A stretch of DNA of 64,000 nucleotides, taken from positions 79,399 to 143,398 of the forward strand of contig DASWOB010000050.1 in the NCBI GenBank assembly GCA_036398925.1, written 5' to 3'. Under the pieces are notes generated by a model. That model ran no database searches, was not told the DNA's origin, and saw nothing but the letters and a program-made list of their open reading frames with translations. Origin of the DNA: Thermoanaerobaculia bacterium. Lineage in GTDB: Bacteria > Acidobacteriota > Thermoanaerobaculia > Gp7-AA8. Numbering within the stretch: the first letter of the stretch is position 1; each line of letters opens with the position of its first letter. This document shows positions 1-64,000 of the stretch, piece after piece. The translations under genes were made by a program, and so were the position numbers.

Positions 1-900
1 TCGCTGCTGGTGGTCGTGGCCATCATCGACCTGCTCCCGAACGTCCGCTGGGAGCAGGTGCTATCCGAGACCGCGCCGGTCTATCGCTGGATCGATCAGC
101 AGAACGTCGGGCCGGTGCTCGAGTGGCCGGTCGATCCCTGGCTGGTCTTCCGCTACCTGCTCGGGTCGGCGCACCACCGCGTGCCACTGATGAACGGCAC
201 CTCCGGCTTCGAGCCGCCCGTGCACCGCTCGCTGCGCGAGAACTGGCAACAGCAGCGCTACGGCGACGTGCTCGACATCGCGGAGCGCAACGGCGCCCGC
301 ATTCTGGTCGTACACCGCCACTGGTTTCATGAATCCGATCCGGCGCAGTTGGTGAACGTCCTTGGCGCGGCGCTCTCCACCGGACGCCTGCAATTTCTCG
401 GGCGTCACGATCATGAGGTCGAGGGCGACTTCGTCTTCGCCGTCACGAAGAACTTCCCCGGCTGGCAACGCCTGCGCGCGCCGGAGGTGCCGAACGGCGC
501 CGGCCATCTACCGAGCCACACCCTCGCGCGCTTTCTCAATCACGAGCCGACGTACTCGTCATCCACGATCGGCCGAGTCGACCGCCCGCACATGCTGGAG
601 GTGGTGAAAGGTCCGCTGCAGATCAGCGGCTGGGCCGTCTCGCCGCACGGGGTGAAGAAGGTCTACGTCCTGCTGCACTCCGGCAAGATCAGGCTCGAAG
701 CACAGCGCACGCCCCGCGAGGACATTACCCGCGCCTACTCCTGGTACTACGAAGGACTGCCGGCCTTTTCGCTCACGATCGACAAACGTCCGCGCGGCGT
801 GCCGGTGGAGACCGACATGCAGATCGAGATCGTCGACGGCCGCGGCAAGCGCACCCGTCTCGAAGACCGGCTCATTACCTGGGAGCATCACGAGAATTGA
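1..900 (+). CDS. C-terminal part of a membrane GT-C-like protein (ArnT/PMT/YfhO-like) that runs off the 5' edge. It is a paralog of the next gene.
   Basis: The ORF is open from window position 1 (frame 1) to the stop at 898-900. The translated C-terminal soluble domain (...NGTSGFEPPVHRSLRENW..RHDHEVEGDFVFAV..LRAPEVPNGAGHLP...) aligns residue-for-residue with the C-terminus of the 900..3164 product. Third-codon positions are G/C-rich. Confidence 0.6.
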   Translation, partial: SLLVVVAIIDLLPNVRWEQVLSETAPVYRWIDQQNVGPVLEWPVDPWLVFRYLLGSAHHRVPLMNGTSGFEPPVHRSLRENWQQQRYGDVLDIAERNGARILVVHRHWFHESDPAQLVNVLGAALSTGRLQFLGRHDHEVEGDFVFAVTKNFPGWQRLRAPEVPNGAGHLPSHTLARFLNHEPTYSSSTIGRVDRPHMLEVVKGPLQISGWAVSPHGVKKVYVLLHSGKIRLEAQRTPREDITRAYSWYYEGLPAFSLTIDKRPRGVPVETDMQIEIVDGRGKRTRLEDRLITWEHHEN

Positions 901-3164
901 TGGAAGCACGACGAGTCGTGAGGAGCGCCGCTCGTGAGTTGGCGTGGTTCGCCGCGTTCTTCGTCGCCGCGATCGTCTTCACCTGGCCGCTGGCCATCCG
1001 TCTCGAAACTTCGGTCGCTGACGCGGGCGATCCGCTGCTCAACGCCTGGATTCTCGACTGGACCTGCCACGCCCTCAGTCACGACCCCTTGAACCTCTTC
1101 AACGCGCCGATCTACCACCCCGGCCTCTTTCCGCTCGCGTACAGCGAGCACCTGGCCGGCATTGCCCTGGTCGTGCTCCCCTTTCACCTCGCCGGCCTCT
1201 CGCCGCTGACCGTCTACAACATCGCGATGCTGCTCGGCTTCGCCTTCTCGGCGTACGCCGCGTTCGTGCTCGCGCGCCTCGTGACCGGCAGCAGCATCGG
1301 CGCGCTCGCGGGCGCGCTCTTCTTCGCCTTCGGCTCGTTCGCCGTGATGCACATCTCGCACTTGCAGGTCGTCTGGAGCGGATGGCTGCCGATGCTGCTG
1401 GCGGCGCTTCTGTACTGGTGGCGTGAGCCGTCGTGGAAGCGGGCGGCGCTGCTCGGCGCGGCATTCACGATGAACGGCCTCACGAACATCTACTGGCTGC
1501 TGTACGGCGGCTTCGCGCTGGTCGTGACGATGGTGTTGCTGCACTGGAGCGCACCGCGCCGCTGGAAGCAGCTCATCGTCGCGCTGGCCGTCGCCAGCGC
1601 AATCCTCCTCCCCTTCCTCATCCCCTATCAGATGGTGTCGAAAGAATACGGCGCGGGGCGGACCAGCTTCGAAGCGCGACTCGGGTCGGCTTCGCTGCTC
1701 GACTGGGCTATGCCCTCGCCGAACAACTGGATCTATGGCGGCCTGCCGCCGCACGAGATGCAGCGCGCGGAACGACAACTCTTCCCCGGCATCGCTGTGC
1801 TGGCGCTGATCGCAATTGCCTTCTTCACCAGGCCACGCGGAGAGCGCTTCATGCGGGTCGAGCGCAACAACCGCGGCCTCGACGTCACCATCGGCGTGCT
1901 GGTCGTCATCGCCATCGCCAGCGCCCTGGCCGGCCGCGTGGAGCTCGGCCCGATTCGCTTCTCCGGTTACGACGTGCCGGCGGTGCTGGCGACCGTGCTG
2001 CTCGCCATTCGCCTCCATCGCACCTATCCCGACGCACTCGCGAAGTCGCGGTTCTCGCGTGAGGAGTGGAGCGCGTTTCTCTGGATTGCAATCGGCTTCG
2101 TCGCCTCGCTCGGCTGGAACGCCTTCCTCCACCCGTTCCTCTTTCGAGTGGTCACGCCGTTCCGCGCCACGCGCACGCCGGCACGCTGGGCGGTCATCGC
2201 CGGCGTCGGTCTCGCGGTCTGGGCGGCCATCGGTATCGCGGCGTTGCTCGCAAAGAAGACGACGCGCGCGAGGAGCATCGCTGCATTGCTGGTGGTCTTC
2301 GTGACGCTCGAAGCGATCCCCGACGTGCGGTGGGACCAGTTCCGCGCCGAGCCCGCGCCGGTCTATCGCTGGCTCGCACGCGAGCGTCCGGGCGTCGTGC
2401 TCGAATTGCCGCTGGTCAACGACGGATCGCATTTCCGCTCCGTCTTCTTCAACAGCGCGCATCGCCAGCCGATCGTCAACGGCACCTCCGGATGGGAGAC
2501 GCCGCTGCACGAGTCGCTGCGCAAGGCGGAGCTGGCGCAGCGCTTCGACGACGCGTTCCTCACTCAGGTCGAAACGGCCGGCACGAAGATCGTCATCGTC
2601 CACGCCGATGACCTCGGCCATTACGAGGCGGCGGTGAAAGCCTTTCTGCGCGCACAGCTCGCGAGTGGACGGCTGACGTTCCTCCGCCGCTTCGATCACG
2701 AGGTGAATGGCGACTATGTCTTTGCGATCGGACCCAGCACGCTGCGAGCACCCGAGGTGCCGGATGGTGCGGGCTTCCTCCCGGCGCAGAATCTGGAGCG
2801 CTGGCTCAGCGGACAGGCGACGTACAGCGACGCCATCACGGTCGTGCTGGAATCGCCGCACGGTGACGTCGGCGGCCCGCTCACGGTGCGCGGCTATGCG
2901 TTCTCACCGCACATCATTCGCGGCGTGACCGTGCTGGTCGAGCAGGGCACGCGACGTTACGAAGCGAAGCTCGTCGAGCGACCGGACGTGGCGCAGCGCT
3001 TCCCCTGGTATCGCCATTCCGCGCCTCGGCCGGGATTCGAGCTCGCGTTCGACGAACGGCCGGACGGCATTCCGGAGCGGACCGACGTGCAGGTGGAAGT
3101 GGTCGACAACGCGGGCCGGGTGATGCGTTCGCGCGACTTTGTCTTCAACTGGCGTGCGCGATAG
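900..3164 (+). CDS. Polytopic membrane protein (GT-C-fold glycosyltransferase-like, ArnT/PMT/YfhO-type) with a C-terminal periplasmic domain. A second tandem paralog.
   Basis: The ATG at 900 overlaps the upstream stop. The N-terminal half has more than 10 hydrophobic helices (e.g. LAWFAAFFVAAIVFTWPLAI, IALVVLPFHLAGL, IYWLLYGGFALVV). The C-terminal roughly 300 aa is paralogous to the 1..900 product. The family assignment is by resemblance only. Confidence 0.6.
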   Translation: MEARRVVRSAARELAWFAAFFVAAIVFTWPLAIRLETSVADAGDPLLNAWILDWTCHALSHDPLNLFNAPIYHPGLFPLAYSEHLAGIALVVLPFHLAGLSPLTVYNIAMLLGFAFSAYAAFVLARLVTGSSIGALAGALFFAFGSFAVMHISHLQVVWSGWLPMLLAALLYWWREPSWKRAALLGAAFTMNGLTNIYWLLYGGFALVVTMVLLHWSAPRRWKQLIVALAVASAILLPFLIPYQMVSKEYGAGRTSFEARLGSASLLDWAMPSPNNWIYGGLPPHEMQRAERQLFPGIAVLALIAIAFFTRPRGERFMRVERNNRGLDVTIGVLVVIAIASALAGRVELGPIRFSGYDVPAVLATVLLAIRLHRTYPDALAKSRFSREEWSAFLWIAIGFVASLGWNAFLHPFLFRVVTPFRATRTPARWAVIAGVGLAVWAAIGIAALLAKKTTRARSIAALLVVFVTLEAIPDVRWDQFRAEPAPVYRWLARERPGVVLELPLVNDGSHFRSVFFNSAHRQPIVNGTSGWETPLHESLRKAELAQRFDDAFLTQVETAGTKIVIVHADDLGHYEAAVKAFLRAQLASGRLTFLRRFDHEVNGDYVFAIGPSTLRAPEVPDGAGFLPAQNLERWLSGQATYSDAITVVLESPHGDVGGPLTVRGYAFSPHIIRGVTVLVEQGTRRYEAKLVERPDVAQRFPWYRHSAPRPGFELAFDERPDGIPERTDVQVEVVDNAGRVMRSRDFVFNWRAR

Positions 3165-3369
3165 CTCGCCGTTCGCTTACTCGTCGTAAATCTGCGGGAA
3201 CCGCCAGCGTGCTTCGCGGATCTCTTCCTCGATGATGTCCTGCTCGGGCTTGTCGGCGAGTTGCGGCGCTTCCCAGTTGGCCATCCACATCGGATTCATG
3301 TAAGGGAGAACGGCCAGATGTTCGAGGCGGTACGGGAGGCCGCGCGCTTCGAACCGGGCGTTGAGGAAC

Positions 3370-4748
<1,379 letters not shown>

Positions 4749-4749
<1 letters not shown>

Positions 4750-6107
4750 TACAGGCCGAACCAGGATCGGATGCGTGCGAGGGTCGTCTTCTGCTCGTCA
4801 CCGCCCGTGGTGCGCCGGGAGTCGAGCGAATCGCGCCGCGCCATCACCTTTTCGGAGATCGACGACGCCAGCTCCGGATGATCGCGCATCACCGGCTGCA
4901 GCGCGTTCTTCGCGATCTCGATCGCCACGACGTCGCTCGCCGCCACGATGTCGGCGGTGCGGGCCTCGCCGGTGAGCAGCGCCATCTCACCAAAGAAGTC
5001 GCCGGCGGTCAGGCGCGCGACGTCGCTGCCGTCGATCCGCACCACCACTTCCCCCTCGTGCACGATGAACATCGAATCGCCCGCGTCTCCACGGCGCAGG
5101 ATGGTCTCGCCGCGCGAATAAAAGTGGACGCGTGCCGCGGCGGCAATGCTCTGCAGGCTTTCGTCCGACAGCGGCGTGAGGACGTCGATCCGGCGGAGGC
5201 GTTCGAGCAGTTCCGGCTCGCTGACGTGCTGCCCCTCGTCGGGCTGCTGGTAGCGCTGCACGGAGCGGATCGGGAACGGGATGGTGATCCCGTTGCGGCG
5301 CAGCGCGTACCAGATCGCCTTGCGGATCTCGGCGTCGATCCGGTCGCGCTGCGAGTAGTCGTTCATGAAGTATTTGATGTCGTACGTCACGGCCGAATCG
5401 GCGAACCCCGCCACCCGCGCAAAGCACGGCATCTCCCGCACGACCCCTTCCACGTTCACGGTGGCCTGGGTCAGCACGTTGATGACCGTGGCCGGCGGGA
5501 AGTGGTAGTCGATGCCGACCTGCAGCACGCGCGCGTTGACGTTGTTCTTCGGAAAGACCTCCAGCCGCTCGCGGGAGACCAGCGAGTTCGGGAGGATGAC
5601 CAGGTTGTTGTTGAACGTGCGGATTCGCGTGCCGCGCCAGCGGACGCTCTCCACGACTCCGATCGAGTCCCCGGAGCGGATCACGTCGCCGACCTCGAAC
5701 GTATCTTCCATATGCAGGGCGATGCCGGAGAAGAGGTTACCGAGCGTGTCCTGCAGCGCCAGGCCGAGGATCGCGGCGAGGATCGTTCCGGTGGCGAGAA
5801 AGCCGGTCACCGAGTAGTGGAAGATCGCCGAGATCGCCCAGGCGAAAGCCAGGAAGTAGAGGGCGATGTCGAAGATCTCGCGCAGCAGCAGTGGCGCGTT
5901 GACGTGCTTGCGGCGCCGCGCGATCAGCTCGAAGGCGATGTAGTCGATCAGCCGGACGCCGAAGAAGATGATCGGCAGCCATGCGCCGAACAGCAGCCAG
6001 GCGTCGAAGGTCGGCTTGAGGAGCTTGCGGTCGTGGACGAACGAGTAGACGGCGAAGAGTGCCGCGCCGAGGAGCAGCGGGACCAGCAGGCGCGACGCCC
6101 GTGTCAC
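4749..6107 (-). CDS. MscS-family mechanosensitive channel with a C-terminal cyclic-nucleotide-binding domain.
   Basis: The TM region is followed by an MscS beta-domain (GDVIRSGDSIGVVESVRWRGTRIRTFNNNLVILPNSLV). A C-terminal cNMP-binding-like segment (RGETILRRGDAGDSMFIVHEGEVVV...GDFFGEMALLTGEARTA). The start is assigned to a GTG at 6107 that overlaps the upstream stop (GTGA). The ORF stays open up to 6320, so the start is uncertain. Confidence 0.75.
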
Positions 6108-6349
6108 GGCTGCTCCCCCCCCTCTTTGCGCTCGCGCATGAAACGCCTCACGTCGCGGATGCCGATGATCAGGTGCACGATCCCGAAGCCGGAGATCAGG
6201 CCGCGTACGAACGGGTTGTCCGCCCACATGCCGAGCGTGAGGGAACTGTGCAGGAGCGGGTTCAGGGTCCAGACCCGCGTCCACGGCACGATGGTGAAGA
6301 AGAGCCCCGCCTCCAGGCAATAGAGGGCGAAGAACAGGGGGACGGTCAT
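6104..6349 (-). CDS. Small hydrophobic membrane protein (81 aa), first gene of the MscS/NtrC operon.
   Basis: ATG at 6349. Two predicted TM helices (MTVPLFFALYCLEAGLFFTIVPW; GLISGFGIVHLIIGI). The stop overlaps the proposed MscS start. No family recognised. Confidence 0.5.
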   Translation of the reverse strand: MTVPLFFALYCLEAGLFFTIVPWTRVWTLNPLLHSSLTLGMWADNPFVRGLISGFGIVHLIIGIRDVRRFMRERKEGGEQP

Positions 6350-6372
6350 GTGCGGGGCGGATTGTACCGTTG

Positions 6373-6546
6373 GGAGCTATTCAGCTGTTCAGCTGTTCAG
6401 CTCCTCAGTTGTTCAGCGATTCAGGAGAACCTGACGGCAGCGGGGCGCGTGAGCGGGCGCGAGCTCGCCGCACATACGAACAGCGGATCCAGGGACGATG
6501 CTGCCGCCGCGTTCTCCTGAACAGCTGAGTCGCTGAACAGCTGTAA
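6373..6546. repeat. Intergenic imperfect palindrome whose arms are tandem 8-mers (CAGCTGTT)n.
   Basis: The left arm is gagctattcagctgttcagctgttcagctcctcagttgttcagcgattcaggagaacctgacggcagcgg. The right arm is ccgctgccgccgcgttctcctgaacagctgagtcgctgaacagctg. The motif is shared with 38181..38420. Confidence 0.6.
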
Positions 6547-6580
6547 ACAAAAAAAGGCCCCCCATTGCTGGGAGGCCTTC
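6546..6580 (-). terminator. Rho-independent terminator of the FecR-domain gene.
   Basis: Read on the minus strand, the stem ggggggcctt/aaggcctccc (loop agcaat) is followed by TTTTTTTGT, immediately after the stop at 6607. Confidence 0.6.
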
Positions 6581-6606
6581 CGGGTCGCCTGCGAGCTCCC
6601 GTCAGA

Positions 6607-8835
6607 TTAGTCGCGGTTACGGCGGATGCTGCCGCCTTCGCTCCGGTTGCCGGACGAGCCGTTGCCGGAGTTCGCGGACGGCGGCGGGGGCGGCGGAGCC
6701 GAGGGACGGCTGCCGCTGTCACCACCACCACGATTCACGCTGCCGCCGCTGTCGCGCGAGCCGCTGCCTTCGCGACGCGAGGACCCGCTGTCGCGCGAGC
6801 CGCTGCCTTCGCGCCGCGCGCTGCCGCTGTCGCCACGCGAGCCGCGTCCGCTGCCGGCGCTGCTGCTGCCGGACTCGGAGTCGCGAGGCACCACGCGCGC
6901 GCCGCCGATGCGGTCGATCACGCGGCGCGGGACATCGCTGCCGCTGGTCGACGAACCGGCCGAGCTGCCGCGCGAGCCGCTGTCGGCAGCCGGCGCGTCG
7001 CCGGTGGCCGGACGACGGCGCCAGCTGGCGTCATCGCGGGAGGAACCGGTGCCGGCAGCCGGAGCCGAAGGAGCGGGAGCGGCGGCCGGGGCATCGCCGC
7101 CGCGAACGCGATCGCGCCACGTGTTCGTGCTGCCGCCGGTGTTGCCGCCGCCGGTGTTGCCATTCAATGCCGAGTCGTCACGATCGCGGCCGCGATCCGG
7201 AATGGTGATCACGCGCGGTCCGCGGGTCGTGCCGCCGATGGGCGAGGTCGCGGGAGGAGCATCGTTGCCACGGCCGATCGGCGCAAGGCTGCCGCCGCTG
7301 CCGTCGACCGGTGCCACGTTGCCGCGTCCGATTGGAGCGAGGCTGCCGCCGCCGATGGGCGCGACACTGCCGGTGCCCGGGGCACGCGACGGGATGCCGC
7401 CGGCCACCGGAGTGGTCGTCGAGCCGCCGCCGCTGCGGCCGCGGGTGATGCGATCGCGAACCGGCGTGCTGACGTCGGGGTCGCGGCGGAAGAAGCCGGT
7501 CATGTCGGTGAGCGCACCGCCCTGAGTCGCACCCTGGCCGCTCTCGCGTCCGAGGTGCTGCCCGTCGAGGCCACGGCGCCGGATGGCGGCGGCCGGGTCA
7601 CGGACCTCCTCACGCGTGAAGCGCGCGGGGCTGCCCGAAATGGCCGCGATTCCGCCGCGCTCCCCGCGGCTGAGGCGGTTCTTCACGGCGTCGGCGGTCA
7701 GCGCGGCGCGGTCGGCGCGCAGCGTGGCGATCGTGTTCGAATCCATGAAGACCCAGGGACGCATGTCGAGCTCGCTCACCCGGACGTTGCCGTGGAAGCC
7801 AAAGCCGAAGTGATGCGTGTTCCGGTAAGGGTTGTAGGCCCAGTTGTAATACGGCCGGTAGCAATCCCAGTAGCCGGCCGGAGCCCAGCCGACGTAGCTG
7901 TCGCCGTACATCCAGTAGACCCACGCCGGCGAGTAACCGCGGCCCGGGAACCACACCCAGCCGAAGCCGGGGTCGAAGGCCCAGCGGCCGTAGTGATACG
8001 GCACCCAGCCCCATGGATCGTACGAGACCCAGGTCAGCCCGCCGTAGCGGTGCGACCAGTAGCCGTGGAAGTACGGACGCCAGCCGGCGGCGACGTACGG
8101 GCGCCAGGCGTAGCCCATGCCGCCCACGCTGACCCAGCGGCCGTGCGTGTCGAGATCGTCGGCCCAGTACGACAGCCGGCGGTCGGCGATGTAGCGGTCG
8201 TTGGAGCGGTCGAAGCGCTCGGCGCGGCGGAGGAACCACCGCTCGAAGTCGTCCGCGGCGTCGAGGGCGTCGTTCACGAGATCGTAGACACCGCGATCGT
8301 CGACCGTGGCCGTCTCACCGGCGCGCAGCCGCGTGGTGCGGTTCGGCGTGCGGATCTCGACCGCGCCGTCGAAGACGTTGACGCGATCGCGTCCTTCGCC
8401 GTCGCTCTCGACGGAGTAGACCGCCTCGTGCGCCGCGACGTAGCTCGCGTGCTTCGTATCGAGGCGGACGTAGTCGCGTCCGAGCTCGGTGCGGTAGATC
8501 GCGACCTTACCGTAGCTCAGCTCGGCGACGGTCTGGTCCGCATTGCCCTCGTAACTGTCGAGGATCGAGTGGAGCTTGACCGCCGTCGCGCGATCGATGC
8601 CGATCGTGTTGCCGTCGGAGAGGTGGAGCTCCGCACGACCGCGGCGGCTCGTGACCACAGCATCTCCCGGGTAGACCGGGAGGTTGACGCGGGCTTCGAT
8701 CTCGCGGCCGTCATCGCCCTGGCGCACGACCGTACCGCCGTCGTCGTACGAGAAGAACGATTGGTGCCGCTCGACCGCCTGCATCGGAATGGCGGCGAGT
8801 GTGACAAGAAGAGTGAGTAGGACCGCTCGTTTCAT
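6607..8835 (-). CDS. Secreted FecR-domain protein with a Trp/Tyr/Gly-rich repeat region and a C-terminal Gly/Ser/Arg-rich low-complexity tail.
   Basis: An AGGAGA RBS then the ATG at 8835, and a signal peptide (MKRAVLLTLLVTLAAIPMQA). A FecR-like N-terminal region. A central W-rich block (GYAWRPYVAAGWRPYFHGYWSHRYGGLTWVSYDPWGWVPYHYGRWAFDPGFGWVWFPGRGYSPAWVYWMYG). C-terminal repeats (SLAPIGRGNxAP x3; RREGSGSRDSGxS x2), with matching 36-42 bp DNA tandem repeats at about 6730-6850 and 7270-7380. Confidence 0.7.
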   Translation of the reverse strand: MKRAVLLTLLVTLAAIPMQAVERHQSFFSYDDGGTVVRQGDDGREIEARVNLPVYPGDAVVTSRRGRAELHLSDGNTIGIDRATAVKLHSILDSYEGNADQTVAELSYGKVAIYRTELGRDYVRLDTKHASYVAAHEAVYSVESDGEGRDRVNVFDGAVEIRTPNRTTRLRAGETATVDDRGVYDLVNDALDAADDFERWFLRRAERFDRSNDRYIADRRLSYWADDLDTHGRWVSVGGMGYAWRPYVAAGWRPYFHGYWSHRYGGLTWVSYDPWGWVPYHYGRWAFDPGFGWVWFPGRGYSPAWVYWMYGDSYVGWAPAGYWDCYRPYYNWAYNPYRNTHHFGFGFHGNVRVSELDMRPWVFMDSNTIATLRADRAALTADAVKNRLSRGERGGIAAISGSPARFTREEVRDPAAAIRRRGLDGQHLGRESGQGATQGGALTDMTGFFRRDPDVSTPVRDRITRGRSGGGSTTTPVAGGIPSRAPGTGSVAPIGGGSLAPIGRGNVAPVDGSGGSLAPIGRGNDAPPATSPIGGTTRGPRVITIPDRGRDRDDSALNGNTGGGNTGGSTNTWRDRVRGGDAPAAAPAPSAPAAGTGSSRDDASWRRRPATGDAPAADSGSRGSSAGSSTSGSDVPRRVIDRIGGARVVPRDSESGSSSAGSGRGSRGDSGSARREGSGSRDSGSSRREGSGSRDSGGSVNRGGGDSGSRPSAPPPPPPSANSGNGSSGNRSEGGSIRRNRD

Positions 8836-9000
8836 GGGTTTTCTCCTGCAACCGGACGCTTCCGAGTGCGGCCGGCATGCCACGGTACCGCAGAGTATTC
8901 CTGCTTTCGCATCAACGACTTAGCTGCAGCTGAAGCGACGACTGACGCGCGCTCTGTCCTCGATCGGTGAAACCGCGTCCCCTGCAAAGTACGGAACACT

Positions 9001-9231
9001 AAGCAGAATGCTCTCACTCCACCCACGGATGAGGAGACGACGGGGGGCCTCCGGCGGCCGGGGCCACAGCCCCGGACCCCGTTGGTTGGCCTAGCCTCCG
9101 CGACACTCTGTCGCGAGATACGAGTCTATGTCGCGGAGGCTAGGCCAACCAGCGGGTCCGGGCCCGCGGCCCGGCCGCCGGAGGCCTCCGGTCGTTCCCT
9201 CATCCGTGGGTCAACTGCGTGCATTCTGCTC
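9001..9231. repeat. Near-perfect inverted repeat of about 230 bp with roughly 100-bp arms, centred near 9116.
   Basis: The left arm (...agcagaatgc..acccacggatgaggagacgacggggggcctccggcggccggggccacagccccggaccccgttggttggcctagcctccgcgaca) is complemented by the right arm (tgtcgcggaggctaggccaaccagcgggtccgggcccgcggcccggccgccggaggcctccggtcgttccctcatccgtgggt..gcattctgct). It sits between the stop of the phosphoesterase gene and the start of the FecR-domain gene. Confidence 0.7.
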
Positions 9232-9970
9232 AGGTTCCGTTCGAGAGCCGCTGCGCCAGGATCGGTGGAAGCCCGGCCTTCAGGATCGACGTCTGCGTCT
9301 TCTTGAGGTCGTACTCCACGCGGAAGAACTGCACCGTGCGTTTGTCGGAATCGAGAATCACAAACGAGGCGAGAGGATTCCGGTCGCGTGGCTGGCCGAC
9401 CGATCCGGGGTTGATCAGGTAGCGCAATCCCGGCTCGAGCTTCAGCGTCGCTTCGCCACGAATGGAGAAGCCGCGCACGTTGTGCTCGTCATCGACCGAG
9501 AAGATCACCGGCAGGTGGGTGTGGCCGTAGAGGATGATCGGCGCTTTGTAGAGGGCCATCACCTGCCCGGCGTGGTGCACGTTGAAGACGTACTCGTCCT
9601 CGTCGTACGGCGAGCCGTGGCAGAGCATCACCCCTTCGGTCTCGGTGGGGCCGCACGGCAGGTCGCGCAGGAAGCGCCGGTTGGGAGCACTGAGGTGATC
9701 GCGGGTCCAGAGCGCGGCCGCCTTCGCCGCGTGATTGAAGCCGTTCGCGTCGCTGATCCCGGAGGCCACGCGGTCATGGTTGCCGCGGATGTAGAGCTTG
9801 CGCCCGCGCAGGGTGCGCATGATGTCGAGGATCTGGTTCGGCTGCGCGCCGTAACCGACGAAGTCGCCGAGGCAGATCACCGAGTCGAACTTCTTGCGGC
9901 GGACGTGATTCATCACCGCGCGCACGGCGGCCTCGTTCGCGTGCAGGTCGCTGACGACGAGTGCCCTCAT
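9230..9970 (-). CDS. Calcineurin-like metallophosphoesterase.
   Basis: The ATG at 9970 overlaps the aroK stop (ATGA). Motifs MRALVVSDLHAN, ICLGDFVGYG, GNHD and GHTHLP are present. Confidence 0.8.
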   Translation of the reverse strand: MRALVVSDLHANEAAVRAVMNHVRRKKFDSVICLGDFVGYGAQPNQILDIMRTLRGRKLYIRGNHDRVASGISDANGFNHAAKAAALWTRDHLSAPNRRFLRDLPCGPTETEGVMLCHGSPYDEDEYVFNVHHAGQVMALYKAPIILYGHTHLPVIFSVDDEHNVRGFSIRGEATLKLEPGLRYLINPGSVGQPRDRNPLASFVILDSDKRTVQFFRVEYDLKKTQTSILKAGLPPILAQRLSNGT

Positions 9971-10509
9971 CGCGCCTGCCTCCAGCTCGAGCGGCGTGCC
10001 GACTCGAGCACGCTCTTCGGCAGCTCGAGCATCAGCCGTTCCACGATCTCGGCCGGTGTCTCCTCTTCGCGCACTTCGATGGTGACGTCCGACATCCGGT
10101 AGTAGCGGATGCGGTTCGCGTAGAGTTCGTGCGTGGCGATGTCGTCGCGGAAAAGCGGCCGGTCCGCCCCTTTGTCGCCGATCCGCGCGCGCAGCAGCGC
10201 GTACGGCGCGGAGAGATAGACCGAGAGTCCCTCCGACTGGATGAACTGGATGTTCTCGTCGAAGGTGAAGGTCCCGCCGCCGGTGGCGATCACCGCCGCA
10301 TCGAGGTTCTTCGTGGCGCGCAGGATGTCGCGCTCGCGTTTGCGAAAGTACGGCTCCCCGTACGTGGCGAAGATCTCTTTGATCGAGCTGCGCTCGGCCG
10401 ATTCGATCAATTCGTCGAGGTCGAAGAACGGCGCATCGATTCGCGAGGCGAGCTCGCGGCCGATGGTCGTCTTGCCCGCACCCATGAATCCGATGAGATA
10501 GATCTTCAT
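9967..10509 (-). CDS. aroK: Shikimate kinase.
   Basis: MKIYLIGFMGAGKTTIGRELA (Walker A), then ...ATGGGT.... Only the C-terminal 180 aa of the listed 408-aa ORF are real. The ATG at 10509 is in frame. Confidence 0.85.
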   Translation of the reverse strand: MKIYLIGFMGAGKTTIGRELASRIDAPFFDLDELIESAERSSIKEIFATYGEPYFRKRERDILRATKNLDAAVIATGGGTFTFDENIQFIQSEGLSVYLSAPYALLRARIGDKGADRPLFRDDIATHELYANRIRYYRMSDVTIEVREEETPAEIVERLMLELPKSVLESARRSSWRQAR

Positions 10510-10541
10510 CCGGGACCGTTGATTGTAGACGGGAGGACTCG

Positions 10542-11876
<1,335 letters not shown>

Positions 11877-11886
11877 GAGCCCGCGA

Positions 11887-12399
<513 letters not shown>

Positions 12400-12412
12400 C
12401 TGTCGATCCCTT

Positions 12413-12766
12413 TCAGATCAGCTCGTCGCGAAGCAGATGCTTCGCCCGGGAGAGCTCGAATCGCGCCCGTCCGTAGTTCCCATCCGGCCGCAAAACGAGG
12501 AGCACATAGTACTCCGGGGTCACCTCGGACATGAACGTGACGTACTTCTCGGTGACGAGGGCGAACTGCTGGATGTCGCCGGCGTTGAGCTCCGTATTCG
12601 CGAGGCGGATCGATTTGATGAAACTGCCGAATTCGGCGCCGAGGACGTCGAGCGGAATGCGCTCCACATTGATGGTCTCGATGGCGATGCCGTCGAGGCC
12701 GATGAGCGTGATGGCCATCGTCCCCTCGACGCGCTCCTGGATCTTCTGCAGAACTTCCTTAAACAC
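12413..12766 (-). CDS. Roadblock/LC7 (MglB-like) domain protein.
   Basis: (V)[31 protein letters not shown]... fits the Roadblock fold signature. The start is assigned to a GTG at 12766, giving an 8-nt overlap with the TPR gene stop. An alternative ATG lies at 12718. Confidence 0.6.
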
Positions 12767-14021
12767 GACCCGCCTCTTTCCGCGAGACGCGCGCCAGCCA
12801 GTTCTCCAGGCGCGCAATCTTCGCGCGGTTACCCGTCTCCGTCGTCGCCGGCGGCGCCAGCAACGCCTCCAGCCGTGCGCGCACGTCATGGTTGTCCGGA
12901 TCGCGCGCGAGGATGTTGTCGTAGATCTGCCGCGCCTCGGAGATCGCTCCCTGACGCGCGTACAGATCGGCCATGGTCAACGTGTTGGTGAGGTCTTCTT
13001 GCTGCGGCTCGGCTACGAACGGCTCTTCCGTCGCGAACGGCTCTTCGCTCGCGAACGGGTCGTCCGTCATCGCGGGCGGCTCGTTCGTGGCGGCCGACTG
13101 TTCATCGGGCGGCGCAAAGATGTCCGCCTCGTCCGCGGAGATGGTCGGCTCGGGCGAGATCGGCGCAGATTCGACGGTCGGCAGGAGCTCTTCTGCGACC
13201 GGTGTGGGGACGTCGGCGACGAGCGGCGCGCGCTCGACGTGGAAACCGCTCGGCGCTTCGATGGCTAGCGCCGCGGAACTGTATGTCTCGACCGGTTCCT
13301 CGAACGGACTGGCGTCGTGCGCGACACTCATCGGCTCGTCGTCGGCAGCCGCGATCTCGACGCTCTGTTCGCGATCGATGGCCTGCTCCGCCGCCGCAAA
13401 CGTCGACGGTTGTTCGTCGAACGAGAACGGCTCTTCCACCGTCTGCGCCGGCAGTTCGACGTCCGGTTGCGATTCCGCTTGCGGCTGCGGTTCCGGCTGT
13501 AACTCGAGCTCCGCCTCCGCTTCCGGTTCCGGCTCGAGCTCGATCGGTGGCGGTGGTGGTGCGAGCTCCTGGTCGAGCCGGTGAATCATCGCCACCACGT
13601 CCTGATCGGTCGGCAGCAGCGCGTGCACCAGCTTGTACTTTTTGATTGCCTCGACCTTCTCGCCGAGCGCGTAGTAGGCATCGGCCAGGAGACGGGCCGC
13701 CACGACGTTGCCGGGGTCGAGTTGCAGCGCCTTGTTGAGCGGCTCGAGCGCATCGCCGTCTTTCTTCTGATCGCGCAGGACGCGGCCGAGGCTCACCCAG
13801 GCCGACAGGTAAGTCGGATGTGCGGAGAGGCCGGTGCGCAGTACCGCTTCCGACTCGTCGAGCGCGCCGGCTTTGCGCAGCTCCTCCGCGAGCGGAAAGA
13901 ACAGCCGGCTCTTCGGATCGGTCTTGAGCCGATACCGCAGTTCCTCGATCTTCGCATTCGTCGCCGGCTGAGCCATCTGAGAAGAGCCTGAATTCTTACC
14001 GTGAAACGGGGCCGCAGACAA
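12759..14021 (-). CDS. TPR-repeat protein with a central acidic Pro/Glu-rich linker.
   Basis: N-terminal and C-terminal TPR-like helices (LSAWVSLGRVLRDQKKDGDALEPLNKALQLDP...; ADLYARQGAISEARQIYDNILARDPDN) flank a low-complexity PEPEPEAEAELE region. No signal peptide. An alternative start at 13976 (MAQPATN). Confidence 0.7.
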   Translation of the reverse strand: MSAAPFHGKNSGSSQMAQPATNAKIEELRYRLKTDPKSRLFFPLAEELRKAGALDESEAVLRTGLSAHPTYLSAWVSLGRVLRDQKKDGDALEPLNKALQLDPGNVVAARLLADAYYALGEKVEAIKKYKLVHALLPTDQDVVAMIHRLDQELAPPPPPIELEPEPEAEAELELQPEPQPQAESQPDVELPAQTVEEPFSFDEQPSTFAAAEQAIDREQSVEIAAADDEPMSVAHDASPFEEPVETYSSAALAIEAPSGFHVERAPLVADVPTPVAEELLPTVESAPISPEPTISADEADIFAPPDEQSAATNEPPAMTDDPFASEEPFATEEPFVAEPQQEDLTNTLTMADLYARQGAISEARQIYDNILARDPDNHDVRARLEALLAPPATTETGNRAKIARLENWLARVSRKEAGRV

Positions 14022-14078
14022 GATGACCGCCCGGCGAAGCGGGCGGTCATCTCAGGATCGTTGAGGTCGGGGGCTCCG

Positions 14079-16130
14079 CTACGGCGTCGTGGCCGTACCG
14101 GTCACGCACACCTCGATGAGCGGCTGGGCCGGATCATTCGTGGTGAACGTGAAGGTCGCGTTCCGTGTACCGGCGCCGCCGGTGGGATTGAACGTGACGG
14201 TATACGAGGCGGTCGTCCCCGGAGGCACCGTGCGCTGCGTGGTCGGGGAGATCACGAACTCCGCCGAGCCGGTGCGGGCCGGATCGGCACCGATCACCAG
14301 GTTCTGGGAGCCGACCGGTGCATTGTTGCGGAACGTGACCGTGGCGGTGCCGGTGGCCGGGTCGGTCACCGAGACAGAGCCCGCGGACGCGCAGCCGCTG
14401 GCCGGGGCTGTGACGGCCGCCTGCGGCGGCGCCTGAACGCAGTTGTTCGGACCCGGCGGGTTGACGGTGACGGTGACGGCGTCCGTGCAGAGCGTGGTGG
14501 TGTTGTTGAACGTGACCAGCGTTTCGACCGGTCCGAGACGGGTGCCCGGAACCCCCGGACTGACTTCGCAGGCAACGGTCGGGAAGGTGAAGCCGGTCGT
14601 CGGCAGAGGCACGCTGAACTGCTGCGGGCCGGTACCGCTCGTGAGCGTGCTCGGCGTCGGGATGATGGTCCGGCCGTTCACATTGAAGCGGATGACGCTG
14701 GAGCCCAGCGGACCAACTCCCGGATCCTGAACCGTGACCGTGAGGATGCTTCCCGGAGTGGCGGTGCCGGTCACGCTCGTGATCTGCACCGGGACCGGGA
14801 TATAGGTGAACACCGCCTCGTTGGGTGCATCGCCCCAGATCTCGGAGTCGCCATTGGCGGTGTTGTTGATGATGATCTGCCCGGTAGCGCCGATGCACGA
14901 GGAGGGCGAGGGGCCGGTGCGGGCCAGGATCTGCGTGCCGCTCACGCGCAGCACCTGCGCGCGAATCGGTCCCGCGGTCGTGCCGATGACCACTTCCAGC
15001 GGGTCGTCGAAGCCGATGCCGTCGATGACGATATCGGTGCCGCCGAGCGAAGAGCCGACCAGCGGCCGGACATTCGTGATCTGCATGTCATTGACGTAGC
15101 GGAAGAGCGCTTCCGACGTCACGCGCGTGTTGGAGTTGATGTTCACGATCGTCACGTCGATCGGACCGGTGACCGTTCCGGAGCCGTTCGGGTTCGTCTC
15201 CCGTCCCGGCGGCGCCTGGACGATGATCTGGTCGAACCGGACGTCGATGACCCGTGCTTCGGCCGCGCCGAAGAACACCTGCACCGGGGCCTGGAAGCCG
15301 TCGCCGAAGATGGTGATGCGTGTCCCGCCGTCGATCGGGCCCGAGCTCGGGCTGGCCGTCACGATGCGCGGGGTGAGGACTTCGGCCCGGAAGATGAACG
15401 GGGCGGCCGCTTCCACGCGCTGCTCGTTCGCCGTACCGGCTTCGGTGATGACCGTGACCTCGGCTTCGAGCTGCTGGCCGGCACCGAGGTCGACGCCGGG
15501 AGTGATCACTTCGATGACAGTCGGCGAGACCGACACCACGAACGCTTCACGCGGCGTGGCGCCGCCGGTGTTGAACAGCACCCGCACCGGCGCGCGGAAG
15601 TTCGTGCCGACGATGCGGATCACTTCCCCGCCGGCCGGACGGCCGACTGCCGGACTGACCGAGGTGATGGTGGGGGCGGTGCTGGGCGGCGGATCGGTGG
15701 TGGGACGCGTGCGGAAGGTGACGGCGGCCTGACGGCTGATGTTGGCCACCGTGGCCGTGACCGTGGCCGTACCGGCCGTGCCCGACGTCAGCGTGACCGT
15801 GGCCACGCCGTTGGTGGTGGTGCGGATCGTGGACTGCGCCTCGACGTCGGTGAAGAGGCCGAGCGTGGTCTGGAACTCGACCGCGGTGCCGTTCGGAACG
15901 GGCTGACCGTTCTCCGTCACCGTGGCCGTGATCACGCTCGTCGAGTCGACCAGCGGATTCGCACTCGACGTCGTCAGCGTCACCGTCACGCCGGTCGGCG
16001 TCGGATTCGGATTCGGATTCGGCCCCGGCCCGGGAGACGGAGCCGTCGGCGTGTCGCCTTTGCATGCGGCGAAAACGAACAGGATCGCCAGGAGCGCGAG
16101 CCATTGTTTCCGCGGTCTGAATGTATTCAT
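14079..16130 (-). CDS. Large secreted lipoprotein with Big_2/Ig-like and at least three IPT/TIG domains.
   Basis: The ATG at 16130 is in frame. Lipoprotein signal (MNTFRPRKQWLALLAILFVFAACKGD). Repeated ITSVSPAVGRPAGGEVIRIVGTNF / IVTASPSSGPIDGGTRITIFGDGF / ITNVRPLVGSSLGGTDIVIDGIGF TIG signatures. Thr/Pro-rich linkers. Confidence 0.75.
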   Translation of the reverse strand: MNTFRPRKQWLALLAILFVFAACKGDTPTAPSPGPGPNPNPNPTPTGVTVTLTTSSANPLVDSTSVITATVTENGQPVPNGTAVEFQTTLGLFTDVEAQSTIRTTTNGVATVTLTSGTAGTATVTATVANISRQAAVTFRTRPTTDPPPSTAPTITSVSPAVGRPAGGEVIRIVGTNFRAPVRVLFNTGGATPREAFVVSVSPTVIEVITPGVDLGAGQQLEAEVTVITEAGTANEQRVEAAAPFIFRAEVLTPRIVTASPSSGPIDGGTRITIFGDGFQAPVQVFFGAAEARVIDVRFDQIIVQAPPGRETNPNGSGTVTGPIDVTIVNINSNTRVTSEALFRYVNDMQITNVRPLVGSSLGGTDIVIDGIGFDDPLEVVIGTTAGPIRAQVLRVSGTQILARTGPSPSSCIGATGQIIINNTANGDSEIWGDAPNEAVFTYIPVPVQITSVTGTATPGSILTVTVQDPGVGPLGSSVIRFNVNGRTIIPTPSTLTSGTGPQQFSVPLPTTGFTFPTVACEVSPGVPGTRLGPVETLVTFNNTTTLCTDAVTVTVNPPGPNNCVQAPPQAAVTAPASGCASAGSVSVTDPATGTATVTFRNNAPVGSQNLVIGADPARTGSAEFVISPTTQRTVPPGTTASYTVTFNPTGGAGTRNATFTFTTNDPAQPLIEVCVTGTATTP

Positions 16131-16168
16131 GTCAACCCCCATCACCCGAGTCCCCGACAACAATGTGG

Positions 16169-16756
16169 TTAGAAGCAGCCGTTGCAGTGATAGCAGAAGG
16201 TCAGCGGGAAGCGCGTCGCACCGTAGACGTTGTCGCCGGCCAGCGTTTCCCCGAACACTTCCACGATGACGTCCAGCTGCACGACCGAACGTCCCGTATC
16301 CGGGTCGCGGCCGCCGTTGTTCGGCAGGAGAGCCGCGAACGGCGCCTGGTTGCGCGCGTCGGGCTGCAGCACCACCAGGTTCGTTCCCGTCGCAGCGCCG
16401 CCGACATCGAGCAGCGTGTCGGTCGAGCGGACGAACCCGGTCGGCGTCGCGCGGCCGCCGTCGGTGCGTACGTACGACACCCGGTAGCGCGTGATGCGCA
16501 CCTGCGTGAACGCTCCGGTGACGGTGTCGTTCTTGGGAAGCGCCTGCAGCCGGATCGGGGCGATCGAGGTGTTGGCCGGGTCACAACCGGCGGCCTCCGG
16601 CTCGATATCGATCTGCTGCCGGGCCTGCTGGTTCGTCACCAGGAGATGCACCGATGACCCACTATTCGCCAACTCGCTGCTGCAGCTCAGCCCCAGAAGG
16701 GCGACCATCGCAACGGCCGAAGCAATCCATCTGTTTTTCATGGTTTTATCCATCAC
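16169..16756 (-). CDS. Small lipoprotein with a Cys-rich C-terminus, located 13 bp downstream of pilQ.
   Basis: Lipobox (MKNRWIASAVAMVALLGLSCSS). C-terminal ...FCYHCNGCF. No family recognised. Confidence 0.55.
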   Translation of the reverse strand: MMDKTMKNRWIASAVAMVALLGLSCSSELANSGSSVHLLVTNQQARQQIDIEPEAAGCDPANTSIAPIRLQALPKNDTVTGAFTQVRITRYRVSYVRTDGGRATPTGFVRSTDTLLDVGGAATGTNLVVLQPDARNQAPFAALLPNNGGRDPDTGRSVVQLDVIVEVFGETLAGDNVYGATRFPLTFCYHCNGCF

Positions 16757-16769
16757 TCCCCTCCCCTCG

Positions 16770-19337
16770 TCATCCTCTCACGATACGCGGCGTGATGAAG
16801 ATGAGGAGCTCGTCGTGGCTCGTCACGACATTGTGCGACTTGAACAGGTTCCCGATGATGGGGATCTGGTGAACGAACGGCAACCGCGTCTGCGCGTCGT
16901 TGTCCTTCGTCTGGAAAATACCGGCGATCACCGCCGTGCCGCCGTCACGCACCATCAGGCGCGTTCTGGCCTGCCGCGTCGTCAGCGGCGTACCGGCCGC
17001 GCCTTCGATCGACAGACCGACCGCCGGCTCGTTCTTCTGCACCTGGATGTCCATGATCACCGTTCCGGCCTCGGTGATCTGCGGCGTCACCGAAAGGCGG
17101 AGCGTCGCATCGAGGTACTGCACGGTCGTGGTGAAGTTGATCCGTGTCTGATACGGAATCTGGAAACCGCTCTGGATTTCAGCAGGCTGGTTGTCCTGCG
17201 TCGTCACACGCGGCGCCGAGATGACCCGCGTGAAGCCCTGCGCCTCGGCGGCGTGCAGCGCGAAATCGAGTGAGAACGTACCGAGAACGTCGGTCAGCGA
17301 GACACCGATGACCGGAGCCGCGCCGCCCGTGAACGAGAACGGTCCGCCCGCGAAATCGATGCGGTTCGGGAACACCAGACCGGTGCCGGTGCCGAGCGAC
17401 GGATCGAGCACGCCGCCGAACTCCCAGCTGAAACCGTATGCCTGCGAAAACGTCCGCGAGCTCTCCACGATGCGCGCCTCGATCACCACCTGCCGTGTCG
17501 GCACGTCGATGGTCGTGATCAGGTTCTGCATCGTCTGGAGGTACTGCGGGATCTCGCTGACGATCAGCTGGTTGGTGCGGGTGTCGACGATGATGCGCGC
17601 GCGGGTCGAGGCGATCTCCCGGAGGAGCATGGCCACGTCATTGGCCCGGGCGTACGACAGCTTGAAGCTGAGGGTCGTGCGCGGAACGTTGAGCTGCTCT
17701 TCCTCGGCCAGACGGCGCGCCGCCAGCGTTTCCTGGGCGATCCGCTCCACCTTGCCGATGCGCATCACGTTCCCCTCGAGGGTGAACGTCAGGCCATTCT
17801 GGCGCAGGATGATGTCGAGCGCCTGATCCCACGGCACGTCGACGAAATCGACCGTCACCGAACCGCTCACGTCGGGATCGACCGCGATGTTCAGACCGGT
17901 CAGCTCCGCGAACGTCCGGATCACATCCTTGACATCCGCATCCTTGAGGTTGAGCGAAAGCGGCTCGCCGGTGAACTGGCGCGGACCGCTGCTCAGCGTA
18001 CGCGTGCCGGCCAGCGTCCGCGCGCTGGTGGTCGACACCGGCGCGGCCTCGCTGAAGACGTCTTCCGGCTGCTGCTGCGCCGGCGGCGCCTGATCGGCCG
18101 CGCTATTGATCACCGGGCGCGCGCCCTTCGATGCCGGCTGGAGCCGGGCCGGCTCCGGCATCTTCCAGGCCGGATCGTCCGGAATGGTCGGGACCTGCGC
18201 CGGGATGTCGTTCGCCGCCGCCATTGTGGCAGCCGGCTTCGGCTGCTGCTTGACGCGCACCGGAGTCGGCTCGTTCCGCGTTTCCGCGATCTTCACCGGG
18301 GCCGGAGCGGCGTAGGCCGGCTCCGCTTTCTTCTGAACGTTTTCCGTAGCGCGCTTTTGCGCGACCGCGGCCACGCCGCTGCCGAACGACACGCGCAGCT
18401 CATCGCCGGCCGTGTCGATCGTGTACTCGCTCTTCTGCGCGAGATCGATGACCACCCGGGCCACCGGGGGAGCGTTCTTGAACTGGCCGACCCGGACGCG
18501 CTTGACCACCGCGTCGTCGACCGTGACCGAATCCCTCTTCACCGCGTTCTTCACGCCATCGAGATCGATGACCAGGCGCGACGGGCTCTCCAGACGGAAG
18601 GCCTTGTAGGTGAGGGCGCCGTCGCCGGCGATCCGCACTTCGACGTTGCCGCCGTTGCTGCTGGCGTCGATCCGCTTGACCGACTTGGCGCGCGGCAGAG
18701 GAATGTCCTCGGCGCGCGCGATCGGTTCGGCGGTCACGACGTCGTTGCCTGACGCCTGGACGACGTCGTTGCCTGACGCCTGGACGACGTCGGCGGGGGT
18801 CTCGACGATCGGCTCCACTTCCGGCTCGCTGACCGTCGGCTGCGGATCGGGGATCGCCGCCACCGGCGCGACCTCGGCAGGTGCGGCCGCGATCTGGATC
18901 GGAACGGCCGTGGCCGGGATCGTCACCGTCAGGTTCTTGCCGTCCGTCGCCACTTCCGGGGCGAGCGATTCGGCGAGGCGGAACGTCACGCGCGTCAGGC
19001 GGCTCCCCATCTCCACCACGTCTTCCGCGGCAATGGAAAGCACGGCCGGAGGCAGCGTGGCCGGAATGGCCAGGCCGGTCTCACGGCTGGTGGAGGTCAG
19101 GTCGATCACGAACACACCGGGCGACGGACTGTACGAGGTGTACGCGGGAGCGCCGGTGGTGCGGAGAAACACGCGCGAGCCCTCGACCTCGACCGCCGTC
19201 AGCGACATTGCGCTCAGCGCCGGCGCCGCGGGTGCGGGCGTCTGCGCCTTTCGAGATCCGAACAGTCCGGCGTGCGCGGAGCCTGCGCCCACCAGCACCA
19301 CGCTCGCAATCAGCAGGATTCGCTTGGCTCTTCTCAT
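16770..19337 (-). CDS. pilQ: Type IV pilus secretin.
   Basis: The ATG at 19337 is in frame. Signal peptide (MRRAKRILLIASVVLVGAGSAHA). N-terminal AMIN-like repeats. The C-terminal secretin domain (...RVISAPRVTTQDNQPAEIQSG..., ...IPIIGNLFKSHNVVTSHDELLIFITPRIV). Confidence 0.9.
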   Translation of the reverse strand: MRRAKRILLIASVVLVGAGSAHAGLFGSRKAQTPAPAAPALSAMSLTAVEVEGSRVFLRTTGAPAYTSYSPSPGVFVIDLTSTSRETGLAIPATLPPAVLSIAAEDVVEMGSRLTRVTFRLAESLAPEVATDGKNLTVTIPATAVPIQIAAAPAEVAPVAAIPDPQPTVSEPEVEPIVETPADVVQASGNDVVQASGNDVVTAEPIARAEDIPLPRAKSVKRIDASSNGGNVEVRIAGDGALTYKAFRLESPSRLVIDLDGVKNAVKRDSVTVDDAVVKRVRVGQFKNAPPVARVVIDLAQKSEYTIDTAGDELRVSFGSGVAAVAQKRATENVQKKAEPAYAAPAPVKIAETRNEPTPVRVKQQPKPAATMAAANDIPAQVPTIPDDPAWKMPEPARLQPASKGARPVINSAADQAPPAQQQPEDVFSEAAPVSTTSARTLAGTRTLSSGPRQFTGEPLSLNLKDADVKDVIRTFAELTGLNIAVDPDVSGSVTVDFVDVPWDQALDIILRQNGLTFTLEGNVMRIGKVERIAQETLAARRLAEEEQLNVPRTTLSFKLSYARANDVAMLLREIASTRARIIVDTRTNQLIVSEIPQYLQTMQNLITTIDVPTRQVVIEARIVESSRTFSQAYGFSWEFGGVLDPSLGTGTGLVFPNRIDFAGGPFSFTGGAAPVIGVSLTDVLGTFSLDFALHAAEAQGFTRVISAPRVTTQDNQPAEIQSGFQIPYQTRINFTTTVQYLDATLRLSVTPQITEAGTVIMDIQVQKNEPAVGLSIEGAAGTPLTTRQARTRLMVRDGGTAVIAGIFQTKDNDAQTRLPFVHQIPIIGNLFKSHNVVTSHDELLIFITPRIVRG

Positions 19338-19398
19338 ACTTCCCACCTTCACCATCTCGCCCTCCACTCGCAGCCCTGACTCCATCCTTCGCCTGCTC

Positions 19399-19923
19399 TC
19401 AGCGCTTCTCGTTCGGCGGCGTCAGATCCTTCACGACTTCGCGGTATCGCTCGATGCGAGTCGGATCGTTCACTTCCTGACGGAACACCACGCTCGTCGT
19501 CGTGATCCGGATGACTTCACCATCCAGAACCTTGTCGCCGACGCGGATCAGATAGCCTTTGTTGTCCGGACCGTTGATCATCGCAGCGAGGCCCTGCCGG
19601 GTCCGGAAGATGCCCTGCAGCTTCATCTCGTCGATGAGGAAGCCCGGCACGCCGGCGGGACGCTGCCCCGCTTCCAGCTTCGGCGCCGGCCCGATCAGCG
19701 AACGGAACGGATCGCGCCGTCCCTGCGGATCATAACGGTACGTATCGGTCGTGGTCGGCTCCTCGAGGATCTCCTCGAGCGACTTCTGCACGTCCGAGCC
19801 GCCGGTGGTCGCCGGCGTATCGGTGGTCGTGGCCGTACTGGTAGCAGGCGGAGTCTGGGCAACCGTCGCGACCGTAGCCGTGACGAGCACCAGCGAAGTG
19901 AAAAAATTCGTTTTCTTCATCAC
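19399..19923 (-). CDS. pilP: Type IV pilus assembly lipoprotein PilP.
   Basis: Signal/lipoprotein N-terminus, a Thr-rich linker and a C-terminal PilP beta-domain (LQGIFRTRQGLAAMINGPDNKGYLIRVGDKVLDGEVIRI). The gene lies in the pilMNOPQ order. Confidence 0.75.
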   Translation of the reverse strand: MMKKTNFFTSLVLVTATVATVAQTPPATSTATTTDTPATTGGSDVQKSLEEILEEPTTTDTYRYDPQGRRDPFRSLIGPAPKLEAGQRPAGVPGFLIDEMKLQGIFRTRQGLAAMINGPDNKGYLIRVGDKVLDGEVIRITTTSVVFRQEVNDPTRIERYREVVKDLTPPNEKR

Positions 19924-19931
19924 GTCTCCGC

Positions 19932-20558
19932 CTACTCCCCAGCCTCGCCGCCCGGTCTTGCGCCGCCCGGCTTCTTGTCATCCGGCTTCTCTTCCACCGG
20001 CTCGGTGTAGACGAACGTCTTCGCGGTGAAGCTCGACGTGATCGTGCGCTGCTCCTGTGCCCCGAGCGCCGAGATCGAGATGTTCTCGACGTTCATGATG
20101 CGCGAGAAGTTGCCGAGGCGGTTGAAGAGGATGGCCAGGTCATGGTAGCGGCCGTCGACGGAGACCGAGATCGGCCACTCCACGTACGGATCGGCCGACC
20201 CGGCGCCCAGCGGCGGGAAGGTCAGGCTCTTGAGCGTGAACTCACCCTGGTCGACCAGCGACTTGAGCTTCTTGATGATCTCTTCGGTATTGCGCGTGGA
20301 CGGCAGGATGCGGCGCAGCTTTTCGAGCTCCAGCTCGAGCCGCTTCACTTCCTCGCGGAACTGCGGCAGCTTCCGTTCGGCGGCCTGACCCTGCTGGATC
20401 TTCCGTTCGAGCTCCGCGATCTGATTGTCGGCGGTGACGATGTCCTGCTTGATCTCCTTGACCAGCAGGTAATCGGTCACGAAGACGATCGCGACGGCGA
20501 GCACGATGCCGACCAGCAGCCCCACCCACCACGGTTTGTCGTCCAGCGTCAGTGCCAT
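19932..20558 (-). CDS. pilO: Type IV pilus assembly protein PilO.
   Basis: A single N-terminal TM helix, a coiled coil (ELERKIQQGQAAERKLPQFREEVKRLELELEKLRR) and a periplasmic domain. Position in the operon. Confidence 0.8.
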   Translation of the reverse strand: MALTLDDKPWWVGLLVGIVLAVAIVFVTDYLLVKEIKQDIVTADNQIAELERKIQQGQAAERKLPQFREEVKRLELELEKLRRILPSTRNTEEIIKKLKSLVDQGEFTLKSLTFPPLGAGSADPYVEWPISVSVDGRYHDLAILFNRLGNFSRIMNVENISISALGAQEQRTITSSFTAKTFVYTEPVEEKPDDKKPGGARPGGEAGE

Positions 20559-20567
20559 CGGTGTCTC

Positions 20568-21230
20568 CTACTGCGTCGCGGTGGTGCCGGTGGTGGATGT
20601 AGTCGACGTGGCCGTCGCATCCCCCGCGGTCCCTTCCGCTCCTTTCGGCCCGTACGTAAAGGCGAAGTTCATGTCGAAGGTGTAGACCAGCGGCGTAACT
20701 GAAGCCTGCGTCATCGCCCCCACCTGCGGCTCTTCGAAGTACGGGTCGTTCTTCACGTTCTCGATGAAGAGCGCGATCGCGTTCGGGTTCAGGCCGCGTC
20801 CGGCGAGCGTCACCCTCCCGGCGTTGATCGTCATGCTGTCGAGCCAGACCAGGTCCGGAAGGTCGCGGCTGATCTGATCCATGATCCGCACCGGCCCCTT
20901 CTGGTTCTTCTTCAGCTCGTTGATCAGGTCGATGCGCTGCTGGAGGTTGTCCTTCCGCTTCTGGAAGTCCTCCACCTCTTTGATGATGGACTCCAGGCGG
21001 TCGGCGATCAGCTTCCGCTGCGCGATCGTCTCCTGGCGCTCGGCCAGCTGCTGCTTCTGGTAGAACCAGTAGCCCCCCGCCGCCAGAGCCCCGAGGAGCA
21101 GCAACGCCACGATGAAGATGTTGTTGACGTTCGTGCCCGCGCCACCGCCTACGCCAGCCGCAGCTGCCGCGGGCGCGGCTCCAGCACCGCGAACCGCCCG
21201 CCCTTCCCGCACTAAGTTGATCTTGATCAA
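20568..21230 (-). CDS. pilN: Type IV pilus assembly protein PilN.
   Basis: MIKINLV..., one TM helix, a coiled coil, and synteny (stop/start overlap with pilM). Confidence 0.8.
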   Translation of the reverse strand: MIKINLVREGRAVRGAGAAPAAAAAGVGGGAGTNVNNIFIVALLLLGALAAGGYWFYQKQQLAERQETIAQRKLIADRLESIIKEVEDFQKRKDNLQQRIDLINELKKNQKGPVRIMDQISRDLPDLVWLDSMTINAGRVTLAGRGLNPNAIALFIENVKNDPYFEEPQVGAMTQASVTPLVYTFDMNFAFTYGPKGAEGTAGDATATSTTSTTGTTATQ

Positions 21231-22285
21231 GCGTCCCCCAACTTCCTCATGGCCAGGCCGACGGCGATGGCCATGCTCGGCGCGATCTCAGCCAGTTCCT
21301 CGGGGTTGAATTGGCTCTCGTCGACGTTGATTTTCCGGAAGGGGTCCATGATCGACACCGGGATGCCGAACTTGTCGCGCAGGATGGCGTCGAGGTTGAG
21401 CACACCCGAGCCGCCGCCGGCGAGCACGATCTCGTCGACGCGCTCGGCGCCGGAGGTCGCGGTGAAAAAGTCGAGCGTCTTCCGCAGCTCACCCGCGAAG
21501 TCCTCGGAGACCGAGTTGAGGATCGGGATGACCTGCTGGATCGTGTAATCCGCCACCGGCCGCCCTCGCTTGAGCTCCTCGGCCTGCTCGAACGAGAGGC
21601 TCAGCTCGCGCTGGATGGCATCGGTGTACTGATTGCCGCCGAACGTGATGTCACGCCAGAACATCGAGGTGGAGCCGGAGAGCACGTTCACGTTCGTGAC
21701 CGAGGCTCCGACGTTCACGAGCGCCAGGACCTTGGTGTCCTCGAGCTCGTAATTCACCTCGTAGCAGTTCTGGAGCGCGAACGCATCGACGTCCACGAGC
21801 ACCGGCAGCTTGCCGCTCTGGCTGATCACCGACGTGTAGTCGTTGATCTTCTCCTTCTTCACCGCCACGAGGATCACGTCGATGTTGTCGCCGGCTCCCG
21901 GACTGGTGAGCGGGACGTAGTCGAGGTTCACGTCGTTGATGTCGAAAGGGATGTACTGCTCGGCTTCCCACTGGATCGACTCGGAGAGCTCCTCCGGCGA
22001 CATCGCGGGCAGCGTAATCTTCTTGATGATCACGGAGTGGCCGGAGAGGGATGTCGCGTAATTGGAATTCTTTACGCTCTGATCCGTGTTCAGCCGCTGG
22101 ATCGTCTCGACCACCATGGAGGAATCCATGATGGACCCGTCGACGATCGCTTCCGGAGAGAGGCGTTCCGCACCCAGCTTCACCAGCGAGTACGCTCCGC
22201 CCTTCTTCTCCTTCAGCTCGACGAGTTTGATTGCTGAGGAGCCGATATCAAGGCCAACAACATTTTTGCTCTTTGAGAAGAACAC
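21227..22285 (-). CDS. pilM: Type IV pilus assembly ATPase-like protein PilM (actin-like fold).
   Basis: VGLDIGSSAIKLVEL... and the FtsA/actin-like domain arrangement. First gene of pilMNOPQ. Confidence 0.9.
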   Translation of the reverse strand: MFFSKSKNVVGLDIGSSAIKLVELKEKKGGAYSLVKLGAERLSPEAIVDGSIMDSSMVVETIQRLNTDQSVKNSNYATSLSGHSVIIKKITLPAMSPEELSESIQWEAEQYIPFDINDVNLDYVPLTSPGAGDNIDVILVAVKKEKINDYTSVISQSGKLPVLVDVDAFALQNCYEVNYELEDTKVLALVNVGASVTNVNVLSGSTSMFWRDITFGGNQYTDAIQRELSLSFEQAEELKRGRPVADYTIQQVIPILNSVSEDFAGELRKTLDFFTATSGAERVDEIVLAGGGSGVLNLDAILRDKFGIPVSIMDPFRKINVDESQFNPEELAEIAPSMAIAVGLAMRKLGDA

Positions 22286-22346
22286 CGCTCACCCCATCCA
22301 TCTCACTCACTTCTCATTGGCTCCACCGGATGTGAAAGGTGAGGCG

Positions 22347-22375
22347 AAATTACAACGTTTAATTTTGTGTGTCAA
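22347..22375 (-). promoter_or_regulatory. Candidate sigma70-type promoter for pilM.
   Basis: Minus strand TTGACA-N17-TAATTT, about 60 bp upstream of the pilM ATG, in an AT-enriched divergent intergenic region. Confidence 0.3.
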
Positions 22376-22440
22376 CTCTACCGGTTTTAGATAAGTAGAG
22401 GATTCACGCGCACTTGCATGCCGTCGAGGACGCCGGACGC

Positions 22441-22469
22441 TTGCGCGAAATCGCGACGCTGATTACAAT
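22441..22469 (+). promoter_or_regulatory. Candidate sigma70-type promoter for rpmB.
   Basis: TTGCGC-N17-TACAAT at 22441-22469. A GAGGGAG RBS at 22491-22497, then the ATG at 22504. Confidence 0.4.
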
Positions 22470-22503
22470 CCACGCCTTTCGCGTTATTTGAGGGAGTCAA
22501 GCC

Positions 22504-22698
22504 ATGGCCAAGATGTGCGAAGTCTGCGGGAAAGCGCCCGTGTTCGGAAACCGAGTCAGCCACGCCCACAACGTGTCCAGCCGCCGCTGGATGCCGAACC
22601 TCCAGCGTGTGCGTGTTCTGATCGGCTCGGCCGTCAAGCGGATGACCGTCTGCACCCGCTGCATCCGATCGGGATCGGTCAAGAAAGCCGCCCGCTAA
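22504..22698 (+). CDS. rpmB: 50S ribosomal protein L28.
   Basis: [38 protein letters not shown]...VCTRCIRSG matches the short-form L28. Confidence 0.85.
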
Positions 22699-22701
22699 AC
22701 T

Positions 22702-22760
22702 GGTTGAGGTCACGAGGTGACGGGGTTTGATAAAGCCTCGCAACCTCGTGACCTCAAACT
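22702..22760 (+). terminator. Stem-loop downstream of rpmB, a possible weak terminator or regulatory hairpin.
   Basis: ggttgaggtcacgaggt (22702-22718) pairs with acctcgtgacctcaa (22743-22757). The loop is 24 nt. The following U-tract is weak (cTATTT). Confidence 0.35.
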
Positions 22761-23313
22761 ATTTACGGCCCGCGCCCTCTCCGTCGGGCTCCACCCTTTC
22801 GTCCTCACTCCCCTCGTCGTCGCGCTCACCAGCCGCAGCTGGCCGCAGACCATTCTCATCGCCGGGCTGACGACGATCCCTCTCCTGATTCTGATCCGGC
22901 GAAACGTCCGCCGCGGCACCTGGACCGACACCGACGTCTCCCACCGCGGCCAGCGCAAAAGTCTCTACTACGCCGCCGCTCCCCTCCTCCTCCTGACCGG
23001 TCTGGTCCTCTACGCCATCGGGGCGAGCGCGAACCTGCTGCGAGGTTTTTTTGCAGCCACCGCAATGATCGTCACCGGTTTCTTGCTGATGCCGCTACTC
23101 AAAGTTTCTCTCCACATGACCTTCGCCGGCTTCTCCGCGATGATCCTCCTCGACCGGAGCGGCTTCGCCCCGCCGCCCCTCGGAGTCGCGATTCTGCTCG
23201 TGCTGGCCCTGGCCTGGTCGCGCCGAACACTCGACCGGCACACCTGGGCCGAGATCGCCACCGGCATCGTGATCGGGACCGCCGCGGGTGCCTGGACGGT
23301 CGTCGGCGGGTGA
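22717..23313 (+). CDS. Polytopic membrane protein, weakly PAP2-like.
   Basis: At least five hydrophobic helices. SLHMTFAG and SRRTLDRHTWAE resemble the PAP2 PSGH and SRx5Hx3D motifs. The listed GTG start lies inside the rpmB hairpin loop, so the true start is uncertain. Confidence 0.4.
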   Translation: MTGFDKASQPRDLKLFTARALSVGLHPFVLTPLVVALTSRSWPQTILIAGLTTIPLLILIRRNVRRGTWTDTDVSHRGQRKSLYYAAAPLLLLTGLVLYAIGASANLLRGFFAATAMIVTGFLLMPLLKVSLHMTFAGFSAMILLDRSGFAPPPLGVAILLVLALAWSRRTLDRHTWAEIATGIVIGTAAGAWTVVGG

Positions 23314-23322
23314 AATGACACG

Positions 23323-23508
23323 ATGCACAACGAATTCACCGCGATCCTCGAGCGCGGCGAAGAGTGGTTCATCGCCTGCTGCCCCGAGATCCCGGGTGCC
23401 AACGGCCAAGGCCGCAGCTCGGACGAAGGCCGAGCGAACCTCGGCGAACCGATCGCGCTGATCCTCGAAGACCGGCGTGAAGATGCCCTCCGCGGGGTGC
23501 CTGCTTAG
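23323..23508 (+). CDS. HicB-like (UPF0150) antitoxin-type small protein with no adjacent HicA.
   Basis: MHNEFTAILERGEEWFIACCPEIPGANGQGRSSDEGRANLGEPIALILE fits the HicB N-domain pattern (...W.A.CPE.PG...QG.S.DEA..NL.E.I.L.LE). Confidence 0.55.
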   Translation: MHNEFTAILERGEEWFIACCPEIPGANGQGRSSDEGRANLGEPIALILEDRREDALRGVPA

Positions 23509-23774
23509 CCCGGCGACTCCGCCGGCCGCGGATTCCGCGCCGCGGCGATCTCCCGGACGATCTCGGCCGGATCGGCGCCGAGAACGTCCGAGAGTTCGAT
23601 CAACGTGCTGAGACTGGGGAGGTTCTCCCCACGCTCGACGAGTCTCAGATACTGCGGCGTCATGCCGGACCGCTGGGCGAGCTTGATGAGCGTCCAGCCG
23701 CGCTGTTGTCGCAACCTGGCGATGATTCGTCCGAGGCGGACTGCTTCCACGGTGATTCTGCGTGCTCTGACCAT
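23505..23774 (-). CDS. XRE-family helix-turn-helix transcriptional regulator (89 aa).
   Basis: LGRIIARLRQQRGWTLIKLAQRSGMTPQYLRLVERGENLPSLSTLIELSDVLG is a canonical XRE HTH. The ATG at 23774 was chosen. The longer listed ORF (to 23906) runs into the tandem repeat array. Confidence 0.55.
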   Translation of the reverse strand: MVRARRITVEAVRLGRIIARLRQQRGWTLIKLAQRSGMTPQYLRLVERGENLPSLSTLIELSDVLGADPAEIVREIAAARNPRPAESPG

Positions 23775-23846
23775 GATGCAGCGTGAGACGGCGATGAAGC
23801 CATTCCGGTTCTGCTCGCCAGTTCCCGCAATCCCCGATTCGAGCAG

Positions 23847-24207
23847 ACGGTCCGCGACCTCACGCGCGATATCCATGGATACCAGGCACACGGTCCGCGA
23901 CGTCACGCACGATATCCATGGATATCAAGCACACGGTCCGCGACCTCACGCACGATATCCATGGATATCACGCACACGGTCCGCGACCTCACGCACGATA
24001 TCCATGGATATCACGCACACGATCCGCGACCTCACGCACGATATCCATGGATATCACGCACGCGGTCCGCGACCTCACGCGTGATGGTATGGATAGCACC
24101 GGTGATGTCCATGGATATCACGCGAGCGCTCCGTGGACCCCGCGTTTGCATCCATGGATTCCAGCCGCAAAGTCCGCGAGCAGCGAAACGGAATCCATGG
24201 ATTCCGT
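23847..24207. repeat. Tandem array of 43-bp direct repeats (5 near-perfect and about 3-4 degenerate copies). Each carries the perfect 16-bp palindrome GATATCCATGGATATC.
   Basis: The palindrome starts at 23868, 23911, 23954, 23997 and 24040 (period 43). The spacer is acgcacacggtccgcgacctcacgcac. Degenerate copies run to about 24207. The array sits 73 bp upstream of the XRE gene start and 24 bp from the stop of the sugar dehydrogenase gene. Confidence 0.85.
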
Positions 24208-24230
24208 CGTGACGACGAGGTCGGGATGAA

Positions 24231-25358
24231 CTACTTGCGTTCAATCCTCAGGATCCGTCCCCGCGCGTCGTCCGTGATCACGTACAGCAGTCCGTCCGGC
24301 CCCTCCGCCACATCGCGAATGCGCTCGCCGAGGTTGCCGAGGTAACGCTCCTCGGCCGTCACGCGGCCGTTCGCCAGGGTCAGCCGCACCAGCGCGCCGG
24401 GCTGCAGCGAGCCGACGAAGACGCTCCCCTTCCAGCCGGGGTAGGCGTTGCCGCCGTAGACCAGCATCCCCGAGGGGGCAATGACCGGATCCCAGTAATA
24501 AACCGGCTGCTCCATCCCCGCCTTGGCGGTGAGCCCCTCGCCGATCTTCCGGCCCGAGTACTCGACGCCGTACGAGATCACCGGCCAGCCGTAGTTCTTC
24601 CCCCCCTGCGGGCGATTGAGCTCGTCGCCGCCGCGCGCGCCATGTTCGACCGTCCAGAGCTCCCCCGTCTGCGGATGGAGCACCGCCGCCTGGACGTTGC
24701 GGTGGCCGTAGCTCCAGATCTCCGGGCGTGCGTCGCTCCGTCCGACGAACGGGTTGTCTTTCGGGATGGTCCCGTCGCGATGGATGCGTACCACTTTGCC
24801 GAGGCCCGACTTGAGGTCCTGCGCCTGCGCGCTGTAGCGCATCCGGTCGCCCTGCGTGATGAAGAGCGTTCCGTCGCGGCGGAAGACGATCCGAGAGCCG
24901 AAATGTCCCGCCCCTGCCACCTTCGGCACCTGCCGGTAGATGACCTGCACGTTCTCGAGACCGCGCTCCCCGAGCTTGCCGCGGCAGACCGCCGTCCCGG
25001 CCAGCCCGTCCTCCCCCGGCTCCGCATAAGAGAGGTAGACCAGCCGGTTCTGCGCGAACTGCGGATCGAGGGCGACGTCGAGCAGCCCTCCCTGCCCCTG
25101 CGCCAGGACGCGCGGCACGCCCGCCAGCGGTGCGGAAAGCTGTCCGCTCTTGCTCACCAGACGCAGCCGCCCCGGCCTCTCGGTCACCAGCGCCCGGCCG
25201 TCCGGCAGGAATGCCAGCCCCCACGGATGCTCGAGCCCCGTCGCAAAGTCCGTGACCTTGTTCGGGATCGTCTTCGAGCGCGGTGTCGGCGATTTCTGCT
25301 GTGCGCAGACGGCCGAGGTAACGAGGAGGAGGGAGAGCAGCAGCGCGACGCGTCTCAT
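24231..25358 (-). CDS. PQQ-dependent soluble sugar (aldose/sorbosone) dehydrogenase with a beta-propeller fold.
   Basis: Signal peptide. [50 protein letters not shown] and [16 protein letters not shown] match the YliI/sorbosone-dehydrogenase family. Confidence 0.85.
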
Positions 25359-25386
25359 GCGCCGTGGTCTTTCACATTCCGGACCG

Positions 25387-26010
25387 CTATCGAGCGCCGT
25401 TCGCCCGTCCGATCAGCGTCTCGAGCGGCCCCTCGATCCGCTCGGCCATGATGGCGTAGCCGGCGGCGTTCGGATGGATCTCGTCGCTCCTGAGCTTCGG
25501 ATCGGTGAGGATGCCGTCCATCAGATCGTCGATCAGCAGGCACTCCTCCTCGTCCGCGACCCGTTCGTACATCTTTGCGTAGCTCGGCCCGATGCTGGGG
25601 AACTCGAAGCCGAGCAGCACCACCATCGCCCCCGCCCCCTGGATCGTTTTCACGATGGCGCGCAGGTTGGCCTCCGTCGTGGCGATCGGCGCGCGCCGCA
25701 GAAAATCGTTGCCGCCCAAACCCACCACCACGATGCGCGGGTTGCGCGCCACGACGTCGTTGTCGATGCGCGCGAGTGCGGTCTCGGTGGTGTCGCCGCT
25801 GACGCCGGCGTTGATCACCTCCACGCCGAGCTTCGAGGTCAGCAGCGCCGGATACGCCTCCCCCGCCGACGCGCCATAGCCCTGCGTCAGCGAGTCGCCG
25901 AACGCGATGATTGCCGTGCCGCGGGAGTCGAGATTGCGGACGTGCGGCTTTGGCCAGAAGATGACACCGAGCGTAACGGCGACCACCACCGCCACGCGAA
26001 TGACGTACAT
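25387..26010 (-). CDS. SGNH/GDSL hydrolase (TesA-like arylesterase/lysophospholipase).
   Basis: The ATG at 26010. An N-terminal hydrophobic segment. [13 protein letters not shown] (GDS block), GGNDF and [10 protein letters not shown] blocks. Confidence 0.8.
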
Positions 26011-26018
26011 GCGTTTGA

Positions 26019-27998
26019 TCACGCCGTCAGTGTACGACCGCCGCCATGCTCGAGCCGCGCGATGACCTTGGTCAGGTCCTCGTGCCCGCCGACCAGCAGC
26101 ATCGTGTCGCCGGCCTGCAGCGGCTCCCCGACCGGCAGCGGCGTCAGCGCCTGGCCGTCGCGCAGCAGCGCCGCGACCCCGACCCCGTCGTCCGTCAACC
26201 GCATCTCCCCGAGCGTGCGCCCCTCCGCGAACGAATCGGGCAGCACCATGAACGTCTGCGACAGGCCGGCCGCGAAGATCGCGGAGAGCCTGCGCCCATC
26301 GGTGGCCCGTACGGCCGGATCGCGCAGCATCTTGTATCCCTCGTCGCGCAGCACCCGAATCTGATTGGCGACGATGTTCTGCGGCACGCACATGACCCGC
26401 AGCGTACGGGTGACGATTTCCAGCGACGTCTCGAACTCCTCCGGAATGACTTCATCGGCACCGATCTGCCGAAGCGGATCGACCTCCGCCACGTACCGCG
26501 TCCGCACGATCACATGCACGTCCGGATTGAGCGAGCGGCAGAAGCGGACGATCCGCCGCGTCCCATCGGCATCCGAGATGGCCACGATCACCAGCACCGC
26601 CTCGGCGATTCCGGCGAGCTGCATCGCGTGCGGATCGGCGGCATCCGCCATCAGCGCACGGCTGCCGGCCTTGCGCGCGGCGGCCACGCGATCCGGATCC
26701 TCCTCCAGCACCACGTGCTTCACGCCGGTCGACACCAGCACGCGCGCCACGTTCTGGCCGTTCAGCCCATAGCCGACGATCACGACGTGATGGCGCAGCG
26801 GCTCGCGCTCTTGCAGGTCTTCCTCCGGTGCCGCGTCATGCAGCCGCGCCGCGAGCCGGCTTCCCGCCGCGACCAGCAGCGGCGACGCCGCGAGCGTCAT
26901 CACCGCCACCGCTACGAAAGTCTGCTCCCCCGTGTTGCCCAGCAGCCCCACCTTCTTGCCGGCCTGCGCGAGCAGGAACGAAAACTCCCCGATCGGAGCG
27001 ATGGCGAACGCCGCCCGGATCGAGGTACGCCGCACCGCCGGCGACAGGCGAAAGGCCGGGTACGCGCACAGCACCTTCAGCAGGACGATCCCCGCCACCA
27101 TCCCCACGATCAGCAGCGGATGGGCGAGGAAGAACATCGGATCGAGCAGCATCCCGATCGAGGTGAAGAAGAGCGCCGAGAGAAAGTCGCGGAACGGCCG
27201 CAGCACGCCCTCGATCTCGTGGATGAACTCCGTCTCACCGACCACCAGCCCCGCCGCGAAGGCGCCGAGGGCGGGCGAGATGCCGAGCCGCTCCGCGATC
27301 GCGATGGTCACCACGATCAGGACCACCGACGCTGCGGTGAACGTCTCCCGCCCCATCCGGGCGATGCGCGCAAAGAGACGCGGCACGATGTATCGCGCCA
27401 CCACGATCAGCAGCACCACGCCGACGATGGCGATGGCCACCCGCTGCATCACGAGCCCGGGCGAGGCGGCCCCCGGCCCGCCGACGGCGAAGGCCGGCAC
27501 GAGCAGCATCAGCGGAATGACCGCGAGATCCTGAAAGAGCGACACGCCGAGAAACTTCCGCGCGAACGGCGCCCCGATCTCATCGCGCGCCGTCAGGATC
27601 GGCAGCACCACTGCCGTCGACCCGAGCGCCACCAGGATGCCGTAGAACAACCCGAGCCGCAGCGGACGCCCGATCATCACCGTGATCGCCGCCACGGCGA
27701 AGGTGGTCAACCCCATCTGCAACGGCCCGGATAAAAACGCGGTCCGTCCGAGCGCCCGCAGTCGCGCCAGCGGAACGTGCAACCCGATGAAGAAAAGGAT
27801 CAGCGCCACCCCGAGCTCCGCGATCGACTCGACCGCTGCCGTCTCATGGATCCACGCCAGCGCATGCGGCCCGATCAGGATGCCGGCCAGGATGTAGCTC
27901 AGCACCTCCGGCACGCCGAAACGCCGCCCGAGGTAGAGGAGCGGAAAAGCGGCGACCAGAATGATCGCCATATCGAAGAGCAACGGCTGGTCGTGCAT
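26019..27998 (-). CDS. CPA2-family monovalent cation:proton antiporter (KefB/KefC-like) with a C-terminal RCK/TrkA-N domain.
   Basis: An N-terminal Na_H_Exchanger-type 12-TM region. VVIVGYGLNGQNVARVL (Rossmann GxGxxG). A TrkA-C-like C-terminus. Confidence 0.85.
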   Translation of the reverse strand: MHDQPLLFDMAIILVAAFPLLYLGRRFGVPEVLSYILAGILIGPHALAWIHETAAVESIAELGVALILFFIGLHVPLARLRALGRTAFLSGPLQMGLTTFAVAAITVMIGRPLRLGLFYGILVALGSTAVVLPILTARDEIGAPFARKFLGVSLFQDLAVIPLMLLVPAFAVGGPGAASPGLVMQRVAIAIVGVVLLIVVARYIVPRLFARIARMGRETFTAASVVLIVVTIAIAERLGISPALGAFAAGLVVGETEFIHEIEGVLRPFRDFLSALFFTSIGMLLDPMFFLAHPLLIVGMVAGIVLLKVLCAYPAFRLSPAVRRTSIRAAFAIAPIGEFSFLLAQAGKKVGLLGNTGEQTFVAVAVMTLAASPLLVAAGSRLAARLHDAAPEEDLQEREPLRHHVVIVGYGLNGQNVARVLVSTGVKHVVLEEDPDRVAAARKAGSRALMADAADPHAMQLAGIAEAVLVIVAISDADGTRRIVRFCRSLNPDVHVIVRTRYVAEVDPLRQIGADEVIPEEFETSLEIVTRTLRVMCVPQNIVANQIRVLRDEGYKMLRDPAVRATDGRRLSAIFAAGLSQTFMVLPDSFAEGRTLGEMRLTDDGVGVAALLRDGQALTPLPVGEPLQAGDTMLLVGGHEDLTKVIARLEHGGGRTLTA

Positions 27999-28078
27999 CA
28001 GCGGAAAGTATGAAGGACTCCGCCGTCCGCCGATCAGTCGCCATCAGCCAACGGGGAGGGCCCACGGGCGGTGGAATA

Positions 28079-28325
28079 TGGACTGCGGTGGCAACGCCGC
28101 CGCTCTTCCACACGCGGCGGAGCCGCGCCAAACGGGGAGCGGGCGTCCCGCCGGCGAGCGCGTGGCATCCTGCCGCGCGCCGAAGAGCATGGTGCACGGG
28201 CGATCTTTGCCACCGGGCGAGACGCCCGGTGGTCGCGGGCGGGAGGCCCGGCGGGACGCCCGCTCCCCGGCGGGGCCGCTCCGCGGCCATGAGAGAGCGG
28301 CGGCGACGGCCGCCGCAGTCCAGAT
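28079..28325. mobile_element. MITE-like palindromic element, long copy A, with terminal inverted repeats of about 28 bp.
   Basis: The left end is ggactgcggtggcaacgccgccgctctt. The right end is its near-exact reverse complement, aagagcggcggcgacggccgccgcagtcc(agat). The interior is itself a nested inverted repeat. It lies between the kefB-like start and the stop of the HicB-like gene. Confidence 0.5.
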
Positions 28326-28351
28326 TCAAAGCGCGGGGAGTGTCGATCCCG

Positions 28352-28738
28352 CTACGGATCAACATCCCCCGACCGATGAACGCGCACGCGCCCAGGTTCC
28401 ACGATCAGATCGAATGCTCGGCCGACTCTTCGGCTAGTCGTTGCAGCGCCGCTGAGCGCACGCCGGCCACTGGTCACCGGAACCGTGGATGCAGCAGACG
28501 CGCGGTTCGTCGGGGTCGGACGGAAATTCGCTTCGCGCAACGCCTGGTCGAGAACACCGCGCTCCACGCAGCTCTCGAACCATAATTCGACAGCTTCCTG
28601 AAGGCAGCGGCGTGCGTCGCCATCACTGCGGCCTTGCGACACCACACCGACCATCGGACAGGTTGCAATCCATCGGCGCGTGGTGTCGGGTCGCACGAAC
28701 GCCTGAAGATGAACCTCGAGAGCGATAGATTCGGTCAT
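28352..28738 (-). CDS. HicB-like (UPF0150) protein with a low-complexity C-terminal extension and no HicA partner.
   Basis: The N-terminal 65 aa (MTESIALEVHLQAFVRPDTTRRWIATCPMVGVVSQGRSDGDARRCLQEAVELWFESCVERGVL) fits the HicB pattern. The C-terminal half is Ala/Ser/Arg-rich and runs up to the MITE copy. Confidence 0.45.
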   Translation of the reverse strand: MTESIALEVHLQAFVRPDTTRRWIATCPMVGVVSQGRSDGDARRCLQEAVELWFESCVERGVLDQALREANFRPTPTNRASAASTVPVTSGRRALSGAATTSRRVGRAFDLIVEPGRVRVHRSGDVDP

Positions 28739-28790
28739 ACGTGACTCAGATCGTACGGCGGTGACACCGCTGGATCAACGGGGAGCGGCT

Positions 28791-30281
28791 CTACTCCCCC
28801 ACCCGCAACCTCTCCAGCGGCAGCATGGCCGGTCCTTCGATCACTTCCCCATCGGTCGCGAAGCGGCTGCCGTGGCACGGGCAGTCCCAGCTCTTTTCGT
28901 AGCCGTTCCAGTGGACGATGCAGCCCATGTGCGTGCAGATGGGCGACAGCGCGGTCCATTCGCCGGAGGTGGAGCGGTGCACGGCCACTTTCTTGCCGTC
29001 GATCTCGACCAGGCAGCCTTCGCCCGCGGCGACGTCGGCGACTTTCTCGACATCAGCGCGGCGGAGGAGGAAGTCCTTGACGTACTGTTCGGCGACGTTG
29101 ACGTTCTCTTTGACGAACTCCTTCGCCGACTTGACCGGCGTGAAGCGGTTGGCCTTGTAGACGCTGGCCCATTCGTTCTCGCGGCCGAGGATGTCGTCGG
29201 TGATGATGTGCGCGGCGAGGGGGCCGTACAACAACCCGCTGGTGGAGAAGCCGGTGGCCATGTAGAGGTCGGGATGCGTTCCGGACTGGCCGATGAACGG
29301 CAGCTCGTCGGCCGGTTTGTAGTGCTGGCCCGACCAGCGGTAGTCGACGGTGGTCACGTTGAAATGCCGGCGCGCATACGTTTCGAGCTTGCCGTAGTAG
29401 TCCTCGGCATTGTCATGCTGTCCGACCTTGTGCTTCTCGCCGATGACGATCAGGTGGCCGTCGTAGGAGCGGATGGAGTGATGCATCGGCGTCTCGAGGG
29501 TCCAGAAGATCCCGTCCGGCAGCGCCCCCGAGGCCAGCTTCGCGGCCATGCCGTACTCGCGATACGGCCCCAGCTCCGTCTGCACGAGGTGAAAGCCCTT
29601 CGGCGTATGCGTGGCCAGGATGATCTTCTTTGCGCGGATGCCGCCGCCGGTGGTGGTGACGACCTGATCGCGGTCGTTGATGTCGACCACCTTCGTGTTC
29701 TCGAAGATCCGGCAGCGATCGGAGGCGATCGCCTTCGCCAGCAGCGCCACGTACGACAGCGGCTGGAACTGCGCCTGTCCGTCGATTCTCAGCGCCGGGC
29801 CGAGGGCCATCGGCAGGTCGACCGTCGACAGCGTGGCCGCGAGTCCTCCCGCCAGGGCGGCCGCATGCTCCTCTTCCATCGTCGAGATCTGCGACGCCTC
29901 GGCCGGGAAGATGAAGTGCGGCCGCCGGACGAATCCGCAGTCGATGCCGTACTGCGAAATGGTGCGCTCGATGAACGTGATCATCGCCTGGCGCGACTGG
30001 CAGACCACGCTCAGCACGTCGTCACCCCACTTTTTGCGGAGCTTCTGGAGCTGGTCGTCGACCGCCACGTGCAGGTTGCCGGTCGAATGGCCGGTCGTGC
30101 CGCGGCCGACGCGATGCGCCTCGATGACGGCCACGCTCTTGCCGGCCGCCACCAGCAGTTGCGCCGCGGTGATGCCGGTGATGCCGCCGCCGACGATGGC
30201 CACGTCGACGGAGAGATCCTCGTTCTGCGCCGGAAAGTGAACGTCTGCTGCAGTGCCTTCCCATAACGAAATACGGTTCAT
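28791..30281 (-). CDS. FAD-dependent oxidoreductase (DAO-like) fused to a C-terminal Rieske [2Fe-2S] domain.
   Basis: The ATG at 30281 is in frame. VAIVGGGITGITAAQLL (FAD GxGxxG). C-terminal CTHMGCIVHW...CPCHGSRF (Rieske CxH...CxxH). Confidence 0.85.
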   Translation of the reverse strand: MNRISLWEGTAADVHFPAQNEDLSVDVAIVGGGITGITAAQLLVAAGKSVAVIEAHRVGRGTTGHSTGNLHVAVDDQLQKLRKKWGDDVLSVVCQSRQAMITFIERTISQYGIDCGFVRRPHFIFPAEASQISTMEEEHAAALAGGLAATLSTVDLPMALGPALRIDGQAQFQPLSYVALLAKAIASDRCRIFENTKVVDINDRDQVVTTTGGGIRAKKIILATHTPKGFHLVQTELGPYREYGMAAKLASGALPDGIFWTLETPMHHSIRSYDGHLIVIGEKHKVGQHDNAEDYYGKLETYARRHFNVTTVDYRWSGQHYKPADELPFIGQSGTHPDLYMATGFSTSGLLYGPLAAHIITDDILGRENEWASVYKANRFTPVKSAKEFVKENVNVAEQYVKDFLLRRADVEKVADVAAGEGCLVEIDGKKVAVHRSTSGEWTALSPICTHMGCIVHWNGYEKSWDCPCHGSRFATDGEVIEGPAMLPLERLRVGE

Positions 30282-30389
30282 GCCGAGGCAGGAATTCACA
30301 AGTCGCGCCCGGCGCGCGGCTCGGCAGGGCTGTCCGATTTCGATGGACTTCCGGGCCGCGGTCTGCAATAGTTATCTCCACCTCGTCCA

Positions 30390-31046
30390 ATGTCTGACTT
30401 CCTTGCCGCCGCCCTGTCGTTCCCGACGGTCGTCTATACGGTCGCGCTCGTTTTCTTCCTGCTTTATGCCCTGGCTACGCTTCTCGGCGCGGCGGACATC
30501 GAGTGGCTCGACAACGTGCTGCACATCGACCACGCCAACGACACGATCTTCGAGGGAGCCCTCAGCTTCCTCGGCATCAGCGGCGTTCCGGTGATGATCT
30601 TCGGCGGCGTCGCCTCGGTGTTCGCCTGGATCGCTTCGATCGCTGCGATGAAGTTCGTCCCCGATTCGATGCTCTTCGCGACCCTGGCCGGCCTCGGCGC
30701 GGGTGTGGCCGGCCTGGCCCTCGGCTCGCTGGCCGTCCGGCCGCTGCACGGCATCTTCAACACCGCCACCGGCCCGCAGCGCTCCGGCATCGTCGGCAAG
30801 GTCTGCACGGTCCGCTCGCTGCGCGTCGACGAGACCAGCGGCACGGCGGAAGTGGACGGCGGCGCCGGCTTCATCGCCGAGGTGCGCTGCATGCGTGAGA
30901 ACGCCATGACCCGCGGCAGCAAAGCGATCGTCTACGACTACGACCCCAAAGAAGGTATCTACTTCATCGGCCCGCTCGATCGATCGGTGGCCGAGGTTGA
31001 TGCAGCACTCATCACCGCATCTCGCAGCCCGCAGGCCGAGAGCTAG
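30390..31046 (+). CDS. NfeD-like membrane protein (YqiJ-type) with a C-terminal OB-fold.
   Basis: Four TM helices, then GKVCTVRSLRVDETSGTAEVDGGAGFIAEVRCMRENAMTRGSKAIVYDYD (NfeD beta-barrel). Immediately upstream of the flotillin gene. Confidence 0.75.
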   Translation: MSDFLAAALSFPTVVYTVALVFFLLYALATLLGAADIEWLDNVLHIDHANDTIFEGALSFLGISGVPVMIFGGVASVFAWIASIAAMKFVPDSMLFATLAGLGAGVAGLALGSLAVRPLHGIFNTATGPQRSGIVGKVCTVRSLRVDETSGTAEVDGGAGFIAEVRCMRENAMTRGSKAIVYDYDPKEGIYFIGPLDRSVAEVDAALITASRSPQAES

Positions 31047-31055
31047 GAGACATCC

Positions 31056-32945
31056 ATGGATCTGTTCATCGCTATCGTCGTCGGTGCCATTTTTCTGCTC
31101 ATCGCCACCTTCGTGGTCGGCGTGATGATCGCGAAGTTCTACCGCAAGGTGGAGCAGGGGAAGGCGCTCATCGTCAACAAGATGAAGGCCGAGCCCGAGG
31201 TCACGTTCACCGGCGCGACCGTGCTGCCGATCATCCACAAGGCGGAAGTGATGGACATCTCGGTCAAGACCATCGAGATCGACCGCCGCGCGAAGGACGG
31301 CCTGATCTGCCGCGACAACATCCGCGCCGACATCAAGGTCACGTTCTTCGTCCGCGTGAACAAGACCGTCGATGACGTGATCAAGGTCGCGCAGTCGATC
31401 GGCTGCGTCCGCGCCTCCGATCCCGGCACGCTCGAAGCGCTGTTCAGCGCCAAGTTCTCCGAGGGGCTCAAGACCGTCGGCAAGCAGCTCGACTTCGTCG
31501 ACCTCTACACCAAGCGCCACGAGTTCCGCGACGCGATCATCAACCTGATCGGCCGCGACCTGAACGGCTACGTCCTCGAGGACGCCGCCATCGACTACCT
31601 CGAGCAGACGCCGATCGTGAACCTCGATCCGATGAACATCCTCGACGCGCAGGGCATCCGGAAGATCACGGAGCTGACCTCGACCGAGCACGTGCGCACG
31701 AACGAGTTCCAGAACACCGAGAAGAAGCTCACCAAGAAGCAGGACGTCGAGGCGCAGGAAGCGATCCTCGAGCTGGAGCGCCAGCAGGCCGATGCCGAGG
31801 CCAAGCAGAAGCGCGAGATCGAATCGGTCCGCGCCCGCGAGGCCGCCGAGCTGCACAAGATCCAGGCGGAGGAGCGCCGCCGCGCCGAGACCGCCCGCAT
31901 CGCCACCGACGAGGACCTGGCGATCGCCGAGCAGAACAAGCAGCGCCAGATCGAGGTCGCGCAGAAGAACCGCGAGCGCGTGGTCGGCATCGAGACCGAG
32001 CGCGTCGAGAAGGACCGCATGCTCGAGCAGGTCACGCGCGAGCGCGCCGTGGCCCTCTCGCAGATCGACAAAGAGAAGGCCCTCGAGGTCGAGCGGAAGA
32101 ACATCCAGGAAGTCATCCGCGAGCGCGTGGTCGTGGAGCGCAGCGTGGTCGAGGAGCAGGAGCGCATCAAGACCGTGCAGATGCTCGAAGACGCGAAGCG
32201 CAACCGCGAGGCGGTGATCATCGCCGCCGAGGCCGAGGCGCAGGAGAAGCTCGTCAAAGACATCAAGGCCGCCGAAGCCGCCGAGCAGGCGTCGCACCAC
32301 ATCGCCAGGCAGCGCGTCACGCTCGCGGAATCGGAAGTGGAAGCCGCCGACCGCGAAGCGCGCGCGAAGATCCGCCTCGCCGAAGGTCTGCAGGCCGAAA
32401 GCGCCGCGGAAGGGCTCGCCGCCGCGAGGGTCAAGGAAGCGGATGCCATCGCCAGCGAGAAGCATGGCCTGGCCGACATGCGCGTGAAAGAGGCCGAAGC
32501 GAACGCGATCGCGAAGCTCGGCGCGGCCGAGGCGTCGGTCATCGAGCAGAAACTCTTCGCCGAAGCGGCCGGTATCACCAAGAAGGCCGAAGCGATGAAG
32601 CAGCTCGACACCGCGTCGCGCGAGCACGAGGAGTTCCGCCTGCGCATCGAGACCGAGCGGATGCTCGGCACCGCGCACATCGCAGCGCGCCAGAAGGTCG
32701 AGGAAGCGAAAGCGCAGATCCTCGGCGTGGCGCTGCAGAACGCCAAGATCGACATCGTCGGCGGCGACGGCCAGTTCCTCGACCGCATCGTGAACTCGGT
32801 CGGAATGGGCAAAGCCGTCGACCACTTCCTCGGCGAAAGCGAGACCGCGCAGGCAGTGCTGGCGAAGCTGGGAGTGGCCAAACCGGCCAGCGAGATCGTG
32901 CCTCCGACGGTTTCGGCGAAAGTCCCGGTCGTGCGCGCCGACTAG
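31056..32945 (+). CDS. Flotillin-family SPFH/band-7 protein (YqiK/FloT-like).
   Basis: An AGGAGA RBS. An N-terminal TM helix, an SPFH domain and a long Glu/Ala/Arg-rich coiled coil (EAQEAILELERQQADAEAKQKREIE...). Confidence 0.9.
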   Translation: MDLFIAIVVGAIFLLIATFVVGVMIAKFYRKVEQGKALIVNKMKAEPEVTFTGATVLPIIHKAEVMDISVKTIEIDRRAKDGLICRDNIRADIKVTFFVRVNKTVDDVIKVAQSIGCVRASDPGTLEALFSAKFSEGLKTVGKQLDFVDLYTKRHEFRDAIINLIGRDLNGYVLEDAAIDYLEQTPIVNLDPMNILDAQGIRKITELTSTEHVRTNEFQNTEKKLTKKQDVEAQEAILELERQQADAEAKQKREIESVRAREAAELHKIQAEERRRAETARIATDEDLAIAEQNKQRQIEVAQKNRERVVGIETERVEKDRMLEQVTRERAVALSQIDKEKALEVERKNIQEVIRERVVVERSVVEEQERIKTVQMLEDAKRNREAVIIAAEAEAQEKLVKDIKAAEAAEQASHHIARQRVTLAESEVEAADREARAKIRLAEGLQAESAAEGLAAARVKEADAIASEKHGLADMRVKEAEANAIAKLGAAEASVIEQKLFAEAAGITKKAEAMKQLDTASREHEEFRLRIETERMLGTAHIAARQKVEEAKAQILGVALQNAKIDIVGGDGQFLDRIVNSVGMGKAVDHFLGESETAQAVLAKLGVAKPASEIVPPTVSAKVPVVRAD

Positions 32946-32952
32946 TCCATCC

Positions 32953-33062
32953 CCAGTGTCATCCTGAGCCCGCGCAGACGGGCGAAGGACCCCCTTCGAC
33001 ATGCGCGACGCCACGTGCATCCGCAAGCGCCGGGGGGTCCTTCGCTTCGCTCAGGATGACAC
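32953..33062. repeat. Nested hairpin of about 105 bp between the flotillin gene and the giant ATPase gene.
   Basis: Outer stem gtgtcatcctgagc / gctcaggatgacac. Inner stem gaaggaccccc / gggggtccttc. Confidence 0.55.
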
Positions 33063-33101
33063 GTGGGAGCGGGGGCTCCCCGCAACGCGAGGAACCGATT
33101 C

Positions 33102-36100
33102 ATGACCATCGAACGCGGCACCTACGAAGTCATCCGCGACCGCCTTTCGGCGCAGGGGAAAACCCTCGCTGAAAAGGCGGCGCGCCTCAACGCACGCCGG
33201 ATCGAGCTGTTCGGCGGGGCGGAGATGGCCCTCCTCGGCAGCGATCGCATTCGCACCGAGAACAACTGCGTGCCGCGCGACATCGCGGAAGCGGGCAGCC
33301 TCCTGCTGTTCGGCTACAACGTCTTCATCGGCCTCAAGACCGAGACGCAGGTGTCGGATGTCTTCTCGCTGCACCGCGTCGACAACTTCGCGGCGGTGCC
33401 GGCCGATGCGCCGGAGAACTTCCTCCGCGATCCGAAGTTCGCTCACGACTTCCGCGAGCTCTATCAGTACTACCGCAACTCGCGGCTGCTGCAACTGCGG
33501 CGCGTCGAGTCGAAGCTGCTGGCGGTCTTCCAGACCGGCGAGAAGCTGACCGACCTGCGCGTCTTCCGCTGGCAGGTGGCGGTCGACGGCAGCGTCACCT
33601 ACATCGACAACCGCGGCGAGCGCGATCACGTCTACCCGCCGCGCCACGACTTCGAGTGGATTGCCACCTCGCGCGAGCACCACGTGAGCGGCAAGCATCC
33701 GCACTGCTCGATCGAGGACAGCCTCTTCGTCGAGACCATCGGCGGCGACGTCACGTTCAAGATCGAGGACAACACCTCGACGGGCCGCGGCATCTTCAGC
33801 GAGCCGGTCGACGATCCCGATCAGTCGCTCGACGACGCGCAGATTCACTACGCGGTCATCGGCACGCTGATCCTGGTGAAGCTCCTCCCCTATCGCGAGA
33901 AGAGCTGGCGCTATTACGTCTTCAACAAACGGACGAAGAGCGTGCGGCGCATCGACGCCATCGGCGCCGCCTGCATCCAGCTTCCCGAGGATCACGGCAT
34001 CATCTTCCCGGGCGGCTACTACCTCCGCACCGGCGACGCCAGGATCTTCGAGGAGCACGATCCGAACGGGATGGAGTTCCTGCGCGCGGTCCGCGCGCCG
34101 AACGGCGAGGACGTGCTCTACGCGTTCCACCGCCGCGATGAAGGGCGGACGCTGCTTTTCTCGTACAACCTCATTCGCAAAGAGGTCGTCAACCCGCTCA
34201 GCTGCCACGGCTACTCGCTGTTTGCCGACGGCAAGATGATCATCTTCTCCGCGACCAGCAACGAGCCGACCCGCGTCCATCCGATGCAGATCTGGCAGAC
34301 GCCGTTCGTCAGCGACGACCACCTGGCGAAGACGCCGCAGCCAAATACGTTTCTCGGCAAGGTCGGCAACCGCGATCTCGTGCGTGGTCTCTCCAGCGCG
34401 CTCTCGATCTGCCGCCTCGTCGACGAACAGACCCCGTCGCGCGCGACCTACGAAGACATGGTCGCGGCCACCGCGCGGGTCATCGACGCGTATCACTGGA
34501 TCGGTCACGCCGAAGCCGAAGACCTCCTCTCCACGATCAAAGAAGTCCGCGCCACCGCGGAGCTGATCATCGATGAGTTCGAGAAGGTGGAGGCGCTGCG
34601 CGCGCAGGCCTCGAAGGCGGTCGGCGACGTCGAGCAGTCGCTCAACGAAAAGCGTCCCGAGCCGGCATCCATCGACGACTACGTCGCGCAGCTCGGCGAG
34701 CTCCGTTCGAAGCAGGGGCACATCATTTCGCTGCGCGAGCTGCGTTACGTCGATCGCGCGAAGCTCGACGCGCTCGAAGCGGGCGTCGTGGCGCGCTTCG
34801 GCGAACTGTCGCAGGCCACGGTGCAGTTCCTCCTCGACGAGAAGGCGCTGGCGCCGTTCGCCGAAAAGACCACCTACATCGAAACGCGCATCGCCAACGT
34901 CCAGAAGACCACCGACGCCGAGGCGCTCGTGCGCGAAGTCGAAGGGGTGGTCGGGTCGCTGAATCTCCTGACCGAGATCATCGGCTCGCTGCAGATCGAA
35001 GACCCGTCGGTGCGCATCCGGATCCTCGAGCGGATCTCGCAGCTGATGTCGGGCCTCAACCGCGTCCGCGCGCTCGTCGCGCAGCGGCGCAAGGAGCTGC
35101 TCGGCAAGGAACGCGTCGCCGAGTTCGCGGTGCAGTTCTCCCTCTTCACCCAGACCGTCTCCAGTTCCGTCTCCGGCACCGACACGCCGGAGCGCTGCGA
35201 TACCGAGCTGTCGAAGCTGATGCTGCAGCTCGAAGAGCTGGAGACCCGCTTCAGCGAGTTCGACGACTTTGTGGCGCAGCTCGCGGCCAAACGCGAAGAG
35301 GTGTACGACGCCCTCACCGCGCGCAAGCAGTCGCTGCTCGAACAGCGGCAGCGCCGGGCGGAGCAGCTGCAGCAGGCCGCGACGCGCATTCTCCAGGGGA
35401 TCACCCGCCGTGCCGGCACGCTCGGCAACGTCGACGCGCTGAACGCGTTCTTTGCCTCCGACCCGATGGTGGCCAAGCTCCGCTCGACGTCCGAGAAACT
35501 GCGCGAGCTGGGCGACATCGTGCGCGCCGACGAGATCGACGGCAAGCTCAAGACCGCGCGCGACGAAGCCGCACGCTCGCTGCGCGACCGGAACGAGCTG
35601 TTCGAGGAAGGGTCGAACGTGGTCCGCTTCGGCGAGCACCGCTTCAGCGTCAACACGCAGCCGGTCGAGCTGACCATCGTTCCGCGCGAAGAGCGCCCCC
35701 ACCTCCACATCACCGGCACCGGCTTCTTCGAGCCGATCGAAGAAGAGCTGGCCTATCCGAATCAGGAGCTGGTCTCCGAGACCGAAGAGGTCTACCGCGC
35801 CGAGTACCTCGCCTACGTGGCCCGCAACGGCGACGTGCGCGAAGCGATGGCGGCGCGCTACGACGAAGGCTACGAGCGCGGCGTGCACGATCACGACGCG
35901 CAGCTCATCGCCGAGAAACTGCGCGGCATGATGTCGACCGCCGGCCTCCTGCGCTACACGCCGAACGCGCGCGCCGCCGCCACGCTCTTCTGGGCCTTCT
36001 TCCCGGATGAATCGCTCAAAGCGCAGTGGTCCGCGCACGCGAAGGCCCTTCTGGACTGCGGTGGCAACGCCACCGCTCTCGCCCAGGAACTGCAGCAAGC

Positions 36101-38180
36101 CATCGAAACCTGGCTCCCCGTCGACTGCGGCAACATCCGCAACGCCGGCGCCTACCTCTGCGAAGAGATCTCGCAGCAGCCGATCCGCTTCGTGCTCAGC
36201 GCCGAAGCCGCGGACTTGTTGAACGCGGCGATCCCCAACCTCCGCGACCTCGACTGGCAGCGCAAGCTCGCCGTCGTGCGCACGTCCGTCCCGAACCTCG
36301 AAGCGGCGGCAGCGATCGTCACCAACGGCACGCTCTCGCGCGAGCGCTCCTCCGCGATCATCCAGACGAAGATCACCGGCCTGCTCGGCCAGCACCCGCG
36401 CATTGCCGGCGGCACGATGGAGCTGCGCCTCGACGAGTTCCTGGCGCGCCTCGGCACGTTCGAAGCGGAGCGCGTCCCCGCCTTCCGCGCCTACCAGCAG
36501 AAACGCCACGCCATCCTCGAGCGCGAGCGGAAGCGCCTGCGCCTCAGCGAGCTGCAGCCGAAGGTGATGTCCGCCTTCGTCCGCAACAAACTGATTTCCG
36601 AGGTCTACCTCCCGCTCATCGGCGCCAATTTCGCGAAGCAGATGGGCGTGGCCGGCGAGAAAAAGCGCACCGACCTGATGGGCCTTCTGCTGCTCGTCTC
36701 CCCCCCCGGCTACGGCAAGACCACGCTGCTCGAATACATCGCGGTGCGCCTCGGCCTGGTCTTCGTGAAGATCAACGGTCCGGCGCTCGGCCACTCGGTG
36801 AAATCGCTCGACCCGAACGAAGCGCCGAACGCCACCGCGCGGCAGGAGATCCTCAAGCTCAACCTCGCCCTGGAGATGGGGAACAACGTGCTGCTGATGA
36901 TCGACGACATCCAGCACACGCACCCGGAGCTCCTCCAGAAGTTCATCTCGCTCTGCGACGCGCAGCGCAAGATCGAAGGCTGCTGGCGCGGCGAAACGCG
37001 CACGTACGACCTGCGCGGCAAGCGCTTCGCCGTCTGCATGGCCGGCAACCCGTACACCGAGTCGGGCGAGAAGTTCGAGATCCCCGACATGCTCGCCAAC
37101 CGCGCCGACGTCTACAACCTCGGCGAAGTGCTGGCCGGCCGCGACGAGCTGTTCGACCTCAGCTACATCGAGAACGCCCTCACCTCCAACAGCATCACCG
37201 CGCCTCTGCTCACGCGCGATCCGAACGACGTGCAGAAGCTGGTGCGCATGGCGCGCGGCGAACAGGTGCAGGCCGACCAGCTCTCGCACGACTACTCCTC
37301 GGTCGAGCTGAACGAGCTGCTCGGCGTGCTGCGCAAGCTCAGCGTCGTGCAGCAGCTCCTCGCCCGCGTGAACCGCCAGTACGTCCTCTCGGCCGCGCAA
37401 CAGAACGCCTACCGCACCGAGCCGTCGTTCAAGCTGCAGGGCAGCTACCGCAACATGAACAAGCTCGCGGAGAAAGTCCTCCCCGCGATGAACGACGACG
37501 AGCTGCAGCGCCTCATCGACGACCACTACCTCGGCGAAGCGCAGACCCTCACCGCCGGCGCCGAAGAAAACCTCCTCAAGCTCGCCGAGCTCCGCGGCCG
37601 GATGACCGACGCCCAGCGCACCCGCTGGCAAGAGATCAAGCGCGGCTTCACCCGCGTGCAACGCCTCGGCGGCACCGAAGCCGACCCCGCCGCCCGCGTC
37701 ATGGCCGAACTGAGCGTCGTCAGCGACCGCATCGGCGAAGTGGCCCGCGCCATTGCCGGAGCGATCTCCGCCGCGGAAGCGCCGGCCGTCGCCCCCGTCG
37801 CAGCGCCCGCACCCACCCCGGTCGTCATCTCCGCCCCCGCCGTGCCGTCGCTCGACCTCACCCCCTACCTCGCCAAACTCGACGAAACCCTGCACGCCCT
37901 GCGCGAGCTCCACACCGCAAGACTCCCGATCGCCGCCGCATCCGCCGTCGTCGCCGCGCCCGCGCAACCACCGGCGTCCTCCCGTGAGGCCTACCTCATC
38001 CAGGACACCCTGATCCCCCTCCTCCGCTTCATGGCCCACCGCTTCAAGAGCTACCGCTCCGTCGCCGACCCGAAAGTGAAGCAGGCCATCGCCCGCCTCG
38101 AGTCGGTCAAGGACCTCGACCAGCTCGTGAGCACCCTGGAGAACATCAACGTCTCAGCGCTGGCGACGTTGACGGAGTAG
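33102..38180 (+). CDS. Giant (1,692 aa) protein with a long coiled-coil region and a C-proximal AAA+ (MoxR/AAA_5-like) P-loop ATPase domain. Function unknown.
   Basis: A GAGGA RBS then the ATG at 33102. Walker A LLLVSPPGYGKTTLLEYIA, Walker B NNVLLMIDDIQ and sensor-1-like FAVCMAGNPYTE. Extensive predicted coiled coil at aa 450-1000. It contains a 29-bp in-frame fragment of the MITE terminal repeat at 36051-36083. Confidence 0.8.
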   Translation: MTIERGTYEVIRDRLSAQGKTLAEKAARLNARRIELFGGAEMALLGSDRIRTENNCVPRDIAEAGSLLLFGYNVFIGLKTETQVSDVFSLHRVDNFAAVPADAPENFLRDPKFAHDFRELYQYYRNSRLLQLRRVESKLLAVFQTGEKLTDLRVFRWQVAVDGSVTYIDNRGERDHVYPPRHDFEWIATSREHHVSGKHPHCSIEDSLFVETIGGDVTFKIEDNTSTGRGIFSEPVDDPDQSLDDAQIHYAVIGTLILVKLLPYREKSWRYYVFNKRTKSVRRIDAIGAACIQLPEDHGIIFPGGYYLRTGDARIFEEHDPNGMEFLRAVRAPNGEDVLYAFHRRDEGRTLLFSYNLIRKEVVNPLSCHGYSLFADGKMIIFSATSNEPTRVHPMQIWQTPFVSDDHLAKTPQPNTFLGKVGNRDLVRGLSSALSICRLVDEQTPSRATYEDMVAATARVIDAYHWIGHAEAEDLLSTIKEVRATAELIIDEFEKVEALRAQASKAVGDVEQSLNEKRPEPASIDDYVAQLGELRSKQGHIISLRELRYVDRAKLDALEAGVVARFGELSQATVQFLLDEKALAPFAEKTTYIETRIANVQKTTDAEALVREVEGVVGSLNLLTEIIGSLQIEDPSVRIRILERISQLMSGLNRVRALVAQRRKELLGKERVAEFAVQFSLFTQTVSSSVSGTDTPERCDTELSKLMLQLEELETRFSEFDDFVAQLAAKREEVYDALTARKQSLLEQRQRRAEQLQQAATRILQGITRRAGTLGNVDALNAFFASDPMVAKLRSTSEKLRELGDIVRADEIDGKLKTARDEAARSLRDRNELFEEGSNVVRFGEHRFSVNTQPVELTIVPREERPHLHITGTGFFEPIEEELAYPNQELVSETEEVYRAEYLAYVARNGDVREAMAARYDEGYERGVHDHDAQLIAEKLRGMMSTAGLLRYTPNARAAATLFWAFFPDESLKAQWSAHAKALLDCGGNATALAQELQQAIETWLPVDCGNIRNAGAYLCEEISQQPIRFVLSAEAADLLNAAIPNLRDLDWQRKLAVVRTSVPNLEAAAAIVTNGTLSRERSSAIIQTKITGLLGQHPRIAGGTMELRLDEFLARLGTFEAERVPAFRAYQQKRHAILERERKRLRLSELQPKVMSAFVRNKLISEVYLPLIGANFAKQMGVAGEKKRTDLMGLLLLVSPPGYGKTTLLEYIAVRLGLVFVKINGPALGHSVKSLDPNEAPNATARQEILKLNLALEMGNNVLLMIDDIQHTHPELLQKFISLCDAQRKIEGCWRGETRTYDLRGKRFAVCMAGNPYTESGEKFEIPDMLANRADVYNLGEVLAGRDELFDLSYIENALTSNSITAPLLTRDPNDVQKLVRMARGEQVQADQLSHDYSSVELNELLGVLRKLSVVQQLLARVNRQYVLSAAQQNAYRTEPSFKLQGSYRNMNKLAEKVLPAMNDDELQRLIDDHYLGEAQTLTAGAEENLLKLAELRGRMTDAQRTRWQEIKRGFTRVQRLGGTEADPAARVMAELSVVSDRIGEVARAIAGAISAAEAPAVAPVAAPAPTPVVISAPAVPSLDLTPYLAKLDETLHALRELHTARLPIAAASAVVAAPAQPPASSREAYLIQDTLIPLLRFMAHRFKSYRSVADPKVKQAIARLESVKDLDQLVSTLENINVSALATLTE
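36051..36083. repeat. Partial copy (one terminal repeat) of the MITE-like family, embedded in frame in the giant gene.
   Basis: ctggactgcggtggcaacgccaccgctct matches 28/29 to the terminal repeat of the other copies. It encodes ...LLDCGGNATAL.... Confidence 0.5.
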
Positions 38181-38420
38181 CGGTGAGCCTTTGAGCTGTT
38201 GAGCTGTTGAGCTGTTGAGCGAGAAGTGTGAATGGAACCAGAGTCAACAACTCACTTCCTCGCTCAATAGCTCAATAGCTCAACAGCTAAAAAGCTCGAA
38301 CCCGGAGCTGTTCAGCTGTTCAGGCGAGGAAGTGAATTGTTGATTCTGGTTTTATCCACACTTCATCGCTCAACAGCTCAACACCTGAACAGCTGAACAG
38401 CTGAATAGCTGAATAGCTCA
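38181..38420. repeat. Two adjacent imperfect palindromes built from tandem 8-mers (GAGCTGTT / CAGCTGTT / TCAATAGC).
   Basis: gagctgttgagctgttgagctgttgagcgagaagtg...cacttcctcgctcaatagctcaatagctcaacagct, and cagctgttcagctgttcaggcgaggaagtg...cacttcatcgctcaacagctcaacacctgaacagctgaacagctg. The region is AT-richer than the surrounding sequence. Confidence 0.7.
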
Positions 38421-38451
38421 ACAGCTCGAAGGCGAAGCCCCCACGACCCGG

Positions 38452-38868
38452 TCAAGGCGTGAGCGCGCGCTTGCGCCGCGCCTCGGTGGCCGCGCGCGAG
38501 GGGACGGCCTCGCCGTAGGAGCGTTCGTAGGCGGCGCGCATGTTTTCGAGGTGCTCGACCAGCTCCGGGTGCTCGCCGGTCTGCACCAGTTCCTCGGCCT
38601 TGTAGTAGATGTCGAGGGCCATCTCGAAGGCCCGCTCCTGCGCTGCTTCGACGGTGGTGCGCAGCTCGTCCGCGAGTGACTGCGAGGCCTCCAGCACCGT
38701 CTCCAGCTCGAAATCCGACAGCGCTTCGAGGTCGGCGTTGCGCAGGTCGCGCAGCATGGCGCGCGCTTCGTCCGCGTTTCCCGGCACGACCGGAGGGCCG
38801 GCGGGCAGGCGGTCGCGCACCTCGGTGAGGCGACCCAGAATCGTTTCTGCACTCATCTTCTTGGGCAT
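38452..38868 (-). CDS. Hypothetical alpha-helical protein (138 aa).
   Basis: The ATG at 38868 is in frame, preceded by a GGAGAC RBS. GC-biased third codon positions. Acidic helical sequence with no recognisable family. Confidence 0.5.
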   Translation of the reverse strand: MPKKMSAETILGRLTEVRDRLPAGPPVVPGNADEARAMLRDLRNADLEALSDFELETVLEASQSLADELRTTVEAAQERAFEMALDIYYKAEELVQTGEHPELVEHLENMRAAYERSYGEAVPSRAATEARRKRALTP

Positions 38869-38941
38869 TGGGGAGTCTCCTGTCGGACGAAAAACCGGGC
38901 GCGCGGCAACGCGCCACGCACCCGGTCCTTTCACTCATACG

Positions 38942-39475
38942 TCATTCGGCGGCGGCCGGCGCCGGCGCTTCGATGCGCTTGCGGCGAAGGCGCGCGCCGA
39001 ACATGTTCAGCCGGCGCATCGCTTCGATGTGCGGCAGCAGGTCGGCGTGATCGCTGCTCCGCGCCAGCTGCTGGCTGATGCTGTAGGTCTGCAGCGCCGC
39101 CAGACCGAGGTGATAGCGCCGCGTGAGATTGCCCGCGCGGACGCCCTGCAGCACCTTGGTCAGCTCATCCTCCACGCTCGACCAGCGGACGACCTCCGAC
39201 ACGTCGCCACGCATGTCGTCCGCCGTGGCGCCGAGGGCCGTTTCGACGGCCGGCGACGCACCGACGGCGTTGATGGAGGCGTCGACGAACGGCCGCGAGA
39301 CCGCGGCTACCCGCGCCATCGCTTTGAGCGCGTCCCTGTCGAGCGGCCCGTACATCGGGATGTGCTGCCGCAGGATGCGCAACTGCTCGACGATCTGCTC
39401 CGGGGTCATCTGCACGAAATCTTTCGACGGCGGCTGAACTGCTTCGGTCTTGGTGCGTTTGTTCACGATACTCAT
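38942..39475 (-). CDS. Hypothetical alpha-helical protein (177 aa).
   Basis: The ATG at 39475 is preceded by a GGAGAG RBS. GC-biased third codon positions. No family recognised. Confidence 0.5.
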   Translation of the reverse strand: MSIVNKRTKTEAVQPPSKDFVQMTPEQIVEQLRILRQHIPMYGPLDRDALKAMARVAAVSRPFVDASINAVGASPAVETALGATADDMRGDVSEVVRWSSVEDELTKVLQGVRAGNLTRRYHLGLAALQTYSISQQLARSSDHADLLPHIEAMRRLNMFGARLRRKRIEAPAPAAAE

Positions 39476-39825
39476 GATGCTCTCTCCTCTCGAACCGGCC
39501 TTTGTTCCGGTTCCGCGATGTTGAACGGGCGGACTTGCGATGCCAGTCACAAGCTCGCCCGGTGAATCGCGCGGCCACGCGCCGTCGATTCGGTTTCAAT
39601 GATTGCCCGAAGCCATGGTTCTCCGGGGACCTCACCGGGGCGGGCTGGAGGAGCTGAGCTCTACCCCACGATGGTCGGCCGCGGCCTTGACTCAAGCCAT
39701 TGCGATCGGTCGTTTGCCTTGACTCAAGATGCACCCGGCGCCATATATTTGTCAACAGCTGAGCTGTTACAATTTTTAATGTTACAGAAATTGCTCTCGA
39801 TCGAAAGACGCGCGCTCTTCCGGTC

Positions 39826-40122
39826 ATGGAGATCGCGCACGACGGGAAGCAAAATTTGCACGACGGGAAGAGCCGCGCTCACGCCGGGAAGAGCGTTTTC
39901 CACGCGGGGAAGAAAAAGTTGCTCGACGGGAAGGGCGTGGCTCACGACGGGAAGAGCGGCGCTCTCGATCGGAAGGACTTTTTTCACGGCGGCAAGAGCG
40001 GCGGCCACGATCGGAAGAGCGTTTCTCACGAGCGCATCAGAATTTTCCTCGAGCGCGAGAGCCGCCGTCACGACCGGAGCAGCGTCCTTCATCGAATTGT
40101 GACGCTCGCTCATCAGCGTTGA
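39826..40122 (+). CDS. Possible small protein made of HDGKSxx heptad repeats, encoded by a 21-bp tandem DNA array. The coding status is uncertain.
   Basis: About 12 imperfect 21-bp repeats (cacgacgggaagagcg.....) between 39835 and 40095. The plus frame has about 77% GC3, versus about 64% for the antisense ALPVVxx frame. The stop overlaps the next ORF. Confidence 0.3.
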   Translation: MEIAHDGKQNLHDGKSRAHAGKSVFHAGKKKLLDGKGVAHDGKSGALDRKDFFHGGKSGGHDRKSVSHERIRIFLERESRRHDRSSVLHRIVTLAHQR

Positions 40123-40160
40123 GACCTCCGGTGATGACCGATGACGTACAACGTGTCGCC

Positions 40161-41078
40161 ATGAAGTCGCTGCTCCTCGCGCTCCTCCTCGCCGCTCATG
40201 CCGCCGACGTCACCGCCGATTGCCGTCATCTCCTTTTCGCAACCGGCGATGACGGCCGTCCTTCCGCCGGATCGAAAGAGACGCTGCAGCGAGCAGTCGC
40301 CGCCGGCACGCCGATCCGCGTCTGGTGGGGCATCGACGCCGATCGCGACGGCAAACACGACGTCACGCACTGGGCCGACGCCGTGTTTCTGACGGAATTC
40401 GAGGGGGAGCTCTTCACGCAGATCACCGAGATCCGCCGGCAGTCGCCGAAGGCCGGCACGGCGCACGTGAACCTCCATCCGGAGCCGGTCCGCTGGACCG
40501 GTTCCGTCGGCACGAACGGCACGCTGGAAGGTGCCTTCGACCCGGCCCTGGGTGAGCCGCGGCAGATGAAGCTGGCCACGAAGTGGTGCGCGAACGTGCC
40601 GCCGGACTGTTCCTCCGGCTGGCGCCTGGCGTACGAGCACGATCGCGACGGGAAGGCGCTGGGCGGCTCGAAGGAGCAGCTCTTCGCGGCGGTGCGGCGC
40701 GGCTATCCCATCCGCATCGCCTGGGGGATGCGCACCAACGACGGGAAGATCTCCGTCGAGCACGCGAGCGATACCGTCTTCGTGACCATCATGAACGGCG
40801 CGGAGGTCGTCGCGCAGCTGCCGGAGCACGCCAGCCAAACCTCGTACTGGAACGCGCAGGAGGCGAACTTTGACGCCGCCGGTGTGCTGTGGCGCGGAAT
40901 GATGTCGACCACCGGCGGCTTTGACGCGGTGTTCGTGAACCGCGGCAGCGGCGAGGTCACGAAGCGCCTGCCGCAGCGCGCGCGCATGCGCTGGATGGTG
41001 CTCGCCCCGCCCGCGGAGTGCGAGACGACGGCGGCGCCGGAGCTGGCAGTGACGGGTGGGGTGATCGTGGAGAAGTGA
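40161..41078 (+). CDS. Secreted protein with an internal tandem domain duplication.
   Basis: Signal peptide MKSLLLALLLAAHAADVTADC. The two halves are alike (GSKETLQRAVAAGTPIRVWWGIDADRDGKHDVTHWADAVFLTEFEGELFTQI versus GSKEQLFAAVRRGYPIRIAWGMRTNDGKISVEHASDTVFVTIMNGAEVVAQL). Confidence 0.6.
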   Translation: MKSLLLALLLAAHAADVTADCRHLLFATGDDGRPSAGSKETLQRAVAAGTPIRVWWGIDADRDGKHDVTHWADAVFLTEFEGELFTQITEIRRQSPKAGTAHVNLHPEPVRWTGSVGTNGTLEGAFDPALGEPRQMKLATKWCANVPPDCSSGWRLAYEHDRDGKALGGSKEQLFAAVRRGYPIRIAWGMRTNDGKISVEHASDTVFVTIMNGAEVVAQLPEHASQTSYWNAQEANFDAAGVLWRGMMSTTGGFDAVFVNRGSGEVTKRLPQRARMRWMVLAPPAECETTAAPELAVTGGVIVEK

Positions 41079-41174
41079 GCGTTTCGGCGAGCTTTTCAGA
41101 CCCGTTGAACCCACGCCGGAGCCATCTGAGGTCATCTCGAGACGTGCACCACGCGTCCGCTCCCCGTTTACCGT

Positions 41175-41503
41175 TTACTGCGGACGACGCGCGCGCAGGC
41201 GGCGGATGGTCCACGCTCCGGCCGCGATCAGCAGCGCGTAAAACGCAAAATCGATCAGGAAGGCGCCCACTCGAAAGGTATCGAGGCCGAGCAGCGCGCC
41301 GCTGTTGGAGACGCTGTTGACGGGGGAAAAGTACATCGAGTCGTAGAGGTACGGCATCGGCCAGCCGCCGACGATGACGCGCGTGTAGCTGAGGCCGGGC
41401 TCGACCCCTTCGTAGGCGATCGGTTCGCTGCCGAGACGCTGCCAGGCCTCGCCGGAGATGAGGGTGGCGAAGAGGGCCAGGACGGCGATGAAGAAAGCGC
41501 GTT

Positions 41504-41507
<4 letters not shown>
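41175..41507 (-). CDS. Small membrane protein (110 aa) translationally coupled to relA/spoT.
   Basis: The GTG start at 41507 overlaps the relA stop (GTGA). Two hydrophobic segments (KRAFFIAVLALFATLI; FLIDFAFYALLIAAGAW). Confidence 0.5.
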
Positions 41508-43678
<2,171 letters not shown>

Positions 43679-43690
43679 GGCGTCTTCGAC

Positions 43691-43803
43691 GGATGGAGGA
43701 TTGGAGGATTGAGGATTGAGGAATCCCCCCTCCCCGCGTTCGCGCCGCTCATCCTCTCATCCGAACACCCCTTCCTCAATCCTCAATTCTCAATCCTCAA
43801 TCC
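43691..43803. repeat. Hairpin with arms of tandem heptamers (GGATTGA)n / (CCTCAAT)n, directly upstream of relA/spoT.
   Basis: ggatggaggattggaggattgaggattgaggaat ... cttcctcaatcctcaattctcaatcctcaatcc. It begins 12 bp from the relA start codon. Confidence 0.7.
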
Positions 43804-43925
43804 CGTCCGCCGACAGGCGCCGGGAACTTGGGCACGCTACGTGCTGCCGTGCCGATGAAGCCCACATCACCGGTCGTTGCGCGTCGCACCGCCCGGCGGG
43901 GACAAGAAAAAGGAGAGTTCGTCCT

Positions 43926-44291
43926 ATGCGTCTGTCGAAGCCCCTGTTCTTCGTAGTAGCCCTGCTCGTCATCGTCGTCGCCATTCCGGCCGTTGCCGGG
44001 CCCGCCCCCTCGAAAACCGCCGTCAACCAGAGCCTCGAGTCGCGTGAAGCGGATCTCGCGGTCGTCAGCGACGTCGTCGCCAACGAGCAGGTTGCGGCCG
44101 TTCTCGAAGCGAACGGTTTCACCAAGGACGAGGTGAACGATCGCCTCGCCAACATGAGCGCCCAGGACCTGCACCAGCTCTCGCAGAACCTCGAGCAGCT
44201 CCAGCCGGCCGGTCTCACCCGCCAGGAGTGGATCTGGATCGGTATCGGCGCCCTCGCCGCGCTGATCCTCGTCGTCGCACTCGCGGACTGA
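43926..44291 (+). CDS. Small exported protein with a signal peptide and a C-terminal TM anchor.
   Basis: An AGGAGAG RBS then the ATG at 43926. MRLSKPLFFVVALLVIVVAIPAVAG. C-terminal WIWIGIGALAALILVVALAD. The stop overlaps the next start (TGATG). Confidence 0.5.
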   Translation: MRLSKPLFFVVALLVIVVAIPAVAGPAPSKTAVNQSLESREADLAVVSDVVANEQVAAVLEANGFTKDEVNDRLANMSAQDLHQLSQNLEQLQPAGLTRQEWIWIGIGALAALILVVALAD

Positions 44292-45379
44292 TGAGCACCA
44301 CATCCACGGGCAGCATCGGGCGGGTCCATTCCTGGGCTCGCCCCCTCCTCAACCTCACGGTTGCCGGAGCCGCGTCTCTGCTGATGTCGGCCTGCGTCTA
44401 CTGGACGCCGATGTCGCATCGCCCCTCCACCGCGGCGACCGTCATCCCCGACGTCCCGATGCAGAAGTGGGACATCAAGTCGTGCGGCGCCGGGGCTCTG
44501 TCGGCCGTGCTGCGCCACCACGGCGACACCCGCACGATGGAAGAGTGGCAGGAAGTGCTGCCGAAGACGCGCGGCGGGGTGATGTCGATCGACCTCGTGC
44601 TCGCGGCGCGGAAGCAGGGCTTCGAGGCCAGCCTCGTGACCGGCGACCCGAACATGGTCGAGGCGGAGCTGCGGGACGGCCGTCCGGTGATCCTGATGCT
44701 CAAAGTGGTCGGCGCTCCCGGCAAGAGCTTCGACTTTTTCCACTACATCGTCATCGATGGGCACGACCCGATGCGCAACACCTTCCGCACGCAGTTCGGC
44801 GACGGGCGCGCGCGCTGGACGACGATGAAGCGGCTCGAGCCGGCCTGGAGGTCGACCCGACATGCCGCCATCCTGATCCGTCCCTCCGATCCGGTGACCG
44901 AGGCTCTCAGGGCCGCGGTGCGCCTCGAAGAAGACGGCAAGCTGGCCCTGGCCGCCGATGCCTATCGCACCATTCTCGAGGAACATCCCGCCGCTGTCCT
45001 GGCGTGGACGAACCTCGGCAACGCGGAGCTCCGTCTCGGACGCCGCAAGCCGGCCGAGGATGCGTTCCGCAAGGCGATCTCACTCGACGACGGCCAGGCC
45101 GATGCGCTGAACAATCTGGCGTGGCTGCTGTACGAAGAGAAGCGGATCGATGAAGCGGAGCCGCTCGCGCGGAAGGCGGTGCTCACCAAGGCGCCCGATC
45201 CGTGGATCCGGCTCGACACGCTGGCGCGGATTCTCGTGGCGAAGGGCGCGTGCGACGAAGCGCAGATGACCTTCCGTCAGGCGCTCGCCCAGATGCCGAA
45301 GGATCGCGAAGAGCGGGCGGACATCGAGAAAGCGTCGAAGAGCGCGTGCGATCACCACGATCTGGCGCAGGCCAAATAG
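44291..45379 (+). CDS. Papain-like (peptidase C39-like) cysteine peptidase domain fused to C-terminal TPR repeats.
   Basis: QKWDIKSCGAGALSAVLRHHG (catalytic Cys context) ...FHYIVIDGHD (His). TPR helices (AWTNLGNAELRLGRRKPAEDAFRKAISLD...). Possibly PA2778-family. Confidence 0.7.
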   Translation: MSTTSTGSIGRVHSWARPLLNLTVAGAASLLMSACVYWTPMSHRPSTAATVIPDVPMQKWDIKSCGAGALSAVLRHHGDTRTMEEWQEVLPKTRGGVMSIDLVLAARKQGFEASLVTGDPNMVEAELRDGRPVILMLKVVGAPGKSFDFFHYIVIDGHDPMRNTFRTQFGDGRARWTTMKRLEPAWRSTRHAAILIRPSDPVTEALRAAVRLEEDGKLALAADAYRTILEEHPAAVLAWTNLGNAELRLGRRKPAEDAFRKAISLDDGQADALNNLAWLLYEEKRIDEAEPLARKAVLTKAPDPWIRLDTLARILVAKGACDEAQMTFRQALAQMPKDREERADIEKASKSACDHHDLAQAK

Positions 45380-46188
45380 AGCCGCGAGAACTGCTCTTTC
45401 AACCCGAGCTCGCGGTCGATCTCGAAGACGCCGAACAGCTCGTGAATCGAGTGGTAGCCGGTGTGGTACAGCGCGCGGATGAGTGAGCGCCGGTCGGGCC
45501 AGAACGAGCGGTCGTTCGACACCGCGCGCCACTGCTCGTCGAGGTGCGTCTCCTGCGGCTCGGCGAACCAGCGGCCGTGGTAAGTGCGGCCGTCGTGCTC
45601 GAACGTCGTCTCCTCCGAGAGGTGCTGCGCGTGCGTGCCGTAGCGCATCGCCACCGGATCGGGCGCCACGTGCGTGTCGAGGAAAAACAGCCCGTCATCG
45701 GCGAGCAGGGTGGCCATCTGCTCGAGGTGCGCGAACGGCTGGTCGATGTGGTAGAGCAGTCCGCAGCAGAGGATCGCGTCGAATTTGCCGTCGCGCTCCG
45801 GCGAGAGCTCCTTCACGTCGCGCTGCTGAAAGCGGAGGTTGGGAAGGGCAAAGTACTCGCGGATCAGCTCGGCCTTCCGGAAGTTCTGCTCGCGCCCTTC
45901 CACGCCGACGACCTCCCACCCCTCACGAGCCATCTCCAGGGAGAGGCCGCCCTCGTTGCTGCCGAGGTCGAGGATGCGGATGCGCGGCTTCTGCACGAAG
46001 CGGCGGATGGAGGCTTTGATGGCGCGGGTGCGCTCGTCGTCGCCGATCAGGATCACCCCGGGGATGGTCGATTCCGACGTGGTGAGGGGGATGTTGTGGC
46101 CGGCCCAGCTCTCCGCGCGAATCTTCGCGAGCAGCGCCTGGTCGGGCTGCGCGAGGCGGCGGCGGATGGCTTCGTCGAAGGGCGTCAT
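45352..46188 (-). CDS. Class I SAM-dependent methyltransferase.
   Basis: The ATG at 46188 is in frame. ILDLGSNEGGLSLEMA (motif I) and DAILCCGLLYH (motif II). The listed 437-aa ORF carries a spurious N-terminal extension. Confidence 0.75.
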   Translation of the reverse strand: MTPFDEAIRRRLAQPDQALLAKIRAESWAGHNIPLTTSESTIPGVILIGDDERTRAIKASIRRFVQKPRIRILDLGSNEGGLSLEMAREGWEVVGVEGREQNFRKAELIREYFALPNLRFQQRDVKELSPERDGKFDAILCCGLLYHIDQPFAHLEQMATLLADDGLFFLDTHVAPDPVAMRYGTHAQHLSEETTFEHDGRTYHGRWFAEPQETHLDEQWRAVSNDRSFWPDRRSLIRALYHTGYHSIHELFGVFEIDRELGLKEQFSRLYLACARSW

Positions 46189-46248
46189 GAGTGCGGCGGT
46201 TCCTCGGGCGCGGGATCGTAGCGCAAATTCCGATAGCATCGCGCGCGC

Positions 46249-47370
46249 ATGTTCTCCCGCCGCGCCGACTGGCACTCCCCCACCAACGCCCTGACCCTCG
46301 CCCGCGAAGCCGCCCGTGCGCGCGGCGAGCAGCTGTTCGACCTGACCGAATCGAATCCGACCCGCGCGGGGCTCGCGTATCCGATGGACGAGATCGCGGA
46401 GGCGCTGGCGCGCGGTGCGCGTTCGTCGTACGACCCCGATCCGCGCGGGTTGCTGTCGGCGCGCGAGGCGCTGGCGGCGCAGCTGTCGTGCTCGCCCGAT
46501 GACCTGCTGATCACCGCCTCGACGAGCGAGGCGTATTCGTACCTTTTCAAACTGCTGACCGATCCGGGCGATGCGGTCCTGACCGCGACGCCGTCGTATC
46601 CGCTGCTCGAGCATCTGGCAGCGCTGGAGCTCGTGACGCTCGAACACTTCCCGCTCGAGCTGCACACGCGGTGGGAGATCGATTTTTCGCGGTTGGCTGT
46701 GTCGCCGCGGGCGAAGGCGGTGGTGGTGGTGAACCCGAACAACCCCACCGGCTCGTTCGTCTCCCCCACCGAGCAGGATTCGCTGGCCGCTCTCGGACTG
46801 CCGCTGATCTCGGACGAGGTGTTTCTCGACTACCCGCTGGAGTCGCGCGGGACGTCGATCGTGCGCGACGACGTGCTGACGTTCACGCTGGGCGGGTTAT
46901 CCAAATCCGCCGGCTTGCCGCATCTCAAGCTCGGCTGGATCCGCGTCAGCGGCCCTGCCGCCGCGCGACGCGACGCACTCGCCGCGCTCGAGCTGATCGC
47001 CGACAACTTTCTGTCGGTGGCCACACCGGTGCAGGTGGCACTGCCGGAGCTGCTGCGCATCGCGCCGCGGATTCGATCGCTGATCAGCGAGCGAACGAGG
47101 AACAACCTCGACCTCCTTTCCTGCGAGCTCGCCCCCTACCCCGCCGCCCACCTCCTGCCGGTCGAAGGCGGCTGGTCCGCTGTCATCCGCATGCCGAGGA
47201 CGATGACCGACGAAGAGCTCGCGCTGGCGCTGCTCGCGCGCGGCGTAGTCGTCCAACCGGGATACTTTTTCGATTTCGAAAGCGAAGGGTGGGTGGTGCT
47301 CTCGCTGCTGACGAAAGACGACCAGTTTGCGGAGGGAGCGCGAAGGCTGGCAGAGATGGTGCCGGGGTGA
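46249..47370 (+). CDS. PLP-dependent aminotransferase, class I/II.
   Basis: NPNNPTGSF, a SKSAGLPHLKLGW lysine region and the fold I architecture. Confidence 0.85.
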   Translation: MFSRRADWHSPTNALTLAREAARARGEQLFDLTESNPTRAGLAYPMDEIAEALARGARSSYDPDPRGLLSAREALAAQLSCSPDDLLITASTSEAYSYLFKLLTDPGDAVLTATPSYPLLEHLAALELVTLEHFPLELHTRWEIDFSRLAVSPRAKAVVVVNPNNPTGSFVSPTEQDSLAALGLPLISDEVFLDYPLESRGTSIVRDDVLTFTLGGLSKSAGLPHLKLGWIRVSGPAAARRDALAALELIADNFLSVATPVQVALPELLRIAPRIRSLISERTRNNLDLLSCELAPYPAAHLLPVEGGWSAVIRMPRTMTDEELALALLARGVVVQPGYFFDFESEGWVVLSLLTKDDQFAEGARRLAEMVPG

Positions 47371-47482
47371 AGGCTCCCCGCATCCCCGAGGAGCGCAGCG
47401 ACGTGAGGATCAACCAAGGCGCGGCGCTGCTGACGGCCGTCGGCGTCCGCGGATGAGAGCCCACACCACACCCGGGCAGCAT

Positions 47483-47583
47483 CTGGACTGCGGCAGCAAC
47501 GCTGCCGCTCTTTCCACGCCGCGGAGCGGCGCGCGGCTCCGCCGCGTATGTCATAGCGGCGGCGCTGCCACCGCAGTCCAGAT
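47483..47583. mobile_element. MITE-like element, short copy B (about 101 bp).
   Basis: atctggactgcggcagcaacgctgccgctct ... atagcggcggcgctgccaccgcagtccagat. The core is palindromic (cgccgcggagcggcgcgcggctccgccgcg). Confidence 0.55.
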
Positions 47584-47602
47584 TGTTCGCGCGTGAAATG
47601 GG

Positions 47603-47687
47603 CCGTGTGGTGTGGGCGTCCCGCCCACCCCGTCTCCAAGGCCCGTTCCCTGAAGACGGGGGGTGGGCTGGAAGCCCACACCACACG
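47603..47687. repeat. Second hairpin element next to MITE copy B, with flanking gcccacaccacac direct repeats.
   Basis: gtgtggtgtgggcgtcccgcccaccccgtc ... gacggggggtgggctggaagcccacaccacac. gcccacaccacac also occurs at 47457-47469. Confidence 0.5.
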
Positions 47688-47704
47688 CGCTATCATCGAT
47701 ACTC

Positions 47705-47893
47705 ATGACGCCAGTGATTCACAGCGATCCGGAGATCCTAAGCGGCACTCCGGTGTTCGTCGGCACGAGGGTGCCGTTCCAGGCCCTCCTCGACTACCTC
47801 GAAGGCGGTCACCCGCTCGCCGATTTCCTCGAGGACTTTCCCAGCGTCTCGCGGGAGCAGGTCGTCGCGGCGCTCGACTCGATGGCTGAGTGA
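47705..47893 (+). CDS. DUF433-domain small protein (antitoxin-like) with no intact partner.
   Basis: MTPVIHSDPEILSGTPVFVGTRVPFQALLDYLEGGHPLADFLEDFPSV matches DUF433. The downstream 90 nt encodes only a 29-aa stub. Confidence 0.6.
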   Translation: MTPVIHSDPEILSGTPVFVGTRVPFQALLDYLEGGHPLADFLEDFPSVSREQVVAALDSMAE

Positions 47894-47975
47894 TTGCGAC
47901 GAGTGACAACGGCAAGATCGACGTCCCCCGCGCCTTGATTGATCCTCACGTCGCTGCGCTCCTCAGGATGGGCCC

Positions 47976-49130
47976 ATGAAACAGCACTGGTCGCTCGACC
48001 CGAACATCACCTTCCTCAACCACGGCTCGTTCGGCGCGACGCCGCGGGTGGTGCTGGAGCGGCAGTCGCAATTTCGGGAGCAGATGGAGCGGGAGCCGGT
48101 GCGCTTTTTCGTGCGGGAGCTGGAGGCGCTGCTCGATGAGGCGCGGGAGAAGCTGGCGGCGTTCCTGAACGCGGACGCGGACGGTTTGGCGTTCGTGCCG
48201 AATGCGACGGCAGGGATCAATGCGGTGTTGCGGTCGCTCGATCTCGACAAGTTCGATGAGCTGCTGGTGACGACGCAGGAGTACAACGCGTCGGCCAATG
48301 CGCTCGAGTACGTGGCCAGCCTGGCGGGGGCGAAGGTGAAGACGGTGGAGATCCCGTTTCCGATCGATGCGGCGGAGACGGTGGTCGAGCGGGTGATGGA
48401 GCAGGTCACGGAGCGCACGCGGCTGCTGCTGATCGATCATGTCACCAGTCAGACCGCGCTGATTTTCCCGATCGCGGAGATCGTCCGGCGCCTGCAGGAG
48501 CGGGGCGTCGATACGCTCGTGGATGGGGCACATGCGCCGGGTTTTCTGCCGCTCGACCTGCGGGACCTCGACGCGGCGTATTACACCGGCAATCTGCACA
48601 AGTGGGTCTGCGCGCCGAAAGGGGCGGCCTTCCTGTACGTGCGGAAGAACCGGCGGATGTCGATTCATCCGATTGCCATCAGCCATGGGGCGAATTCGAT
48701 GCGGGAGGATCGCAGCCGCTATCTGCTGGAGTTCGACTGGACCGGGACGTTCGATCCGACGGCGTGGCTGTCGGTGCCGGCGGCGATCGACTTCATCGGC
48801 GGATTAGTGGACGGCGGTTGGAGCGAGGTCATGCGGCGGAATCGGGCCCTCGCATTGGAGGGGCGCGACATCATCGGACGGGGGAAGGCGGCGCCGGACG
48901 AGATGCTCGGGGCGATGGTGGCGATCCCGCTGCCCGACGGCAAGGCGACCAAAGCTCCGTCGCTCTATGGCGATCCGTTGCAGGATGCGCTGCTGTTCGA
49001 GGACAGTATCGAGGTGCCGATCGTGCCGTGGCCGCGTCCGCCGAAGCGGCTGCTGCGCATTTCCGCCCACCTGCACAACGAGCGCAACGATTACGTGAAG
49101 CTGGCGGAGGCTCTGCAAAGACGGCTGTAG
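47976..49130 (+). CDS. Class V aminotransferase (cysteine desulfurase/isopenicillin-N epimerase-like).
   Basis: FLNHGSFGATP, DGAHAPG and a HKW lysine region (TGNLHKWVCAPKG). Confidence 0.85.
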   Translation: MKQHWSLDPNITFLNHGSFGATPRVVLERQSQFREQMEREPVRFFVRELEALLDEAREKLAAFLNADADGLAFVPNATAGINAVLRSLDLDKFDELLVTTQEYNASANALEYVASLAGAKVKTVEIPFPIDAAETVVERVMEQVTERTRLLLIDHVTSQTALIFPIAEIVRRLQERGVDTLVDGAHAPGFLPLDLRDLDAAYYTGNLHKWVCAPKGAAFLYVRKNRRMSIHPIAISHGANSMREDRSRYLLEFDWTGTFDPTAWLSVPAAIDFIGGLVDGGWSEVMRRNRALALEGRDIIGRGKAAPDEMLGAMVAIPLPDGKATKAPSLYGDPLQDALLFEDSIEVPIVPWPRPPKRLLRISAHLHNERNDYVKLAEALQRRL

Positions 49131-49143
49131 GAGGTTTTTGCAG

Positions 49144-49749
49144 ATGAAGAAGTTTGCAGTTGTGCTGTTTGCGGCCGCCCTCGCGGCGTGCAACAGCCAG
49201 ACGGAAAACGCCGGACAGCCGGCGACGGATACCACCCCCACCACGGAAACGACCGCCACCGCGTACGACACCGCGGCCACGACCACCGGTTCGACCGGCG
49301 GCACCCTCAGCAATATGTCGCCGGAGGACAAGGAGTTCGTGATCAAGGCCGGCCAGGGGGGACTCGCGGAAGTGCAGATGGGCAATCTCGCCCTCGAAAA
49401 GGCGTCGCATGCCGACGTGAAGGCGTTCGCGCAGCGGATGGTCACCGATCACGGCACCGCCAATACGGAGCTGCAGCAGCTGGCCATCAACAAAGGTCTG
49501 AGCCTGCCGACCGAGCTCGATGCGCACCACAAGAGCGGCCTCGATCACCTGAACGGCCTCTCCGCCACCGAGTTCGACAAGGCTTACATGCAGCACATGG
49601 TCGACGATCACACCAAGACCGTGGCCGATTTCGAGAAGGCCTCCCAGAGCGCCAGCGACTCGGACGTGAAGGGGTGGGCGGCCAAGACGCTGCCGACGCT
49701 GCAGGATCATTTGCGGCAGGCGAAGGAAGTCAGCAGCAAGCTGAAGTAA
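49144..49749 (+). CDS. DUF4142-domain lipoprotein.
   Basis: Lipobox MKKFAVVLFAAALAAC. DKEFVIKAGQGGLAEVQMGNLA...FAQRMVTDH...KAYMQHMVDDH is typical of DUF4142. Confidence 0.75.
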   Translation: MKKFAVVLFAAALAACNSQTENAGQPATDTTPTTETTATAYDTAATTTGSTGGTLSNMSPEDKEFVIKAGQGGLAEVQMGNLALEKASHADVKAFAQRMVTDHGTANTELQQLAINKGLSLPTELDAHHKSGLDHLNGLSATEFDKAYMQHMVDDHTKTVADFEKASQSASDSDVKGWAAKTLPTLQDHLRQAKEVSSKLK

Positions 49750-49751
49750 TG

Positions 49752-49849
49752 CAGTTCCTCGGTTCCTCGGGTTCCTCGGAGTTCCTTGGCAGGAACCTGA
49801 GACTTGCCGAGGAACCGAGGAACTCCGAGGAACCGAGGAACCGCTTTTT
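49752..49849 (+). terminator. Repeat-built hairpin terminator of (GTTCCTCGG)n / (CCGAGGAAC)n, followed by TTTTT.
   Basis: gttcctcggttcctcgggttcctcggagttcc...ggaactccgaggaaccgaggaaccgc TTTTTC. It lies between two convergent stops (49749 on plus, 49850 on minus). Confidence 0.6.
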
Positions 49850-50614
49850 CTACTTCGCCGCGGCCGGCTCTTTCCTGGCCTTGAACTTCGCCTTCAAAAA
49901 GTCGCCGTTCATGCGGGCGATGAAATCCGTGGAGATGCTCTTCGGGCAGACCGCTTCGCATTCTCGGAACATGGTGCAGGTGCCGAAGTAGCTCTCCATC
50001 GTCTCGACCATGTTCACGGAGCGCTCCCACCGCTCGGGCTGACCCTGCGGGAGGAGGTTGAGGTGGGCCATCTTGGCGGCGGTGAAGAGGTGCGCGGCGC
50101 CGTTCGGGCACTGTGCGACGCAGGCACCGCACTGGATGCATTCCGCGGCGTCCATCGACAGCTCCTGCACCTGTTTCGGGATCAGGATGGAGTTCGCTTC
50201 CGGCGCGCTGCCGGTATTCATCGAGATGTAGCCGCCGGCCTGCACGATCCTGTCGAGCGGGCTGCGGTCGACGATCAGGTCTTTGATGACCGGGAAGGCG
50301 CGCGCGCGCCACGGCTCGACGACCACCTCGTCGCCATCCTTGAAATGGCGCATGTGCAGCTGGCAGGTCGCGGTGCCGCCCATCGGGCCGTGCGCGACGC
50401 CGTTGATCATCATCCCGCAGGAGCCGCAGATGCCCTCGCGGCAGTCGTGCTCGAAGTGGATCGGATCTTCGTTCTTGTCGATGAGGCCTTCATTGACGAC
50501 GTCGAGCATCTCCAGGAACGAGGCGTCGGGGCTGATGCCCGTCGCTTTGTAGGTCCGGAAGCCGCCTTCGGTGTCGCGCGTTTTCTGACGCCAGACGTGC
50601 AGGGTGAGATCCAT
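49850..50614 (-). CDS. sdhB: Succinate dehydrogenase/fumarate reductase iron-sulfur subunit.
   Basis: [27 protein letters not shown] and [12 protein letters not shown] cluster motifs. An AAGGAG RBS. Confidence 0.9.
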
Positions 50615-50640
50615 TGTTCGCTAGCTCCTTGCGTCCGAGT

Positions 50641-50745
50641 GAAGGGCCGAGGGCCGAGGGCTGAGGGCCGAGGGGGCGCAGGGCGAGTGCGGGGCAGCCG
50701 CGCCGCGGCTCCCTCGGCCCTCGACCCTCGGCCCTTGGCCCTCGC
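50641..50745. repeat. Intercistronic hairpin between sdhA and sdhB with arms of tandem (GGGCCGAG)n.
   Basis: gaagggccgagggccgagggctgagggccgagggg ... ccctcggccctcgaccctcggcccttggccctcgc. It ends at the sdhA stop and lies 25 bp upstream of the sdhB start. No U-tract follows. Confidence 0.7.
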
Positions 50746-52658
<1,913 letters not shown>

Positions 52659-52659
<1 letters not shown>

Positions 52660-53369
52660 CAGTCCAACCTCACGACTCGGGCGAGCACGGCCAACGGAAA
52701 GGAGACGTTGCCGGCGGTGATCAGGACGGCAAAGGCAGTGGCGAAGTGGCGGCGCAACCCCTCGAAACGGGGATTCGTCAGCCCCAGGGAGGAGAACATC
52801 GCCCAGAGACCGTGGTAGAGATGGAGGCCGAGAGCGAGGTTGGCAATGATGTAGATGGCAGACACCCACCAGACGTCGAGTCCAACGACGACGTTCTGCT
52901 TGACCTTGCCCGCTTCGAACGCCGGATGTGCATGGCCGGTGGTCAGATGCAGCACGTGATAGATGATGAAGAGGAGGAGGATCACGCCGCCCCATCGCAT
53001 CGTCCGCGATGCGTAGCTCGCCTTCACGAAGCCGCGATCGCGATAGCCGACGGGCCGCGCCTCGCGATTTTTCCTCGTCAACGCGTACGCCGAATGGATG
53101 TGGAAGACGACACAGACCAGCAGCAGGATGCGCGTGAACCAGAGCAGTGCACCTTCGGGCGCGATCGGCGCACCGAGCTCCCGCAGACCGACGGCATAGT
53201 GGTCCATGGCCGGGGCCATGACGCCTTTCGCATTTTCGTGATCGTGGAGGTACAGCTTCACGTTCCCCAACATGTGGAGAAAGATCCAGCCGAAAAGGAT
53301 CACGCCGGTAGCCGCCATGACCGCTTTCTTGCCAATGCTAGAGCGGTAAAAGTTCCCGAACCAAGTCAT
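52659..53369 (-). CDS. sdhC: Succinate dehydrogenase cytochrome b subunit (Bacillus/type-B-like, 5 TM).
   Basis: Hydrophobic helices carrying His residues ([33 protein letters not shown]). First gene of sdhCAB. Confidence 0.8.
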
Positions 53370-53447
53370 TCGGAGCTCACCTCGCGTTGGGTGTTGCAGT
53401 GAGGATGCGTTGGGGTGATGCGCGTAACGCGCGCCATATGCGGCGCC

Positions 53448-53475
53448 ATCATAGTCACCATGGGCGTACGGTCAA
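53448..53475 (-). promoter_or_regulatory. Candidate sigma70 promoter for sdhCAB.
   Basis: Minus strand TTGACC-N16-TATGAT, about 75 nt upstream of the sdhC ATG. Confidence 0.45.
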
Positions 53476-53504
53476 GTTGACGAGCGAGAGCAGGGGGATG
53501 TGAC

Positions 53505-53646
53505 AGCGAGCGATGACCGATGAACGATGAGCGATGAACGATGAACGATCTGCCGGTTCCCCGTTCATCGCTCATCTCTCATCGCTCATCTCTCATCGCT
53601 CATCTCTCATCGCTCATCTCTCATCTCTCATCGCTCATCGTTCGGT
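53505..53646. repeat. Asymmetric hairpin of tandem heptamers (CGATGAA/CGATGAG)n versus (TCATCGC/TCATCTC)n in the divergent region between sdhC and the ABC gene.
   Basis: The left arm has about 5 units (53505-53550). The right arm has about 11 units (53563-53646). Confidence 0.7.
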
Positions 53647-53708
53647 TCACCCCCGATAGCTGACATTCGTCAGTACCCGCTCCCCTCCCGCGAACGCATC
53701 TTCCCCCC

Positions 53709-54413
53709 ATGCTCACTCCCGTCCACCCTGCGACCCTCACCGCCGTCACCAAACGCTTCGGCAGCATCGACGCGTTGCGCGGCATCGATCTGACCATTCG
53801 TCCCGGCGAGCTGGTCGCCCTGCTCGGCGCGAACGGCGCCGGGAAGACTACCGCCGTACGCATCCTCCTCGGGCTGGCCTCGCCCGACGGCGGGACGGCG
53901 CGCGTCTTCGGCGGCAATCCGCGCGATGCGCGTCATCGCGTGCGCATCGGGGCGATGCTGCAGAGCAGCGCCGTGCCGGAGACGCTGCGCGTCCGCGAGC
54001 ATATCGACCTCTTCTCGAGCTACTACCCCAACCCGCTGCCGTTCGCGGAGATCGTCGAGGCGTCTGGACTGGCCGGGATCGAGAACCGCCTCTTCGGCAA
54101 GCTCTCCGGAGGGCAGAAGCAGCGCGCGCTCTTCGGCCTGGCGATCTGCGGGAATCCCGATCTCCTGCTGCTCGACGAGCCGACGGTCGGCCTCGACGTC
54201 GAGGCGCGCCGCGCGCTCTGGAAACAGATCCGCGCGTTCGTCGCCCGCGGCAAGTCGATCCTCCTGACCACGCACTACCTCGCCGAAGCGGAGGCACTGG
54301 CCAGCCGCGTGGTGGTCCTGCACCGGGGCCAGGTGGTCGCCGCCGGCACCCCAAGCGAGATCCGCGGCGACGCCGCCACGCTCGAAGACGCTTTCATCGA
54401 AATGGTGGGATGA
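53709..54413 (+). CDS. ABC transporter ATP-binding protein.
   Basis: GANGAGKTT Walker A, LSGGQKQR signature and LLLLDEP Walker B. Confidence 0.9.
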   Translation: MLTPVHPATLTAVTKRFGSIDALRGIDLTIRPGELVALLGANGAGKTTAVRILLGLASPDGGTARVFGGNPRDARHRVRIGAMLQSSAVPETLRVREHIDLFSSYYPNPLPFAEIVEASGLAGIENRLFGKLSGGQKQRALFGLAICGNPDLLLLDEPTVGLDVEARRALWKQIRAFVARGKSILLTTHYLAEAEALASRVVVLHRGQVVAAGTPSEIRGDAATLEDAFIEMVG

Positions 54414-54495
54414 GGGGGCAGGGCCGATGGACGCTTCGCGGCGGCCTGCCTTCAACCCCTTGACCCCCGGCCCTTGGCTCTCAAAGGACAACAAC

Positions 54496-55242
54496 ATGCG
54501 CATTCATCTGAAAGAAGCGAAATACGAATTTCTCAAAGCGCTGCGCCTGCCGGCGTACTCGCTGCCGACCATCCTCTTTCCGGTCCTCTTCTACATGTTC
54601 TTCGGGGTGATGTTCGGCGCGCAGGAGCTGAAGAGCGGGGTGACGCTGTCGGCGTATCTGCTCGCCACCTATGGCGCGTTCGGGGTGATCGGGGCGGCGC
54701 TGTTCGGCTTCGGCGTCTCGGTGGCCATCGAGCGGGGACGCGGATGGCTGGAAGCGAAGCGGACCACGCCGATGCCGGTCTCCGCCTACTTTTTTGCGAA
54801 GACGGCCATGGCCGTGATCTTCAGCGCAATCATTATCCTGCTGCTCTTCACTATGGGAATCGCCTTCGGCGGCGTGACCATCTCCTTTGGCAAGGCGGCC
54901 ACGCTGTTCGCCATCCTCATCGCCGGCGCGGTGCCGTTCTGCGCACTCGGTCTGGCGCTGGCCACGTTCACCAGCGCCACCTCCGCCACGCCGATCATCA
55001 ACTGCATCTATCTGCCGCTCGGTTTTCTGTCGGGGCTCTGGGTTCCGATCCAGGCACTGCCCAACCCGGTGCAGAAGATCGCCTTCTTTCTACCGCCGTA
55101 CCACTACTCGCAACTGGCTCTCGGCGTGCTCGGCGCGGACCGCGGCAGCTCTCCCCTTCTGCACATCGGGGTGCTCGTGCTGACGACCGTCATCTGCGGC
55201 ACGATCGCCTGGTTCGGCTTCCGCCGCGAGACGACGGCGTAA
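54496..55242 (+). CDS. ABC-2-type transporter permease.
   Basis: The ATG at 54496. Six hydrophobic helices, downstream of the ABC ATPase. Confidence 0.75.
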   Translation: MRIHLKEAKYEFLKALRLPAYSLPTILFPVLFYMFFGVMFGAQELKSGVTLSAYLLATYGAFGVIGAALFGFGVSVAIERGRGWLEAKRTTPMPVSAYFFAKTAMAVIFSAIIILLLFTMGIAFGGVTISFGKAATLFAILIAGAVPFCALGLALATFTSATSATPIINCIYLPLGFLSGLWVPIQALPNPVQKIAFFLPPYHYSQLALGVLGADRGSSPLLHIGVLVLTTVICGTIAWFGFRRETTA

Positions 55243-55251
55243 CATTCACCC

Positions 55252-56343
55252 ATGCGCCTGATTCCGCACGACGACAATCTCGGCTGGACGCCCTACGCGT
55301 GGCTGATCTACATCGTGCCGTTCACGGTGACGCCGCTCCTGCACGCGCGGCAGAACACACCTGCGCACTGGCTGCTCTACGGCGCGGCGACGCTCGTCTT
55401 CACCGCGCTCTATTTCCGCGGCTACTGGAAGATGGCCACACGCGAGCGGCTGCTGATCGCGGGCGCCTTGATGGCAATGGGAATCGGCTTCTGGCCGATC
55501 TCGTACGGCGCCGGCACGCTCTTCATTTACGCGGCCGGCGCCCTCGGCGCCATGGTACCGGCGCGGCGAGCGGCGGTCGCGGTCGGCGTGGTCGCATTGG
55601 TGGTGATCCTGGAAGGATGGTTCCTGCAGCGGAGCTGGATCAACATCGCCTGGCCGGTCCTCTTCACGCTCATCATCGGCGCGATCAACATTCACTTCAG
55701 TCAGGTCAGCCGCGCCAACGCCCGGCTGCGCCTGGCCCACGACGAGATCGAGCACCTCGCCAAAGTGGCAGAGCGCGAGCGGATCGCGCGCGACCTCCAC
55801 GATCTCCTCGGCCACACGCTGTCGCTGATCGTCCTGAAGTCGGAGCTGGCCACGAAGCTGACGGAACGCGATCCGGAGCGGGCCCGCAATGAGATTCGCG
55901 ACGTGGAGCGGATCGCACGCGATGCGCTGGCCGAGGTGCGCAGCGCCGTGCTCGGATACCGCCGCGGAGGATTCAACGACGAGGTGGCACACGCGCGGAA
56001 GACGCTCGCCACGGCAGGGATTGAAACGACATGCGAGGTCGCGAAGGCGCAGTTGCCGCCCGCTCATGAGGCCGTGCTGTCGCTGACGCTGCGCGAAGCA
56101 ATCACGAACATCGTCCGTCACTCCGGTGCGCGGCACGTGCGCATCGCACTGACCGTCGACGACTCCTGCCATCTGACGATCTCGGACGACGGCCGTGGCG
56201 GCAATACGCCGTTCGGCAACGGCCTGACCGGCATGCGCGAGCGCCTGGAGATCCTCGGCGGCGCCATGACACGCGACGGGCGGCGCGGCACGACGCTCGA
56301 GGTAACGCTCCCGATGACGCGCATCCAGGAGCGCAGCGCTTGA
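55252..56343 (+). CDS. Sensor histidine kinase (HisKA_3/DesK-LiaS type).
   Basis: N-terminal TM helices. RERIARDLHDLLGHTLS (H-box). A HATPase_c domain (NIVRHSGA...DDGRGG). Confidence 0.85.
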   Translation: MRLIPHDDNLGWTPYAWLIYIVPFTVTPLLHARQNTPAHWLLYGAATLVFTALYFRGYWKMATRERLLIAGALMAMGIGFWPISYGAGTLFIYAAGALGAMVPARRAAVAVGVVALVVILEGWFLQRSWINIAWPVLFTLIIGAINIHFSQVSRANARLRLAHDEIEHLAKVAERERIARDLHDLLGHTLSLIVLKSELATKLTERDPERARNEIRDVERIARDALAEVRSAVLGYRRGGFNDEVAHARKTLATAGIETTCEVAKAQLPPAHEAVLSLTLREAITNIVRHSGARHVRIALTVDDSCHLTISDDGRGGNTPFGNGLTGMRERLEILGGAMTRDGRRGTTLEVTLPMTRIQERSA

Positions 56344-56942
56344 TCCGGATCGTGATCGCGGAAGATCAGGCGATGGTGCTCGGTGCGCTGGCCGCGCTCC
56401 TGGAGATCGAATCGGATCTCGAGGTAATCGGCCGCGCGCGCGACGGCGAGGAGGCGCTCGCGCTCTGCCGCGACAAACGGCCCGACGTGCTGCTGACCGA
56501 CATCGAGATGCCGAAGATGACCGGCCTCGAGCTGGCCACCTGCGTGCGGCGCGAAGCGCTGGGGACGCGGGTGATCATCCTGACCACCTTCGCGCGCGGC
56601 GGTTATCTACGCCGCGCGCTGGAATCGGGCGCTTCCGGCTATCTGCTGAAAGACTCCCCGGCGGAACATCTGGCGAACGCCGTGCGCCGCGTCCACGCGG
56701 GCGGCCGGGCCGTCGATCCGGAACTGGCAGCCGAGGCGTGGAGCGATCCCGATCCGCTGACCGATCGCGAACGGCAGGTCTTGCGGCTGGCAGGCGACGG
56801 ATTGACGAGCGCCGACATTGCCGGGACGCTGCACCTGTCCGAGGGGACGGTGCGCAATTACCTCTCGGAGGCGATCAATAAGCTGGGGGCCGGGAATCGG
56901 GTGGAGGCGTCGCGGATCGCTCGGGAGAAGGGGTGGTTGTGA
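56340..56942 (+). CDS. NarL/FixJ-family response regulator (REC + LuxR HTH).
   Basis: (M)IRIVIAEDQAMV...DVLLTDIEMP and a C-terminal LuxR HTH (LTDRERQVLRLAGDGLTSADIAGTLHLSEGTVRNYL). The TTG start overlaps the kinase stop. Confidence 0.9.
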   Translation: MIRIVIAEDQAMVLGALAALLEIESDLEVIGRARDGEEALALCRDKRPDVLLTDIEMPKMTGLELATCVRREALGTRVIILTTFARGGYLRRALESGASGYLLKDSPAEHLANAVRRVHAGGRAVDPELAAEAWSDPDPLTDRERQVLRLAGDGLTSADIAGTLHLSEGTVRNYLSEAINKLGAGNRVEASRIAREKGWL

Positions 56943-56944
56943 TG

Positions 56945-57046
56945 ATCTGGACCGCGGTGGCAGCGCCGCCGCTCTGAACTCGGCGCGGAGCGCCGCGCGG
57001 CTCCGCCGCGTGTTGATAGCGGCGGCGTTGCCGCCGCAGTCCAGAT
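56945..57046. mobile_element. MITE-like element, short copy C, wedged between two convergent stop codons.
   Basis: atctggaccgcggtggcagcgccgccgctct ... atagcggcggcgttgccgccgcagtccagat. It starts 3 nt after the response-regulator stop, and its last base is the first base of the 5'-nucleotidase stop. Confidence 0.55.
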
Positions 57047-58353
57047 CAGCGCAGCGCTTTTTGGAGCTCGGTGCGTACGCGCAATCCGCTCTTTTCTTTG
57101 TCGCACTGAAAGACGTCGCGGTAGGCCACGTTCGCCAGATAGTCGGTGGTCGCCACGCGCACGCGATCGCCGCTCGCGCTGCCGGCGATGAACGATTCGG
57201 AGTCGCTCCCCTTCCGCTTTGCACTCTCCTCGACGACGCGCTGCCATTGGGCGCCGGTCATCGTACAGACGACGATCTCGTTGTCGTACGGCAGGGCGGC
57301 GCGCAACTGCTCGGCGGTGATCGGGCCGGCGGGTAAGGCGTGGCGGAAGCTGCTGACGGTCGACAGGGCGACGTCGGCTTTCGTGGCGCTGCGCATGACG
57401 TCGAGCGTCCGCGCGGCGAGCCGCGGGACGTCCAGCGGCTCGCGCAATTTCGCGACGCGCTGGAAGAGCGGGGCGTAGGCGGGATCGCGCTCGAGCTGGC
57501 GTTGCAGTTTGCGGACACGCTGCGCGACCTCGCGATCGGCGCGCATGCGGCGGGTCACCGGCACGAGCTCGCCGCGGACGCGCGTCACCTTGCGATCGTC
57601 GACCGTCAGCTCGACGCGGGCGATGTTCTCGAGGTACTGGCCGGGCGAGATGAACCAGGTCTCCGTCCCGGCGATCCGCGTCAGCTCGCGCCGGATGTGA
57701 CTGTGCGTACCGAAAATGAGGTCGATCCCGGGGACGGCCCGGGCCAGCGCTTCGTCTTCCTCGGCGTGCTGGTGGCCGATCATCACGATCGCGTCGACCC
57801 CTTCCTTCTGCAGCTTCTGCACGCTCTCGCGCGCGGCCTGCACCGGATCGAGGAACTCCAGCCCCTCGACCTTCACCAGTGACGGGAAGTCCTTGCCCGC
57901 CACGGCGAAGACACCGACCAGCGTGCCTCCGATGTCGAAGATCACGTACTGCTGGAAGCCGCGCGTGTTCGCGCTGAGGATCGGATACGAGAGCTGCTCT
58001 TTGCACTGCCGGTAGGCGGCCAGTCCGTAGTCGGCGTCGTGATTGCCGAACGCCATCGCGCTGACGATTTCGTTGAGCCACGGCCACTCCACGCAGCCGT
58101 ACTTGTCCGACCACGCGGGCGAGCCTTTGTTGATCATGTCTCCGCCGCTGAAGACGAGCGCGCCGGCCCGCTTCTGCTCGCGGAGGTAACCGACCGCCCG
58201 CGCGATGCCGCCGCGCTCTCCCTCTTCCCCCGCGTAGAACGGCTGCGCGTGTGAGTGATAGTCGGAGAAATGGAGCAGCGTGACGGTGGTCTCGCCGTAG
58301 AGCGGAATGGCGAGCGGAATGGCGAGCAGCAGGAGCAGCAGACAGCGGCGCAT
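57046..58353 (-). CDS. Bifunctional metallophosphatase/5'-nucleotidase (UshA-like).
   Basis: Signal peptide. HFSDYH, GGDMINKG and GNHD metallophosphatase motifs. A C-terminal 5'-nucleotidase substrate domain. Confidence 0.85.
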   Translation of the reverse strand: MRRCLLLLLLAIPLAIPLYGETTVTLLHFSDYHSHAQPFYAGEEGERGGIARAVGYLREQKRAGALVFSGGDMINKGSPAWSDKYGCVEWPWLNEIVSAMAFGNHDADYGLAAYRQCKEQLSYPILSANTRGFQQYVIFDIGGTLVGVFAVAGKDFPSLVKVEGLEFLDPVQAARESVQKLQKEGVDAIVMIGHQHAEEDEALARAVPGIDLIFGTHSHIRRELTRIAGTETWFISPGQYLENIARVELTVDDRKVTRVRGELVPVTRRMRADREVAQRVRKLQRQLERDPAYAPLFQRVAKLREPLDVPRLAARTLDVMRSATKADVALSTVSSFRHALPAGPITAEQLRAALPYDNEIVVCTMTGAQWQRVVEESAKRKGSDSESFIAGSASGDRVRVATTDYLANVAYRDVFQCDKEKSGLRVRTELQKALR

Positions 58354-58457
58354 CTGCGGTTCAGTTTATCCCGAGCGAAGCGAGGGATCTCCCGTGCTAT
58401 CGCGCGGTGTCACCAGAGATGCCGCCCTGCGGTCGGGGTAAGGTGCATGCTGCGACA

Positions 58458-59309
58458 TCACGGCTGCAAGGCCAGCTTCTCGCTTCCCGCGGCGGTGATG
58501 ACCACGCGCTTCACGTTCGGCACACGCATCAGCGTCTTCGTGACCATCTCGCGAATCATCTCCGCGCGGCAGGCGCCGCCGACGTTCTGCAGGCGCTCGT
58601 TGAAGTCGACGGTGACAACGCCGTCACGCAAGTTGATCGACTGGATGCGTGAGCCCTGCGGGAACGGGGTGTTGCGGCTGCGGATCAGCGTCTCGACGAG
58701 AAGGCGCGCGTGCGAGATCGATTTCGGGACGCGCTGCTTCGCGGCGACCGTGCCGTTGCAGTCGGGCGTGGCCAGGCTCAGATAGGCCTCGATCACCTCG
58801 ACGTTGAACGGCCGCTCGACGGAGACCACCGAGCGCTCGGAGCCGTCTTTCGCCGAGTATTCGAGCGCCTGCACGGTCACGCGGGGGCCGGGATCGCTCG
58901 TGATCCAGACCGTGCCGCGGTACGGACTGTGCGTCCCCATCTCACCGGTGGCGGTGGTGAAATCCTCCGCGATCACCTGCCCGCGCGCATTGAGCACGCG
59001 CAGTGCGACGTTGTTCTCGAAGGTGCGTGCCAGCCCGGTGATGACGATCGGATTGGCGATCTCCACGCGATCGATGGTGATGTTCCCCGCGCTTGGCGTG
59101 GATGGCGTGGATGACGTTGCCGGCGGTGTCGTCGATGACGCCGGGGGCGTTTCTTCGACGATGGTGGATGCTGGCTCCGTCGACGTCTCGGGAGACGGGG
59201 CAGGAGCGTCGGTGATGGACGGAGACGACGACGATGTCGCGGTGACCGGCTCCTCCTTGGGCGACGCACATCCGATGAGCAGCACGAGCACGAAACAGCT
59301 GAACCGCAA
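58458..59309 (-). CDS. Lipoprotein with a Thr/Ser/Pro-rich linker, an Ig-like (Gmad2-type) domain and a GerMN-like domain.
   Basis: Lipobox MRFSCFVLVLLIGCAS with a TTG start. IDRVEIANPIVITGLARTFENNVALRVLNARGQVIAEDF is Ig-like. The C-terminus is GerMN-like. Confidence 0.6.
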   Translation of the reverse strand: MRFSCFVLVLLIGCASPKEEPVTATSSSSPSITDAPAPSPETSTEPASTIVEETPPASSTTPPATSSTPSTPSAGNITIDRVEIANPIVITGLARTFENNVALRVLNARGQVIAEDFTTATGEMGTHSPYRGTVWITSDPGPRVTVQALEYSAKDGSERSVVSVERPFNVEVIEAYLSLATPDCNGTVAAKQRVPKSISHARLLVETLIRSRNTPFPQGSRIQSINLRDGVVTVDFNERLQNVGGACRAEMIREMVTKTLMRVPNVKRVVITAAGSEKLALQP

Positions 59310-59328
59310 GTGTTATCCTCCTGACCGC

Positions 59329-59646
59329 ATGGTGCGCGGCCTCGTTCTCCTTCCCCTCCTCTTCACGACTCTTGCCGTAACGGCCGCCGACGCAGCACGC
59401 GGTGCGGCGCTCTATCGCTCGAAAACGTGCGTGAGCTGCCATGCCGCCGACGGAAGCGGCTCCACTCCCGCGGGAAAATCTCTGAAAGCGCGCGATCTCC
59501 GATCGGATGACGTTCAGTCACAGACCGATGACGCTCTGGCGACGATCATCGCCGGCGGCAGGAACAAGATGCCGTCGTTCAGGAAGATGCTCTCGGAAAG
59601 CGACGTCGCCGACCTCGTGGCCCACATCCGCAGCCTCAAAAAGTAA
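59329..59646 (+). CDS. Class I c-type cytochrome.
   Basis: The ATG at 59329. Signal peptide. CVSCH heme-binding motif. A distal Met region (GGRNKMPSF). Confidence 0.75.
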   Translation: MVRGLVLLPLLFTTLAVTAADAARGAALYRSKTCVSCHAADGSGSTPAGKSLKARDLRSDDVQSQTDDALATIIAGGRNKMPSFRKMLSESDVADLVAHIRSLKK

Positions 59647-59752
59647 CGGTCAACGTTCCGGGACGGAGATCCGTACTCGTGAGCAGCATCACACCGGACC
59701 ACGATCGGTCCGGCAACGATGCGCCGTTGATTTTTGCGAGGTACAAGATCTG

Positions 59753-60844
59753 ATGAAACGTCTGTTTTCTCTCGCTGTACTCCTCCTCCTTTCCACCACG
59801 ACATTCGCGGACAGCCTGCCGGTACCGGTCATCAGCACGGTCACACCGGCCAGCGGTCCATCGAGCGGCGGCAATGACGTCGTCATCACCGGCAGCGGTT
59901 TCTCGACGAACGTCGTCTGCATCCTCCCCTGCCCGCCCGTCATCACCTTCGGTGACGTCGAGGTACCGGCAAAAGAAGAGAGCGACAACCGCCTGGTCGT
60001 GACCGCGCCGCCCCATCCGGCCGGGACGGTCGATCTCACCGTGCGCATGGCCGACGGCCGCAAAGTCACGGCCCCGGATGCGTACACCTTTACCGCCGGC
60101 GCCGAGGACGCATGGGAAAAGGTGCTGCTGCCGATTTACTTCGACGGCCCCGTCAGCGGCGGCGGCGGCAGCCGCTGGCAGACCGAGTTCTGGGTACGCA
60201 ACAACGGCGACGAACCGGTCGACCTCGCGCCGTGGCCCTGCCTCGACAGCTTTGCCTGCCCGGCGGTAGTCCCCCTGACGTATTCGCTCGCGGCGGGTAC
60301 AACGCTGCGCAACCTGCCGCCGTTTTTCCGTGCGCCCAGCGCGAATCCGAGCCGGCTTCTCTACGTGCGCCGCAATCAGGCGGAGAACGTCTCGATGAAT
60401 CTCCGGGTTGCCGACCTCTCGCGCTCGACGGCCAATGCCGGCACCGAGCTGCCGGTGGTGCGCGGCGATGAATACGAAACGCGCGCGGTGAACCTCCTCA
60501 ATGTCCCGTACGATCCGCCGCGCTTCCGGATGCACCTGCGTGTTTACGACGTGGCGCTGACGCAGTCGCGTTTCCGCGTCACTCTCTATGCGCAGGCCGA
60601 AGGCGCCACCACACAGGTCGAGCACTCGGTCGAGCTGACGGCGACGACGATCGAAACCGGCGATTTCCGCACGCAGGCCGCATTCGCGGAGTACAACTTT
60701 GCGGAGCTCGAGCTGCTCGACAAGGTCTGGCCGAAGGCGTTCCGCATCGAGGTCACCCCGCTCTCGCCAGGCAGCCGTTTTTATCCGCTGGTCAGCGTCA
60801 CCAACAACGACACGCAGCTCATTACCCTGGTCACGCCGCAGTAA
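59753..60844 (+). CDS. Secreted protein with an N-terminal IPT/TIG domain.
   Basis: The ATG at 59753 is in frame. Signal peptide MKRLFSLAVLLLLSTTTFA. ISTVTPASGPSSGGNDVVITGSGF is a TIG signature. Confidence 0.65.
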   Translation: MKRLFSLAVLLLLSTTTFADSLPVPVISTVTPASGPSSGGNDVVITGSGFSTNVVCILPCPPVITFGDVEVPAKEESDNRLVVTAPPHPAGTVDLTVRMADGRKVTAPDAYTFTAGAEDAWEKVLLPIYFDGPVSGGGGSRWQTEFWVRNNGDEPVDLAPWPCLDSFACPAVVPLTYSLAAGTTLRNLPPFFRAPSANPSRLLYVRRNQAENVSMNLRVADLSRSTANAGTELPVVRGDEYETRAVNLLNVPYDPPRFRMHLRVYDVALTQSRFRVTLYAQAEGATTQVEHSVELTATTIETGDFRTQAAFAEYNFAELELLDKVWPKAFRIEVTPLSPGSRFYPLVSVTNNDTQLITLVTPQ

Positions 60845-60924
60845 GACATTCCCCAGACAACAAAAGGGGCCGCGCGATCACTCGCGCGGCCCTTTTCATT
60901 TCGTGTCGCTGTGGTGGACTGCGT

Positions 60925-61551
60925 TTACTTCTTGAGCGACTCCTGCATGTCGCGGATGGCGGCTTCGCGGCCCCGCTCTTTGGCAATCTTCGCGTACTGA
61001 GCGCGCCGGGCCTCCGGGAACTGGCGGACCAGCGCCAGGTAACGGCCCTGGAGCTGACGCGACGCCAGCTGATCGCCCGACAGCGAGGACGGCTTCCTGC
61101 CCGCGCCCGCCTTACGGCCGCGGCGCTTGGCGCCACCGGCAGCAGGCTGATTCGGACCTTCATTACCAGCACCAGCAGCAGCGGTCGAAGCGCTGGCAGG
61201 CGGACGGCCTCTACGGCCTTTGGCCGAACCAGCGGGACGGCCAGGACCACGGCCACTACCGGCCGGACGGCCAGGACCGCGACCGGAGCCGGCGGGACGG
61301 CCGGGGCCACGACGCGCCGGAGCGCTGGTGGCGGACGAGCCACTGCTGCTCGACGACGATCCGCCATGCGCCTCTTTCAGGCGACTGAGGCGTTGTTCGA
61401 GATCGCTGATCTCGCGCTGCATTTCGTTCATGTAGCGACTGACGTCGCTCGACGAAACACGGCGCTCGCTGATCAGACGGTCGATGACATATGCGGCCTG
61501 TCCTGCATTTAGAGTTGGGGCAGCTGCGGGGGCTTTCCGAGGTCTCGGCAT
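60925..61551 (-). CDS. Small basic protein with three AT-hook-like GRP repeats (probably DNA-binding).
   Basis: A GGAGGAG RBS then the ATG at 61551. RRGPGRPAGSGRGPGRPAGSGRGPGRPAGSAKGRRGRP is encoded by 3 x 30-bp tandem repeats at 61231-61320. The listed 494-aa ORF is a shadow extension across ahcY. Confidence 0.55.
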   Translation of the reverse strand: MPRPRKAPAAAPTLNAGQAAYVIDRLISERRVSSSDVSRYMNEMQREISDLEQRLSRLKEAHGGSSSSSSGSSATSAPARRGPGRPAGSGRGPGRPAGSGRGPGRPAGSAKGRRGRPPASASTAAAGAGNEGPNQPAAGGAKRRGRKAGAGRKPSSLSGDQLASRQLQGRYLALVRQFPEARRAQYAKIAKERGREAAIRDMQESLKK

Positions 61552-61630
61552 ATCTTCCACTCCTCCTACGGCACACTCACGAGCCGTTCGCCCAAAGTCT
61601 TGTGCAATGCACTGTGCCTTGTCAACGAAA

Positions 61631-61665
61631 AACGAAAAAGGCGAGCCATTACGGCTCGCCTTTTT
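61631..61665 (-). terminator. Rho-independent terminator of ahcY, bidirectional in shape.
   Basis: Stem ggcgagcc / ggctcgcc (loop atta), flanked by A5 and T5 runs, about 25 nt after the ahcY stop. Confidence 0.6.
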
Positions 61666-61688
61666 ACACAGTGTGACCGAAAAGAGCG

Positions 61689-63188
<1,500 letters not shown>

Positions 63189-63363
63189 CGAAACTCCTAT
63201 TGAATTGGGGGCGCTCGGCCGTGAGAGTCCACTGCGTGCGCCCGAGAGGAACGCGCATTCTACTACGTCCGGCCCGGGGAAGCCGTCCACCCTAAGTGAC
63301 GGAGGGGTCCGCTAAACTGCCCGCGACGGCATTCGGTCTCCACGTCAGAAAGAACGGTCAAAC

Positions 63364-64000
63364 ATGTTCGAAAGCGCTTCGTCCGCTCCGAGATTCCGTG
63401 CGCGCTTCCCGGTGAAACTCCCAGCCTTCGGGTTCCGCGGCGGCCGCTTCATCGGCCTGCTGCTCAAGCTGCTGCTCGTGATCTCGCCGCTGCTCTTCAT
63501 CCGCGCCTGCGTCGTCACTTACGTTGCCCCCGACCAGATCGGCCTGCGGCAGGTCGCGCTCGGGCCGAACAAGGGACTGCAGAAAGAGCTGGTGCGCCCC
63601 GGGTACCGGCGGCAGATCCGCTCGTACGAGAGCATCCGCACGTTCCCGCGCGACATCCAGACCATCGAGTTCACGAACACCGATTCGGAGCGCGGTCCCG
63701 ATCATCGCTCCGTCTCGGCCATCAACGTCCCCACCGTCGACGGCTATCCGGTCGCGGTCGACGTGACGGTGATGTACAGGATCGCCGATCCCTTCCTGGT
63801 GGTCTCGAAATTCGGTTTCGGCCGCGCGTACGAGGACAACGTGGTGATCCGCTTCACCGATCCGTTCGTGAAGCAGTACCTCGGCGAGTTGCGGGCGGAG
63901 GAGTTCTATCGCGATCGCCGCCTCGCGCAGGTGCGGCAGCTCCGTAATGCGCTCGGGGCGCGGTTCAAGGAAAACGGAATCCAGCTGCTCGACGTGGTCA
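63364..64000 (+). CDS. SPFH/band-7 (HflK/HflC-prohibitin-like) protein. It runs off the 3' edge.
   Basis: The ATG at 63364, open to the window end. An N-terminal TM helix then the SPFH core (VTYVAPDQIGLRQV...VPTVDGYPVAVDVTVMYRIADPFLVV). Confidence 0.75.
   Translation, partial: MFESASSAPRFRARFPVKLPAFGFRGGRFIGLLLKLLLVISPLLFIRACVVTYVAPDQIGLRQVALGPNKGLQKELVRPGYRRQIRSYESIRTFPRDIQTIEFTNTDSERGPDHRSVSAINVPTVDGYPVAVDVTVMYRIADPFLVVSKFGFGRAYEDNVVIRFTDPFVKQYLGELRAEEFYRDRRLAQVRQLRNALGARFKENGIQLLDVV

Follow-up and report, generated by a model that had tools for sequence, protein, structure and literature searches.

The window, meaning the whole 64-kb stretch of DNA analysed here, comes from an uncultured acidobacterium of the class Thermoanaerobaculia and carries seven hairpins at six loci. 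In each of them, copies of a 7- or 8-nt unit are strung head to tail along one arm, and the opposite arm repeats the complementary unit in the same way (Table 1). All copies are intergenic. Some follow a stop codon or separate convergent genes, others interrupt the sdh operon or occupy the 5´ regions of divergent genes, and this range of positions agrees with the first-pass annotation of this DNA. Loci 2a, 4 and 5 start 1-6 nt from a stop codon. Loci 2, 4 and 5 are preceded by a transcription unit, locus 1 by another terminator, and loci 3 and 6 are flanked by divergent genes. A sigma70-like promoter match (53475-53448, minus strand) is positioned between the locus 6 hairpin and the sdh genes; it is the only good promoter match for the sdh operon, and the hairpin is upstream of it.

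Table 1. Hairpins with 7- and 8-nt periodic arms in the 64-kb window: positions, repeat units, RNA folds and neighbouring genes.
Hairpin	Position	Arms and centre	TRF arrays	Folded strand	Fold energy (kcal/mol)	z	Setting
Locus 1	6375..6543	5´ arm (AGCTGTTC)n; 3´ arm (GAACAGCT)n; centre non-periodic, with inner stems of its own	6375-6424 / 6517-6543	minus	-87.5	-5.8	flanked on one side by the start of the MscS/cNMP-binding gene and on the other by the canonical hairpin+T7 terminator (6548-6580, minus) belonging to the FecR/DUF6600 gene
Locus 2a	38184..38297	(TTGAGCTG)n 38184-38223 and (TAGCTCAA)n 38259-38297; centre 38224-38258; inverted repeat with 39-nt arms, 90% complementary	38191-38220 / 38262-38297, unit TTGAGCTG	plus	-69.7	-11.3	begins 3 nt past the stop codon of the gene for a 1705-aa DUF3686 ATPase
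Locus 2b	38306..38427	short 5´ arm (AGCTGTTC)2.2; long 3´ arm (GCTCAACA/GAACAGCT)7.5	38306-38323 / 38368-38427, unit AGCTGTTC	minus	-53.5	-5.2	ends 24 nt from the stop of a convergent 138-aa gene
Locus 3	43691..43803	(GGATTGA)n and (TCAATCC)n	43691-43722 / 43773-43803	minus	-52.8	-3.4	divergent region between relA/spoT (start codon 43678, minus) and a 121-aa gene (43926, plus)
Locus 4	49754..49843	(GTTCCTCG[G])n and (CCGAGGAA)n	49754-49786 / 49807-49843		-74.9	-12.1	takes up the entire spacer that separates the DUF4142 gene (stop 49749) from the convergent sdhB (stop 49850)
Locus 5	50643..50744	(AGGGCCG)n and (CGGCCCT)n	50643-50674 / 50711-50744	minus	-90.6	-8.1	inside the sdh operon (minus strand), with the stop of sdhA at 50746 and the start of sdhB at 50614 on either side
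Locus 6	53508..53643	5´ arm (CGATGAA/CGATGAG)5.6; 3´ arm (TCATCGC TCATCTC)n, 10.9 units	53511-53549 / 53565-53640, unit CGATGAA		-56.1	-5.7	divergent spacer flanked by the sdh cytochrome-b gene (minus, start 53369) and the gene of an ABC ATPase (plus, start 53709)

The hairpins are real and highly non-random. Six loci with periodic arms had been proposed from the first-pass annotation, and all were recovered in place by TRF (2.2-10.9 copies, 80-100% matches) and by a separate seeded-search detector, which found the same loci and no further ones in the window. Two details were revised: the unit at 50641-50745 is 7 nt long (AGGGCCG) rather than 8, and the pair of hairpins assigned to 38181-38420 is indeed present, with the second member running to 38427. 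Each of the ten arrays of period 7-8 has an inverted periodic partner at most 250 nt away, whereas 50 dinucleotide-preserving shuffles of the window gave a mean of 0.04 arrays and no pairs. The quasi-palindromes measure 70-250 bp (detector calls, 47-257 nt) and comprise stems of 20-45 bp with imperfect arms (84-90%), a non-repetitive centre of about 10-100 nt and loops of up to ~100 nt. The RNA folds range from -53 to -91 kcal/mol, with z from -3.4 to -12. Rfam covariance models at the gathering score gave no match over the whole window, and a tRNA scan of the window also returned no match.

It is extremely improbable that these structures are artefacts of short-read metagenome assembly, such as palindromic or collapsed-repeat chimeras. 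Logan contigs do break within arrays (one from the same population begins within the 3´ arm of locus 3, at 43774), unit counts disagree between assemblies at one locus, and none of the carriers has a long-read-type assembler name, the contigs that have one (contig_NNNN, chromosome) being without a period-7/8 hairpin. However, the JGI contig reproduces loci 1-5 of the window base for base, and the ENA (megahit) contig does so for loci 2, 4 and 5. The hairpins are internal to long contigs, have imperfect arms (84-90%) around non-palindromic centres, and lie exactly between intact genes. The same design is found in dozens of MAGs from different projects and assemblers, and in finished Xanthomonas genomes (PMC4692102).

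The pairing of arrays depends on the length of the unit. Arrays with an inverted partner were counted for each period and judged against a permuted-unit null; matches of period 5 and 6, which are at noise level in GC-rich DNA, were left out. In the window together with 80 genome loci, 37 of 73 arrays of period 7 (null 0.5) and 13 of 31 of period 8 (null 0.05) are inverted-paired, compared with 0 of 102 for periods 9-12. In 80 metagenome loci, the corresponding figures are 19/39 for period 7 (null 0.75), 0/5 for period 8 and 0/59 for periods 9-12. Over ~2 Mb of related loci, the paired design is confined to periods 7 and 8. Its carriers are Thermoanaerobaculia, other Acidobacteriota, Gemmatimonadota (at L048, GGGAATC forms a 159-nt hairpin) and a single contig that was binned as Roseiflexaceae, whereas Acidimicrobiia have almost none. 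The term lineage-specific, which had been suggested for the class, is too narrow for this range and for the arrays of Xanthomonas (PMC4692102).

The repeat units fall into families that are local to a genome. Loci 1 and 2 have AGCTGTT[C/G] in common, loci 4 and 5 have a CCGAGG core in common, and the CGATGAA unit of locus 6 recurs in two further hairpins 12.6 and 13.3 kb farther along the contig. Eight of the nine hairpins in ~78 kb of the source contig belong to three unit families. The earlier statement that the unit differs from locus to locus is only partly true: families recur, and far more within than between genomes. Among 38 hairpins, 31 distinct units were counted. Units within one mismatch of each other make up 6 of 41 within-genome pairs against 14 of 625 pairs between genomes (2.2%, compared with our own chance estimate of ~1.9%). 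The tetramer TGAG is present in 7 of the 31 units (uncorrected p 0.002), a frequency that stays within the maximum statistic obtained for shuffled units. This test and the near-chance similarity between genomes leave a single unit superfamily or a single binding motif unsupported. Some heptamers are common to distant taxa: a Gemmatimonadota MAG and Xanthomonas both have GGGAATC, and L020 and L082 both have CTGAGGA.

Several hairpins are inverted copies of a neighbour. Loci 2a and 2b represent one element in two orientations, and their centres (38223-38263 and 38324-38364) are 88% reverse-complementary over 41 nt; a search for the 2a centre in all DNA compared found only this inverted copy. The two additional CGATGAA hairpins flank a ParE toxin-antitoxin pair and have homologous centres in opposite orientation. 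These homologous-centre copies are just 0.1-0.7 kb apart. In L139, the two hairpins that flank hsp20 are mirror arrangements of each other. Same-unit pairs with unrelated centres were also observed, in L004, in L007 and among the sucC-sucD orthologues L112, L152 and L013; in L007, some same-unit copies match in the order of their variant units and not in their centres.

Comparison with relatives indicates turnover at one convergent gene pair and persistence at another junction. SdhB scans of genomes and metagenomes found no relative closer than 82% protein identity. The sdhB/DUF4142 convergent spacer of relatives contains ordinary GC hairpins or periodic hairpins with other units, and a hairpin of some type is present at this position in all examined relatives that have kept the DUF4142 gene. 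Between L085 and L086, which are 92.5% identical in DNA, this spacer is fully replaced, and the two genomes also carry presence/absence palindromic insertions. In 12 relatives, sdhA and sdhB are separated by 0-34 nt; the distance is 131 nt in the window and 111 nt in L004, which has another unit there. At the sucC-sucD junction, a (GTTCACR)n hairpin is located in L013, L112 and L152, and its unit is kept while the flanking genes are 69-70% identical in DNA, a pattern suggestive of selection or of renewed seeding by a family spread over the genome. In most relatives, sdhA-sdhB and sucC-sucD are joined without any spacer, which makes the hairpin dispensable at these two junctions.

An alternative reading is that of dispersed non-autonomous mobile elements (REP-, REPIN- or MITE-like) with heptamer arrays as terminal inverted repeats. 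A nuclease or transposase encoded elsewhere, with specificity for the structure or the unit, would then mobilise each unit family in trans. We consider such an origin rather unlikely, although it would account for the recurrence of unit families, for the three families that cover most hairpins of the source contig, for whole copies with homologous centres, for the replaced spacer and palindromic insertions of L085 and L086, and for a multi-copy GTTCACR family conserved over deep divergence. Against it, direct repeats of 4-9 nt in the flanks, as expected of target-site duplications, were found at 0 of 37 hairpins. The centres are unrelated in most same-unit pairs, units are nearly as numerous as hairpins, and the two arms frequently have very different lengths, an unusual feature in terminal repeats that function. 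The Pfam lists of called genes, which cover ~56 kb of the window, contain no domain of a transposase, RAYT or reverse transcriptase, and the short distance between homologous-centre copies fits local duplication equally well. The hairpins resemble MITEs in having terminal inverted repeats around a short centre, and in being small, intergenic and present in several copies, but differ in the absence of target-site duplications, in their mostly unconserved centres and in arms that are unequal tandem arrays. REP elements are 20-40 nt long, have one conserved sequence per family, often with a GTAG/CGTC tag, and are linked to a RAYT transposase. Like REP, BIME and REPIN sequences, the hairpins are intergenic imperfect palindromes, often at 3´ ends or in operons and sometimes in inverted pairs, of a kind that can stabilise upstream mRNA; in contrast to them, they are 70-250 nt long, internally periodic and of many sequences, and have no RAYT in the same ~56 kb of Pfam lists. 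The distinction from REP elements and from canonical terminators that had been drawn earlier is upheld by the number of units, by the size range and by the scarcity of T-tracts described below.

Unit numbers indicate slippage, and variant units indicate arm-to-arm copying or selection for pairing. The asymmetry described in the first-pass annotation at 53505-53646 (5 versus 11 units) is real: the arms of locus 6 have 5.6 and 10.9 units in the window, and 5.6 and 13.9 in the JGI and ENA contigs, where the 3´ arm is 21 nt (three units) longer. Apart from this indel, the window and the JGI contig are identical in every segment compared (~56 of 64 kb). The strain-level comparison consists of three assemblies of one population (JGI 3300034146, ENA ERZ27253109 and Logan SRR10955009) that may share reads, and the 21-nt difference could be an assembler effect. 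At L006, the arms are again very unequal, with 21 and 3.6 units. Among 18 hairpins with single-mismatch variant units in both arms, ten have a complementary variant in common, compared with 1.6 expected. The variant unit is exactly mirrored in L048, and is shifted by one or two units in L004 and elsewhere. The slipped-strand expansion suggested earlier thus agrees with the three-unit indel and the unequal arms, but the complementary variants show slippage alone to be insufficient and call in addition for arm-to-arm copying or selection for pairing.

Selection for pairing would be expected if the hairpins were maintained as RNA elements, which could act in termination without a U-tract, in blocking 3´ exonucleases or as RNase III sites that set cistron ratios, the periodicity being a side effect. 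A stem length of 20-45 bp suits RNase III. Several features are consistent with such a function: many hairpins start 0-25 nt from a stop codon, some hairpin accompanies DUF4142 in all relatives that retain the gene, the sucC-sucD hairpin is kept in three diverged genomes, the arms carry complementary variants, the stems suit RNase III, and canonical terminator matches in the region are at chance level (14 found, 11.7 expected). As a general explanation we nevertheless judge it improbable. Two of the six window loci and ~8 of 37 hairpins overall lie between divergent genes; locus 1 sits behind a canonical terminator and locus 6 upstream of the sdh promoter match. A T-tract follows one of the seven window hairpins, locus 4 (TTTTT, plus strand), as had been noted earlier for this copy only, and 10 of 74 hairpin ends overall, leaving 64 without. 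Fold energies reveal no strand bias of the kind produced by G-U versus A-C pairing, the transcribed strand being favoured in 9 of 17 co-directional cases (9 versus 8). In addition, the hairpin is dispensable at sdhA-sdhB and sucC-sucD, and variants common to both arms are often out of register. The general role in termination or RNA stability proposed in the first-pass annotation is not borne out by these data. Compared with Rho-independent terminators, the hairpins share the stem-loop placed right after a stop codon, and locus 4, with its T5 run, fills a convergent spacer; but their stems are longer than the usual 5-15 bp, their loops reach 100 nt, and some occur in promoter regions. At convergent gene ends, where they replace the ordinary GC-rich hairpins of relatives, they probably act as 3´-end barriers or terminators. 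For copies in a divergent promoter region, or downstream of a canonical terminator, a dedicated role is improbable.

A role as DNA-level sites, either as arrays of protein-binding heptamers (iterons or operators) or as contingency loci that alter promoter spacing in phase variation, appears very improbable. Loci 3 and 6 are located in divergent promoter regions, with locus 3 ending 13 nt from the relA start codon, and the unit number of locus 6 differs between assemblies. In Haemophilus, heptanucleotide repeats in promoters or 5´-UTRs drive phase variation (PMC12721329), which offers a precedent. But no single binding protein fits at least five units in 64 kb, most copies follow stop codons or lie between convergent genes, where spacing cannot matter, and phase variation needs no inverted partner, yet every 7/8-nt array of the window has one.

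The reading that we prefer, at about even confidence, is that the hairpins are self-templating palindromic microsatellites, which arise by slippage together with arm-to-arm or inverted copying and are tolerated between genes. A short stem-loop or a lone heptamer array would first gain a mirror copy through intrastrand template switching or fold-back synthesis. Replication slippage would then add or drop whole units in each arm, as suggested by the unequal arms, the shifted variant units and the three-unit difference between assemblies. Templating of one arm by the other, or selection for pairing, would keep the arms complementary, which is consistent with the complementary variants present in both. 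Finally, whole hairpins may be copied nearby in inverted orientation, as the two pairs with homologous centres suggest, yielding few unit families per genome. Accumulation would be expected where a strong stem-loop is harmless, in intergenic DNA and often against a stop codon, and transcribed copies would fold into stems of 20-45 bp.

Some of the data do not sit easily with the microsatellite reading. Neutral slippage should not preserve the GTTCACR unit for as long as it has been kept. The variant order common to L007 copies with different centres is not simply predicted by local duplication. GGGAATC and CTGAGGA each occur in distant taxa, and the reading does not account for the restriction to 7 and 8 nt. 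A bolder proposal, which we hold to be quite doubtful, is a phylum-spanning, self-propagating class with dedicated machinery, such as a hairpin- or unit-specific nuclease, polymerase or recombinase that seeds, copies and homogenises unit families. If true, it would explain the limit to 7-8 nt, the dominance of families within a genome, the unit kept at one junction while its flanks drift to 70% identity, and the inverted copies that bracket cassettes (the ParE toxin-antitoxin pair, hsp20 and sdhB).

Among known systems, several candidates were ruled out on their architecture. CRISPR arrays do not apply, as there is no spacer-repeat layout; iterons or a replication origin would not have so many different units; attC and XerCD-like sites would require a consensus, which is absent; and coding repeats are excluded by periods that are not multiples of 3 and by the intergenic position of the arrays. 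The STRR sequences of cyanobacteria comprise several heptamer families per genome in intergenic tandem arrays, and in the RNase P RNA their units extend helix P12 on both strands. An STRR-extended P12 would have the same design of arms built from heptamers as the window hairpins, although STRR occur in a different phylum, in low-GC genomes and with different units.

The closest parallel is found in Xanthomonas, and the hairpins are a new example of its paired heptamer arrays, not a new kind of element. In X. campestris and X. axonopodis, the heptamer GGGAATC forms intergenic tandem arrays of ~2-26 units, which often touch or run into a stop codon. Each genome has 70-75 cases of two near arrays on opposite strands in convergent orientation, so that a stem-loop or cruciform is possible, and array length and sequence vary widely between related species (Rehm et al. 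2015, PMC4692102). The two systems thus have in common head-to-tail heptamers, a nearby inverted partner, intergenic and stop-adjacent positions, and variability between related genomes. They differ in that Xanthomonas has essentially one G-rich unit with G-quadruplex potential, whereas at least five units, 8-mers among them, occur in the source genome. The units found in the window are AGCTGTTC, TTGAGCTG, GGATTGA, GTTCCTCG, AGGGCCG and CGATGAA; GGGAATC is not among them, and only AGGGCCG contains a G3 run. All 7/8-nt arrays of the window are paired, against roughly three quarters in Xanthomonas, and the host phylum differs. Mirrored variants, unit families and a mechanism of pairing are not mentioned for the Xanthomonas arrays in the available part of PMC4692102. 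The G-rich arrays of Nostoc are rarely paired (Rehm et al., PMC4692102).

More broadly, units of 7 nt are over-represented among the long simple sequence repeats of prokaryotes, with 8 nt a minority, and such repeats are intergenic and occur across phyla (Mrazek et al. 2007, as summarised in PMC4679880 and PMC4692102). Slippage is the proposed origin of the heptanucleotide class, and 7 nt has been suggested to correspond to the DNA segment held by the polymerase (same sources). The repeats of the 2007 survey are direct arrays, and the available parts of these two papers do not ascribe an inverted partner or hairpin to it. TAACTGA repeats of Beggiatoaceae and cyanobacteria are likewise intergenic, with 2-6 units and a patchy phylogeny suggesting horizontal spread (MacGregor 2015, PMC4679880); in contrast to the window hairpins, they have one fixed unit, form direct repeats (169 sets versus one inverted) and lie just upstream of start codons (PMC4679880).

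The over-representation of heptamer microsatellites in many bacteria has been known since 2007, and hairpin pairing has been mentioned just in passing. The paired form is the dominant form in some high-GC soil lineages, and its restriction to 7-8-nt units, its mirrored variants and its turnover within ~8% DNA divergence provide testable handles on the origin of the repeats, by slippage and template switching or by a mobilising activity. In practical terms, the hairpins break or distort short-read assemblies, create long spacers in operons such as sdhA-sdhB and sucC-sucD, and could be mistaken in annotation for terminators or regulatory RNAs. Separate REP-like palindromes are also present in the window, at 47469-47595 and 56938-57053.

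The six intergenic loci that the first-pass annotation described as a recurring hairpin class were all found in place. At each of them two arrays flank a non-repetitive centre, one built of a 7- or 8-nt unit and the other of its complement. This architecture is referred to here as a periodic hairpin; the second locus contains two such hairpins, 2a and 2b. At locus 5 the site holds, and the 8-nt unit length assigned to it gives way to a heptamer. The arms of the window hairpins are 35-47 nt long and 70-90% complementary in an inverted-repeat scan, and their RNA folds range from -53 to -91 kcal/mol (z -3.4 to -12 relative to dinucleotide shuffles). The centres of 2a (38223-38263) and 2b (38324-38364) are 88% reverse-complementary, and the two hairpins are one element in inverted copies.

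Arrays and units of the periodic hairpins in the window, as delimited by TRF
Locus	5' array	3' array	Unit
1	6375-6424	6517-6543	AGCTGTTC
2a	38191-38220	38262-38297	TTGAGCTG
2b	38306-38323	38368-38427	AGCTGTTC
3	43691-43722	43773-43803	GGATTGA
4	49754-49786	49807-49843	GTTCCTCG(G)
5	50643-50674	50711-50744	AGGGCCG
6	53511-53549	53565-53640	CGATGAA

The loci occupy diverse gene contexts. Co-directional genes on the minus strand flank locus 1, which sits upstream of an MscS/cNMP-binding gene and immediately downstream of a canonical hairpin-plus-T7 terminator. Locus 2 separates a 1705-aa DUF3686 ATPase gene from a convergent 138-aa gene, and each gene is followed by one hairpin copy, both copies being oriented alike with respect to the gene they follow. 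Loci 3 and 6 are located in divergent regions: the former stops 13 nt short of the start codon of relA/spoT, and the latter, which separates the sdh cytochrome-b gene from an ABC ATPase gene, lies upstream of the sdh operon's one good sigma70-like match. Locus 4 fills the whole spacer of the convergent DUF4142 and sdhB genes and, as noted previously, is the only window hairpin with a T-run. Locus 5 follows the sdhA stop and precedes the sdhB start, so that loci 4 and 5, which have related units, bracket sdhB.

A design-specific detector recovered the six loci and no additional site in the window, where 10/10 arrays of period 7-8 have an inverted periodic partner at most 250 nt away. Fifty dinucleotide-preserving shuffles yielded 0.04 arrays per shuffle and no pairs. 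The only other short-period arrays in a stricter scan of the window are four hexamers within long open reading frames. The comparison set comprised 80 genome and 80 metagenome loci (~1.95 Mb in total), all centred on sdhB homologues. In the window and genome loci, inverted pairing was observed for 37 of 73 period-7 arrays (0.5 under a permuted-unit null), 13 of 31 period-8 arrays (null 0.05) and none of 102 arrays with periods of 9-12; the corresponding counts in the metagenome loci are 19/39 (null 0.75), 0/5 and 0/59. Pairing at periods 5 and 6 is no higher than noise. The paired-array class is genuine and specific to 7-8-nt units.

Over periods 5-12, 13 inverted-paired arrays were counted in the 64 kb of this window and, within the genome set, 21 in 230 kb of Thermoanaerobaculia, 11 in 315 kb of Gemmatimonadota, three in 12 kb of a Roseiflexaceae-binned contig and one in 238 kb of Acidimicrobiia. 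The class is not restricted to a single lineage, contrary to the earlier suggestion: Thermoanaerobaculia, Gemmatimonadota and the Roseiflexaceae-binned contig all carry paired arrays. An Acidimicrobiia contig (L052) contains many lone heptamer arrays (3441-3498, 7851-7913, 8334-8386 and 11381-11436), often two side by side with unrelated units and without an inverted partner, an arrangement unlike that of periodic hairpins. A composite element of ~250 nt in another fetched locus (L010, 12149-12400) has the successive heptamer families ACCGGGC, AACCGGA, GGAATCG and AAACAGG on its 5' side, a merely short complementary 3' arm, and GGGAATC-like units.

The window matches contig Ga0334964_000026 (151 kb) of JGI metagenome 3300034146 from approximately position 79,471. 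Other assemblies of the same population are ENA ERZ27253109 contig k141_393384 (201 kb) and Logan contigs from SRR10955009, which break within the arrays; the closest genomes, at an SdhB identity of ~80%, are MAGs of Thermoanaerobaculia (Acidobacteriota). Among the hairpins that could be compared, loci 1-5 have the same sequence in the window as in the JGI contig, and for loci 2, 4 and 5 the identity extends to the ENA contig; an artefact of a single assembler is therefore ruled out. Over the ~56 kb compared, the window departs from the JGI contig at a single place, the long arm of locus 6, where it lacks 21 nt, or exactly three heptamers (TCATCGC TCATCTC TCATCTC); the longer form is also present in the ENA contig. 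This difference is consistent with the slipped-strand expansion proposed earlier and does not prove it, as the JGI, ENA and Logan assemblies may share reads. In the two segments compared, the ENA and JGI contigs differ only at one base and in a tandem array of 43-bp units at 23843-24080 (5.5 copies, 94% identity), with a 16-bp perfect palindrome GATATCCATGGATATC in each unit. This array extends over the start of a regulator gene of HTH_3/XRE type and is 86 nt (2 units) longer in the ENA assembly than in the JGI contig and the window, the gene being called at 133 aa in ENA rather than 123 aa; it resembles an operator array or a variable N-terminus.

Single-mismatch variant units are present in both arms of 18 hairpins, and in 10 of these the arms share a variant in complementary form, versus 1.6 expected. 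The variant is mirrored exactly in the hairpin of L048 and shifted by one or two units in those of L004 (both fetched loci) and at +66.1 kb. Arms are frequently unequal, with extremes of 20 vs 2, 12 vs 5 and 5 vs 11 full units, the last confirming the asymmetry reported for locus 6. Counts from short-read assemblies may be too low. Units lie within one mismatch of each other in 6/41 within-genome pairs versus 14/625 between-genome pairs, the latter being near estimated chance (~1.9%). Across ~78 kb of the source contig, 8/9 hairpins belong to three families (AGCTGTTS, CGATGAA and CCGAGG-type); the earlier statement that the unit differs between loci thus holds only in part. Two further CGATGAA-family hairpins on another part of this contig (L169 4942-5046 and 5618-5724, window-equivalent ~66.1 and ~66.8 kb) have homologous centres in opposite orientation and enclose an antitoxin and ParE toxin gene pair. 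Mirror-arranged hairpins of one family also flank hsp20 in L139 (14193-14345 and 15053-15149). No flanking direct repeats of at least 4 nt were found at any hairpin checked, no transposase or reverse transcriptase in the Pfam lists for genes over ~56 kb of the window, and no motif common to all units after considering multiple testing.

The sdhA-sdhB spacer measures 0-34 nt in twelve relatives versus 131 nt in the window and 111 nt in L004, whose hairpin has the unit GTGCTGA, unlike that of the window. In UPGMA clustering of SdhB, L004 pairs with L007 (15-nt spacer) apart from the window, and two independent gains are therefore the simplest reading. The convergent sdhB/DUF4142 spacer contains some hairpin in all examined relatives keeping the DUF4142 gene: an ordinary GC-rich one in L004, L005, L007 and L085, and periodic hairpins with three different units in the window, L006 and L086. 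L006 has (GAGTGAC)21 in one arm versus 3.6 units in the other, and between L085 and L086, at 92.5% DNA identity, this spacer has been wholly replaced. At the sucC-sucD junction, which is without a spacer in three other genomes, the (GTTCACR)n hairpins of L013, L112 and L152 share the unit and have unrelated centres, and the flanking genes are just 69-70% identical in DNA. Turnover is thus rapid at some sites, with long persistence of the unit at another. The sucC reading frame enters the first array units (L112 5492, L152 5083, L013 11987), so the repeat provides its last few codons and stop codon. Three presence/absence insertions distinguish L085 from L086 (L086 2022-2137 and 5116-5265, L085 3085-3196); two represent one MITE-like element, bounded by terminal repeats CCCGAGCG(A/C)AGTCGAGG, and the third is a palindrome without periodicity whose 37-nt arms match perfectly. 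This shows active gain or loss of palindromic insertions in the clade.

Palindromic microsatellites are the reading that best fits the evidence. The mirror copy would arise by fold-back or template switching, as supported by the variants shared between arms and the inverted whole-hairpin duplicates. Either arm would then gain or lose whole units through slippage, to which the unequal arms, the shifted variants and the three-unit difference point. Local spread of copies would yield a few families per genome, and the hairpins, tolerated in intergenic DNA, could replace ordinary hairpins at convergent ends. This reading leaves unexplained the restriction to 7-8 nt, the long GTTCACR conservation at sucC-sucD and the recurrence of identical heptamers in taxa that are far apart (GGGAATC in L048 and Xanthomonas; CTGAGGA in L020 and L082), which keep alive the alternative that a trans-acting activity mobilises or homogenises the elements.

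For the class as a whole, the proposed role in RNA stability or termination is unsupported, as is one as a regulatory RNA. T-tracts follow 10/74 hairpin ends, and among 17 hairpins in co-directional contexts nine fold better on the transcribed strand and eight fold worse. Canonical terminator matches at 36-56 kb are at shuffle level (14 vs 11.7). A crude GC3-based gene call in related loci assigns ~17 hairpins to co-directional contexts and ~8 each to convergent and divergent ones. A local 3'-end barrier where a hairpin is transcribed is possible and compatible with the T-tract, fold and terminator results.

Periodic hairpins belong to a known, hardly studied kind of repeat, with relatives among the STRR heptamers of cyanobacteria and the paired arrays of Xanthomonas. 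In each Xanthomonas genome, Rehm et al. 2015 (PMC4692102) count ~185 arrays of GGGAATC, frequent at stop codons and variable between species, with 70-75 close pairs in convergent orientation that are potential stem-loops; the architecture is alike, but only one unit is used there. That heptamers are over-represented, and that polymerase slippage may be the cause, traces back to Mrazek et al. 2007, as summarised in PMC4679880 and PMC4692102. As far as found, the multiple units, the pairing strictly limited to 7/8 nt, the mirrored variants and the occurrence of paired arrays in Acidobacteriota and Gemmatimonadota are apparently new. The periodic hairpins are set apart from REP elements by the absence of one conserved palindrome and from canonical terminators by the scarcity of T-tracts, in agreement with the first-pass annotation, and from MITEs by the absence of flanking target-site duplications.

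Conserved palindromes of a separate family, of the conventional REP or MITE kind, are present at 47469-47595 and 56938-57053, and possibly at 28080-28313, with ends ATCTGGACTGCGG...GCCGCCGCT plus complement and a GC-rich centre. Their 9-mer GGACTGCGG also occurs on both strands at 28080/28313 and once at 36053, and a Logan contig terminates within one copy, at 47510. A nested inverted repeat at 8999-9233 has 64-nt outer arms (84% complementary, 107 nt apart) around an inner hairpin at 9078-9156 with 28-nt arms (96% complementary). Degenerate 21/42/63-nt tandem repeats (CACGACGGGAAGAGCG...) extend over 39834-40031, a region that may be non-coding because two public assemblies call differing genes there on opposite strands.

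Follow-up and report, generated by a model that had tools for sequence, protein, structure and literature searches.

Palindromic heptamer repeat between sdhA and sdhB of a Thermoanaerobaculia bacterium, and hairpins of similar design in related genomes

Introduction

An excess of heptamer repeats in the intergenic DNA of bacteria has been reported, without an explanation (PMC4692102). In Xanthomonas campestris and X. axonopodis the repeat GGGAATC occurs at approximately 185 sites, which include some 70–75 inverted pairs (Rehm et al. 2015, PMC4692102). Inverted heptamers have also been recorded once in Maribeggiatoa and in a few cases in Nostoc (PMC4679880, PMC4692102). Repetitive extragenic palindromes (REPs) are described in PMC3733652 as elements of 20–40 nt with a genome-wide consensus, a GTAG/CGTC tag and a dedicated transposase. 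Precedents for a barrier to mRNA decay inside an operon are the protective 3' structure of malE–malF and the intercistronic stem of the Rhodobacter puf operon (reviewed in PMC5927463), while the sdhCDAB–sucABCD transcript of Escherichia coli is processed by RNase III upstream of sucA (Cunningham and Guest 1998, as cited in PMC5371410).

We describe here a hairpin, designated E (entry I18 of the inverted-repeat finder), situated between sdhA and sdhB in a metagenome-derived genome of a soil bacterium of the Thermoanaerobaculia (Acidobacteriota); "the window" denotes the whole stretch of 64,000 nucleotides that was analysed. A search of the literature for repeats or hairpins in Thermoanaerobaculia found none. 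The closest known analogue of E is the inverted GGGAATC heptamer pair of Xanthomonas. Like E, the Xanthomonas pairs consist of tandem heptamers, about four units per array, with the opposite-strand arrays close enough together to form a stem-loop or cruciform. Like the class to which E belongs, they lie mostly between genes, whatever the orientation of those genes, show no link with insertion sequences, and have been assigned no function. The arrays of E (4.6 and 4.9 copies), their inverted pairing and their intergenic site all match the Xanthomonas type; a single consensus does not. In Xanthomonas one unit (consensus GGGANTN) dominates the genome, whereas the six hairpins of the window, within approximately 70 kb, use mostly different units. 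Many of the Xanthomonas arrays are one-armed, whereas nearly all strong 7- or 8-nt arrays in the window are paired. Quadruplex potential is found in E but not in its sister hairpins, and the phylum also differs. One Gemmatimonadota locus (L047) does use the Xanthomonas unit GGGAATC.

The other systems are further removed. The STRR repeats of Nostoc (GGGGA(C/T)T) and the TAACTGA repeats of Beggiatoaceae (PMC4679880) share with E the heptamer period and the intergenic location, and with its class the occurrence in operons and near start codons and the rapid gain and loss between relatives; unlike E, these arrays are almost always one-armed direct repeats which form no long hairpins. REP/BIME elements, the malE–malF stabiliser and the puf stem resemble E in being extragenic imperfect palindromes at sites within operons, and the malE–malF and puf structures protect the upstream mRNA from 3' exonucleases (PMC5927463), as by analogy E might also do. 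In contrast to REPs and BIMEs, E comprises approximately 105 nt of tandem heptamers with no end tag, and it has no consensus in common with its sister hairpins. The RNase III site of E. coli is likewise a structured intergenic segment of a TCA-cycle operon; it differs in lying at the sdhB–sucA junction, in its sequence and in not being built of repeats, and cleavage of E would be hypothetical.

The sdhCAB operon and hairpin E

The operon is a type-B sdhCAB operon whose sense strand is the minus strand; the NCBIfam assignments are sdhC of the b558 family, sdhA of the Bacillus type, and sdhB. On the minus strand the stop of sdhC (cytochrome b558 subunit, 52659–53369) overlaps the start of sdhA (flavoprotein subunit, 637 aa, 50746–52659; PRK07573, 1177 bits; TIGR01811, sdhA_Bsu; also a gene call in L081). 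The sdhC–sdhA junction is tightly coupled, and thus the spacer which bears the hairpin is the sole long spacer of the operon. It measures 131 nt and lies between the TGA stop of sdhA (50748–50746) and the ATG (50614–50612) of sdhB (iron-sulfur subunit, 254 aa, 49850–50614, minus strand).

Hairpin E is an imperfect palindrome of approximately 105 nt which begins 2 nt past the sdhA stop codon and extends to within 27 nt of the sdhB ATG. On the minus strand its 5' arm (approximately 50708–50745) reads GCGAG GGCCAAG GGCCGAG GGTCGAG GGCCGAG GG, that is, four to five heptamers with five G3 tracts. The centre (50678–50707) is a non-repetitive, GC-rich segment of 30 nt with a short imperfect inner stem and a loop. 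The 3' arm (50641–50677, minus strand) holds approximately 4.6 copies of a CCCTCGG-type heptamer and is the complement of the 5' arm save for three mismatches and one bulge. Tandem Repeats Finder gave a period of 7, with 4.6 copies at 50643–50674 and 4.9 copies at 50711–50744, and the octamer GGGCCGAG proposed as the unit in the sequence-only reading has to be replaced by the heptamer GGGCCGA (GAGGGCC in the other register). The inverted-repeat finder returned arms of 35 nt, 89% complementary and separated by 30 nt. A canonical G3-N4 quadruplex motif was found on both strands at the 5' arm, and the motif is present in both arms. Two further assemblies, from ENA and JGI respectively, carry E with exactly the sequence that it has in the window.

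Folding of the minus-strand RNA, which the same reading had recommended, bore out its hairpin of about 100 nt between the two genes. The region 50600–50770 folds at -105.5 kcal/mol, against -80.6 ± 4.9 kcal/mol for dinucleotide shuffles (z = -5.1), and none of the 200 shuffles folded as well. The 131-nt spacer folded alone gives -94.1 kcal/mol with 44 predicted pairs. The 27-nt tail between the hairpin and the sdhB ATG, CACTCGGACGCAAGGAGCTAGCGAACA, carries the Shine-Dalgarno sequence AAGGAG (50625–50630, minus strand) 10 nt upstream of the ATG; this site is free and outside the main stem, as had been claimed. The view that E is not a canonical terminator also held: on the sense strand the stem gives way to a tail without a U/T run, CACUCGGACGCAAGGAG, and a promoter/terminator consensus scan of 49000–54500 returned no site at E or elsewhere in the sdhA–sdhB spacer. 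The only promoter-like site in that scan lies upstream of sdhC. Since no promoter-like site separates sdhA from sdhB, E is probably co-transcribed with the operon, in agreement with the earlier reading.

A search of the whole window against Rfam 15 at gathering thresholds gave no matches, and at E ≤ 1 no Rfam model matched hairpin E in the region 49600–53800. The sub-threshold matches fell on the sister hairpins only and were to eukaryotic microRNA precursor models, apart from one to the RpsF leader.

Orthologous sdhA–sdhB junctions

The junction, from the sdhA stop to the sdhB start, was compared in 156 distinct orthologous loci. The two genes overlap or abut (a spacer of 0 nt or less) in 89 of them; the spacer is 1–20 nt in 31, 21–40 nt in 13 and more than 40 nt in 23. 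With 120 of the 156 junctions at 20 nt or less, these sequences indicate that tight coupling of sdhA and sdhB is the ancestral state. The comparison of orthologous junctions that the sequence-only reading had called for thus went against conservation of the hairpin, which is absent even from the 15-nt, unstructured spacer of the closest relative, L006; short or unstructured junctions of this kind are one part of what that reading had named as its refutation, equal expression ratios being the other.

The best SdhB relatives are metagenome genomes of the Thermoanaerobaculia (Acidobacteriota), at 77–82% identity. Scans of genomes and metagenomes for closer relatives found nothing above 82% SdhB identity, and an exact-protein look-up added just two assemblies, both from the population of the window. 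In a neighbour-joining tree of SdhA plus SdhB for the four closest genomes, L006 (SdhA 89.5% identical) is sister to the window, and L003 groups with L001. L006 has a heptamer hairpin at the sdhC–sdhA junction instead, and the sdhA–sdhB spacer of L001 is 17 nt long and without structure. L003 has a spacer of 111 nt with a (GTGCTGA)n palindrome, the units of which match those of E at 5 of 7 positions. With no hairpin at sdhA–sdhB in the sister of the window on the tree, E and the L003 hairpin may represent one gain followed by losses, or two gains.

Structured or repetitive inserts at this junction were found in the window, L003, L019, L112, L150 and others. L019, a member of the Roseiflexaceae, carries a (CGACCAG)n palindrome; L090, L056 and L151 carry one-armed heptamer arrays; and L088 has an insert of 320 nt with long inverted repeats at its bounds, which encloses a small GIY-YIG-like reading frame. 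Repetitive or structured DNA has thus settled repeatedly at the sdhA–sdhB junction, and hairpin E as such is not conserved there. Such recurrence could, against a reading of mere tolerance, reflect an occasional advantage of having the two genes uncoupled.

Hairpins of the same design in the window

The window holds at least six hairpins (A–F) of one design, in which a 7- or 8-nt unit is repeated several times, a centre follows, and the complement of the unit is then repeated several times, each hairpin having its own unit. All six are intergenic: A and E occupy gaps between co-oriented genes, B and D convergent gaps, and C and F divergent gaps, as judged from gene calls on fetched copies of the contig together with our own open-reading-frame map. 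Hairpin A (6375–6543), composed of (AGCTGTTC)n and (CTGAACAG)n, lies between two co-oriented minus-strand genes. Hairpin B (38185–38433) is a nested composite of 250 nt in which (TTGAGCTG)n and (AGCTGTTC)n occur with their complements; it folds at -163.7 kcal/mol, and its unit AGCTGTTC is common to A and B. Hairpin C (43691–43803), with (GGATTGA)n and (TCCTCAA)n arms, is 13 nt upstream of the relA/spoT start. Hairpin D (49754–49843), of (GTTCCTCG)n and (CCGAGGAA)n, lies between a DUF4142 gene and the sdhB stop; it folds at -80.6 kcal/mol and is followed by TTTTT on the plus strand only. Hairpin F (53508–53643), with (CGATGAA)n in one arm and (TCATCGC, TCATCTC)n in the other, precedes the promoter-like site of sdhC. 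Of the six hairpins, three flank or interrupt the sdh operon.

All of the sister hairpins fold strongly. Periodic arms were found in 6 of the 12 strongest inverted repeats of the window, and nearly every strong 7- or 8-nt array belongs to an inverted pair; dinucleotide shuffles of the window (n = 30) yielded zero or one weak hairpin pair each. G3 tracts are absent from hairpins A–D and F. A further 6.6 kb of sequence from the same genome contained no more hairpins. The window also has a second, dispersed family of palindromes that are not tandem repeats.

One member of the class is unstable in length. Over 20.7 kb the sole difference between the window and the two assemblies of the same population is an indel of 21 nt, or three units, in the long arm of hairpin F, the two arms of which differ in length and in higher-order repeat pattern. 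A possible decayed copy of an arm of E (GAGAGCC AAGGGCC GGGGGTC AAGGGGT; 54449–54491, minus strand) lies in the gap between an ABC ATPase gene and a permease gene and resembles the E arm even in the order of its variant units. As a candidate second hairpin it was rejected, since it folds no better than shuffles (z = +1.0), and it is at best a doubtful relic; apart from it, approximately 70 kb of this genome holds no second copy of the GGGCCGA repeat.

Distribution of the class among relatives

The survey covered 1.42 Mb, comprising the window and related loci, and counted arrays of at least three copies. Inverted pairs accounted for 36 of the 87 arrays of period 7 and for 9 of the 29 arrays of period 8, and for none of the approximately 480 arrays of all other periods. 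A scan that started from structure found periodic arms in 18 of 59 strong inverted repeats, 16 of these having period 7 and two period 8. The densest occurrences were in the window (6 per 64 kb), L003 (4 per 12.6 kb) and L006 (2 per 12.7 kb), and the class is sparser in Gemmatimonadota and Chloroflexota than in the Thermoanaerobaculia lineage. When each unit was searched in all loci, units proved to be mostly genome-specific.

Arms have been copied between loci in these relatives. In L006 a second copy of the hairpin lies 6.8 kb from the one at sdhC–sdhA, and the arms of the two match at all but one aligned position. They have the same inter-arm asymmetry and unrelated centres, and the homology stops exactly at the edges of the arms. 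Two hairpins of L003 have GTGCTGG and GTGCTGA units in common, with centres of very different lengths. Four intercistronic hairpins share one layout: a stop codon, 1–6 nt, the hairpin, and a tail of 17–27 nt with a GGAG-type Shine-Dalgarno sequence.

An apparent recurrence of the trinucleotide GAG in the units was considered as a possible target for an RNA-binding protein with a spacing of 7 nt. The excess was unconvincing given the 14–16 rotations and strands available for each unit, and the octamers do not fit; the idea was dropped.

Origin and possible function of hairpin E

We consider it reasonably likely that E is a lineage-specific palindromic heptamer repeat, one of a fast-changing class of 7- and 8-nt elements that fills gaps between genes, and that it is tolerated by the operon. 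The element, made up of four to five copies of GGGCCGA, the 30-nt GC-rich centre and four to five complementary heptamers, would have taken the place of an ancestrally overlapping or very short sdhA–sdhB junction. Palindromes with arms of this kind presumably arise, move between loci and alter their length quickly, possibly through slippage inside each arm combined with fold-back or template-switch copying of one arm into the other. Tolerance may follow from the shape of the insert. On the mRNA the predicted stem of 44 pairs would keep the stop codon of sdhA and the Shine-Dalgarno sequence of sdhB near one another in space, and because the ends of the hairpin would be adjacent, the insert would hardly lengthen the effective path from the ribosome that terminates on sdhA to the site where sdhB is initiated. 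Translation of sdhB would be initiated from its own AAGGAG, and presumably only those inserts survive which leave this sequence free. Exonucleases that degrade RNA from the 3' end should be halted by the stem, which RNase III could also cleave; the stability of sdhCA mRNA relative to that of sdhB may change in consequence, as a by-product rather than as a conserved design. By analogy with the known intercistronic stems, a side-effect of this kind on mRNA decay is plausible.

An alternative at the level of RNA is that E was selected as a post-transcriptional regulator, either a barrier to the decay of sdhCA or an RNase III site, which tunes subunit ratios. Such roles have been documented for intercistronic stems (PMC5927463, PMC4423207), and in E. 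coli the sdh–suc transcript is processed by RNase III (PMC5371410). E lies on the operon transcript, the scan having found no internal promoter or terminator signal; its predicted stem has the length that RNase III would require and the strength to withstand exonucleases; and hairpins have been gained at sdhA–sdhB in independent lineages. SdhA and SdhB, however, assemble 1:1, and most relatives couple the two by overlapping or abutting genes. Moreover, the sister genome has no hairpin at this junction, and the same designs occupy divergent promoter gaps and convergent gaps, where such a role would make no sense. Mismatches read on the sense strand of the co-oriented hairpins show no bias in this small sample (6 G.U against 6 A.C). 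The comparative evidence leans against E as a device for SdhA:SdhB stoichiometry or as a dedicated processing site; we regard selection as a regulator as distinctly unlikely, and the palindromic-heptamer account is the better supported of the two. That E might be a partial terminator or attenuator which lowers sdhB relative to sdhCA is suggested by a very stable GC-rich stem straight after a stop codon and by the positions of its sisters D and B, between convergent genes where terminators classically stand. Against this, the U-tract is absent from the sense strand and the consensus scan is empty there, and sdhB has no promoter-like site of its own, so that efficient termination would starve the cell of an essential subunit; we find this very improbable. 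Even less probable is a G-quadruplex, of RNA or DNA, in the G-rich arm acting as a competing switch. The canonical G3-N4 motif is present in E, and comparable heptamer repeats of Xanthomonas and Nostoc form quadruplexes in vitro (PMC4692102), but the C-rich arm, its full complement, is only 30 nt distant, so the duplex should win; furthermore the five other hairpins of the window have no G3 tracts, and such a motif does not define the class.

At the level of DNA, E might belong to a mobile or enzyme-propagated family resembling REPs or MITEs, with the arms as recognised ends, inserted here by a dedicated transposase or by fold-back repair, and with any function exerted on DNA. The arms of E could act as the terminal repeats of a MITE. 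The two copies in L006 speak for mobility in that their arms are alike, down to the asymmetry, their loops are unrelated, and inter-copy homology ends exactly at the arm edges. Units are also common to separate loci in L003 and in the window, and the second family of dispersed, non-tandem palindromes can be cited on the same side. Compared with MITEs, E is single-copy in approximately 70 kb, and the L006 copies have unrelated interiors and no visible duplication of flanking bases; no target-site duplication was visible at any of the copies examined. Among the genes scanned in approximately 70 kb of this genome neither a transposase nor a REP-associated tyrosine transposase domain was present. 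In addition units are mostly locus-specific, and each arm of hairpin F has its own length and higher-order pattern, which fits local slippage. Membership of E in a family of this type we also hold to be doubtful. A broader proposal, somewhat less doubtful though still speculative, is that these are undescribed self-propagating intergenic palindromes of the Thermoanaerobaculia, sparser in Gemmatimonadota and Chloroflexota, whose arms, arrays of a 7- or 8-nt unit, would pass from locus to locus around a newly formed centre each time. Fold-back priming at a DNA break, or a dedicated enzyme, might for instance do the copying, and landing inside tightly coupled operon junctions would be possible because the element folds aside. 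On this view the step size of the building machinery would explain why inverted pairing is confined to periods 7 and 8. Finally, short-read assemblers have difficulty with palindromes and with short tandem repeats, and hairpin F does differ by 21 nt between assemblies, so that an artefact of metagenome contig assembly had to be considered. E is, however, identical in the window and the ENA and JGI assemblies, the stop codon before it and the Shine-Dalgarno sequence and ATG after it are intact and flank it exactly, and equivalent hairpins occur across many unrelated projects; we attach hardly any credence to an artefact.

If E is a tolerated palindromic heptamer repeat, a structured insert of 105 nt can sit between subunit genes that nearly all relatives keep overlapping, and the suggested explanation is that the insert folds aside while the downstream gene retains its own ribosome-binding site. 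What this adds for the sdh operon is modest; the wider pattern of the class is more useful. With repeats that are almost always palindromic, units that are locus-specific and periods of 7 and 8 only, this lineage offers a clean case of heptamer repeats in intergenic DNA, and these regularities, together with the copies in relatives that have like arms and different centres, constrain models of how such repeats originate. Pipelines for annotation and operon prediction will meet this class of very stable hairpins in genomes of the Acidobacteriota.

A conserved hairpin between sucC and sucD

Some members of the class clearly persist under what comparison of the sequences suggests is constraint, which runs counter to a purely neutral reading. 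The example is a hairpin between sucC and sucD with (GTTCACN)4 arms, which is kept in L012, L113 and L153 although the flanking genes of L012 are only approximately 69% identical to those of L113 and L153. The conserved second unit, GTTGAC, contains the sucC stop codon in each of these genomes, and part of the conservation of this hairpin is thus coding constraint. The complementary arm is kept as well.

Length variation and related heptamer-armed hairpins

Hairpin F, a (CGATGAA)n palindrome (53508–53643) in the divergent gap upstream of the promoter-like site of sdhC, varies in length: two further assemblies from the same population depart from the window here by exactly 21 nt (three heptamers). 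The indel, at about 53598–53640, is the sole difference between the window and these assemblies across 20.7 kb.

The closest relative of the window, L006, carries two hairpins (L006:3954–4050 and L006:10732–10824), one of them at its sdhC–sdhA junction. Their arms, built of GAATGAA/GAACGCA units, agree except at one aligned position, and the same asymmetry between arms is present in both; their centres are unrelated.

A heptamer-armed hairpin of the type (GTTCACN)4 lies between sucC and sucD in three of the related loci (L012:7987–8071, L113:5492–5572 and L153:5083–5165), and is kept among genomes whose flanking genes are approximately 69% identical. The TGA stop codon of sucC falls within its conserved second unit, GTTGAC. 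In a locus from Gemmatimonadota (L047:7693–7851) the hairpin arms are composed of GGGAATC, the heptamer which is dominant in Xanthomonas genomes.

The sdhA–sdhB junction in other loci

The junction which holds hairpin E, the GGGCCGA-type palindrome of the window (50641–50745), is also occupied by an insert in L088, where the sdhA–sdhB spacer measures 320 nt. Inverted repeats of about 45 nt lie at the edges of this insert and enclose a small reading frame, the predicted product of which (MKTYYVYIATNRNRTLYTGVTNNLQRR...), judged by eye, resembles a GIY-YIG nuclease. One-armed heptamer arrays are found at the same junction in L090, (GCAGAAG)6, in L056, (GTACTCA/GTACTTA)4, and in L151, with G-rich units of the GGGTAGA type. 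The GCAGAAG unit of L090 is a near match to GCAGAAC of L006.

Other palindromes and repeats in the window

Two copies of a non-tandem palindromic element of about 110 nt (ATCTGGACTGCGGCGGCAACGCCGCCGCT ... AGCGGCGGCGCTGCCACCGCAGTCCAGAT), 82% identical to each other, are located at 47481–47583 and 56943–57048; this pair is a second dispersed family, REP/MITE-like in character. A large nested inverted repeat (8999–9233, with an inner repeat at 9078–9156) lies between two minus-strand genes. Its 64-nt arms are 84% complementary and the inner 28-nt arms 96%, and the arms have no tandem units.

A 43-nt unit which includes the palindrome GATATCCATGGATATC is present in 5.5 tandem copies (94% matches) at 23843–24080. 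The tract has the appearance of an operator array and extends into the 5′ end of a minus-strand, stop-to-stop open frame (23505–23924) holding a helix-turn-helix (HTH_3) gene. Imperfect tandem repeats of 21/42/63 nt, of the CACGACGGGAAGAGCG type (39834–40031), lie inside a plus-strand, stop-to-stop open frame (39780–41078). The last product of the gene cluster at 30372–38180 is a protein of 1706 aa with DUF3686 (“ATPase involved in DNA repair”), DUF7902 and AAA domains, and hairpin B, a palindrome in a convergent gap (38185–38433), directly follows the stop codon of its gene.
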